From the IMG/VR virus record IMGVR_UViG_3300014291_000001: a stretch of DNA of 39,114 nucleotides; one strand, given 5' to 3'. Below are positions 1-39,114 of the stretch, one piece after another (position 1 is the stretch's first letter; every line of letters begins with the position of its first letter). The notes under the pieces were generated by a model. That model was not told the origin of the DNA. It did not search any database and worked only from the letters and a program-made list of their open reading frames with translations. A program made the position numbers and the translations under genes. This stretch comes from a virus.

Positions 1-77
1 CCCGCAACAAGCCATGAAGACTTTGAGCCAACAAGCAACCCAAATGGCCGCTAAGCCAAAGGTTCAATGGCAAGACT
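1..77. repeat. Terminal direct repeat, left copy; identical to 39038..39114 (circular-contig overlap)
   Basis: cccgcaacaagccatgaag...ggttcaatggcaagact occurs at both window ends, 77/77 nt by eye. The reading frame of the tape-measure gene is continuous across the junction. Confidence 0.95.
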
Positions 78-3000
78 TCAAGCTTATGCTAGAGCAAACG
101 CCTGCCGGTATTGCGGCGATTGCGAAAGAAATGGGCATGAGCACCGCTGAAATGGTGCAAGCAGTGCAAGATGGCAAGATTAAGACAGAGGACTTCTTTG
201 ATGCCATCGCTAAGGCCGGTACTAATGACACTTTCAGTAAAATGGCCACAGAGTTCAAGACCGTTGACCAAGCCATTGACGGTATGAAAGAATCTCTTGC
301 TAACAAATTGATGCCACAGTTTGAGAAACTCAATCAGATTGGCATCAAGGCAGTTGTTGGGCTTACTAATGCACTTGAAGGCATTGACATCAACGGTATC
401 GCTGACAAGATTGGCAGCGGGTTGCAATCGCTTTGGAAAGGCTTTGCTAACACCGGAGCGTTGAAGAATCTGGGTGCAACGTTCACTTACATTTCAAGTT
501 CAATTCAGCAATTATTCAGCAAAATCGATGGCAGCAAGCTTATGCAGGGGATTGGCTCAGTGTTTGGTGACATTGCTAACGGTATCTCACAAGCCTTGAA
601 TGTCGCCACAACTTCAGTTAGAAGTTTCATCACTTCGTTCGCTGATACAGGAGCCTTTCAATCGTTTAAGGCAGCAGTGCAAGATACATGGAACGCCCTA
701 AAAACCATTGGATCATCACTTGGCGAGGTGCTTGGTAGCTCACAAATGCAGTCAATCATTTCTGGGATTGCATCAGGCATTGGAACGCTTGTTAACTGGA
801 TTTCTCAAGGGATTTCAGCGATTTCTAAATTTATCAGTAGCCTCCCTAAAGGTGTCCTAAATGGTGTAACTAGTGGAATTCTTGCAATGGTAGCAGGTTT
901 CATGACTGCCAAGGCTGGTATTTCAGCAGTTAGTGCTGCATTGCGAGGACTTGATTTCATCAAGAGCCTTAACCCGTTCAAGAAGTTCGGAGCGGATGCA
1001 GCAGCGGGGACAGCAGAAGCGGCTAACAGTGCGAGACGTTCTAAATCGACGATTACTCAGTTATTCAGCGGTATATCCAACGTTATCAAGTCGTCTGGTA
1101 ATGCAATCAAAGGAATCTTGACAGCCATATTCAAAGGTATTGCTGAAACTTACAAAGGTTTCGGGCAGGGAATGAAATACGTTTTACAAGGGCTTAAAGG
1201 ATTGAATCCAGCAACCTTGCTTTCGTTCGGTGCTGCTGTAGCCGTTTCCGCAATCGGAATCGGTGCAGGGATTGCATTGATTGTTGCTTCATTCTCGCTA
1301 TTAGCAAGTCATGCCAGTGGTGTTTCTCAAATCATCGGCTCTATTGGCTCAGCGTTCGGAACTGTTGTTGAATCTATTGGTAAGGCGGCAGGAACTATCG
1401 TTGAAGCGTTCGGAACTGCCTTTGCTACTGTCGTTAAGGCAGTCGGTGAAGCAGCACCGGGACTAGCTAAACTTTCACCACTTGTTGAAGCCATCGGCAC
1501 TGCTCTAGGCAACGCAGCCCCAGCCATTACAGCGTTTGGGAATGCTTGGACGTCTATTTTAGGGACGTTGCCAGCTATCATTGACGCATTCAGTGGTTTG
1601 GCTACCGCTCTAGGTTCTGCAATCAGTGCAGTAGCTACCGCTATCACTCCGATTGTTCAAATTATCGGAAATACTATTACGGCAGTAGCTCAGATTATTG
1701 CTAACGCTATCGTGGCAATTGCTCCAGTTATCGCAAATTGCATCGTTCAAGTAGCTCAAGTAATCGGTCAATTTGGTCCGCAGATTGCAATGGTTTTACA
1801 AGTAATTGTACAGGCCATTCAAGCAACGGCACCAGTCATTATGACCTTGATTCAAGGAATTGTGACAGTGGTTCAAACACTTGCACCAGTCATTAGTCAA
1901 GTGATTTCTGCAATCGTTACAGTCGTTCAGACTCTTGCACCTATCATAAGCCAAATCATTTCAGTGATTGTTACAGCAATCACTCAAATTGTGCCTATTA
2001 TCACGGCAATTGGTGGTGTGATTAGTGCTGCATTTAGTGGCATTGCCTCAGTTGTTTCAGCAGCAGGAATGGCAATAGCTACGGCTGCAATGGGTATCGG
2101 TACGGCTATTAGTACGGCCCTAAGTGGTGTGGCAAGCATTATTAGTGCTACTGGTTCAGCTATCGGAGCAGCCTTGCAGGGTATTGCTAGCGTGGTGCAA
2201 TCGGTTGGTACTTCTATCAGCACAGCGGCGCAAGGTATCGGAAACGGTATTAAGTCAGCGTTTGAAGGCATTTCAAGCGTGATTACCTCAGCCGGCAGTG
2301 CAATTAGTAGCGTATTGAATAGCCTTGCTAATGTGTTCAACTCAATCGGTACCGCAGCTCAAAAAGCTGGTACTGGTTTCAATCAGCTCGCCAATGGTGT
2401 CGTTAAGATTACCAATACCAATCTTGCGGACATGGCTGCATCTCTTGCAGCGGTTGCCAAGGGGGTTGGTTCTATCGGTGATAATTCAGCGGGACTTGCC
2501 ACAGCGGGTACTGGCATGAAGAACCTTGGCGACGGCATGAGTAAGGTATCTAGCTCAGCATCTAGTGCTGTATCTGGTCTGACATCATTCTCAAGCACGA
2601 TTACAAGCATTCAGTCATCATTTACTAACTTACAATCATTGTTGACCACAGCAGGAACAGCGTTCAGCACGTTCTCTAGTCAAGCTAGTCAATCGCTTGC
2701 CGGTTTAACGGCTATCGTAGCCCCTATCACTGCATTTAGAACGCAAATCATGACACTAGCACCAGCATTAATGCAAGCGGCAACTGGTCTAACTCAGTTC
2801 AGTACCGTTTCAATGTCGCTGACTGCTAGCATGACTTCTATCAGCTCAAGCATGACCATGATGGCTACTAGCTCAACCATGCTAGGTACTAGCTTAACGC
2901 TTGTAGGTACTCAATTCACCATGATTGGCACATCATTGATGATGCTTAACAGTCAATTCATGATGTTTGCAAGCAGTTTGATGCAAATGACTTCACAGCT

Positions 3001-4099
3001 CATGATGGCGGGTTCAGCAGCGACCATGTTTGGTGCTCAACTCATGACTGCTCAGACTGGTTTCAGCATGGTTTCCATGATGGCTACCATGGTATCTAGT
3101 CAGCTTGCTATGCTTGCTAGCTCAGCTCAAATGGCAGGGGCAGGGCTTGCAATGGTAAGTGCTCAAGTCATGATGCTTGCTAGTGTATTTGCTACAGTCG
3201 GAGCGGCAGCAATGACATTGCAAGCTACAATGATGTCGCTTGGTATGGCAGTTAGCGCAGGCATGATGTCAGCGGTTCAAGCGGTAACGTCTGGAGCCAT
3301 GCAAATGACGGCAGCTCTACGTTCTAGTGGCATGCAAATGGTTGCTAGCACGCAAGCCTTCATGAATCAGATTGTCGCAGCAGTTCGTAATGGCATGAAT
3401 CAAGTGGTTGCGGCTATTCGTGCCGGTGGTGCTCAAATGGTATCAGCTATGCAAGCAAGCGGTCAGCAGTTAGTCGCAGTTACGCAAGCAGCGGTTAACC
3501 AAGCAGCAGCCGCAGCAAGAGCCGGTTATGGGGCCTTCTTCTCAGCCGGTGCTTACATGGGGCAAGGTCTTGCCGCTGGTCTTAACTCAGCTCTTGGAGC
3601 AGTTACAGCAGCAGCAAACGCCCTAGTAGCACAAGCGGAACGAGCTGCACAAGCTAAAGCCAAAATCCATTCACCTTCTCACTTATTCCGTGACCAAGTT
3701 GGTTGGTATATCGGTCTTGGTATCGCTCGAGGGATTGATGAATCGGCACCAGAGGTTGCAAATAGCCTTGACTACATCCGTGATCAAGTCAACGGGTTCA
3801 ATGTTCGAGCTAATGCGATGCTCACTGGTGCCACTTCAAACATGGCTAGTCAGCTTAAAATGGAAGTGCTCAGAGATAAAACCCCAGACGCTACAATTTC
3901 AGCACGTCAAGAAGCCTACGCTGCACATTCAGCAGGGTTGCTTGGTGATGTGATTGACGCATTGGGAGACCTCAAAGAACAAATGGCACAAGGTCAAAAT
4001 ATGGTGCTTGACACTGGTGCTCTTGTAGGTGGTACGGTCAACAACTTCAACAGTGCTATCGACACAATCAAAACATTGAAAGGACGACACAGATTATGA
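1..4099 (+). CDS. Tail tape measure protein, main part (5' end lies at 38592..39037 because of circular permutation)
   Basis: Largest ORF in the window, sitting between the tail chaperones and Dit. Low-complexity A/G/S/I/V helical repeats and a C-terminal ...AKIHSPSHLFRDQVGWYIGLGIARGI motif typical of siphovirus TMPs. Frame matches the ATG at 38592 when the 77-nt overlap is collapsed. Confidence 0.9.
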   Translation, partial: PQQAMKTLSQQATQMAAKPKVQWQDFKLMLEQTPAGIAAIAKEMGMSTAEMVQAVQDGKIKTEDFFDAIAKAGTNDTFSKMATEFKTVDQAIDGMKESLANKLMPQFEKLNQIGIKAVVGLTNALEGIDINGIADKIGSGLQSLWKGFANTGALKNLGATFTYISSSIQQLFSKIDGSKLMQGIGSVFGDIANGISQALNVATTSVRSFITSFADTGAFQSFKAAVQDTWNALKTIGSSLGEVLGSSQMQSIISGIASGIGTLVNWISQGISAISKFISSLPKGVLNGVTSGILAMVAGFMTAKAGISAVSAALRGLDFIKSLNPFKKFGADAAAGTAEAANSARRSKSTITQLFSGISNVIKSSGNAIKGILTAIFKGIAETYKGFGQGMKYVLQGLKGLNPATLLSFGAAVAVSAIGIGAGIALIVASFSLLASHASGVSQIIGSIGSAFGTVVESIGKAAGTIVEAFGTAFATVVKAVGEAAPGLAKLSPLVEAIGTALGNAAPAITAFGNAWTSILGTLPAIIDAFSGLATALGSAISAVATAITPIVQIIGNTITAVAQIIANAIVAIAPVIANCIVQVAQVIGQFGPQIAMVLQVIVQAIQATAPVIMTLIQGIVTVVQTLAPVISQVISAIVTVVQTLAPIISQIISVIVTAITQIVPIITAIGGVISAAFSGIASVVSAAGMAIATAAMGIGTAISTALSGVASIISATGSAIGAALQGIASVVQSVGTSISTAAQGIGNGIKSAFEGISSVITSAGSAISSVLNSLANVFNSIGTAAQKAGTGFNQLANGVVKITNTNLADMAASLAAVAKGVGSIGDNSAGLATAGTGMKNLGDGMSKVSSSASSAVSGLTSFSSTITSIQSSFTNLQSLLTTAGTAFSTFSSQASQSLAGLTAIVAPITAFRTQIMTLAPALMQAATGLTQFSTVSMSLTASMTSISSSMTMMATSSTMLGTSLTLVGTQFTMIGTSLMMLNSQFMMFASSLMQMTSQLMMAGSAATMFGAQLMTAQTGFSMVSMMATMVSSQLAMLASSAQMAGAGLAMVSAQVMMLASVFATVGAAAMTLQATMMSLGMAVSAGMMSAVQAVTSGAMQMTAALRSSGMQMVASTQAFMNQIVAAVRNGMNQVVAAIRAGGAQMVSAMQASGQQLVAVTQAAVNQAAAAARAGYGAFFSAGAYMGQGLAAGLNSALGAVTAAANALVAQAERAAQAKAKIHSPSHLFRDQVGWYIGLGIARGIDESAPEVANSLDYIRDQVNGFNVRANAMLTGATSNMASQLKMEVLRDKTPDATISARQEAYAAHSAGLLGDVIDALGDLKEQMAQGQNMVLDTGALVGGTVNNFNSAIDTIKTLKGRHRL

Positions 4100-4824
4100 T
4101 TACTAAAATTAAAGAATATATCACGTTCGGCGATTTTGATAGTCGAAAGTCTGGATGGTACCTTCAAAAACGTGAAGCACCCACGCCAGACGAGAAAGAG
4201 ATTGTTGAGTCTATCCCTTTTATGCAGGGTGTTCTCGACTTCTCTAGTGTCTTGGGTGAGCGTGTCTTTGAGTCTAGAGAAATAACGTATGAGTTTAAAT
4301 TGCCTTTTACGGAATACGAAGACCGTAAAACCGCAGAGCGTATGATTAAGTCTCAAATGGTTACTAAAACGGAGCGAAAGCTATTTGATACGCATGACCG
4401 CAGATATTACTGGATGGGTAAAATCAAGCACATCAAAGTGGCAGACGACCCCATCAGAAAGAACCTGGTTGCTACAATCACATTCAAGTGCTATCCGTTC
4501 GCTTTCCATGAGAACGAATATTTTGACGATGTCTGGGATACATTTGATTTTGAAAGTGATGATTCAACATGGACTAAATGGCAACTTGGGTATACGAAAT
4601 CAGAAAGGACAATCTACTTTGTCAATTCTGGTGATACATCTATCAGTCCAGTAATTTATTGTGATGAGGACATCACGCTTACCGATTCAGAGGGTGTGAT
4701 TTACAACTTGAAACGAGGAGAAAACAGGGAGTTTGCATTGACACTTTATCAAGGGATTAACTACTTTAAGGCTAAAGGCAATGGCACGATTGCCATGCAC
4801 TTTAATAACGAGGTGATGGCATGA
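4096..4824 (+). CDS. Distal tail protein (Dit-like, siphovirus tail family)
   Basis: 242 aa. Its ATG overlaps the TMP stop (ATGA). Position immediately after the TMP and size fit Dit. Confidence 0.7.
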   Translation: MITKIKEYITFGDFDSRKSGWYLQKREAPTPDEKEIVESIPFMQGVLDFSSVLGERVFESREITYEFKLPFTEYEDRKTAERMIKSQMVTKTERKLFDTHDRRYYWMGKIKHIKVADDPIRKNLVATITFKCYPFAFHENEYFDDVWDTFDFESDDSTWTKWQLGYTKSERTIYFVNSGDTSISPVIYCDEDITLTDSEGVIYNLKRGENREFALTLYQGINYFKAKGNGTIAMHFNNEVMA

Positions 4825-6683
4825 GTGCAAGCGGTAAAATCGAAGTATTTAACATTAGTCACACAGGCTACGCTGTCAAGGTTTCAAACCTCAGTAACGA
4901 CACTGGTATCAAAGGGGTGTTGTTTCCAACGTGGAGCAGGAAAACGAACTACTCACCTAGCGCCGGTAAGGAGATAGATCAAGACGATATTATCTGGTAT
5001 GACGGCGTAGAATGGGGCGGTAATTGGTACTGTACGGTTAACATTTCAGACCACAACAATGAGCATGGGGAGTTTCTAACGCATGTCTATGTGTATGACA
5101 ATAACGGGCAACTTGTCGGTGTTGGTGGTGAAAAAATCGTCGTTCCAGAACCGCCAGAAACCACTAAACAAAAGGGCGGTTATGCAGTTTACTGGTGGAG
5201 TGATTTCAATGCTAGACGCTGGGATAAGCTCAATCGTACTAATGCGGCACGAAAGACTATCCATGACCCATACAGCCCAAGAGGTGGTACGGTTATCGCT
5301 GGTGAAATCAACCAAGCTCTAAACACCATTCATGAATTTTCGTTTGCAATTCCTTTCACTCACCCTCTTTACAACAAGATGGTGCCGTTTAAATCAATCG
5401 TCGAAGTAGTTAACCTCTACGATGGCAAGATTGAATTTGTGGGCAGGGTGTTGACATCGACGAATGAAATGGCAACGAACGGATTTGCTCAGAAAGTGAC
5501 CTGCGAGGACTTCCTTTCATTCCTTCATGATTCTGCTCAATGGTTCCAGAAATTACCGAATCAAGGAGCGGCACCTTACTTGACTGAAATTCTAAGGGTT
5601 GCTAACGGAGAGGTCGAGGACTACAAACGCATTAATCTTGGCACTTGCACGGTTAACAGTAGGACCGATAAGCCTTGGCGTTATCTTGGATATGAGAGCA
5701 CTTGGGACTGTGTTCGAGAGCGTATCGTTAACAATATCGGTGGTTATTTGACCATCTACGAGCGAAACACTCGTTTATATGTGGACTGGACCGCCCAGAT
5801 TGGAGAAACCAAGAAATCACCGCTTCAAATCGGTAAGAATATTAAATCAGCAAGCCGAGAGCTTGATTTTGACGGTCTAGCTACTCAAATTATGCCGATT
5901 GGTGCTGATATCCAGAAGGAACATCCAGACGAGGACCAGAGCCCTGATGTGACCAGAGAACAGTTGACCATTTGGCACGTTAACAATAACAGTGCGTTTT
6001 TGGAAGACAAAGAGCTGATAAAAGAGTTTGGTATTATCCGTAAGGCTGTAATCTGGACTGAAATCGACAACCCTAGCGTTTTGCTTGCCCGTGGTAAGCA
6101 GTACTTACGTAACCAAAAAATCGCACTCGCGAAGTGGACAATCTCAGCGGTAGAGCGTTATCTGATTGATAGCCGTTACGATAAATTTGAAATTGGGAAC
6201 AAGCACCCGATTATCAACGCCCCTCTATCTGGGATTGAAACTTTGCAAATCTTGGAAAAGAAAATTGATATCCTAAACCCACAGAGTGTTGATTTGACTA
6301 TCGGCTCACAATCTCAGTCACTTTCAGCCTATCAGCTACAGTTACAAGAGGCTGAAAACTCTATCGAACGCTTGAAACAGAACACTTCTACAGCGAACAA
6401 AGAGAAGCGTTTGAGGGCTCTTAAAGACCAACTCGCAGCACTCAAGAATAAACCTAGCTCAGCACCTACAGCCCCAACCGCACCAACACCGCCTGGTCCA
6501 AACGCATCAGCGGACGAGATTGCCGCTTATGATAAGCAATACGCTGATTATCTGGCAGCTAAGGCTAATTATGATAACCAGTTAGCATCGTACAACATGG
6601 ACGAGCAGGAGCGTGCTAGAACAATCAAGGATGTAGAAGCTGAAATCGCTAGACTTCAAAAAGAATTAAATGGAGGTAATTAA
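4821..6683 (+). CDS. Tail-associated lysin / baseplate hub (prophage tail endopeptidase family) with N-terminal GBS Bsp-like repeat domain
   Basis: 620 aa, ATGA overlap with Dit. The N-terminal ~110 aa fit the Bsp-like repeat pattern (FPTWS...QDDIIWYDG...VNISDHNNEHGEFLTHVYVYDNNGQLVGVGG). The central part is Tal-like. The C-terminus is Pro-rich followed by a coiled coil. Confidence 0.75.
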   Translation: MSASGKIEVFNISHTGYAVKVSNLSNDTGIKGVLFPTWSRKTNYSPSAGKEIDQDDIIWYDGVEWGGNWYCTVNISDHNNEHGEFLTHVYVYDNNGQLVGVGGEKIVVPEPPETTKQKGGYAVYWWSDFNARRWDKLNRTNAARKTIHDPYSPRGGTVIAGEINQALNTIHEFSFAIPFTHPLYNKMVPFKSIVEVVNLYDGKIEFVGRVLTSTNEMATNGFAQKVTCEDFLSFLHDSAQWFQKLPNQGAAPYLTEILRVANGEVEDYKRINLGTCTVNSRTDKPWRYLGYESTWDCVRERIVNNIGGYLTIYERNTRLYVDWTAQIGETKKSPLQIGKNIKSASRELDFDGLATQIMPIGADIQKEHPDEDQSPDVTREQLTIWHVNNNSAFLEDKELIKEFGIIRKAVIWTEIDNPSVLLARGKQYLRNQKIALAKWTISAVERYLIDSRYDKFEIGNKHPIINAPLSGIETLQILEKKIDILNPQSVDLTIGSQSQSLSAYQLQLQEAENSIERLKQNTSTANKEKRLRALKDQLAALKNKPSSAPTAPTAPTPPGPNASADEIAAYDKQYADYLAAKANYDNQLASYNMDEQERARTIKDVEAEIARLQKELNGGN

Positions 6684-6685
6684 AC

Positions 6686-9181
6686 ATGCCACAAACTGAA
6701 GCAGAGGGACGTTTGAACCTCTACGATGATGTCACGCCTTTGGAAAAAACTAAAAACATTAACGTTTTGACAAAGGGCATCCGCAAGAAAACAAGAGGGG
6801 CGGATGTTCGAGAAGCTATTGCCACGGCCATCGAGGTGACCTACGCTGACGGAGCTACTAACGGGAACGCCAACATGGAAGTCATCAAAGCCCGGGGACT
6901 AGCCAGCAACCTTGATGATCGTCTCAGCACTATCGAGAACACGCTAAACGGGAAGGCAAGCGCTGACTTCGTTGAAAAAAAATTCAATAAAATTGAATCC
7001 AACGCTCCTAAGGCTGTTCTCAGCTCACTATCTGAAATCAGTAGCACTTACCCAAACGGTGCCAACGGTATCGTGGTAGCGAAAGACACGGGGAAATGGT
7101 ACTACTACGACGAGGGGGCTCGTTCTTGGAAAGAAGGGGGCGTTTACCAGTCTAGGGGCCTTGGTGGTAATGAAGTTACCGCTGATAATATCGACTTTGC
7201 CCAAGGCATCAAGCAAATGCTTACTGACCGCATTACCGGTACATTCTGGGTTGAAAATGGCGGTAAGATTATCAACGACACAAACAACACATGGTCTCGC
7301 TATTTGCCTATCACTATGTATAAGGGTAAAACCTATTACATCGTGGGTGCTCGTGGCGTGCTATCTTACGTTACATCGGTTGACGGTAGTCGAATTATTA
7401 AGAAATTGGCTGATAGCGATGTACTAACTACCACAGAATACACACCCACAGAGGACTCACTGCTCTATATTTCAACTCGAAACGATGATACTAAACCTAA
7501 AGTGTTTAATGCATCGGTATCTCAACTAGCAGCAACTAACGTTGATATGAACAATTTGCCAGACGGGTATGTTTCGCTTAAAATCCCTAAATTGGAAGTG
7601 GATGTTAAAGCTACTGATTTGTCTTTCGTGACACAAATCAAGCAACTTATCGATGAGAACACTCTTATTCGTGGGAAATACTATAATGGTAACGCTAAAT
7701 CGACAGGGGACGAGCCAACATGGGCTGTTTACCCACCAATTTATCTCGAAAAGGGCAAAAAGTACGGTTTGAAGGGTGTTCGTGGTGTGTTCACATTCTA
7801 CTTCAGTCTGGATAATCGAAAATTGAAGCAATTCTCAAGCGGTGACAATGTTGTCGATGCCGACTACACACCAGACGAAACGGGTTATTTATTAATTACA
7901 AGGCGGCTTGCCGATAACCCTTGTAAACTGATTCAAGGCGGTCTTGCTGGAGCTGCGAAACTTCCAAACCTTAATTATGGAGCGAGCGCCCTTGAAAGTA
8001 ACACGCCGATAGCGTTCCCGAAAATCAAAAACGAGTACACTATAAAGAAAGCGGGCGGAGATTTCAGCACACTAACCGAAGCCATTAAGGCAGTCGGTGC
8101 CGGTAACGCCGACGACCCTGTAACGCTCTATATTCATTCGGGAGAATATGACATCTTGCAAGAACTTGGTGGAGATGCGTTCCTTCGAAGTGTAGAAAGC
8201 AACGGAAGCGAGCGCCAAGGTATCGAAGTGCCTGACTACGTTAATATTATCGGAGTCGGTGATGTTCGCCTTAAAATGGAAATTCCAGACAATAAGACCA
8301 CTTGGGCAACTTCAAGCCGTACAAGCGTTTTAAACGTTTGGCGTCATAATACAATCAAGAATATCAAAATCACTGTCCGCAATACCCGCTACGCAGTCCA
8401 TGATGAGACTAACAACCAGTACAGTAACAATGATATGAAGTACATTGATTGTTACTTTGAGCATCAAGGAAACAAAAACGGTGTTTGGAGCTCAACGCAA
8501 GCATACGCAGCGGGTATGGGTTCTGGTGGTAACTATCTGTTTGATAACTGCACATTCAAATCTAATACGTTGCCATTTTCAATGCACGACAACTTCAATG
8601 TCGAAGCCAATCGTGTCAAGATTACTAAATGTACCTTTATTACTGGTGCTGGGGAAGATTCAATCCGTTTTGGGTCTTACGGTACGGGGGCTAAGAAATC
8701 AATTGTCACCATTGAAAACTGTAATATCGATAAAGCTGTTAAGTCATTTGAAGAGCAAGGGAACTCGCACCACGGCAACCACTTCTCAATTTCTGGTGGT
8801 GGCAACACTGTAGTGCCTTATGTGACTGTAAACAGTGCAGGGCGTAAAGAACGTATTGAATTTGCTGATGAAGTTAGAACACTTGGGAATTCAAGTAGTA
8901 CAAAAATCACAGTCGGAACACCCGTTAAACTGGTCGGTACTTCTGTCCAGCCTCTAGGAGCTGATGAACCGTGGTTATTCTACGGTGTAGCACTTGACGA
9001 TATCGAGCAATGGCAACGAGGAATCATTAAGTACGCTGGATACATTGCAAAAGAAGACACTGGCATCGGTTCACTGTCGACGGGTCAACGCATTGGCTTG
9101 GTTAGTGGTCGTTTAGCAGCGGTGGATTCTAACGACTTCATCGCTTATGCCACTGACGGCAATAATATTCTTTTGAAATAA
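6686..9181 (+). CDS. Receptor-binding / tail fibre protein with tandem duplicated ~105-aa modules and a C-terminal beta-helix (pectin-lyase-fold-like) domain
   Basis: 831 aa following Tal. N-terminal fibre motif EVIKARG...LDDRL. Internal duplication at about 7187-7507 and 7610-7930. GGDFSTLTEAIKAVGAGNADDPVTLYIHSGEYDI resembles the start of pectinesterase or pectate-lyase-type beta-helices. Confidence 0.65.
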   Translation: MPQTEAEGRLNLYDDVTPLEKTKNINVLTKGIRKKTRGADVREAIATAIEVTYADGATNGNANMEVIKARGLASNLDDRLSTIENTLNGKASADFVEKKFNKIESNAPKAVLSSLSEISSTYPNGANGIVVAKDTGKWYYYDEGARSWKEGGVYQSRGLGGNEVTADNIDFAQGIKQMLTDRITGTFWVENGGKIINDTNNTWSRYLPITMYKGKTYYIVGARGVLSYVTSVDGSRIIKKLADSDVLTTTEYTPTEDSLLYISTRNDDTKPKVFNASVSQLAATNVDMNNLPDGYVSLKIPKLEVDVKATDLSFVTQIKQLIDENTLIRGKYYNGNAKSTGDEPTWAVYPPIYLEKGKKYGLKGVRGVFTFYFSLDNRKLKQFSSGDNVVDADYTPDETGYLLITRRLADNPCKLIQGGLAGAAKLPNLNYGASALESNTPIAFPKIKNEYTIKKAGGDFSTLTEAIKAVGAGNADDPVTLYIHSGEYDILQELGGDAFLRSVESNGSERQGIEVPDYVNIIGVGDVRLKMEIPDNKTTWATSSRTSVLNVWRHNTIKNIKITVRNTRYAVHDETNNQYSNNDMKYIDCYFEHQGNKNGVWSSTQAYAAGMGSGGNYLFDNCTFKSNTLPFSMHDNFNVEANRVKITKCTFITGAGEDSIRFGSYGTGAKKSIVTIENCNIDKAVKSFEEQGNSHHGNHFSISGGGNTVVPYVTVNSAGRKERIEFADEVRTLGNSSSTKITVGTPVKLVGTSVQPLGADEPWLFYGVALDDIEQWQRGIIKYAGYIAKEDTGIGSLSTGQRIGLVSGRLAAVDSNDFIAYATDGNNILLK

Positions 9182-9222
9182 GATTAAAAATGGGGGTTAA
9201 ATAACATGTTAAGGAGTGTGAA

Positions 9223-9651
9223 ATGCACAGTAAACCAGACGGAATTTTCGGAGTATTCGACGTAGTCCGAGATTTCTATGAGCACGGTATTGATGACCAT
9301 CTTTGGGTGTTTATACTCATGGTGATTATCTTTTCAGATATCGTCGTGGGTGTGTCCAGGGCTTGGGCTGCCCATGAGTTTTCAAGCTCAAAATTTCGTA
9401 AAGGACTAGTCAGCCACACGGCAATGATTACATTTGTAGCCATATTCTATCCGTTCGCTGTATTCATGAATTTAGGCGGTGTACTCGATACATTTATCTT
9501 TGCCATGATAGCCGCTTACGGCTCTAGTATTTTGGCTAGTCTATCAGCACTAGGGGTTGAAATCCCTTATATCGACAAGTATGTTAAGAGAAATATTGAT
9601 AAAGATAAATTCTTTCTCAATGAAGAAAAGGAGAATAATGACAATGATTAA
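9223..9651 (+). CDS. Holin (TcdE / phage_holin_4-like)
   Basis: 142 aa with SD AAGGAG. Several hydrophobic helices (LWVFILMVIIFSDIVVGV, AMITFVAIFYPFAVF, FIFAMIAAYGSSILASL) and a charged C-terminal tail. Confidence 0.7.
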   Translation: MHSKPDGIFGVFDVVRDFYEHGIDDHLWVFILMVIIFSDIVVGVSRAWAAHEFSSSKFRKGLVSHTAMITFVAIFYPFAVFMNLGGVLDTFIFAMIAAYGSSILASLSALGVEIPYIDKYVKRNIDKDKFFLNEEKENNDND

Positions 9652-9874
9652 TTTTAAACTACGCTTACAAAACAAAACTACTCTCGTAGCTCTTATCTCA
9701 GCAGTATTCTTGATGTTGCAACAATTCGGGCTTAATATCCCTAGCAACATTCAAGAGGGCGTAAATACTTTAGTTGTGATCTTGGTAATTTTGGGAATCG
9801 TCACAGACCCAACAACAAAGGGTGTGGCAGACAGTGAGCGTGCTTTAAACTACCATCAACCTCGTGAGGACTAG
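9638..9874 (+). CDS. Second holin (phiLC3-type small holin)
   Basis: 78 aa from the ATG at 9638, with SD AAGGAG at 9628-9633 (ATG 9644 is an alternative start). MTMINFKLRLQNKTTLVALISAVFLMLQQF...LVVILVILGIV has two TM segments. Overlaps the stop of holin 1. Confidence 0.65.
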   Translation: MTMINFKLRLQNKTTLVALISAVFLMLQQFGLNIPSNIQEGVNTLVVILVILGIVTDPTTKGVADSERALNYHQPRED

Positions 9875-9877
9875 CCT

Positions 9878-10330
9878 ATGGCTAAGCTCATGACCTCTAT
9901 CAACCAAGTCGAGGGTGGTGATGTCCTAAAATCTGGGGACACTACTTCCGTCTTTGGTTTTGAAATTCTAGGGTACGATGGGAAACGCATGGAACTGTCT
10001 GGTACTGGTAAGCTCACACTGTCAAACGATGAAGTGGTGGCACTCTATCAAGACGTTACCGTTGAAAATGGGGTGTTCTCATTCTCAATGGGGAGCGTGG
10101 TAACTACTGGCACTTACTACCTTGAAATTAAACTGGACGGGCATATCTTCCCATCTAATAATTTTAAGGTCAAAGTGAAGAATTCGTTGAATGCGGATAG
10201 TGCTATCCCATCAGACAAGAGCCCTAAATTAAAGTTACTAGCGGATGAATTGCGAGATTCTGGGTTAATTACTGGTGGCACTGATACGACGGAAGATCTC
10301 GTAAACATCTACAATCTAGCTAAAATTTGA
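9878..10330 (+). CDS. Small fibre/baseplate-like protein (BppU-N-like Ig domain)
   Basis: 150 aa. The pattern ...TGTYYLEIKLDGHIFPSNNFKVKVKNSL resembles BppU N-terminal/DUF2479-type domains. The C-terminal TEDLVNIYNLAKI motif is shared with the next ORF. Confidence 0.45.
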   Translation: MAKLMTSINQVEGGDVLKSGDTTSVFGFEILGYDGKRMELSGTGKLTLSNDEVVALYQDVTVENGVFSFSMGSVVTTGTYYLEIKLDGHIFPSNNFKVKVKNSLNADSAIPSDKSPKLKLLADELRDSGLITGGTDTTEDLVNIYNLAKI

Positions 10331-10343
10331 AAGGAAACAATAA

Positions 10344-10682
10344 ATGAGTAAATTACACGATTTTGCCCAAGCCGTGGGTGCTGATATCAAAGAAATCAAA
10401 ACAGCATTGGCTGGCAAGGTTGAGAAAGGTGAAGTAACCGCTAACGGCATCACTCAAGACCAACTTAACACTGCCATTCAAGGTGTTAAGACTGCCATTC
10501 TGGGCGAAGGCGTCCCAGAAGAACTTGATACACTCAAGGAAATCGCTGATAAAATCAGTGCTGCGGGCGGCAATACTGACAGTGGTATCATCGTGAAAAT
10601 GACCGAGCTTGGCACTCGTATTGATACCATCGAGCAAGAAGACCTTGTGAACGTATATAACACTGCTAAAAATACCCTCTAA
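10344..10682 (+). CDS. Small tail-fibre-like protein
   Basis: 112 aa. Carries the PEELDTLKEIADKI motif common in phage fibre proteins. C-terminal EDLVNVYNTAKNTL parallels the previous ORF, and the N-terminus parallels the next ORF. Confidence 0.45.
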   Translation: MSKLHDFAQAVGADIKEIKTALAGKVEKGEVTANGITQDQLNTAIQGVKTAILGEGVPEELDTLKEIADKISAAGGNTDSGIIVKMTELGTRIDTIEQEDLVNVYNTAKNTL

Positions 10683-10694
10683 GGAGGTTGATTT

Positions 10695-10967
10695 ATGAGC
10701 AATTTAAGCAAGGCCATTGAAGCTATTGGTCGTGATATTGGTGAAATTAAAGGTAAACAATCTTCATCGTTGACTATCTCTCAAGCGTATGGTTTATTTC
10801 CGACATACAATAACTTTTTTCTACAAGTTCTAGAGCAAAATAAATTTGCGGAAGACCCGCTTGTAACAAAATCTCAATTACCTACAAGCGAAATTGACAC
10901 TTTAAAACAGAAGGTCGAAGAGTTGGAAAAAACTATCTTGGAGATTAAACAAGCTATTCAAAAATAA
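10695..10967 (+). CDS. Hypothetical small coiled-coil protein (paralogous N-terminus to 10344 ORF)
   Basis: 90 aa with SD GGAGG. LSKAIEAIGRDIGEIKGK parallels LHDFAQAVGADIKEIKTA of the previous ORF. C-terminal heptad region EIDTLKQKVEELEKTILEIKQ. Confidence 0.45.
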   Translation: MSNLSKAIEAIGRDIGEIKGKQSSSLTISQAYGLFPTYNNFFLQVLEQNKFAEDPLVTKSQLPTSEIDTLKQKVEELEKTILEIKQAIQK

Positions 10968-10985
10968 TTACAAGGAGGCACTTAA

Positions 10986-11831
10986 ATGAGTGTTCAACAA
11001 TCACTAATTAACTGGTTCGTTAGCCATCGAGGACTATTGACTTATTCAATGCTCGGTAGCCGTAATGGTACAGACGGGACGGCTGACTGTTCTGGTTCGG
11101 TATCGCAAGCCTTAAAAGAAGCTGGTATCGGTATTCAAGGGCTACCATCAACCGTAACTCTTGGCCAGCAACTATCAAACAACGGTTTTTATCGTGTTTG
11201 TCGTAACGAATCATGGGACGCATTGCCAGGCGACATCGTTTTGATGTCGTGGGGTGCTGATATGGCTAGTTCTGGTGGAGCTGGTGGGCACGTCGGTGTC
11301 ATGCTCGATGATACATATTTCATCAGTTGTGATTTCTCAACTCAAGGAGCAGCAGGACAAGCTATCAACACTTATCCTTGGAATGACTACTACGGATGGA
11401 ATCAGCCGGCTTATATCGAGGTTTGGCGATACGCTGACACTGCACCACAGACTAACAACCAAGCTAACACAGCAGTAGTGCCGCAAGAAAAAGCATACTA
11501 TGAAGCCAATGAGGTCAAATATGTTAACGGTATTTGGCAAATTAAATGCGACTATTTAGCACCCGTTGGTTTCGACTGGACTGAGAACGGTATTCCCGTT
11601 TCAATGGTTAACTGGGTAGATGCTGACGGCAATGACTTGCCAGACGGTGCTGATCAAGACTTCAAAGCAGGCATGTTCTTTAGTTTTGCCGGTGATGAAT
11701 CTAACATCACTGACATGCAAGATGGCGGCTACTACGGCGGTTATTATTATCGACATTTCGAGTTTGGCCAATTTGGTACGGTTTGGCTCTCATGCTGGGA
11801 TAAGGACGACCTTGTCAACTACTACGAATAA
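10986..11831 (+). CDS. Endolysin (N-terminal Cys-peptidase/amidase-type catalytic domain, C-terminal SH3b-like wall-binding domain)
   Basis: 281 aa. LTYSMLGSRNGTDGTADCSGSVSQALKEAGI...GGHVGVML fits the phage peptidoglycan hydrolase pattern of streptococcal phage lysins. The aromatic/Gly-rich C-terminal domain (GIWQIKCDY...GGYYGGYYYRHFEFGQFGTVW) looks like an SH3_5-type domain. Confidence 0.8.
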   Translation: MSVQQSLINWFVSHRGLLTYSMLGSRNGTDGTADCSGSVSQALKEAGIGIQGLPSTVTLGQQLSNNGFYRVCRNESWDALPGDIVLMSWGADMASSGGAGGHVGVMLDDTYFISCDFSTQGAAGQAINTYPWNDYYGWNQPAYIEVWRYADTAPQTNNQANTAVVPQEKAYYEANEVKYVNGIWQIKCDYLAPVGFDWTENGIPVSMVNWVDADGNDLPDGADQDFKAGMFFSFAGDESNITDMQDGGYYGGYYYRHFEFGQFGTVWLSCWDKDDLVNYYE

Positions 11832-11919
11832 TTAAACCAGACCACGAAAACTAAAAAATGAAAAGGAGTATATCACCTCCCCTCACACTGCAATAGGGAT
11901 ACAATGGCAGTAGTGGTCG

Positions 11920-11948
11920 AAGCCCGGGCATTTGCTGGGGCTTTTTTT
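11920..11948 (+). terminator. Rho-independent terminator candidate after the late operon
   Basis: AAGCCC...GGGCTT stem followed by a run of seven T, about 90 nt after the lysin stop. Confidence 0.55.
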
Positions 11949-11960
11949 ATTTGGTATAAT
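11932..11960 (+). promoter_or_regulatory. Orphan promoter candidate TTGCTG-17-TGgTATAAT (extended -10)
   Basis: -35 TTGCTG (11932-11937), TG at 11952-11953, TATAAT at 11955-11960. It would drive only a ~45-nt hairpin RNA ending at the next terminator. Confidence 0.3.
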
Positions 11961-11978
11961 AAAGGTCCATCATAGGCA

Positions 11979-12012
11979 AAGAGCCATGAGTTAGTCTCAT
12001 AGCTCTTTTTTA
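11979..12012 (+). terminator. Rho-independent terminator
   Basis: 12-bp stem AAGAGCCATGAG/CTCATAGCTCTT with one mismatch, loop TTAGT, then TTTTTTAT. Confidence 0.75.
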
Positions 12013-12088
12013 TATTTGCGATTCTCTACGATAAGTGATAACATAGATTTCGGAATACTGGCGTTATTTCGATAATTTCTCGAACTGT

Positions 12089-12119
12089 CCTCGACTTTTA
12101 GTCGGGGTTTTTTATTTTG
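12089..12119 (+). terminator. Rho-independent terminator
   Basis: Stem CCTCGAC/GTCGGGG (one G.U pair), loop TTTTA, then TTTTTTATTTT. Confidence 0.8.
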
Positions 12120-12150
12120 CAAAAAAACTTAAATTTCTTTGTAAAAGTTG

Positions 12151-12179
12151 TTGACAAACTATCATGTATGGTATATAAT
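12151..12179 (+). promoter_or_regulatory. Consensus sigma-A promoter of the moron cassette
   Basis: TTGACA (12151-12156), 17-nt spacer, TATAAT (12174-12179), about 35 nt upstream of the 12213 ORF. Confidence 0.75.
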
Positions 12180-12212
12180 ATACATGTAAGATAAAGGAAG
12201 GAAGTAAACGAA

Positions 12213-12557
12213 ATGAAATCACAAGTAATGAGCCTAGCATGGAAAATCTTCAAAAACGAAAAAAACGACGTGACTTTTTCTGAAGCATTGAAATTTGCTT
12301 GGAAAGCCGTTAAACGTCAAAACATGGCGGATGATTTCTACTTCTTCCGTTCTTCAAACGTTAAATTCCAAGGTGTTAAGAAATGGTTTGCTGAAAAAGA
12401 ATTTCGTGGACGCAACAAGAAAGATTTGGCCTTCATGTCAGTGAGTGCAATCAGCGTAAAAGAGTTGGTCGAAGAAACTGATAAAGCGGTCAAACTTGAA
12501 ATCGTTACACCTTACGGAGTTTCTGCTAAATGGTATCCAAAAAGTGTAATTGCTTAA
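12213..12557 (+). CDS. Moron ORF1, hypothetical 114 aa (function unknown; anti-defence/defence candidate)
   Basis: SD GGAAGGAAG, ATG at 12213. Lys-rich soluble protein (..TFSEALKFAWKAVKRQ.. / ..TDKAVKLEIVTPYGVSAKWYPKSVIA). I recognise no family. Confidence 0.6.
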   Translation: MKSQVMSLAWKIFKNEKNDVTFSEALKFAWKAVKRQNMADDFYFFRSSNVKFQGVKKWFAEKEFRGRNKKDLAFMSVSAISVKELVEETDKAVKLEIVTPYGVSAKWYPKSVIA

Positions 12558-12576
12558 TAAAAAAAGGAGAAATAAA

Positions 12577-12849
12577 ATGACCACTTACAAAGAATACAAA
12601 CAAGGATTGAAAGAACAACGTGAGAGAGTACAAGCTATTCGCAACGAAGTTTTCTCAGACAAAGTGGAAAAACTAGAAACAGACCTCGTAAGAATTGCGA
12701 ACGGAGATGTTTATAAAATCATTCCACGATTTGGGACTAAATACGAAGATAGCCGAATCATCAAATTAGACCCAGAAGATGTGGAATATCACATCGAAGA
12801 AGCTCGCAAAGTTAGAGAACTTGCGAAAATTATGGCAAGCAAGGATTAA
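12577..12849 (+). CDS. Moron ORF2, hypothetical 90 aa
   Basis: SD AAAGGAGA 7 nt before the ATG at 12577; the track ORF start at 12550 has no SD. Charged helical protein with no recognised family. Confidence 0.6.
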   Translation: MTTYKEYKQGLKEQRERVQAIRNEVFSDKVEKLETDLVRIANGDVYKIIPRFGTKYEDSRIIKLDPEDVEYHIEEARKVRELAKIMASKD

Positions 12850-12865
12850 AAAGAGGAACAAAGAC

Positions 12866-13417
12866 ATGATTATTAACAACGACGTTAAAGAGTTGATTTT
12901 GGAATACGTAAACCGCTATTTTAAATTTGAAAATGACTTCTACCGTCTTCCTAATATCAAATTTACTGATGCTAATTGGCAGAGATTTAAGCAGGGCGAA
13001 ACCTCTATCGAGAAAATGGGGGCGGCACGAGTTAACGCCATGCTTGACTGCCTGTTTGATGGTTTTGAGCTCGCTATGATTGGCAAGGCTCAAAACGATT
13101 ACTACTTGGACAATTCGCTGAAAATGAACATGCCGTTTCACACCTACTATGACCAGTTTAAGAAGCAGCAGCTTCTAAAATGGATTGAGAATAGTCGTGA
13201 AGACATCATCGGAGGTGCTGGAAGAATGTACACAGCGAGCGGGAATTGGATTTCTAGCGCTTATTTAGAAATTGCATTAGAATCTAGTTCCATCAGTGGC
13301 GGTGGCTATATGCTTCAAATGCGGTTTAAAGACTATTCACGAAGCCAAGAACCGATACCAGCAGGCCGCCAAAATCGACTTGAATGGATTGAAAAAAACT
13401 TGGAGAATATCCGATAA
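12866..13417 (+). CDS. Moron ORF3, 183 aa; possible AcrIIA6-like anti-CRISPR (recollection only, unverified)
   Basis: SD AAGAGGAA 7 nt before the ATG at 12866. The N-terminal helical region has an HTH-like stretch (ANWQRFKQGETSIEKMGAARVNAMLDCLF). The size and the position downstream of the lysin match what I recall for AcrIIA6 of S. thermophilus phages. Confidence 0.5.
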   Translation: MIINNDVKELILEYVNRYFKFENDFYRLPNIKFTDANWQRFKQGETSIEKMGAARVNAMLDCLFDGFELAMIGKAQNDYYLDNSLKMNMPFHTYYDQFKKQQLLKWIENSREDIIGGAGRMYTASGNWISSAYLEIALESSSISGGGYMLQMRFKDYSRSQEPIPAGRQNRLEWIEKNLENIR

Positions 13418-13419
13418 AA

Positions 13420-13446
13420 GGCTAGGTTAACCCTAGTCTTTTTTTG
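13420..13446 (+). terminator. Rho-independent terminator of the moron cassette
   Basis: GGCTAGG-TTAAC-CCTAGTC hairpin followed by a run of eight T, beginning 3 nt after the ORF3 stop. Confidence 0.75.
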
Positions 13447-13545
13447 TGTATTCTTTGTTTTGCATTAGACATTTAATCTAAATAAAGGTACACTATACAT
13501 GTACTTTAGGCGATTACGTGCTGAATGTTTTTGTTTTTCATGTCG

Positions 13546-13577
13546 CTTGGTAGCTCATGCTGCCAAGTCTTTTTTTT
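13546..13577 (+). terminator. Orphan + strand rho-independent terminator next to attP
   Basis: 9-bp stem CTTGGTAGC/GCTGCCAAG (one G.U pair), loop TCAT, then TC and a run of eight T. No annotated + strand gene lies upstream. Confidence 0.6.
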
Positions 13578-13625
13578 ATGCTCAATCAAGAATTTTAGTG
13601 TCCTTGATTGAAATGAAGGTTAGTA
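13575..13625. other. Putative attP core for the serine integrase
   Basis: 9-bp inverted arms TCAATCAAG (13582-13590) and CTTGATTGA (13603-13611) around a 12-bp spacer, directly 3' of int. The - strand reads CATTTCAATCAAGGACACTAAAATTC, close to my recollection of TP901-1 attP (TATTTCAATTAAGGTAACTAAAAAAC) and the attB core TCAATCAAGG. Confidence 0.55.
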
Positions 13626-13632
13626 AAACGCT

Positions 13633-15075
13633 CTATAATTTCCATAAAATAACGATGGATTCACTAGTAACTCTAACCTTGCTTATCAAGGCGCGTGCTA
13701 TGGCTTTCTGCTGCTCGTAATCAAGCGTGAAGATGTCCTTTGTGTCAAGCACCCGTCTAACATCTTCTTTCCGCTCTACAGCTTTGAGAGAGGTGTCAGC
13801 GTCTAGCTCTTTTTCGAGTGCTGTCCTTTCTGCCATGAAGTCGCTTGACCTCTTTTGCAATTCTTCCAGTGAAATTCTATCGTCAATGTATAGATCATTA
13901 AGTCTTCTAATTTTAGCGGTCAGATTGTCAATCTGTTTCTGGTAGCTAGCCCGGTCTATCGTCTCTTGATTTGTGTTTGAAAATAGCTTGTCGATATAGT
14001 CTGAATCAGTTTGCAGTTTGCTGATTTCAGTTAGGACGAAGTGCTCTATATCGTCTTTGAAATAAAACCCAGAATCACATTTTGCATTGTTATTATAGAC
14101 AGTCACGCCCTTGGTCTTCCTTGGGTGTCGCTGCTTACACTCATATTTGACTAAGCGTGTGCCGTCTTTTCGTTTCATGCCTAACTTAATAGCAAGCGGG
14201 GCTGAACAGTAGCCGCATTGAGCTATTCCAGAAAGCATGTATTTAGCTTGAAACGGTCTTGGATTGAAACGCTGGGCGGCTGTCCTTTGTCTTGTTTTAA
14301 TTTCCTCTTGCGTCTTGTTAAAATCTTCCTCGGATATGATAGGCTCATGAGTGCCGGGGAATATCTGACCCTTAAATTGATTATATCCGCAGTATACCGG
14401 ATTCGAGAGGATAACCCTAACCGTTCTATAGTTCCACTCTTTATCCTGCCCGTATTGCTCATTGAGAGTATCTCTAAGTTTGGTTATCGACATACCCGAT
14501 AAATACCATTCGAACATCTTTCGGACGATTAGGGCTTGATATGGATTGACTGAGAGCGTGCCCGTTTCTTTAATGTAATCATAGCCGTAAGATGTCTTTG
14601 CCCACTGCATAGATTTCCCAGACTTTGCCCGCCCTAGCTTGCCAAGTTGCATCCGTTCCTTGATTTGCTCTCTTTCTAGCTGAGCAAACACGCTCAATAA
14701 TCCAATCATTGCCTTACCAAAAGGCGTTGAGGTGTCGAAGTTTTCGAGCAGGCTGACAAATTCTATATTGTTTTCCAGAAATACATCTTCAATCAGATAG
14801 AGTGTATCTTTCTGACTACGGCTTAATCGGTCTAGTTTATACACTAGGACCGTATCAAACAGCTTTCTCTTTGCGTCTCTTATCAACTGCTCTAATGCAG
14901 GGCGTTCCGTGTTAGAACCAGAGAAACCGCCGTCGGTGTATATCTCGTAAATATTCCAGTCCTTAATATCGCAGTAACTTGTCAGCTTTGCTTTTTGTTC
15001 ATCGATAGAATAGCCCTCGTCAACCTGCGATGTGGTCGATACTCGGACATAGATAGCTACTTTATGTGTTGCCAT
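13633..15075 (-). CDS. int: Large serine recombinase integrase (TP901-1 family)
   Basis: 480 aa. N-terminal resolvase catalytic domain (VAIYVRVSTTSQ...LVYKLDRLSRS), then GKLGRAKSGKSM, NPRPFQAKYMLSG..CGYCSAPL, RHPRKTKGVTVYNNNAKCDSG and a coiled-coil C-terminus. These closely mirror TP901-1 Int as I recall it. Confidence 0.95.
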   Translation of the reverse strand: MATHKVAIYVRVSTTSQVDEGYSIDEQKAKLTSYCDIKDWNIYEIYTDGGFSGSNTERPALEQLIRDAKRKLFDTVLVYKLDRLSRSQKDTLYLIEDVFLENNIEFVSLLENFDTSTPFGKAMIGLLSVFAQLEREQIKERMQLGKLGRAKSGKSMQWAKTSYGYDYIKETGTLSVNPYQALIVRKMFEWYLSGMSITKLRDTLNEQYGQDKEWNYRTVRVILSNPVYCGYNQFKGQIFPGTHEPIISEEDFNKTQEEIKTRQRTAAQRFNPRPFQAKYMLSGIAQCGYCSAPLAIKLGMKRKDGTRLVKYECKQRHPRKTKGVTVYNNNAKCDSGFYFKDDIEHFVLTEISKLQTDSDYIDKLFSNTNQETIDRASYQKQIDNLTAKIRRLNDLYIDDRISLEELQKRSSDFMAERTALEKELDADTSLKAVERKEDVRRVLDTKDIFTLDYEQQKAIARALISKVRVTSESIVILWKL

Positions 15076-15212
15076 TGTGTTTGTACCTCAATTCTGTTAA
15101 AATGGGTACAGAAAAAGACTTGTAAGACTGTTTCCAGTTTACACGATTTTTCTGTGATGCTGCTCTACACTCGAAGTTTGGCGACGGTGAGTGTGGGGCT
15201 TTTTTTGTTGTC

Positions 15213-15812
15213 TTATTTAACCTTAACTTCCATTGATCCGTTAAGCTTTTGGCTAGCTAGTGCATTGCCATCATCAGTCTTAATATGAAACATTGGATAA
15301 CGCTCATAGTTGACATTGTTGATTGCAGCCCAGACGTTGAAGGCTTCATGCTCTTTGGCAAGCATACCGTCAGCAAAATTCTGCAAGTCAGCTTTGCTAT
15401 ATGTTTTATACTCGTTAGGAACCGTCATATATAAAATAGTGCTGCGATTGTAAAAACTATATGTACTAATATCCAGACCTTTATCGGTCAAATCTTGCTT
15501 GAAGTAGTCGATAAAGCTACCCATTTGACCCTCGGTAATGTCTTTTAGCTTATCTTCCGAGCTTGGTTCTGAGCTTGATTCTTTTGAGGACTGTTCCTCG
15601 CTCTTTGAACTTGACGTTTTGGCACTGCTAGATGGTTTACTAGCTTTAGGTTTTGCTTTTGAAGAAGTGGAGGTCTGGACTGTCTTAACTGGTTCTGTCT
15701 TCGTTTTCGGTGCGATACCAGTAATTTCAAAGACTTTCCCAAGAACAGCTAAACAAACAAGCACAATCGCCCATTTTTGCCAGCGTTTCAAATTCTTCCA
15801 TTTACTCAACAT
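15213..15812 (-). CDS. Membrane-anchored extracellular protein in the lysogeny operon (superinfection-exclusion candidate)
   Basis: 199 aa with SD AAGGAG. N-terminal anchor KWAIVLVCLAVLG, then a Ser/Lys-rich linker and a globular C-terminal domain. It occupies the slot between int and the repressor where Sie/Ltp-type genes sit. Confidence 0.5.
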   Translation of the reverse strand: MLSKWKNLKRWQKWAIVLVCLAVLGKVFEITGIAPKTKTEPVKTVQTSTSSKAKPKASKPSSSAKTSSSKSEEQSSKESSSEPSSEDKLKDITEGQMGSFIDYFKQDLTDKGLDISTYSFYNRSTILYMTVPNEYKTYSKADLQNFADGMLAKEHEAFNVWAAINNVNYERYPMFHIKTDDGNALASQKLNGSMEVKVK

Positions 15813-16183
15813 TTTTCAATCTCCTTTAGTTTTAGATACTCATTTTTTACAAAAGTCTCATCGCAAATTGTGGTGAGATTATATTTTTCCATAAAGTGTA
15901 AGTAATTAAAATCGTCTAGATTTTCATTTTTCAGCAATTCATGGATCATACTCCTATTTGCTTGAACCTCAAACTTTTCTCGCATTCGTTCATAGTCTTT
16001 AGAGTTGTGCTCTAGGTGGCCTAACTCATGAAAAATGACCTTTAAACGTATTTCTGGGGCTAAATCCTTATTGATATAAACCACCCTGTTTATATGGTCA
16101 ATAAAGCCGTTTCTGGGCCACTGGCTAGAATCAAACTCACAGATAGAGACATTGAACCGCTCAAGCAATTCACTTTCAGTCAT
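15806..16183 (-). CDS. ImmA/IrrE-family zinc metallopeptidase
   Basis: 125 aa with an HEXXH motif (IFHELGHLEH), immediately downstream of the XRE repressor. Confidence 0.85.
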   Translation of the reverse strand: MTESELLERFNVSICEFDSSQWPRNGFIDHINRVVYINKDLAPEIRLKVIFHELGHLEHNSKDYERMREKFEVQANRSMIHELLKNENLDDFNYLHFMEKYNLTTICDETFVKNEYLKLKEIEKC

Positions 16184-16189
16184 AGCACC

Positions 16190-16555
16190 TCACTTCTCTT
16201 TGCTACTCATATAGCCGGCAATTATGCCACGAATTGCCCGCTTGTCTTCCTCTGTAAGAGGTTTACCGTCGAACATCATTGCATTATCGATGATGTTATC
16301 AATGTCGTGGGCGTTGGGTTGTTGTTTCTCGGTTGTTTCTGGACCATCTCCAAAAAGAATGTAATCCGTAGAAGTCCCCAAGGCTTGAGCCAATTTTACA
16401 ATCTTTGTCCCTGTCGGAATACTAGCACCGCTTTCCCACTTTGAAATAGTTGAGTCAGACTTATACCCTAGCATTTTCGCTAATTCAAGCTGACTAATGC
16501 CCTTGCTAGCTCTCAAACTTTCAATTCTACTTCCTCTTTGCTTATTCAAATCCAT
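16190..16555 (-). CDS. cI-like repressor (XRE-family HTH)
   Basis: 121 aa. RIESLRASKGISQLELAKMLGYKSDSTISKWESG is an HTH_3 pattern. Transcribed divergently from cro. Confidence 0.85.
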   Translation of the reverse strand: MDLNKQRGSRIESLRASKGISQLELAKMLGYKSDSTISKWESGASIPTGTKIVKLAQALGTSTDYILFGDGPETTEKQQPNAHDIDNIIDNAMMFDGKPLTEEDKRAIRGIIAGYMSSKEK

Positions 16556-16582
16556 ATCTTTCTCCTTGCTGTTTATATTAAT

Positions 16583-16611
16583 ATTATATAGTAGACTTTC
16601 CTAATTTTCAA
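16583..16611 (-). promoter_or_regulatory. Leftward promoter (repressor operon)
   Basis: On the - strand: TTGAAA (16611-16606), 17-nt spacer, TATAAT (16588-16583). SD AAGGAGA lies before the cI ATG. Confidence 0.6.
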
Positions 16612-16637
16612 GTTGATTTATAAAAAACTTAAAAAAA

Positions 16638-16654
16638 CTTGAAAAAAAATCAAC
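16638..16654. promoter_or_regulatory. Degenerate operator-like site
   Basis: CTTGAAAAAAAATCAAC matches the 17-bp palindrome CTTGAATTTAATTCAAG at 12/17 positions. Confidence 0.3.
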
Positions 16655-16661
16655 AAAACTG

Positions 16662-16690
16662 TTGACATTGAATTTAATTCAAGTTATAAT
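16662..16690 (+). promoter_or_regulatory. Rightward early promoter (cro/ant)
   Basis: TTGACA (16662-16667), 17-nt spacer, TATAAT (16685-16690). The spacer is itself the operator palindrome. Confidence 0.75.
16668..16682. promoter_or_regulatory. Operator palindrome inside the PR spacer
   Basis: TTGAATTTAATTCAA is a perfect 15-bp palindrome; the same site recurs at 16946-16962. Confidence 0.6.
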
Positions 16691-16723
16691 ACGTTTGTAA
16701 GTTAGTTAGAGAGGAGGAACAAA

Positions 16724-16927
16724 ATGACAAAAACAGTTCCAAAGATTACAATCAAAGAACTTCGAGCCCGTCATAATCTGACACAAGCCCAATTCGCTGA
16801 AAGCATTGGTACGACAGCTCAAACGGTTAGCGCTTGGGAGAAAAATGTGCTTTCTATTTCTCCTAAGAAAATGGTAACTATCTGTAATAAATACCACATT
16901 CGAGCATCCGATTTGTACGGTATTTGA
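16724..16927 (+). CDS. Cro-like XRE HTH regulator
   Basis: 67 aa with SD GAGGAGG. IKELRARHNLTQAQFAESIGTTAQTVSAWEKN. Confidence 0.8.
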   Translation: MTKTVPKITIKELRARHNLTQAQFAESIGTTAQTVSAWEKNVLSISPKKMVTICNKYHIRASDLYGI

Positions 16928-16945
16928 TATTTTTTTACAGTAAAA

Positions 16946-16962
16946 CTTGAATTTAATTCAAG
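16946..16962. promoter_or_regulatory. Second operator palindrome between cro and ant
   Basis: CTTGAATTTAATTCAAG, a perfect 17-bp palindrome. Confidence 0.6.
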
Positions 16963-16987
16963 TCGATAATTAAGAAAGGAACAAGCA

Positions 16988-17740
16988 ATGAACGAATTGA
17001 TTAACGTATCATTAAACGAAAATCATGAGCCTGTTGTTTCTGGCAGACAGTTACATAAAGCTCTAGGCGTTAAAACAGCTTATAAAGATTGGTTCCCACG
17101 TATGACCGAATATGGTTTTACAGAGGGTGAAGATTTCAACCCGCTCAAAATTGAGCAGGTTCGACAAGAGGGAACAAGAAAGGTCAAGAGACAAATTGAA
17201 GACCACGTCTTAAAGCTAGACATGGCGAAAGAAATCGCAATGATTCAGCGAACAGACAAAGGCAAGGAAGTCCGAACCTACTTCATCCAAGTAGAAAAGG
17301 ACTTCAATAGTCCAGAGAAAATCATGGCAAGAGCATTGCTCATGGCTGATAAGAAAATCAAGCTCTTGGAAAACGAAAACGAAAACCTCTTGATCGAGTT
17401 GGAAGAAGCGACTAAAAACGCTGATTACCTAGATTTGATTTTACAAACCAAGGACGGCTTGACAATCACCCAAATCGCTCAAGATTATGGAATGTCAGCT
17501 CGCAAAATGAACCAACTCTTGAAGCGAGAGCGAATCCAACGCACTGTCAATGGTCAGTGGGTACTATATGCTAAATACCTTGCTAAAGGCTACGCAACAA
17601 GCCGAACATTTGATTATGTTGGTAAAGACGGCAAACCCCACAGCAACATGACAACAGTCTGGACGCAGCTTGGAAGACGTTTCCTATACGAGCGTTTAAA
17701 AGCTATCGACATCTTGCCAATCATCGAACAAGATGGTTGA
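16988..17740 (+). CDS. ant: Antirepressor (ORF6N/Bro-N-type N-terminal domain, KilAC/ANT C-terminal domain)
   Basis: 250 aa. PVVSGRQLHKALGVKTAYKDWFPRMTEYGFTEGEDF in the N-terminal domain and LTITQIAQDYGMSARKMNQLLKRERIQ...YAKYLAKGYA in the C-terminal domain. Confidence 0.8.
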   Translation: MNELINVSLNENHEPVVSGRQLHKALGVKTAYKDWFPRMTEYGFTEGEDFNPLKIEQVRQEGTRKVKRQIEDHVLKLDMAKEIAMIQRTDKGKEVRTYFIQVEKDFNSPEKIMARALLMADKKIKLLENENENLLIELEEATKNADYLDLILQTKDGLTITQIAQDYGMSARKMNQLLKRERIQRTVNGQWVLYAKYLAKGYATSRTFDYVGKDGKPHSNMTTVWTQLGRRFLYERLKAIDILPIIEQDG

Positions 17741-17748
17741 GGATGTCA

Positions 17749-17889
17749 CCTTGGCGGCACTAGTGAGCTAGCGGGGCATATCTGTTGAAAACGTAAGCAA
17801 TACCATTAGCGTGAGACGATTTGATTTATAAGAACTCCTAAAAATAAATATAATCGAAAGTCCTCGCTAGTTCTCCAGTGTCGCCAAGG
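17749..17889. repeat. 141-bp element with 28-bp imperfect terminal inverted repeats (long hairpin)
   Basis: CCTTGGCGGCACTAGTGAGCTAGCGGGG (17749-17776) pairs with CCTCGCTAGTTCTCCAGTGTCGCCAAGG (17862-17889); 2 mismatches plus G.U pairs. The 85-nt AT-rich interior holds TAGCGT at 17807-17812 near the apex. Confidence 0.7.
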
Positions 17890-17893
17890 CATC

Positions 17894-17924
17894 AAAAAAG
17901 GCTGACCCCTGCCAGAGTCAGACC
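17894..17924 (-). terminator. - strand rho-independent terminator candidate with no - strand gene upstream
   Basis: On the - strand: GGTCTGAC-loop-GTCAGCC followed by TTTTTT. Confidence 0.45.
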
Positions 17925-17955
17925 GATAGAAAATTTAAACTAAAGAGATTGTACC

Positions 17956-18096
17956 ATGAAACGAAAAAAATGGGAACCAACCATAATTAACATTATGGCA
18001 GACGGTTCCAGAGTTGATGACCTAACTAAGTACACGATACCGGCAGGACATAGCTACTACGATATCGTGGCAAGCATATACATGAAGGGAGCGTAA
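17956..18096 (+). CDS. Small hypothetical ORF (46 aa), below the track cutoff
   Basis: ATG at 17956, TAA at 18094. MKRKKWEPTIINIMADGSRVDDLTKYTIPAGHSYYDIVASIYMKGA. Only a weak SD (AAAGAG). Confidence 0.35.
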   Translation: MKRKKWEPTIINIMADGSRVDDLTKYTIPAGHSYYDIVASIYMKGA

Positions 18097-18143
18097 CTGA
18101 ATGAAGTATATCTTTCACTAATACTGATGAAAATTATACAAGC

Positions 18144-18485
18144 ATGAATAACAGATTTCTCCAAGATACTAGCTTGAGCTTGCAAGCAAAAGGGCTACTT
18201 GCTGAAATCTTATCAAATAAGAGTGACTGGCGGATATATCTGACGGAGCTTGAAAAACGTTCGACTAACGGAGCGAGCTCACACCGAGCAGCGTTCAGTG
18301 AGTTAAAACACAAGAAGTATGCAGCACTTTTTAGAAAAAGCAAAGGCTACAAAAAAGGTTTCGAAATCTTTATCTGTGTGTCAGACATACCAATGACAGA
18401 CGAGTTTATAGCCTACCTTGATAAAAAGTTATCCACAGAGTTATCCACAGGCAACACTGAAAATTCACAAGTCGAAAATTCATAA
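18144..18485 (+). CDS. Rep/replisome-organizer-like winged-HTH protein (short, 113 aa)
   Basis: FLQDTSLSLQAKGLLAEILSNKSDWRIYLTELEKRS resembles the N-terminal HTH of plasmid/phage replication initiators. Its 3' end contains the DnaA boxes and the first iterons. Confidence 0.55.
   Translation: MNNRFLQDTSLSLQAKGLLAEILSNKSDWRIYLTELEKRSTNGASSHRAAFSELKHKKYAALFRKSKGYKKGFEIFICVSDIPMTDEFIAYLDKKLSTELSTGNTENSQVENS
18429..18449 (+). promoter_or_regulatory. Two tandem perfect DnaA boxes
   Basis: TTATCCACA at 18429-18437 and 18441-18449, the exact 9-mer consensus. Confidence 0.6.
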
Positions 18486-18562
18486 CATGATAATTCACGT
18501 TGTGATAATTCATATTATGAAAATTCATAACATGATAATTCACGTCGTGATAATTCATCCTA
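18458..18562. repeat. Origin iterons: seven 15-bp phased direct repeats
   Basis: (T/C)GA(A/T)AATTCA cores start at 18458, 18473, 18488, 18503, 18518, 18533 and 18548. 18473-18517 and 18518-18562 form a 45-bp higher-order repeat. Confidence 0.85.
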
Positions 18563-18578
18563 TCAATTTTCGCACACT

Positions 18579-18618
18579 AACAAGTACTAATATATAACAA
18601 GTACTAATATATAACAAT
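18579..18618. repeat. AT-rich 17-bp tandem repeat (candidate DNA-unwinding element)
   Basis: AACAAGTACTAATATAT appears twice plus a partial third copy, flanked by CGCACACTAAC direct repeats at 18571 and 18628. Confidence 0.7.
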
Positions 18619-18735
18619 ATGGTGCTACGCACACTAACCAACAACAATCTAGAGCCTACCGGCACTAACTGAAAATAAATACTAATAGATAACTATACAG
18701 TAATCATAGTTAGAAGAATAAGAGAGGTAAAAATC

Positions 18736-18879
18736 ATGAAAAAACTATTTGGATGGATTTGGTCAAACAAGAAACAAGAAACTGAAACTTACGTAGTCCC
18801 ACAATGGGAATCTTACACAACCAAGGCTAGACGTTACAACCTAGATCATGGGCTACCAGAAGACAGACTTGTGGGGTAA
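18736..18879 (+). CDS. Small hypothetical ORF (47 aa)
   Basis: SD AGAGAGG, ATG at 18736. MKKLFGWIWSNKKQETETYVVPQWESYTTKARRYNLDHGLPEDRLVG. Confidence 0.4.
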   Translation: MKKLFGWIWSNKKQETETYVVPQWESYTTKARRYNLDHGLPEDRLVG

Positions 18880-18882
18880 CTC

Positions 18883-19002
18883 ATGAAGCTATTAAAAAAA
18901 CTATTTTCCAAGAAGAAACCGAAACAGCCGGAGCCATTCTTTGAGTGGGTCGAAACCCCAGAGGAAAAGAGCGAACGGCTAAAAAACAAATATACTAACT
19001 GA
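18883..19002 (+). CDS. Small hypothetical ORF (39 aa), N-terminus paralogous to the previous ORF
   Basis: ATG 4 nt after the preceding stop. MKLLKKLFSKKKPKQPEPFFEWVETPEEKSERLKNKYTN. Confidence 0.35.
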   Translation: MKLLKKLFSKKKPKQPEPFFEWVETPEEKSERLKNKYTN

Positions 19003-19103
19003 CATCAATCTTTCAACGTGCAGCCACGGCCTCATCGTGGAGTGTAACTTATACCCATAATTCCCCAAAATTATACTAAATTACTTTTTCCTAATATTCC
19101 CAT

Positions 19104-19132
19104 TTTACAGTCTAATAAAACATTGAAATATT
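19104..19132 (+). promoter_or_regulatory. Candidate promoter for the adhesin gene
   Basis: TTTACA (19104-19109), 17-nt spacer, AATATT (19127-19132). The leader contains the hairpin GCATGGG..CCCATGC (19174-19193). Confidence 0.3.
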
Positions 19133-19221
19133 CTGCGGTGGGGCTATGGGTGCACGTTGAGAGCACTAAAAAAGCATGGGTTAGGGCCCATGCAAGAAAA
19201 TTATACCAAGGAGATTATATC

Positions 19222-21159
19222 ATGAAATCTTTTAACACTCAAACAATCACTAAACCTAGCTACGTTAAATCAAAAGCCTTCGGGCTTTGCGGCACGCTCG
19301 CCATTGCTACAGCTCTATTGATTGGAGCTGGGGTAGTATCAGCCGATGAAGTGACTGAAACAGCAGTAGATACACAACCAGCGGTGTCTAATGTCTACAC
19401 CGCTGACAATGCTGGGAATGTTACAGTAACACCAAGTGAAACAGTGGCACCAGTGGAAACACCAGCGGTTGCTACCGAATCAGCACCAGTGGCAGAACCT
19501 ACACCGGTTACAGAAACACCAGTAGCGCAACCAGTGGCAGAAACTACAGCGCCAGTCGAAGCGCAACCTACTACATTCGTTAAAGAGGGTGACACTATCC
19601 AAGTATCTAACCCTAATGTTGAGGTTGACCAGTCTCAAGGAACTGGTAAATACCAAGGCTTCACAGTGGAATACAAGGATGTAAAATTCCCTGACGATAT
19701 GGCTATCAATGAAGGGGATAAGGTTAAGTTCACTTTACCTGAAGAAGTGAAATTTCAAACTAACTTTGACTTTGATGTTTACAATCCTGACAAGCAAGTT
19801 GTTGGTAAAGCTACTACAGACACAGCAAGCAATACTGTGACTACTGTATTTAACAACTACTTTGCATCTCATCCGCTTAACAAGCAAATGAGTCTTAAAA
19901 TGGACGCTACTTGGACAGACAAGGTCGAAAGTGGCAAGCCAGTCACAGTAAACTTCAATGGGACAGTGATCACCGTCAACATCGGCAAAGAACAAGAAAT
20001 TGGTAAAGATGAATTACTTTCTAAATGGGGTAGTCAAGACGAGAATGACCCAACTGTTATCAACTGGACTATCCGTGTTAACTACGCAAGACGTGTGTTG
20101 AATTATGTGACATTGATTGACACAATGAGTGACAATCAAACCCTTGTGGATAACTTCTTTGAAGTTAAGAACATTGAGAGCGTGAATCCATGGATTGATA
20201 AAGGTTCAGCAATGGATTTAGTTAAGTCAATCAGCAAATCTGAGCATGGCTTTGAAATCAAAATGGACCGACTTGACCATATGATTTACTTGAACTATAA
20301 AACCAAACTGACAAATGCAGTTAAGGATAGCGTTAATCCAACCAATAAGGTTGAGTTAAAAGCTGAGTCAGATGGTGCTGTTTCATACAGTTATGTTCAA
20401 CTCGTCGGTGGCCGTGGCGATGCATCAGGCGAAAACAAACCAGAACCAACGTTTGAAATTCCTCGTGAAGCTCCAAAAGTTGACATCCCGGAATTTGAGG
20501 GTGGCATCCCCGGAATCCCTGAAGTCCGTGAATTGCCGGAATATAACGAACCTATCGGTACAGTACCGAATGAAGCTCCGAAATACGAAAAACCTGAGTT
20601 TCAAGGTGGTATTCCTGGTATTCCAGAGGTACGAGAATTGCCAGAATACACTGAACCAATTGGAACAGTGCCAAATGATGCGCCAATTCTTGAAAAACCT
20701 TCTATCGATCTAAAAGATATCCCAATGATGCCACCAGCTCCAGTCGTAGAAATTCCAGAATGGAATGGCGGAACTACTCCATTCGATGCACCTAGCATTG
20801 ATAAGCCAGAATGGTCTGGAGGTGTCGTACCATTTGATGCACCAGTTTTGGACTTGCCAGAATTGGAAATTCCAGTAGAGCCAGAAAAACCAACACCAGA
20901 AAAACCTAGCACGCCAGAAAAAGCCCCTAAAACGAGCGTAGAGCGTCCTAATAACAAAGTGGCACAATCTACCACAGTATCTTATAAGCTCGATTCTGAG
21001 CCAAAAGAGGTGGCAAATACGCCCGTTTACGGTGGGACTCTTCCAAATACTGGTGAAAAAGAAGGCATCATGTCAACTCTTGGTCTAGTAGTAATCGCAG
21101 CAGGCATCACAACTTTGGGATTGAGCTTCAAGAAGTACAACGAAGGTGAGGAAGAATAA
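19222..21159 (+). CDS. LPXTG cell-wall-anchored surface adhesin (MSCRAMM/Cna-like A domain plus Pro-rich repeats)
   Basis: SD AAGGAG, ATG at 19222. Signal peptide MKSFNTQTITKPSYVKSKAFGLCGTLAIATALLIGAGVVSADE, a P/T/A/E-rich spacer and a Cna/Sdr-like domain (GDKVKFTLPEEV...TVTTVFNNYF...WTIRVNY). Two 35-aa repeats and two 17-aa repeats follow. LPNTG at 21040-21054, then a hydrophobic segment and a KK tail. Confidence 0.9.
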   Translation: MKSFNTQTITKPSYVKSKAFGLCGTLAIATALLIGAGVVSADEVTETAVDTQPAVSNVYTADNAGNVTVTPSETVAPVETPAVATESAPVAEPTPVTETPVAQPVAETTAPVEAQPTTFVKEGDTIQVSNPNVEVDQSQGTGKYQGFTVEYKDVKFPDDMAINEGDKVKFTLPEEVKFQTNFDFDVYNPDKQVVGKATTDTASNTVTTVFNNYFASHPLNKQMSLKMDATWTDKVESGKPVTVNFNGTVITVNIGKEQEIGKDELLSKWGSQDENDPTVINWTIRVNYARRVLNYVTLIDTMSDNQTLVDNFFEVKNIESVNPWIDKGSAMDLVKSISKSEHGFEIKMDRLDHMIYLNYKTKLTNAVKDSVNPTNKVELKAESDGAVSYSYVQLVGGRGDASGENKPEPTFEIPREAPKVDIPEFEGGIPGIPEVRELPEYNEPIGTVPNEAPKYEKPEFQGGIPGIPEVRELPEYTEPIGTVPNDAPILEKPSIDLKDIPMMPPAPVVEIPEWNGGTTPFDAPSIDKPEWSGGVVPFDAPVLDLPELEIPVEPEKPTPEKPSTPEKAPKTSVERPNNKVAQSTTVSYKLDSEPKEVANTPVYGGTLPNTGEKEGIMSTLGLVVIAAGITTLGLSFKKYNEGEEE

Positions 21160-21161
21160 TC

Positions 21162-21482
21162 ATGAAAGAAAATAACAAACAAGTCGTATTTTATAGCGCT
21201 GAAAAAGATGGGTTCCTTGAAAGTTACAAGGACAAAGGAAGCCTAGTGTTTACAGCAGTGTTTACTGAACGCTTGGAGAAAGCACTATTCTTGCCGCTTG
21301 AACCGTACGAAGAACAAAAAAACGAACTTGATAAGCTTGCCGAAGCGTTTGGCTGCGAAGTGCTTATCGTAGAAGCTGAATATAACGTAACTAAACTTGA
21401 CGGCTCGGACTTTGAACGCACGGAGCGTGAAGAATCCATGAAGGATGGCATTAAAGCACTCCTAGAATTATTGGCGAAGTAA
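21162..21482 (+). CDS. Hypothetical acidic protein, translationally coupled to the adhesin gene
   Basis: 106 aa. ATG lies 2 nt after the adhesin stop; SD GAGGAAGAA. Confidence 0.6.
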   Translation: MKENNKQVVFYSAEKDGFLESYKDKGSLVFTAVFTERLEKALFLPLEPYEEQKNELDKLAEAFGCEVLIVEAEYNVTKLDGSDFERTEREESMKDGIKALLELLAK

Positions 21483-21517
21483 CATAACATGAAGTGGCGG
21501 GAGGGTAGGCATTAAAC

Positions 21518-21700
21518 ATGGAACAAGAAACTTACAACGTCGAAAACCGATGGCGGAACAAGTACATGAATTTAGGTCGAGAGCTGGGCGAGATCATCAA
21601 CAGTCAGCAAGACAGAATCTTGTCATTGTCTCAAGAAAACAACAAGCTCAAACGGGAGCTTTGGTACCTAAAAAAGTCGAAGGGCAAGAAATGGCTCTAA
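21518..21700 (+). CDS. Hypothetical small coiled-coil protein
   Basis: 60 aa, basic C-terminus. An overlapping alternative frame (21550..21747) is less protein-like. Confidence 0.4.
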   Translation: MEQETYNVENRWRNKYMNLGRELGEIINSQQDRILSLSQENNKLKRELWYLKKSKGKKWL

Positions 21701-21813
21701 AATCGCTTGTAACCGTCCTAAATAATCTAGTGGCACAATTACACTAGAGAAACGGTAAAACGGCAAATAACCCCCAAAATTTGAGAATTAGGGGTATATA
21801 AAAAGGATATGAC

Positions 21814-22509
21814 ATGGAAGAAATGACATTCACAGAGTTGCAGCAAAGAATGCAACTTGAAAAAAAGAAAGAGGGTACAGCTAAGTACGCTTCAAGGCAC
21901 ATCGAGGACATTTACGACGCTTTTAAAAGTTTGAAATCAAACTGGAGCATTGTCGTCAACTATGATCTAGTCGAATTTGCAGGCAAGACTTTTGTTAAGG
22001 CTACTGCAACGGCATCTAATCGAGAGGAAAAAGAGCAAGCGGTAGCCTTTGCAGAATTATCTCCCGTACCGATTTTGAAAACCCGTAACGGAGACTTAAA
22101 GCAAATGAATGAACCTCAATGGGTAGGAGCCGTACAATCATACGCCGGGAAGTACGCCGTGCAAGCGCTGTTTGCAATCGGTGAGGAAGATGCGGACCAT
22201 TTTGAAGTGGCAGAGGAAAGTTTGAGACCAAACCAACCTCACAACACCCAACCGCATCAAAATCAGCAACCGCAAGCACAACCCCAACCACAAAACAACC
22301 CACAACCTAACTTTATCAGCAATGAACAGCATGACTTTATTATGCAGCAAATCAATGAGTTAGCTCTAATTACTGGGCAATCAGTTGAAACAGTTGCTAA
22401 TTACTACTTGAAAAAGTACAAACTCAACGTTTTTTCTGAACTGCTAGTACCGGGATTTGATGTGATAACTAACGACATTCAAACACAAATCAACAACCGA
22501 AAGGGATAA
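21814..22509 (+). CDS. erf: ERF-family single-strand annealing protein
   Basis: 231 aa. KYASRHIEDIYDAFKSL..., FVKATATASN and QSYAGKYAVQALFAIGEEDAD match the motifs I recall from P22 Erf (KYKYRSCEDILEGVKPL, YVKATATI, SSYARKY..LFGIDD). Q/P-rich linker. Confidence 0.75.
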   Translation: MEEMTFTELQQRMQLEKKKEGTAKYASRHIEDIYDAFKSLKSNWSIVVNYDLVEFAGKTFVKATATASNREEKEQAVAFAELSPVPILKTRNGDLKQMNEPQWVGAVQSYAGKYAVQALFAIGEEDADHFEVAEESLRPNQPHNTQPHQNQQPQAQPQPQNNPQPNFISNEQHDFIMQQINELALITGQSVETVANYYLKKYKLNVFSELLVPGFDVITNDIQTQINNRKG

Positions 22510-22512
22510 AAC

Positions 22513-23496
22513 ATGAAGGACGTAACAAACAATTTTCTTGAAACAATCGAGCCGGTTTATACGCCGGGGACAATTAATTTTGATTTTGACAAATTCGATG
22601 CAGCTATCCAAGCGGCAGTTAGCGAACTATCAGACGAACAACTGGACCAGCTTGAATATGACCAAGTCTTAAAAGAAATCACCCGTTTCAAAGGGCTTGG
22701 CGACAAACTCGATGACAAGCGTAAAGAAATTGGCAGAATCTACAAAGACCCACTCACTGAGTTTGAATCTAAACTAGCGACTTCACTAGAGCCGTTGGGT
22801 GCACTTCTTGACAAACTACGTGCCAAACGTGATGAAGTCAAAGAGCACAAAAAAATGCTGCGAATTGACCACGTTAGATCAGTATTTGAAAGCAAATGCG
22901 AGCTAGCCGGACTAGACAAGGATACATTCAAGGACAAGTACGAGAGCTTTTCTAAGGTCGGTGACTTCATGGATAAGAAAATGAAGCTCAAAAAAGCGAC
23001 AGAAGAAGAAATCGACGCTTTGGTTTTGGCTGAGTATGACCGACTGGAAGAATACAAGGCTAACGTTGCCATGATTGAAGAACAAGCCCTTGACTATGAG
23101 TTGCCAGCGGAGCCATACACTAGAGCGTTGCAGAACGACACACCTCTAGTTGAAATCTTGAAACAAATGAAAAAGGACCGTGATGCAGCCGTAGAGCGTA
23201 AGCAGAAAGCGGAAGCCAAAGCGAAAGCCAAAGCGAAAGCAGAAGCGGCACGTCTAGCAGAAATTGAAGCAATGGCTGAACAGTCAGCAAACGAGGAAAT
23301 CAAAGCGGTTAACGCTGAAACTGGTGAGGTTATCGAAGACACTAAACCCGTCGAGGAAGTACCTAGCAAACCCGTTGAACCTTACAAGGTCAATCTTTCA
23401 CTTACGTTCCATGGCGGTGAGCAACAATGGCATCAATTTGCTAAGCTGTTGGATGACAACTTTGTAAATTATGAAATTCTAGGAGAAAATCAATGA
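22513..23496 (+). CDS. DUF1351-like protein (recombination/replication module partner of ERF/SSB)
   Basis: 327 aa. Its position between erf and ssb and its helical, charged composition with a [15 protein letters not shown] tract are typical of lactic-acid-bacterial phages. Confidence 0.55.
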
Positions 23497-23996
23497 TCAA
23501 TTCGACCGTACTCGTTGGGCGCTTAACTCGTGACCCAGAACTAAAATACACGGCCAGCAATATTGCAGTAGCTACATTTAGCCTAGCTGTTAACCGCAAC
23601 TTCAAAGATGCTAACGGCGAACGTGAAACAGACTTTATCAACTGCGTTATCTGGCGCCAGCAAGCCGAGAATTTGGCTAACTGGGCTAAAAAAGGCGCAT
23701 TGATTGGCATTACTGGACGCATTCAGACCCGTAGCTATGAGAATCAGCAAGGTCTAAGAGCGTATGTGACTGAGGTAGTCGCTGAAAACTTCCAAATGTT
23801 GGAAAGCCGTGCGGCGCGTGAAGGTAGAAATGCCACTCAAGGCAATACATCGGGAGCGTTTGGCAACGATAACGGCTATGCTGCACCTTATGGCCAACAA
23901 GCACCGCAACAGCAAGGACCAAACTTTGCAAGAGATAACAGCCCATACGGGAACAGTAACCCCATGGATATCAGCGATGACATGTTGCCATTCTGA
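23493..23996 (+). CDS. ssb: Single-stranded DNA-binding protein
   Basis: 167 aa. [20 protein letters not shown]... OB fold, Gly/Gln-rich tail and acidic tip DISDDMLPF. Confidence 0.95.
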
Positions 23997-24004
23997 GGTG
24001 AAGC

Positions 24005-24466
24005 ATGAAGATGACTTTAAATATCGAGCCTAAACCTCAAACAAGGCCACGATTCAGCAAGTTTGGAACTTATGAAGACCCGAAAATGAAGGCATGGCGT
24101 CGTCAGTGCTCGCAACTTATTGAGCAAGAGTACGACGGACAATTCTTCGACGGCCCGATTATGGTTGATGTTACCTTTTACATGAAAGCACCGCTGAGCG
24201 TATCAAAAAAGCCCACGCCAAAAGCAAGGGCTAAAACGTGGGATGCGTTCAAGCGGTTCATGTCTGAAACACTTTGGCATGCGAAAACTCCAGACGTTGA
24301 TAATCTGGTCAAATCGCTCTTTGACAGTGTTTCAAGAGCTGGCTACAACAAAGTTGATAAAAAGGGTATCGTCTGGACGGATGACAGTATTGTTTGCGAT
24401 TTAAGAGCTCGCAAGAAGTACAGCCCTAATCCGCGTATTGAATTTGAAATCAAGGAGCTCGAATGA
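24005..24466 (+). CDS. rusA: RusA-family Holliday junction resolvase
   Basis: 153 aa. PKPQTRPRF..., TPDVDNLVKSLFDSVS and VWTDDSIVCDLRARKKY. Confidence 0.85.
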   Translation: MKMTLNIEPKPQTRPRFSKFGTYEDPKMKAWRRQCSQLIEQEYDGQFFDGPIMVDVTFYMKAPLSVSKKPTPKARAKTWDAFKRFMSETLWHAKTPDVDNLVKSLFDSVSRAGYNKVDKKGIVWTDDSIVCDLRARKKYSPNPRIEFEIKELE

Positions 24467-24547
24467 ATAGCAAGTACAAAGACAAGCTGGTCGGCGTATA
24501 TGCTCCAGGGAGTTACGACCACACAAATGAAGGGAATTAATTGAAAT

Positions 24548-24754
24548 ATGACAAATATTAGACTGCAAAATCCATACATGGATGAAACCATCAAGGTAAA
24601 AGAAGATCTCAAACGTATTCTGGACATGCTGAAATGGCTCGAAGTAGGCAATATACAATGTCTTCAGTTACAGCAGATTGAACCAGAAAAAAGGGTGATT
24701 ACTATCAACCCTAAGAATTTCGCAAAGATTGATTACTATGAGGCGGAGGAATGA
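24548..24754 (+). CDS. Hypothetical early protein
   Basis: 68-aa ORF on the same strand within the early operon. Confidence 0.5.
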   Translation: MTNIRLQNPYMDETIKVKEDLKRILDMLKWLEVGNIQCLQLQQIEPEKRVITINPKNFAKIDYYEAEE

Positions 24755-24755
24755 C

Positions 24756-24914
24756 ATGAAATATAAAGTTATCGTGTACTACGACAACATGGAAGACAGT
24801 GAGCATATCTTTAATAACAAGAACGACGCTATCAACGAGCTGCATCGTTTGAGAGGTGTGAAATATCGCAATGCTAAGAAATATAAGGTGGAATTAGTCG
24901 AATGCGGTGGATAG
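24756..24914 (+). CDS. Hypothetical early protein (52 aa)
   Basis: SD GGAGGA 5 nt before the ATG at 24756. The track start at 24729 is a TTG without an SD. Confidence 0.5.
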   Translation: MKYKVIVYYDNMEDSEHIFNNKNDAINELHRLRGVKYRNAKKYKVELVECGG

Positions 24915-25054
24915 TACGAGTAGCACGCACAATGGATGATGTTAAGGAGTGCCATTTCACAGATAAGAACAAGGCACTGAAACACGTTGAAGTGTTGAGA
25001 AAGTTAAGCATGGCAGTGGATGCCACTGTCTGGATGGAGGAAATTGATGATTAG
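24902..25054 (+). CDS. Hypothetical small ORF (50 aa), below the track cutoff
   Basis: ATG at 24902, SD AAGGTGG 10 nt upstream, TAG at 25052. It fills an otherwise unannotated gap and overlaps both neighbours by a few nt. Confidence 0.4.
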   Translation: MRWIVRVARTMDDVKECHFTDKNKALKHVEVLRKLSMAVDATVWMEEIDD

Positions 25055-25253
25055 AACGAAGTGGTTAGAGGTTGAATATGGATTTACTAATTACCAAGAA
25101 ATCGACGATTTGATTAATGGGTTTATCGAAGAGAATCCACAAATTGAAATCATTGATATCAAATATCAGTCAAATGTCTCCAGCGTGGCCGACAGTGGTG
25201 TTAGTGCTACATATTACCATACATCAGCACTGATTATTTACAAGGAGAACTAA
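25047..25253 (+). CDS. Cse60-like small protein
   Basis: SD GGAGG 7 nt before the ATG at 25047. MIRTKWLEVEYGF...IEIIDIKYQS...HTSALIIYKE resembles the Cse60 family pattern. Confidence 0.5.
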   Translation: MIRTKWLEVEYGFTNYQEIDDLINGFIEENPQIEIIDIKYQSNVSSVADSGVSATYYHTSALIIYKEN

Positions 25254-25255
25254 CG

Positions 25256-25756
25256 ATGATGAATAAGGATGAAGCAGTACAGAAACTAGCAACAGCGGGA
25301 CGCCTTTCGATAGCTCATGCAGAAGACCTATATGATTCTTTTTTCCCTAAACCAGTAGTGCCTCAATACGTGGCGGATTGGTATGAGGGGAATAAACGAA
25401 ATCTTGACTTAAATTTGTGCGGTTTAGTATACGACCTTGCCATGAATTCAACGGATTGCTATCGGGAAGAATTTAAAGCGTGGGCGGAGGGTAATAAAAA
25501 AACGTTTATCACAACCCTCGTAAACATGCACCAGTTTGGGTATGAGGTCGAGAAAGAGGCTAGATATATAGTCAAATTCAAAGGAGTTTATGGCGACGCT
25601 AGATATTTGAATCACGAGATTGACGGCAATTGGTATATCAATAGCAGACAGGAGACACATCAGTTTCGAGTGGCCCACACCCGCAAAGAACTTGAAGCTA
25701 ACGGTTTCGGGTGGGTATTCGATTGCCCAGGCGTTGAAGTGAAAGAGGTGGAGTGA
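25256..25756 (+). CDS. DUF1642-like early protein
   Basis: 166 aa. KPVVPQYVADWYEGNKRN is characteristic of a streptococcal phage family, as I recall it. Confidence 0.5.
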   Translation: MMNKDEAVQKLATAGRLSIAHAEDLYDSFFPKPVVPQYVADWYEGNKRNLDLNLCGLVYDLAMNSTDCYREEFKAWAEGNKKTFITTLVNMHQFGYEVEKEARYIVKFKGVYGDARYLNHEIDGNWYINSRQETHQFRVAHTRKELEANGFGWVFDCPGVEVKEVE

Positions 25757-26013
25757 TGAAGATTAAAAAGTATAAATACACTATTAACGAAATTAGTTAC
25801 ACTGCATGTTACGGCTGGCTGGAAGCAGAAGTAACTCACGAACGTACAGGATATGGCGTTAGCACCACGAATATTGACAATTTTCTTGAAGAAGTGTCTA
25901 TATACAGTCCCGAAGATGCAGACGCAATCGAAGCTTTCAGAGATTTTCAAAATAATTTAGTGCTAGAAAATGTCGAATTTGAAATCGAGAATGCGGAGGT
26001 AACGGATGAATAA
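25753..26013 (+). CDS. Hypothetical early protein
   Basis: 86 aa, 4-nt overlap with the upstream gene. Confidence 0.5.
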   Translation: MMKIKKYKYTINEISYTACYGWLEAEVTHERTGYGVSTTNIDNFLEEVSIYSPEDADAIEAFRDFQNNLVLENVEFEIENAEVTDE

Positions 26014-26320
26014 CCTAATTACTAAAATCAACCACTGGGCAGATAGCCGTGGGTTAAAGCAAGCTGACCCTAATATTCAGTGGATGCGAGTCACGGAAGA
26101 AGTCGGAGAAATTCGGGATGTCCTCTTGAAACCGACGAAATTCACTGAGCCACAAGCAGCGTTGAAGGATGCCATCGGTGACACGCTAGTAACAATTATC
26201 GTGCTAGCACACCAGTTAGACCTTGATGTGACTGAGTGTTTGGGTATCGCGTATGAAGAAATTAAGAATAGAAAGGGAAAAATGATTAATGGGACGTTCG
26301 TTAAAGAAAGTGATTTATAA
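26006..26320 (+). CDS. MazG-like nucleotide pyrophosphohydrolase
   Basis: 104 aa. WMRVTEEVGEIRD...AIGDTLVTIIVLAHQLDLDVTECL...YEEIKNRKG matches the all-alpha NTP-PPase EExxE/D pattern. Confidence 0.75.
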   Translation: MNNLITKINHWADSRGLKQADPNIQWMRVTEEVGEIRDVLLKPTKFTEPQAALKDAIGDTLVTIIVLAHQLDLDVTECLGIAYEEIKNRKGKMINGTFVKESDL

Positions 26321-26597
26321 CGACCTAGCTATTGCTACAGTGCTGCTCATGGTATCACTAGCAATTAACGTGACTACTGTTCTACGAGTGGTTAACAGAC
26401 CTATCGAGACCGTGGTTATCCATAAGGCAGACAATGCCGTTGAGCTACATGGCAAGGTTACTGGAAAATCTATGGTCGGAAAACTCTACACGCTCGATTG
26501 CGGCGCTTACGGGAAATTCCTTGTCAGCAAGGAACAGTATGACAGCGTGCAAGTCGGGGATGATATTCCGAGCTATTTGAGGGGGCGGGGACAATGA
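26289..26597 (+). CDS. Small membrane-anchored protein (DUF1372-like)
   Basis: 102 aa with an N-terminal TM segment LAIATVLLMVSLAINV. The start is uncertain because it overlaps the mazG-like gene by 32 nt. Confidence 0.45.
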   Translation: MGRSLKKVIYNDLAIATVLLMVSLAINVTTVLRVVNRPIETVVIHKADNAVELHGKVTGKSMVGKLYTLDCGAYGKFLVSKEQYDSVQVGDDIPSYLRGRGQ

Positions 26598-27019
26598 TTC
26601 CAAATTTTAGGGCTTGGTCAAAGCAAGAACGACGTTTGATTCTTTCAGAAGATATTCTTGCTATTGATTACGAGAATGAAGAAATAGACGCACAAAAAAT
26701 CTATTTTGAAGATGGATTGCCGGTTGAAAGGGATATATATACCTATGGTTTTGACAACATCGAACTTATGCAATCAACAGGATTGAGAGACAAGAATGGC
26801 AAAGAAATCTTTGAGGGGGACATCCTAAGAGTAACCAACCTATCAAGCTGGTTGGAAGTTGTATCTTTCAACGAAGACAAGGCGATGTTTATCTCTAAGG
26901 AAATCAAAAGAGAAGTCGAAGAAACCCCTCTATACGATTTGTTTAACACGGATATTTTCGAAATCGAAACCATCGGCAATATCTACACTAATCCGAAACT
27001 GGCAGAGGTAAGCTCATGA
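26594..27019 (+). CDS. YopX-family protein
   Basis: 141 aa. FRAWSK..., LMQSTGLRDKNGKEIFEGDIL and IGNIYTNPKL. Confidence 0.8.
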   Translation: MIPNFRAWSKQERRLILSEDILAIDYENEEIDAQKIYFEDGLPVERDIYTYGFDNIELMQSTGLRDKNGKEIFEGDILRVTNLSSWLEVVSFNEDKAMFISKEIKREVEETPLYDLFNTDIFEIETIGNIYTNPKLAEVSS

Positions 27020-27726
27020 GTAAAACCTACAAATATTCCGGACTGACACCAGAGCTGTATCAACGGCTGGTCAGTGAGCATGCAGCGCTAAAACAAGCTC
27101 ACAAAAAAGGCTCTTATAAGCAGTTTTTCCAAGATGTGAAACAGTGCAGTGAAGTACAAGCTCGTATCATTTATCAAGCGTTTAATAGTGCAGTGGTGGA
27201 GCGTGCGAGGATATCACCGGCAACTGTCGATAGACTGGAAGGCATTATCTCCGATGAACTATTCGACGACCTTCAAGACTATCTGTCTACGCACTATACA
27301 AGAGGTAAAACCACTAAACCAGTTTTGAATAAAACCAATGCTGGACTGCCAGAGGGGCTGTTTAAACGGTTTCGTAAGGAAGTGGAAGAACTACGCAAGG
27401 AACACCCTAACAACCTAAATAGCTATATTAGAGACGTCAAGGGCTGCGACCAGAAAAATGTTAACAGAACCCAAAACGCCCTCAAACTGTGCTATGCGGA
27501 AAAAGCTGCTCTAACGCCTTTAAAAGCTATTCAAATGGAAGGGCTACTTTCAAGAGAGTTATTCAGCGAGATTATTGATTTTGTTTTCAATAACTATGAA
27601 TGGAGCGAGAGATTGGATGATGAAGTTGATCGCATAAACCTAGAATATAGAACTAAAGGCAAGTTAGGTCGTGAGAAGACCACGGTCAGAAAAGCTCTTT
27701 ATACAGCCTATGCGTTAGGCGTGTAG
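27016..27726 (+). CDS. Hypothetical protein built from a tandem ~87-aa duplication (possible regulator)
   Basis: 236 aa. Residues ~8-94 and ~109-195 align (GL.PEL...DVK.C...EG..S.ELF...Y). Confidence 0.55.
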   Translation: MSKTYKYSGLTPELYQRLVSEHAALKQAHKKGSYKQFFQDVKQCSEVQARIIYQAFNSAVVERARISPATVDRLEGIISDELFDDLQDYLSTHYTRGKTTKPVLNKTNAGLPEGLFKRFRKEVEELRKEHPNNLNSYIRDVKGCDQKNVNRTQNALKLCYAEKAALTPLKAIQMEGLLSRELFSEIIDFVFNNYEWSERLDDEVDRINLEYRTKGKLGREKTTVRKALYTAYALGV

Positions 27727-27765
27727 CCAGAACGGTTTAAGAGGGTTCGACTCCCTCGCTAGCTA
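27724..27765 (+). other. tRNA T-arm/acceptor-like minihelix 1 (not a complete tRNA)
   Basis: GAGGG-TTCGACT-CCCTC (27741-27757) is a canonical T-arm. The flanking 4-bp helix pairs TAGC (27724-27727) with GCTA (27758-27761). I can find no D or anticodon arms. Confidence 0.5.
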
Positions 27766-27791
27766 TTACCAGTTAATTTATATAAGGAAAA

Positions 27792-27849
27792 GAGGAATCC
27801 TTTTGTATTTTTTTCATTCAAATCAGCGGAAGCGTGACTGGTCGTGGAT
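27792..27849 (+). repeat. Diverged direct repeat, copy A1
   Basis: GAGGAATCCTTTTGTATTTTTTTCATTCAAATC..AGCGTGACTGGTCGTGGAT aligns with 27883-27937 at roughly 75% identity with indels (hand alignment). Confidence 0.6.
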
Positions 27850-27882
27850 GCACCAAAATCCAGTAAATAAACAATTAGAATC

Positions 27883-27937
27883 GAGGAACCTTTTTTATTT
27901 CATTCACAAATCTAAAGCGTCTTACTGGTGGCGTGAT
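27883..27937 (+). repeat. Diverged direct repeat, copy A2
   Basis: GAGGAACCTTTTTTATTTCATTCACAAATC..AGCGTCTTACTGGTGGCGTGAT. Confidence 0.6.
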
Positions 27938-28064
27938 TATTCAAGGCTCTATGCCTGCAAGCAGATATAGGTCAGAAATCTCCATAATTCATCCGACTTA
28001 ATTCTTGTATTATTTCAAAAAACGAAAGGGGAATATCCCCGATAATGATTTCACTATATCTAGG

Positions 28065-28106
28065 CTGGAATGGTTATATAAGGGGTTCGATTCCTCTTGC
28101 CAGTCA
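28065..28106 (+). other. tRNA T-arm/acceptor-like minihelix 2
   Basis: AGGGG-TTCGATT-CCTCT (28081-28097) with the helix CTGG (28065-28068)/CCAG (28100-28103). Homologous in layout and sequence to minihelix 1 (AAYGGTT..TAAGRGGTTCGAYTCC). Confidence 0.5.
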
Positions 28107-28474
28107 TTGTCTGTCAAAACACTAAAAAATGGATATAGATTTTTAGTGGCTTGAACACTTTTTTAACACTTTTTCGACACGAGCAAGCTGACAGACCTTG
28201 CTCAAAACAAACCCAGCAAATTTAAGAAAAAAGGATGTGAAAAAGCCTCTTTCTTATTGATATCTTGCATTACAAAAAAAGCCAAAGACCTTGCTGGTGT
28301 CAATGGCTAGAAAGAAGGTGATAGAAGGCTTGAGAAACACCCCAAGAATAAACACTTATTCAATCTTTTCAATAAAATCTCTTAACGTTTCTTGAGCTAA
28401 AATAAAAAAGACCGACACGATGGCCGGCACTCTTTGAACGCGATACAATTATTATATCACACAAGAGGGGTGTC

Positions 28475-28912
28475 ATGGCAAGTATCAATCTATTTGCGGA
28501 AGTAGATAAAGCCGCAACCAAAAAGAAAGCTATAAAGGTACTAAGAAGGTATCGCATGCTAACACGGATAGCGGGCTTGGAATACGCCCCTAAAGTGACA
28601 GCTTCATTCTCGTTAGAACCCAAGTCATTCGATGGAATGGTCCACAGCCAAACCGAAAGCATGGTAACACGAAAGGTGGCCGCTGAACAAGACTTAAAAG
28701 CTATTGTTAGAGCTATCAACGCATTATCAGATAGGCATTACAGCCAAATTTTGATAGAGTGTTATTGTAGAAATAGAAAACAATACAACATCGAAGTCTA
28801 TATGGACCTTGGATATTCTGAAAGTGAATATTACCGCATGAGAGAACAGGCAATTTTGGAGTTTGCGGAGAATTACCGCAACGGCGAATGTCTTGTATTT
28901 CTGGGAGATTAA
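28475..28912 (+). CDS. arpU: ArpU-family late transcriptional regulator
   Basis: 145 aa. ...KKKAIKVLRRYRMLTRIAG... and ILIECYCRNRKQYNIEVYMDLGYSESEYYRMREQAILEFAE fit the sigma-70 region-4-like ArpU pattern. Located just upstream of terS. Confidence 0.8.
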   Translation: MASINLFAEVDKAATKKKAIKVLRRYRMLTRIAGLEYAPKVTASFSLEPKSFDGMVHSQTESMVTRKVAAEQDLKAIVRAINALSDRHYSQILIECYCRNRKQYNIEVYMDLGYSESEYYRMREQAILEFAENYRNGECLVFLGD

Positions 28913-28989
28913 GACGAAGAAAACACTTGATAACTGTTAGAATTTGAACGTTTATTAGCGATATAATATTAGTATTGATAATTATAGCT

Positions 28990-29019
28990 AGACAACTCAT
29001 TTTGTGAGTTGTCTTTTTT
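28990..29019 (+). terminator. Rho-independent terminator between arpU and terS
   Basis: Perfect 10-bp stem AGACAACTCA/TGAGTTGTCT, loop TTTTG, then a T-run. Confidence 0.85.
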
Positions 29020-29054
29020 ATGCACAAAAATCTAGCAACGAAGGAGGTGGACAT

Positions 29055-29543
29055 ATTGGGCTAAATCAACGACAAAAATTATTTGCTAGTGAATATATTA
29101 AGCTAGGTAACGCCACGCAGGCAGCTATCAACGCTGGATATAGCGAAAAGACGGCAGGGCGTATCGCTGGGCAAAACTTGAAAAAACTTGAAATTAAACG
29201 CTTTATCCAAGCTGAAGTCGAGAAGATGCACGATGAAAATATCATGGATGCAAAAGAAGCCTTGTCCATTCTATCCGACATTGCTAGAGGGAAACGAGAC
29301 GAAGAAGTCTTGATGATGAATCCGCTGACCGGTGAAGTTGAAAGGTTGATGAAGAAGGCTGACAACAACACAGTTATCAAGGCAATAGTTGAAATCTTGA
29401 AACGGTATCCGACGGCTAAACAGTCCGAGAAATTGGAACTTGAGATTAGAAAGCTAAGAGAACAGCTTGATAGCGGCGTTGAAGGCACAATGAACCTCAA
29501 CATTGTCAACGCTTGGGAGGATATCCCGGATGACAACGATTGA
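29055..29543 (+). CDS. terS: Terminase small subunit (Terminase_2/P27-like), probable ATT start
   Basis: LNQRQKLFASEYIKLGNATQAAINAGYSEKTAGRIAGQNLKK is the TerS HTH. The strong SD AAGGAGG (29041-29047) is followed 7 nt later by an in-frame ATT (29055). No ATG, GTG or TTG is in frame before the HTH except a GTG inside the terminator stem. Confidence 0.7.
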   Translation: MGLNQRQKLFASEYIKLGNATQAAINAGYSEKTAGRIAGQNLKKLEIKRFIQAEVEKMHDENIMDAKEALSILSDIARGKRDEEVLMMNPLTGEVERLMKKADNNTVIKAIVEILKRYPTAKQSEKLELEIRKLREQLDSGVEGTMNLNIVNAWEDIPDDND

Positions 29544-30834
29544 CATTCAGAAAAACGTTAACCCACATTTCAAGTCGGTCTGGCAGTCGCAAAAGCCTTA
29601 CAACGTGCTGAAAGGTGGACGGAACTCTTTTAAGTCGTCTGTAATCGTGTTGAAACTCGTCTATATGATGATTAAATACATCATGCAAGGAGAGAAAGCT
29701 AACGTGGTAGTCATTCGGAAAGTAGCTAATACAATCCGTGACAGCGTGTTTAATAAGGTTCAATGGGGCATTAGTCTATTTGGTCTGGATAGCCAGTTTA
29801 GAGCTACTGTGAGCCCGTTTAAGATAGTTCATAAGCGAACTGGTTCGACATTCTATTTCTACGGTCAGGACGACTTCCAGAAATTGAAATCAAATGATAT
29901 TGGGAATATCATCGCTGTTTGGTATGAAGAAGCGGCTGAGTTTAACGACGCTGAGGACTTTGACCAGTCTAACGTTACTTTCATGCGGCAGAAACATGAT
30001 AAGGCTCCCTTCGTGCAATTCTTTTGGTCTTATAACCCGCCTAGAAATCCCTATAGCTGGATAAACGAATGGTTTGAGGACATCAAGACTAACGACAACT
30101 ATCTAGCGCATTCAAGCACTTATCTTGATGATAAGTTAGGATTCGTCACTGAGCAAATGCTGGAAGATATAGAGCGTATTAAGCAGAACGATTACGACTA
30201 CTATCGCTATCTATACTTAGGTGAAGCTGTCGGTCTTGGGAATCAAGTGTATAACATGAGCACATTTCACGCTATCGACAACTTACCAACGGACGATAGA
30301 CTTATCGGAATATCTTTCGCAATGGATACAGGGCACCAACAATCAGCTACGGCTTGCGGTGCTTATGGCCTTACTGCAAAGGGTAATGTGATTCTGCTAG
30401 ATACATTCTATTACAGTCCGGCCGGTCAAGTGGTTAAGAAGGCGCCTAGCGAGCTAACTGTCATGGTTAGCAACTTCATCGACAAGGTACTTAAACAGTA
30501 CCGAGTGCCAAAGCTACGCATGACCATTGATAGCGCTGAAGGTGCATTGAGGAACCAATATTTTAAAGACTTTGGCGAGCGATGGCATCCAGTTGCTAAG
30601 AAGAAGAACCAAACCATGATTGATATGGTTATCAGTCTGTTAGCAGAGGGACGGTTCTATTACTTAGATATTCCAGCGAACAAGATATTCTATGAGGAAC
30701 ATAAGATGTATCGATACGACGAAAAAACGATACACACAGACGACCCTAAAGTAATCAAAGAGGATGACCACTGTTGTGACTCAATGAAATACTTCGTTTT
30801 AGACAACGCTAGAGAACTAGATTTGAAGGCTTAA
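29530..30834 (+). CDS. terL: Terminase large subunit (PBSX/Terminase_3-like)
   Basis: 434 aa from the ATG at 29530, with SD GGGAGG 9 nt upstream. Walker A-like GGRNSFKSS, and nuclease-domain acidic residues near the C-terminus. Confidence 0.9.
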   Translation: MTTIDIQKNVNPHFKSVWQSQKPYNVLKGGRNSFKSSVIVLKLVYMMIKYIMQGEKANVVVIRKVANTIRDSVFNKVQWGISLFGLDSQFRATVSPFKIVHKRTGSTFYFYGQDDFQKLKSNDIGNIIAVWYEEAAEFNDAEDFDQSNVTFMRQKHDKAPFVQFFWSYNPPRNPYSWINEWFEDIKTNDNYLAHSSTYLDDKLGFVTEQMLEDIERIKQNDYDYYRYLYLGEAVGLGNQVYNMSTFHAIDNLPTDDRLIGISFAMDTGHQQSATACGAYGLTAKGNVILLDTFYYSPAGQVVKKAPSELTVMVSNFIDKVLKQYRVPKLRMTIDSAEGALRNQYFKDFGERWHPVAKKKNQTMIDMVISLLAEGRFYYLDIPANKIFYEEHKMYRYDEKTIHTDDPKVIKEDDHCCDSMKYFVLDNARELDLKA

Positions 30835-30845
30835 AGGAGCTACTA

Positions 30846-32354
30846 ATGGGAATTATACAGACCATTAAGAACATATTCAAAAGGAGTAATTACGTGATAA
30901 CTAATCAAAGCCTAAACAGTATCACAGATCATCCTAAGATTGCGATATCACCAGAAGAATACAGCCGTATCATGGATAATCTACGCTATTTTGCAGGTAG
31001 TTTTGACCGTGTCAGCTATCGTGATAGCAATGGAACACAGTTAAAACGTGACTTCAACCACTTGCCTATCGGACGTACTGCATCGAAGAAGGTTGCCAGT
31101 CTCGTTTTCAATGAGCAAGCTAAGATTCAAGTTGATAATGAAACGGCTAACGAATTTATCAATGAAACGCTTAAGACTGACAGATTTAGCAAAAATTTTG
31201 AACGCTATTTAGAGTCTTGTCTTGCCCTCGGTGGCCTTGCTATGCGTCCATTCGTTGATGAAGACCGTGTCAGAGTGTCGTTTGTGCAAGCCCCAGTATT
31301 CTTGCCGTTGCAATCAAACACGCAAGATGTATCGAGTGCTGCTATTGTGACTAAAACACTCAAAACAGAAGGGCAGAAAGTAAAATACTACAGTCTTATC
31401 GAATTCCATGAGTGGAGCAAAGAGACTTACACAATCAGTAATGAGCTATACGAGTCTGAATCTAAAACTCGCATCGGTCAACGTGTACCTTTATCAATGA
31501 TCTATGAGGATTTAGAGGAAACTGTCACGCTAAACGGACTTACAAGACCGTTATTTACGTACTTAAAGCCACCGGGCATGAATAACAAGGACATTAACAG
31601 CCCTCTAGGCTTGTCTATCTTCGACAACGCTAAGACTACAATGGACTTCATCAATACCACATACGATGAGTTTATGTGGGAAGTTAAGATGGGACAGCGT
31701 CGAGTGGCAGTGCCTACTCAAATGATTAAGACTGAGTACGACACAAACGGTGAGAAGGTCACAGTCAAACGTGAGTTTGAAACAGGTCACAACGTTTACG
31801 AGCAATTTGACAGTGGTGACATGGATAAGGGTATCGGTATCACTGACCTTACCACAGATATTCGTTCGGATGATTACATTAAAGCTATCAACAAAGGTTT
31901 AAGCCTATTTGAAATGCAATTAGGCGTGTCCGCTGGCATGTTTAGTTTCGATGGCAAGTCTATGAAGACTGCTACAGAGGTAGTGTCAGAACAATCAGAC
32001 ACTTATCAAATGCGTAACTCTATCGCTACTCTAGTAGAGCAATCGCTGAAAGAGCTTGTAATCTCAATCTTAGAGCTTGCTAAGGTCTACAATCTATACG
32101 CTGGTGAAATTCCAACTATGGATGAAATCAGTGTGGATTTAGACGATGGCGTCTTTACTGATCGTAACGCTGAGTTTGATTATTGGTCTAAGATGGTAGC
32201 GTCTGGATTCGCACCGAAGGTCATGGCTATTGAGAAAACTCTTAATGTTACTGAAGAACAAGCTCAAGAGATTTACCAAGCAATCAATAACGAGACTATG
32301 GTAAGTGCTGATAGTTTTAGGACGGATGAAGAGGTTGACATCTACGGGGAGTGA
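30846..32354 (+). CDS. Portal protein (SPP1 gp6-like)
   Basis: 502 aa following terL, with SD AAGGAG. Confidence 0.85.
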   Translation: MGIIQTIKNIFKRSNYVITNQSLNSITDHPKIAISPEEYSRIMDNLRYFAGSFDRVSYRDSNGTQLKRDFNHLPIGRTASKKVASLVFNEQAKIQVDNETANEFINETLKTDRFSKNFERYLESCLALGGLAMRPFVDEDRVRVSFVQAPVFLPLQSNTQDVSSAAIVTKTLKTEGQKVKYYSLIEFHEWSKETYTISNELYESESKTRIGQRVPLSMIYEDLEETVTLNGLTRPLFTYLKPPGMNNKDINSPLGLSIFDNAKTTMDFINTTYDEFMWEVKMGQRRVAVPTQMIKTEYDTNGEKVTVKREFETGHNVYEQFDSGDMDKGIGITDLTTDIRSDDYIKAINKGLSLFEMQLGVSAGMFSFDGKSMKTATEVVSEQSDTYQMRNSIATLVEQSLKELVISILELAKVYNLYAGEIPTMDEISVDLDDGVFTDRNAEFDYWSKMVASGFAPKVMAIEKTLNVTEEQAQEIYQAINNETMVSADSFRTDEEVDIYGE

Positions 32355-32360
32355 TAGACT

Positions 32361-33551
32361 ATGGCTAAGAAGAAACGTATCAAACTAAATGACCAACAGT
32401 TGATGCTGATGGCTGATAACGTTTCAGACATCTACCGTCAATTATGTAACGACCTATTCGATAATGTGGTTGAGAGATTGCATGACCGTGGGACTTACTA
32501 CCTTGACCAACAGCCTTATCTTTGGCAATTAGAGAAGATGGCAGACGTTGGGATGTTGAATGACCACAATATCAAACTCATTGCTGAATATTCTGGCATT
32601 GCTGAGAAACAGATTCGATACATTATCGAGAATGAAGGTTATCAAGTCTATAAAGATACTCATGCTCAGTTGAAATCGAACACTTACGATTATCAAGTCA
32701 TGAAAGACCTTATCAGCTACTCTAATCAAGCAATTCATGATGTTCATAACCTTATCAATACGACACTGCCAAAGAGTGTGCAAGCTACTTACAAGGATAT
32801 TATTGAGACTACGGTAGCTAAAGTAATCACTGGCATGGCAACACCTCAGAAAGCCCTAGACGAAACGATAATGAAGTTTCAAGAGCGTGGTTTCTATGGC
32901 TATACTGACAGAGCAGGACGCAGACAGAGAGCTGATGCTTACGCCAGAACGGTCATTAAAACGACTGCTAGACGTACATTCAATGAAATGCGAATGAGAC
33001 CAGCTCAAGAGCTTGGTATTGATACGTTCTATTACTCAATCAAGGCATCGGCTAGGGAAATGTGTGCACCTCTCCAAAATCAGATAGTCACCACTGGTCG
33101 AGCTCGTACTGAAGAAGGCATTAAAATCTTCGCTCTTGATGATTATGGCTACGGTAAGCCCGGAGGGTGCCAAGGCATTAACTGTGGACACACTATGACT
33201 CCTTTTATCCCAGGCGTCAACTATATGCCAGACATTGATGATGACTTGAAAGGCTTGACTGAAGAACAAGCTATCGAGAACGCCAACATCCAGAGCAAAC
33301 AACGAGCTATGGAAAGAGCTATCAGAGCCTCTAAAGAGCGTCTGCACGTTGCTGAAACGATGCACAATGAGGAATTGACCGAAAAATACAAAACAAGGCT
33401 TACAGAGCAGAAGAGAGCTTTGAAATCGTATGTTGATAAATACCAATTCTTGTATCGAGATAGAGAGCGTGAGAGATACCACGACGACCCACTGGCAAAA
33501 ACTCGTGAAGCTATTAGACAACGGGATATGTTGGCAAAAAAACACGCTTAA
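32361..33551 (+). CDS. Minor head protein (SPP1 gp7 / Mu F-like head morphogenesis)
   Basis: 396 aa following the portal gene. The central region ...RRQRADAYARTVIKTTARRT...CAPLQNQIV... is typical of the gp7 family. Confidence 0.75.
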   Translation: MAKKKRIKLNDQQLMLMADNVSDIYRQLCNDLFDNVVERLHDRGTYYLDQQPYLWQLEKMADVGMLNDHNIKLIAEYSGIAEKQIRYIIENEGYQVYKDTHAQLKSNTYDYQVMKDLISYSNQAIHDVHNLINTTLPKSVQATYKDIIETTVAKVITGMATPQKALDETIMKFQERGFYGYTDRAGRRQRADAYARTVIKTTARRTFNEMRMRPAQELGIDTFYYSIKASAREMCAPLQNQIVTTGRARTEEGIKIFALDDYGYGKPGGCQGINCGHTMTPFIPGVNYMPDIDDDLKGLTEEQAIENANIQSKQRAMERAIRASKERLHVAETMHNEELTEKYKTRLTEQKRALKSYVDKYQFLYRDRERERYHDDPLAKTREAIRQRDMLAKKHA

Positions 33552-33649
33552 AAAGCGTAAACTAGTATTATTAACAATACTACGTATAGACATGGATTAT
33601 AGAAAGATGGTGATCCAATTCTTGACTCGTAGGAACAGACTACTAATAA

Positions 33650-33681
33650 AACCGTATCAATTTGATGCGGTTTTTCTTTTT
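33650..33681 (+). terminator. Rho-independent terminator-like hairpin inside the late operon
   Basis: AACCGTATC-AATTT-GATGCGGTT (one G.U pair) followed by TTTCTTTTT, within the 197-nt gap before the scaffold gene. Confidence 0.55.
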
Positions 33682-33748
33682 GACCTGTCGAACGTCGTAA
33701 AACTAGGCAAATTCAGTCCCTTGGACGTAAAACGAAGGAGTTTTAAAC

Positions 33749-34366
33749 ATGAGTTTGAAACGTGACATGTTAGTTGAAGCTGGTATTACAGATAAAGCAG
33801 TTATTGATTCCTTAATGAATGCGTACGGTTCTGGGATTGAGAACGCCAAAACACAAGCTAAATCTGAATTACAAGCTGAAAACGACAGCCTTAAACAACA
33901 ACTTGAACAACAAAGCCAAGCACTCAACGACTTGCAAGCCAAAGAGGGAGCAAGTGAGGAACTCAAACAACAATTGACGGACTTACAAGCTAAATTTGAC
34001 ACTTACAAGTCAGAGAACGAAGCTAACCTTGTCCGAGTTAACAAATCAAATGCTATTCGTCTGGCATTGAAGGATGTGGACGCTCACAATTCAGACGACC
34101 TTGCTAAATTCATCAATTTTGACGAAATCGAACTTGATGAATCTGGGAAACCTAAACTAGATAAGGTCATTAAAGGATTGAAAGAGACAAGCCCATATCT
34201 ATTTAAGCAAGACGAACAAGCAGCACAACCTAAAATCTTCGCTGGTGGCAATCCAACCGCTAGTCAGAATGGACTCACCAAAGAAGATTTTAAACGCATG
34301 GGTATCAATGAGCGTCAAGAACTCTTTGATAAAGACCCAGAACTATACCAACAATTGAAAGGATGA
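33749..34366 (+). CDS. Scaffolding protein (DUF4355-like)
   Basis: 205 aa, helical and Q/E/K-rich, immediately upstream of the capsid gene. Confidence 0.75.
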   Translation: MSLKRDMLVEAGITDKAVIDSLMNAYGSGIENAKTQAKSELQAENDSLKQQLEQQSQALNDLQAKEGASEELKQQLTDLQAKFDTYKSENEANLVRVNKSNAIRLALKDVDAHNSDDLAKFINFDEIELDESGKPKLDKVIKGLKETSPYLFKQDEQAAQPKIFAGGNPTASQNGLTKEDFKRMGINERQELFDKDPELYQQLKG

Positions 34367-34373
34367 ATAATCT

Positions 34374-35219
34374 ATGGTTCTTGGAACAACAACGACTGCT
34401 CAAGTCATTAATCCACAGGTTATGGCTGACATGGTATCAGCAAAATTGCCTAAACTTATCAAATTCACACCGCTTGCAGTAGTGGAAACAACTCTCGTAG
34501 GTCGTCCGGGGGACGAACTTACAGTGCCACAATGGACATATTCTGGTGATGCCACTGAAATCACTGAAGGTCAAGCTATTCCAATTGACCAACTTGGCAC
34601 TAAAGAAACAAAAATGAAAATCAAACAAGCAGGGAAAGCTATCGAAATCACAGATAAAGCTGCCCTTGTTGGTCACGGTAACGTTTACGGTGAAGCAACT
34701 AACCAGATTGCTTTGGCCATTGCTAACAAAGTCGATAACGATATCGTGGAAGTGGCTAAAACTGCTACTCAGAACATCGCTGATGCACCTACTACAGTAG
34801 CCAACATCGACAAAGCTTTGGAAATCTTCGCTGATGAAGAAGACGCTCGCTATGTAGCTCTTATCAATCCAAAGGATGCTATCAAATTGCGTGCTGATGC
34901 CGGTCAAAACTGGTTGAAAGGTTCAGAAGTTGGTGCTGATGTTGTCGTATCTGGCACTTTCGGTGAAGTAGCTGGCGTGCAAATCGTCCGTACTAAGAAA
35001 GTCGAAGAAGGAAAAGGATTCCTAGTTAAAGTTTCTTCACTTCAAACTGATACAGACGATGATGCTAAATACGGGGCATTCGTGATCAACTTGAAACGTG
35101 ATGTCATGATTGAAAATGACCGTGACATTTTGAAAAAGACTACTGTCTATTCTGGTGATGAGTATTACGGTGTCTATCTCTACGATGACTCTAAGGTGGT
35201 TAAGTTCGGAGGTGCCTAA
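34374..35219 (+). CDS. Major capsid protein
   Basis: 281 aa following the scaffold gene. Its position and size fit small HK97-fold capsid proteins of pac-type lactic-acid-bacterial siphoviruses. Confidence 0.8.
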   Translation: MVLGTTTTAQVINPQVMADMVSAKLPKLIKFTPLAVVETTLVGRPGDELTVPQWTYSGDATEITEGQAIPIDQLGTKETKMKIKQAGKAIEITDKAALVGHGNVYGEATNQIALAIANKVDNDIVEVAKTATQNIADAPTTVANIDKALEIFADEEDARYVALINPKDAIKLRADAGQNWLKGSEVGADVVVSGTFGEVAGVQIVRTKKVEEGKGFLVKVSSLQTDTDDDAKYGAFVINLKRDVMIENDRDILKKTTVYSGDEYYGVYLYDDSKVVKFGGA

Positions 35220-35404
35220 TGGGTATGTTAATGCGTCGTCATTTGAACGACATTGAACCTACTCCCGTTGCTGAAACGGTTGAGGAAGTAACTAACACGC
35301 TCGAAGATAAGACTGTTGCTGATTTGCGAGTAATCGCTCAACAACGAGGTCTTGCTGGTATTTCATCACTCACCAAGGCAGAACTCTTAGACCTCCTTAA
35401 GTGA
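35219..35404 (+). CDS. Rho-N/SAP-like domain small protein
   Basis: 61 aa. TVADLRVIAQQRGLAGISSLTKAELLDLLK. Confidence 0.6.
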   Translation: MGMLMRRHLNDIEPTPVAETVEEVTNTLEDKTVADLRVIAQQRGLAGISSLTKAELLDLLK

Positions 35405-35421
35405 TGAAGGGAGGTGGTTAA

Positions 35422-35811
35422 ATGACCTATTTAACCGAAACGGAATTTCTAAAGCTTGGTTTTGAAGATGTGGAAGATTTTGAAAAACTACGAGCTAGAG
35501 CAAGCATGATTGTCGACTTGTATATCAAGAACTTCTACGACTTCACCGATTTTGAAACAGACTTCGAACCACGAAGACAAGCGGTCAAGAAGGCGGTAGC
35601 TTATCAAATCGCTTACCTTGATTCTAGCGGTGTTATGACTGCTGAAGATAAGTCTTCGTTGTCCAGTATGACGGTTGGACGTACTCATGTAAGCTATCAA
35701 AACACCTCTAGCAGCTCTCAGAGTGGCAAGCAGTATAATCTATCTCTTGACGCTCTAAACTGGCTGACATTGGCTGGTTTTGGCTATAAGGCGGTGGGCT
35801 ATGATAGATAA
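35422..35811 (+). CDS. Head-tail connector protein (gp6/gp15-like)
   Basis: 129 aa. Called on position after the capsid gene and on size. Confidence 0.6.
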   Translation: MTYLTETEFLKLGFEDVEDFEKLRARASMIVDLYIKNFYDFTDFETDFEPRRQAVKKAVAYQIAYLDSSGVMTAEDKSSLSSMTVGRTHVSYQNTSSSSQSGKQYNLSLDALNWLTLAGFGYKAVGYDR

Positions 35812-36133
35812 ACGCATGTTAGTCGATACTGTCACTATCCAGAAGCCTGCTGAGGTTGATAAGTGGGGAAAAGAAACGTACTCAGACCCTATCACGTTGA
35901 AGCATGTTAGGTTTGACCGTTCCACATCTCATACCGGCAGTGGTCAAAATCGCAACGAGGATAACTTTTCTGTTCTCATGGTCTATCCGAAGTACACACC
36001 TATTGAGTTGGACGATAGTTGGCTGAATGGTCGAGTGAATGACACTCACCGAGACTTCATTATCCGTAAAATTATCCCTCAGTATCATCCGTTTAAGCAT
36101 ACGATTCTATGCTATGAAATCGAGGTGATCTAA
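35801..36133 (+). CDS. Head closure / minor capsid family protein
   Basis: 110 aa from the ATG at 35801, which overlaps the upstream stop. The track start at 35780 is a TTG. Confidence 0.55.
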   Translation: MIDKRMLVDTVTIQKPAEVDKWGKETYSDPITLKHVRFDRSTSHTGSGQNRNEDNFSVLMVYPKYTPIELDDSWLNGRVNDTHRDFIIRKIIPQYHPFKHTILCYEIEVI

Positions 36134-36528
36134 TGGGTGCTGATGTCACTATCAAGGTAGACTTGCAAGGACTTGAAAAGAAATGCAGTCCTGAAGCAGT
36201 CAGACGCGGTCAGGTTGCCATGAGTAATCAAATGCTCTTGGATATGAACAAGTACACACCAGTTCAATCCGGCCACTTACGAGGCAGTGGACACTCTAAC
36301 GTTGATACGTTGGTCTGGTCAACACCTTATGCACGGATTAGGTTCTACAATCGTAGGCTGAAGCTGTTCTTCTCAGAGAAACAACGTAAGTTCTTCTTTG
36401 CAAACAAAGATAGACTACTAGCTCACAAACCAAAACCCGGAACTGGTGGGCGTTGGGACAAGAAAGCTGCTGCTAAACACAGTAAACAGTGGGGACAAGT
36501 AGCAATTAGAGCAATGGGAGTTAGATAG
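36133..36528 (+). CDS. Head-tail joining protein (HK97 gp10-like / minor capsid 2)
   Basis: 131 aa with an ATG overlapping the upstream stop. ...MLLDMNKYTPVQSGHLRGSG.... Confidence 0.55.
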   Translation: MGADVTIKVDLQGLEKKCSPEAVRRGQVAMSNQMLLDMNKYTPVQSGHLRGSGHSNVDTLVWSTPYARIRFYNRRLKLFFSEKQRKFFFANKDRLLAHKPKPGTGGRWDKKAAAKHSKQWGQVAIRAMGVR

Positions 36529-36932
36529 TGAATAATAATGATTTTTCAGAGGTGTTGCAAGTCTTCCTAGCTGGTCTAGGATTACCACTAACACCTCGAC
36601 TAGATTACCTTAACGAAGGTGAAGACTTGGTAATATACGCTTTGCCGGGTGGCAAAGCGGAAGATGAAGATATGGCTGGCACACAGATTTTGTCGCTACC
36701 TTATGAGATAGCGATTAAGTCCAAAGACCAACAAAAAGTGAACGCAACACTTTGGAAAATCAACACTGAACTTTCCAAAATCGGTCTTGAATTACCAAGT
36801 TTAAACAATTCTTACACATTCTTGTCGTTGAAAGTTGAGACACCGAGCCTTAACGATGTCAATGACCAAGACTATTACATTTACTTGCTAGACTTGCAAG
36901 CAACTATTGAAGTAGAAAGGAGCCTTAATTAA
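36528..36932 (+). CDS. Tail completion/terminator-like protein
   Basis: 134 aa. GTG start overlapping the upstream TAG; SD GGGAG 8 nt upstream. Confidence 0.5.
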   Translation: MNNNDFSEVLQVFLAGLGLPLTPRLDYLNEGEDLVIYALPGGKAEDEDMAGTQILSLPYEIAIKSKDQQKVNATLWKINTELSKIGLELPSLNNSYTFLSLKVETPSLNDVNDQDYYIYLLDLQATIEVERSLN

Positions 36933-37507
36933 TGGCTAAATTTAAAAATGCGATTCGTAAGCATTACATTGCACCGTTCAATTCAGAACACCCAGACACT
37001 CCACCAACAGAAGATAAATATTTGTGGATTGCCAAAGGTATCAAAGAATCTGCGCCTGAAAATGACGCAGAAGACGATGACGTTGCTTACTTCGACGGTG
37101 ATGGTACTAAAGAGAAAATCATCACTTCAAAATCTCGTGGTCGCTCATTTGAGGGGCACCGTGACTATGATGATAAAGCTCAAAACTTTGTCGTTGAAAA
37201 AGAAGATGCAGTAGCTGACGACTTGGTTGTTTGGTACAAGGAAGTTGTGCCTAACGGTAAATACTACAAGGAAGGTCTTGCTCGACTTTCTGAAATTGAA
37301 GTCGGTGACGGTGAAGCATCAGAACTTGAGACAATTAAGTTCCAAGTCAACTGGTCACGTACACCACAGAAACATGACATCAGTGGCACACCAGTAGCAG
37401 CCGCAGCAGTAGCAGCTTCTGGCACTGGTTCTGAAACTTCTGGACGTACAGCGTCACCGGGTTCTAGCCGTTCGTCTGAAACTGAATCAGCGACAGTAAC
37501 TGGATAA
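36932..37507 (+). CDS. Major tail protein
   Basis: 191 aa. Called on its position before the tail chaperones and TMP and on the strong terminator downstream. Confidence 0.75.
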   Translation: MAKFKNAIRKHYIAPFNSEHPDTPPTEDKYLWIAKGIKESAPENDAEDDDVAYFDGDGTKEKIITSKSRGRSFEGHRDYDDKAQNFVVEKEDAVADDLVVWYKEVVPNGKYYKEGLARLSEIEVGDGEASELETIKFQVNWSRTPQKHDISGTPVAAAAVAASGTGSETSGRTASPGSSRSSETESATVTG

Positions 37508-37540
37508 TCTAACTAAATAAAAAACAAAGATAAGACAACT

Positions 37541-37574
37541 GAGGGGTGGGGTTTAGCCCTTCCCCTCTTTTTTC
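37541..37574 (+). terminator. Rho-independent terminator after the major tail gene
   Basis: GAGGGGTGGGG-TTTAG-CCCTTCCCCTC hairpin followed by TTTTTT. Confidence 0.8.
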
Positions 37575-37596
37575 GTATTAGAAGGAGTAAATAACC

Positions 37597-37959
37597 ATGG
37601 TAGTAATTAAAAAACGTAGCAATGTCATCCCAGTAGACTTCGGTGAGTTCCAACTTAATTTCCCATTATCAGATAGCAATCTAAAACGTATGGAAGAAGT
37701 CGGTAAAGATTTGGAAGCCAAAAGCATGATTATCCAAGGCACAGACAACAAAGAAGCCATTGATGCGTCAAAGGGTTTTATTGAAGATGCTTTCAAACAA
37801 ATCTTTGACGATGAAGAAGCGTTTAAACTTGTCTATGCGTTTGCTGGTGAATCAACAAGTATCGCCATGTTCTATCTGATTGAAACTATCAACGGTATTC
37901 GTTCTGAATTTGAGAATCAAAACTCAAAGGCAGCCTTCGATAAATATTTGGCTGAGTAA
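37597..37959 (+). CDS. Tail assembly chaperone (gpG-like)
   Basis: 120 aa, acidic; the first of the two ORFs between the major tail gene and the TMP. Confidence 0.65.
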   Translation: MVVIKKRSNVIPVDFGEFQLNFPLSDSNLKRMEEVGKDLEAKSMIIQGTDNKEAIDASKGFIEDAFKQIFDDEEAFKLVYAFAGESTSIAMFYLIETINGIRSEFENQNSKAAFDKYLAE

Positions 37960-37961
37960 TC

Positions 37962-38459
37962 ATGTTAGACCTATCACGAAAACTAACGGATAAGTTAGTA
38001 ATCGATGATAAAGAGTACGCCCTAGACCTTTCGTTTAACAATGTCCTAAAGCTCTTTGAAATGTGGAGAGACGAGGATGTTCCAGAGTTTGTTAAACCAC
38101 ATTTTGGCATCCGTATCTTGACTGGTGAGACCTTGGAAGATTTCACAGTCGAGGAAATGACAGAGATATTCAACGAGGTTTTTGAGGAACACATCAGCTT
38201 GTCAGAGGTTGAGGACAACCATGTCGAGTATGACTTGGCAGGAAACCCCATGAAGACAACGGCAAGCGACGAGCCTAAGGAAAAGGCCCCTTATGACATT
38301 CGTTTTGACGGTGACTATATCTATGCGTCATTCTTGCAGGCTTACGGCATTGATCTATTCGATGTTCAAGGAAAACTCCACTGGAAGAAGTTTAACGCTC
38401 TACTTTCTGGGTTGCCAGAGGGTACTAAATTCATGGAAGTTGTCAAAATCAGAAAATGA
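37962..38459 (+). CDS. Second tail chaperone (Gp15/gpT-like), ending at an in-frame TGA
   Basis: 165 aa. The same frame stays open for 38 more codons after the TGA at 38457-38459. Confidence 0.65.
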   Translation: MLDLSRKLTDKLVIDDKEYALDLSFNNVLKLFEMWRDEDVPEFVKPHFGIRILTGETLEDFTVEEMTEIFNEVFEEHISLSEVEDNHVEYDLAGNPMKTTASDEPKEKAPYDIRFDGDYIYASFLQAYGIDLFDVQGKLHWKKFNALLSGLPEGTKFMEVVKIRK

Positions 38460-38576
38460 AAGCCACAAAAGGGCGACTCAGCTGAATACAAAGAGGAAAT
38501 GCGTAGGCTTCAAAAAGATTATGCTCTCCCTAACGACACAATCGTTGATGAAGAATACGAAGAAGAAGAATTTTAG
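38460..38576 (+). other. In-frame post-TGA extension of the Gp15-like ORF (read-through product or remnant of a nonsense mutation)
   Basis: KPQKGDSAEYKEEMRRLQKDYALPNDTIVDEEYEEEEF, then TAG at 38574-38576. It ends directly before the TMP SD (AAAGGAGGG). Confidence 0.5.
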
Positions 38577-38591
38577 AAAGGAGGGATAATC

Positions 38592-39114
38592 ATGGCAGAT
38601 GGTACAGTTACCATCAAGGCGTTATTCGATGGCAAAGACGCTGAAAGTGGGGCTAAACGCATCAAAGGGGCTTTAGAAGGCTTGAAAGGGTCAGCTGGCA
38701 AGGTTGGTTCGGTCTTTAAATCTGTTCTCGGTGCTAACTTAATCGGTGGTGCTATCATGGGCGGTATTAGCGCTCTTGGTAACGGCATGAAGTCAATGGT
38801 TGGTGAGCTTAATAGCTCAGCGAAAGCATGGAAGACCTTTGAAGGCAACATGCAACAGATTAACATGCCTACTGAACAGATTCAGCAAGTCAAAGGCGAG
38901 TTGCAGGACTTTGCGACCAAGACCATCTATTCTGCATCCGACATGGCTTCTACTTACTCACAGTTAGCAGCCGTCGGAACGAAGAATACAACCGAGCTCG
39001 TAAAGGGCTTTGGTGGTCTTGCAGCGGCAGCAGAAAACCCGCAACAAGCCATGAAGACTTTGAGCCAACAAGCAACCCAAATGGCCGCTAAGCCAAAGGT
39101 TCAATGGCAAGACT
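38592..39114 (+). CDS. Tape measure protein, N-terminal part (continues at position 78 of the window)
   Basis: SD AAAGGAGGG, ATG at 38592, open to the end of the window. 39038-39114 duplicates 1-77 in the same frame as the 14..4099 ORF. Confidence 0.85.
   Translation, partial: MADGTVTIKALFDGKDAESGAKRIKGALEGLKGSAGKVGSVFKSVLGANLIGGAIMGGISALGNGMKSMVGELNSSAKAWKTFEGNMQQINMPTEQIQQVKGELQDFATKTIYSASDMASTYSQLAAVGTKNTTELVKGFGGLAAAAENPQQAMKTLSQQATQMAAKPKVQWQD
39038..39114. repeat. Terminal direct repeat, right copy
   Basis: Identical to 1..77. Confidence 0.95.

Follow-up and report, generated by a model that had tools for sequence, protein, structure and literature searches.

The surface protein described here resembles the MSCRAMMs, which include the collagen-hug proteins Cna, ACE, Cnm and RspB and the dock, lock and latch proteins SdrG, ClfA, SdrC/D/E and Bbp. 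Sortase substrates are also carried by phages. SasX of Staphylococcus aureus ST239 is reportedly an LPXTG protein encoded on a phiSPbeta-like prophage; it is said to alter host adherence or colonisation and to be a model of lysogenic conversion by a wall-anchored protein. The lipoprotein Llp of phage T5 reportedly acts in lytic conversion, with expression early in the lytic cycle. Ltp, a superinfection-exclusion lipoprotein of the Streptococcus thermophilus phage TP-J34, is encoded in the lysogeny module (PMC3952083). Further, PblA, PblB and the lysin of the S. mitis phage SM1 mediate adhesion of the host bacterium; these virion or lysis proteins are freed on lysis and re-bind the cell surface (PMC2920869).

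We analyzed a window of 39,114 nucleotides (the whole stretch of DNA under study). It represents a temperate siphophage belonging to the Streptococcus salivarius group and carries, in its early/replication operon, a gene for a 645-aa protein (hereafter the adhesin). The results supported the prediction of an MSCRAMM-like surface protein that is exported by Sec and anchored through LPXTG. The adhesin shares with both MSCRAMM groups a predicted signal peptide, an LPXTG motif and, according to Pfam and Foldseek, two tandem Ig-like domains. In contrast to these MSCRAMMs, it lacks B or SD repeats, possesses a SIALI-17 stalk and is phage-borne in an early operon. SasX is likewise a prophage-encoded sortase substrate, as is predicted for the adhesin, but is unrelated in sequence and fold and is accessory cargo outside the replication operon. 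The SM1 proteins also come from a temperate phage of an oral streptococcus, but are products of late genes without a signal peptide and LPXTG. Llp and Ltp are also surface-anchored phage proteins, but are small lipoproteins known to block the receptor or injection and have no sequence or domain similarity to the adhesin.

The closest relatives are phage proteins of the same architecture: Ssal_phage00024 of YMC-2011, gp23 of SA-TP2, Javan536_0009 and the "sialidase" of Javan534/535/539 are full-length homologues (55-65% identity), and each of their genes occupies this slot behind the leader described below. These proteins differ from the present one in the A-domain allele, and the phages possess another downstream recombination/replication module in place of ERF/DUF1351/SSB. 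The adhesin family is already annotated in related phages (NCBI family name, "SIALI-17 repeat-containing surface protein"), and we found no functional work on the LPXTG proteins of YMC-2011, SA-TP2 or the Javan phages in the searchable literature. The reading that we favour, with a probability of about 0.7, is that the gene encodes an MSCRAMM-type sortase substrate carried as a cargo gene of the early operon, and that two structured RNA elements may punctuate this operon, the part of RNases in this being pure conjecture.

The predicted surface protein

The sequence-only reading had proposed an MSCRAMM-like LPXTG surface protein; Pfam, the NCBIfam model SIALI-17, AlphaFold2 and Foldseek all agreed with this, and the coordinates that it gave were all correct. 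By inspection, the N-terminus reads MKSFNTQTITKPSYVKSK, followed by a hydrophobic core and VSA/DE. The AlphaFold2 model had an all-beta, two-domain fold of moderate confidence (mean pLDDT, 72.8). Almost all of the top 50 Foldseek matches to this model were two-domain MSCRAMM A regions (E 1e-12 to 5e-10); SdrC, SdrE, Cna, ClfA, RspB, Cnm and ACE were aligned over approximately 300 columns with a probability of 1.0, and the TM-scores of the model against the matches were approximately 0.37. A search of PDB sequences gave no sequence-level match (12-17% identity to solved structures), and there was no PHROG match. By eye, TVTTVFNNYF (aa 206-215) resembles the MSCRAMM motif TYTFTDYVD.

The tail of the sorting signal, in which KK is followed by acidic residues, is atypical, and a distant homologue ends canonically (LPKTG...KKK). 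Among the domain models that had been suggested as a check, Collagen_bind was found, Gram_pos_anchor reached 16.3 bits, which is below its 20-bit cut-off, and Fn_bind gave no Pfam match at E <= 0.01. The resemblance to fibronectin-binding repeats was thus not borne out; the repeats are those of SIALI-17, with PE(F/W)xGG cores in the stalk, where a 105-nt unit occurs twice (20466-20675) and is followed by 51-nt units.

At 80% identity, the family comprises at least six A-domain allele types. Across 73 distinct homologues, dN/dS was 0.1-0.25, indicating that the gene is under purifying selection. In one allele on the same scaffold, an Adhesin_P1_N + GbpC (GbpC/AgI-II) head replaces the Cna-like head; GbpC/AgI-II is a second classical head type of oral-streptococcal adhesins within the family.

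By analogy with the Sec pathway and with MSCRAMMs, the signal peptide would export the adhesin, and host sortase A would cut between T and G of LPNTG and attach the protein to peptidoglycan. The Pro-rich SIALI-17 region would then cross the cell wall, and the two N-terminal Ig-like domains would be displayed for putative ligand binding.

Table 1. Features of the adhesin locus and of the second intercistronic element (positions in the window)
Feature	Position	Strand	Basis or remark
Second element, leader-like architecture	17749-17921	+	between antirepressor gene and ORF 17956
Parts of second element	helix 17749-17776 with 17862-17889; A-run 17896-17901; hairpin 17902-17921
Two tandem paralogous small ORFs	18736-18879 (47 aa, phrog_1022); 18883-19002 (39 aa)	+
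Long-range leader helix	19013-19160	+	22-bp conserved core, 19013-19038 with 19135-19160
Direct-repeat copy 1	19057-19072		within leader loop, CCCCAAAA motif
A6 run (19168-19173) and GC-rich 7-8-bp hairpin (19174-19193)	19168-19193	+	15 nt 5' of Shine-Dalgarno
Initiation block of leader	19209-19224	+	Shine-Dalgarno AGGAG (19209-19213), spacer ATTATATC, ATG
Adhesin gene, 645 aa	19222-21159	+	ATG 19222, TAA 21157-21159; read from sequence
Signal peptide, aa 1-41	19222-19344		MKSF...AGVVSA/DE; called by inspection
Thr/Pro/Ala/Val-rich spacer, aa 45-120
Big_8 domain, aa 153-234	19678-19923		Pfam, E 2.5e-11
Collagen_bind domain, aa 264-376	20011-20349		Pfam, E 4.9e-13
SIALI-17 Pro-rich stalk, aa ~415-550	20464-20871		NCBIfam, E 1.2e-20, 5 stretches
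LPNTG	21040-21054		then 21-aa hydrophobic stretch and tail KKYNEGEEE
106-aa acidic early gene, phrog_2486, pI 4.6	21162-21482	+	PHROG, tblastn, junction sequences
60-aa early gene, phrog_2553	21518-21700	+	backbone between 106-aa ORF and erf
Direct-repeat copy 2	21767-21781		upstream of erf; chance-level match

The insertion site and its neighbours

The early-region position that had been noticed in the sequence was confirmed, with an origin-like iteron block (18427-18617) upstream, after a replisome-organiser gene fragment, and the ERF/DUF1351/SSB module downstream. The small ORFs before the leader belong to a family (MKKLFxWxWSKKQQEPEYFFEPVWTP) that is also found upstream of the leader in related phages.

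A comparison with relatives lacking the adhesin had been recommended for defining the insertion. It did define the boundaries, although these lie at start codons and not at direct repeats: the indel extends from ATG 19222 to ATG 21162 (19222-21161), with ATCATGAAA microhomology. The AGGAG/ATTATATC/ATG block stands before the 106-aa gene in adhesin-free relatives; judging from these junctions, the block is part of the leader and serves whichever gene comes next. The ATG of the 106-aa gene lies 2 nt past the adhesin stop codon, and the C-terminal EGEEE codons of the adhesin contain the ribosome-binding site of this gene, GGTGAGGAAG (21144-21153). This gene had been regarded as a member of an adhesin cassette. 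However, tblastn matches to it came from 74 streptococcal phage records, of which nearly all lack the adhesin, and only approximately half of the adhesin genes have it next. On this distribution, the 106-aa gene is phage backbone and stands outside any adhesin cassette. Further, many loci have the phrog_2553 gene 3' of either the adhesin or the 106-aa gene. The GC content of the adhesin gene (37-47%) equals that of its flanks and is in line with the phage as a whole. Presence of the gene is polymorphic, as five leader copies go straight to the 106-aa gene. Judged by this comparison, the adhesin is a single cargo gene inserted exactly from start codon to start codon, and there is no autonomous cassette.

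The two direct-repeat copies had also been considered as an insertion scar, and this was rejected on the boundaries found in adhesin-free relatives. Their match was no better than those of 19 other direct-repeat families (13-24 nt) in the same 3.3 kb, and a repeat finder run over the 3.3 kb did not list them.

An adhesin homologue came next in 106 of the 127 sampled leader copies, and the slot is the same in SA-TP2, YMC-2011, Javan536 and Javan534/535/539, whose replication modules differ. Homologues from S. mitis phages, S. parasanguinis phages and a poultry-faeces phage that had been misassigned likewise lie within the replication genes or immediately ahead of them. In the Javan311 type, a helicase gene flanks the homologue on either side, at distances of 15 and 19 nt. 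Among 20 homologous loci of bacterial genome assemblies, 17 were flanked by phage early genes and the other three were on short or poorly matching contigs. The sequence-only reading had stated that the adhesin idea would fall if homologous phages universally carried the gene as part of a conserved non-adhesin module; we found carriage to be largely universal, but no such module.

The leader RNA and a second element

The description of the leader as structured proved sound. Its minimum free energy was -67.1 kcal/mol (z = -6.2 versus shuffles), and the inverted repeat TCAACGTGCA/TGCACGTTGA (19013-19022 and 19151-19160) exceeds chance as the core of a 28-nt repeat (19010-19037/19136-19163), which is one of two long intergenic inverted repeats across the 13 kb early region. 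In this phage the helix is approximately 34 bp long (19010-19045 with 19128-19165) and closes a variable, AT-rich loop of approximately 95 nt. When a 69-sequence alignment (A2) was analyzed using RNAalifold, 98.4% of the helix cells were paired, compared with at most 42% when the helix was slid, and 11 pairs showed compensatory changes (0/500 shuffles). Canonical pairing was 98.4% on the plus strand, where G.U accounted for 12.7% of the pairs, versus 86.6% on the minus strand, and the covariance model scored 210.6 bits on the plus strand versus 23.4 bits on the minus strand. The search pattern behind the first set of leaders prescribed the A-run and some of the 3' arm, a bias that was partly corrected later; sampling anchored on the 5' side gave the same helix pairing. 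Two pairs of the hairpin GCATGGG/CCCATGC also covary (GCATGGG, GCACGGG, GCACAGG).

The leader had been presented as belonging to the adhesin gene, but the same element precedes other genes in adhesin-free phages: SVep1, S. thermophilus phages and five metagenomic phages, in which it stands directly before the 106-aa gene. By covariation and distribution, the leader is a conserved plus-strand RNA structure of phages and is not adhesin-specific. When the window was searched against Rfam, the leader had no match at gathering thresholds, and under permissive settings the only matches, all below threshold, were to unrelated families, chiefly miRNA models with long hairpins. The element is thus not in the RNA family library.

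The second element, which contains the inverted repeat I2, has a minimum free energy of -67.2 kcal/mol (z = -4.4). Its 24-bp helix was 97.7% paired, with five compensatory pairs and three near-invariant G.U pairs, and its hairpin is followed by a Shine-Dalgarno sequence, ATTGTACC and ATG. BLAST matched it in 35 of the fetched loci, and the leader covariance model matched it weakly.

Early mRNAs of T7 and of the Bacillus subtilis phage SP82 possess intercistronic RNase III sites, and 5' stem-loop stabilisers occur in Firmicutes. The present elements resemble these systems as repeated long imperfect hairpins between cistrons of an early polycistronic transcript, but there is no sequence relationship, and the leader helix has a 60-110-nt loop and is followed by a conserved A-run and hairpin. 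Each element combines, on plus-strand RNA, a 22-34-bp helix with an A-run and a GC hairpin. The leader helix (22 bp conserved, ~34 bp here) and the 24-bp helix of the second element have the size expected of an RNase III substrate (~20 bp or more of imperfect dsRNA). In the favoured reading, both elements would punctuate the early mRNA, conjecturally as putative RNase III and/or RNase Y processing sites and 5'-stabiliser sites. The conserved leader provides the adhesin with its Shine-Dalgarno sequence and initiation context on the 5' side; on the 3' side, phrog_2486 has its ribosome-binding site within the last adhesin codons.

Expression and alternative readings

The long rightward operon that contains the adhesin is predicted to start with pR at 16662. 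No plus-strand terminator was found between 16400 and 29000, so there is none 3' of the adhesin; most likely, therefore, infection or induction would bring on synthesis of the protein along with that of the early/replication gene products. In a lysogen, its production would depend on leakage of the operon or on activity of the weak loop promoter. Phage YMC-2011 is said to be maintained as an episome, in which case replication-region genes might be transcribed during lysogeny.

It is also conceivable, although rather unlikely, that the gene is a classical lysogenic-conversion moron, which would use its own loop promoter under repression and confer new adherence or biofilm behaviour in the manner of SasX. 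The loop contains the match TTTACA-17-AATATT (19104-19132) with TG at 19124-19125, and this candidate -35/TG/-10 may permit expression of the adhesin in the lysogen. Heads suited to the host niche (Cna-like and GbpC/AgI-II), purifying selection, and presence in mucosal streptococcal phages with absence from those dairy phages, of S. thermophilus, in which the leader also occurs likewise favour such a role. However, the claim that the gene has its own promoter did not withstand analysis. The match scores 9 of 12, which is at chance level (22 such matches in the region versus 15.2 +/- 4.1 in shuffles), it occurs in 9 of 109 leader variants, and a transcript from it would miss the conserved 5' arm of the helix. 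The gene thus lacks the own promoter and own terminator of a moron, and its GC content is not atypical. The lysin-integrase slot, where morons usually lie, is occupied in this phage by other genes, one of which resembles AcrIIA6. The early-operon position in several phage lineages, including the wedging between helicase genes in the Javan311 type, argues against an autonomous moron.

An unlikely possibility concerning the leader is a minus-strand antisense RNA of approximately 40 nt, extending from an extended -10 (19222-19214) to the hairpin and T6 (19193-19168), which might act through transcriptional interference or by lowering translation of the first gene downstream. The minus strand at 19214-19222 reads TGATATAAT, an extended -10 consensus, and this TGnTATAAT-like motif was present in 105 of 109 leaders versus 1 of 65 other ORF starts of the window. 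Read on the minus strand, 19168-19193 resembles an intrinsic terminator, and the A-run and hairpin fit such a terminator equally well. Further, the second element is arranged alike (17956-17948 and 17921-17896), in four S. thermophilus-type hairpins a plus-strand C.A corresponds to U.G on the minus strand, and inversion of the loop is tolerated (L013, L028 and L155). By its position between regulatory and replication genes, the candidate recalls lambda OOP. Against this, conservation of the ATTATAYC spacer may serve translation initiation alone, the apparent invariance of the A-run is biased because the A-run was in the first search pattern, and the long helix is clearly a plus-strand structure.

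A further and quite improbable reading is lytic conversion, in which an early wall protein would benefit the phage by receptor masking, superinfection exclusion, preventing sticking to debris or gluing cells. The constant early/replication-operon position in at least four phage lineages, the near-universal occurrence 3' of the leader, the phage context of the assembly loci and the missing autonomous promoter and terminator are consistent with it, and T5 Llp is a precedent. However, the heads are typical host/biofilm adhesin domains of two ligand classes, which is hard to reconcile with masking of one single phage receptor. Related phages also manage without the gene, and the protein has no sequence similarity to known Sie proteins.

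A role of the leader as a DNA element, either a replication origin or a recombination hotspot at a module boundary, is very improbable: its AT-rich core lies between GC-rich inverted repeats and adjoins the replication genes, and mosaic junctions occur immediately 3' of it, but the leader stands before at least four replication modules that are unrelated to one another, which precludes an origin paired with a single initiator, its G.U pairs occur on the plus strand only, and the iteron block is a better origin candidate.

The phage genome and its adhesin

The window is essentially the whole genome of a temperate siphophage of the Streptococcus salivarius group, and its closest database relatives were S. 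salivarius prophages and S. thermophilus phages. The main features are listed in the table.

Features of the phage genome around the adhesin gene
Feature	Position	Strand	Remark
Tape-measure and tail genes	14-9181
Endolysin	10986-11831
Large serine integrase	13633-15075	minus	480 aa
Metalloprotease and CI-like repressor	15806-16555	minus
pR	16662		perfect TTGACA-17-TATAAT promoter
Antirepressor	16988-17740		followed by small ORFs, then the adhesin region
Second structured RNA element	17749-17921		between the antirepressor gene and ORF 17956
Leader	19013-19193	plus	structured RNA element upstream of the adhesin gene
Adhesin gene	19222-21159	plus	645 aa
106-aa ORF	21162-21482		directly after the adhesin gene
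ERF	21814		downstream of the adhesin region
DUF1351	22513		downstream of the adhesin region
SSB	23493		downstream of the adhesin region
RusA	24005		downstream of the adhesin region

In YMC-2011, SA-TP2 and Javan536, the nearest phages that share this early region, the integrases are annotated at approximately 354-360 aa and are presumably tyrosine recombinases, as that of SA-TP2 is annotated. The integration module has been exchanged between these phages and the window phage, which encodes a serine recombinase. The lysin-integrase interval, the classical moron slot, holds ORF 12779-13417 (phrog_4964), of which the C-terminal 72 aa are 92% identical to an SA-TP2 protein annotated as the anti-CRISPR AcrIIA6.

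The adhesin had been read from the sequence as a Sec-exported, sortase-anchored, MSCRAMM-like surface protein, and Pfam, NCBIfam and Foldseek agreed. Pfam placed Big_8 at aa 153-234 and Collagen_bind at aa 264-376, and a Gram_pos_anchor match fell below its threshold. An AlphaFold2 model covering aa 120-420 (pLDDT 72.8) retrieved almost exclusively two-domain MSCRAMM A regions in Foldseek (E ~1e-12, probability 1.0), including those of SdrC/D/E, Cna, Bbp, ClfA, RspB, Cnm, ACE and SdrG. PDB sequence and profile searches gave no match, and PHROGs held no family for the protein. The Pro-rich PE(F/W)xGG region was identified by NCBIfam as SIALI-17 repeats (E 1e-20) and had no Fn_bind match in Pfam, which rules out the fibronectin-binding repeats that it had been said faintly to recall. 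Knowledge of the family makes wall anchoring and ligand binding the expected behavior of the protein. The tail of its sorting signal (21135-21161) closes with KKYNEGEEE, an acidic run that is unusual there.

Published phage genomes already carry annotated genes of the adhesin family, of which the window copy is a further member; we found no functional study of this gene in the published literature. Across 73 distinct full-length adhesin proteins, dN/dS was 0.1-0.25 in every region, and the distinct full-length homologues comprised at least six A-domain types. In one of these types, at comparison locus L052 and two similar loci, an Adhesin_P1_N and GbpC (antigen I/II-like) head replaces the Cna-like domains in the adhesin slot. 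The signal peptide, SIALI-17 stalk and LPXTG anchor of this GbpC-type allele are the same as those of the Cna-like type, and we read the L052-type allele as an adhesive head swapped on a fixed scaffold. The strongest case for a genuine adhesion function comes from the presence of two different classical adhesin heads on one scaffold.

Position, boundaries and transcription of the adhesin gene

Full-length homologues with 55-65% identity occupied the same slot in SA-TP2, YMC-2011, Javan536 and Javan534/535/539, and the replication/recombination module that follows the homologue differs in each of these phages. A homologue stood directly after 106 of the 127 sampled leader copies; 77 of these 106 were complete with LPxTG, and most of the others were cut off by the contig end. 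The search of metagenome proteins was saturated with adhesin matches, many of them on contigs of 38-40 kb. Further, the GTDB representative genomes contained 20 adhesin loci in S. salivarius, S. gingivalis, S. parasanguinis and other Streptococcus species, of which 17 were flanked by same-strand phage early genes and three lay on short or poorly matching contigs. The position of the homologues varied: they followed the leader, a primase, or SSB plus a replication initiator, or lay between an SNF2-type helicase and RepA. On the tentative joint reading given below, the family belongs to temperate phages of oral streptococci and, in the loci sampled here, occurs only in phage contexts, with heads that are Cna-like or GbpC/AgI-II-like. 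The gene keeps its place in the early operon, which speaks for expression coupled to early transcription.

The sequence-only reading had described the gene as part of a cassette with its own promoter, a dedicated leader, a coupled partner gene and an insertion scar. Its coordinates were all correct when the sequence was re-read; apart from the protein, and like the fibronectin-like repeats, these components of the cassette did not hold. The promoter proposed at 19104-19132 matches at 9/12 positions, which is chance level: there were 22 matches of that quality in the region, and shuffled sequence gave 15.2 +/- 4.1. Under the criteria of the scan itself, the proposed promoter was present in only nine of 109 distinct leaders, and no conserved promoter was found in the leader loop of these 109. 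A scan from 16400 to 29000 detected no plus-strand terminator. The GC content of the adhesin gene was unremarkable.

The 106-aa ORF (phrog_2486), proposed as a translationally coupled partner, is common without the adhesin: it was found in 74 streptococcal phage records, nearly all adhesin-free, from phages of pneumococcal, pyogenes, agalactiae, suis and other hosts. Conversely, the 106-aa gene comes next after only about half of the adhesin genes. A role as an adhesin accessory protein or chaperone is ruled out on both counts.

In five metagenomic phages, the 106-aa gene directly follows the leader with no adhesin between them, at the junction ...AAGGAGAATATATC-ATGAAACAAACAGAAAAACAAGTCG.... 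The same Shine-Dalgarno sequence and spacer stand before the adhesin ATG in the window, where the 106-aa gene begins at ...AATAATC-ATGAAAGAAAATAACAAACAAGTCG. Because the junctions match in this way, the unit of presence or absence is 19222-21161, from start codon to start codon. The sequence ATCATGAAA, which belongs to repeat family D5, is present at both ends of this unit. The direct repeat regarded earlier as an insertion scar lies elsewhere, with one copy within the leader loop and the other before erf. The same 3.3 kb held 19 comparable repeat families, and the pair itself was not reported among them; a chance-level repeat away from the indel ends mapped through adhesin-free relatives is ruled out as a scar. 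The ribosome-binding site of the 106-aa gene, GGTGAGGAAGAA, is formed by codons of the acidic tail of the adhesin, and in a distant homologue that has no such overlap, the tail is a canonical KKK. At comparison locus L024, the leader is followed by a 49-aa ORF whose first eight codons (MKQTEKQV) are those that open the 106-aa gene and whose remainder resembles the signal peptide of an adhesin; the ORF is apparently a remnant of recombination or deletion at the adhesin slot.

Two structured RNA elements in the early region

The 10-bp inverted repeat noted earlier in the leader was far above chance and forms the core of a longer repeat of 28 nt; the 13 kb of early region contained two repeats of this kind. 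The minimum free energy of the leader was -67.1 kcal/mol (z = -6.2). RNAalifold and pair counting in 69 sequences, with pairwise identity below 87%, revealed a 22-bp long-range helix (19013-19038/19135-19160) and a 7-bp hairpin. In these 69 leaders, 98.4% of cells were paired, and slid controls never exceeded 42%. Compensatory change was seen at thirteen pairs, and none of 500 shuffles reached values as high as those observed; the 10-bp repeat itself changes blockwise, from CGU/ACG to UCC/GGA. The pattern used to collect the first sample had left parts of the 3' arm and the A-run no freedom to vary. Re-sampling with an anchor on the 5' side yielded 115 genuine copies, and the four of these with variant 3' arms still pair through A-U, G.U and G-C steps.

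Weak upstream matches of the leader covariance model led to the second element. It consists of an inverted repeat of 28 nt that encloses a loop of 85 nt (-67.2 kcal/mol, z = -4.4), followed 3' of the helix by an A-run, a GC hairpin, a Shine-Dalgarno sequence, the spacer ATTGTACC and an ATG. BLAST matched it in 35 of the fetched loci. Pairing in its 24-bp helix reached 97.7%; five pairs were compensatory, and three were near-invariant G.U pairs. This leader-like architecture indicates that the early operon holds two intercistronic elements of one architecture.

Pairing in the leader was canonical at 98.4% on the plus strand compared with 86.6% on the minus strand, and G.U accounted for 12.7% of plus-strand pairs. 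The covariance model gave a plus-strand score of 210.6 bits and a minus-strand score of 23.4 bits. By analogy, both elements may act in the processing or stability of early mRNA. The early mRNAs of T7 and SP82 carry RNase III sites, and the long helix could be such a site. The A-run upstream of the stem-loop could be an RNase Y site, in which case the hairpin would act as a 5' stabilizer. Alternatively or additionally, each element could yield a tiny antisense RNA of approximately 40 nt from the minus strand. An extended -10 sequence (TGATATAAT or TGGTACAAT) lies on that strand over the start codon of the next gene, at 19214-19222 and 17948-17956; it was present in 105 of 109 leaders compared with one of 65 other ORF starts. 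Further, a minus-strand hairpin and T6 terminator (19168-19193; 17896-17921) follow approximately 15-30 nt downstream.

An initiator-specific origin is ruled out for the leader, because at least four unrelated replication modules follow the same element. The iteron block at 18427-18617, which lies after a fragment of a replisome-organiser gene, is a better origin candidate. Within 18144-18617, a 113-aa ORF resembles replisome-organiser/DNA-binding proteins (phrog_1456) over no more than their N-terminal third; it leads into several arrays of tandem repeats (units of 12, 15/30 and 17 nt) and a palindromic repeat of 49 nt, in a stretch of 31% GC. This repeat-rich stretch is plausibly an origin or the remnant of one. 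Between it and the leader, two tandem paralogous small ORFs of the phrog_1022 family (47 and 39 aa; 18736-19002) take the place of a single ORF of approximately 51 aa that immediately precedes the leader in related phages.

The leader was also not specific to the adhesin, as had been supposed: 19005-19205 is conserved in phages without the gene, and the element precedes a 191-aa beta-solenoid protein in SVep1 and a 71-aa protein in S. thermophilus CHPC640, which rules out an adhesin-specific riboregulator. No Rfam family matched the leader, and none of the 11 GenBank phages with the element had it annotated. The covariance model did not find it in the phage loci of S. mitis and S. parasanguinis. 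A conserved mini-ORF in the 3' arm (ATG GGT GCN NNT TGA) is dismissed, as the S. thermophilus-type copies have CTG there. At comparison loci L013, L028 and L155, the loop of the leader hairpin is inverted (GCATGGG-CCCTAA-CCCATGC versus GCATGGG-TTAGGG-CCCATGC). The segment enclosed by the inverted arms has apparently been flipped, and it would then be the stem of the hairpin alone that matters.

Joint reading and database labels

Taken together, the adhesin and the RNA elements could represent a phage adhesin family with swappable heads that is displayed on phage activation, in an early operon punctuated by a new class of RNA element; we give this tentative reading a probability of roughly one in four. 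If it is true, the adhesin is hard-wired into the early/replication operon and displayed when the phage is active rather than in quiet lysogeny, a 'lytic conversion' that would alter how infected or induced cells stick to hosts, neighbors or phage. The RNA elements, at least two per genome, would then set the relative expression of early gene blocks, possibly with tiny antisense transcripts.

In the human mouth and gut, S. salivarius is a pioneer colonizer. An adhesin gene is present in most of the temperate phages sampled from it, and phages may therefore be a major, mobile source of its surface adhesins, to whose diversity the swappable heads add. The fixed early-operon place raises the question of whether cell stickiness is changed when the phage wakes rather than sleeps. 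With their covariation, the two RNA elements may form a new RNA family, and they would offer a handle on how early gene expression is organized in Aliceevansviridae-like phages, including the S. thermophilus dairy phages. The analysis adds the near-universal early-operon position, the head swapping, and two covarying RNA elements without an Rfam match.

A practical outcome concerns database labels, several of which appear to be misannotations of this SIALI-17 surface protein family. The homologues in Javan534, Javan535 (L004, 4702-6423) and Javan539 are annotated as 'sialidase', probably on account of the SIALI-17 repeats, and metagenomic copies as 'putative outer membrane protein'. Further, the record MW057932.1 (L205; 'Campylobacter phage CJLB-5'), attributed to the Gram-negative Campylobacter jejuni and derived from poultry faeces, contains a complete homologue (3414-4844) directly upstream of a DNA replication protein, with a signal peptide, a Cna-like A domain, SIALI-17 repeats and LPKTG. 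Because the encoded homologue is a sortase substrate, the stated Campylobacter host is doubtful and probably wrong.
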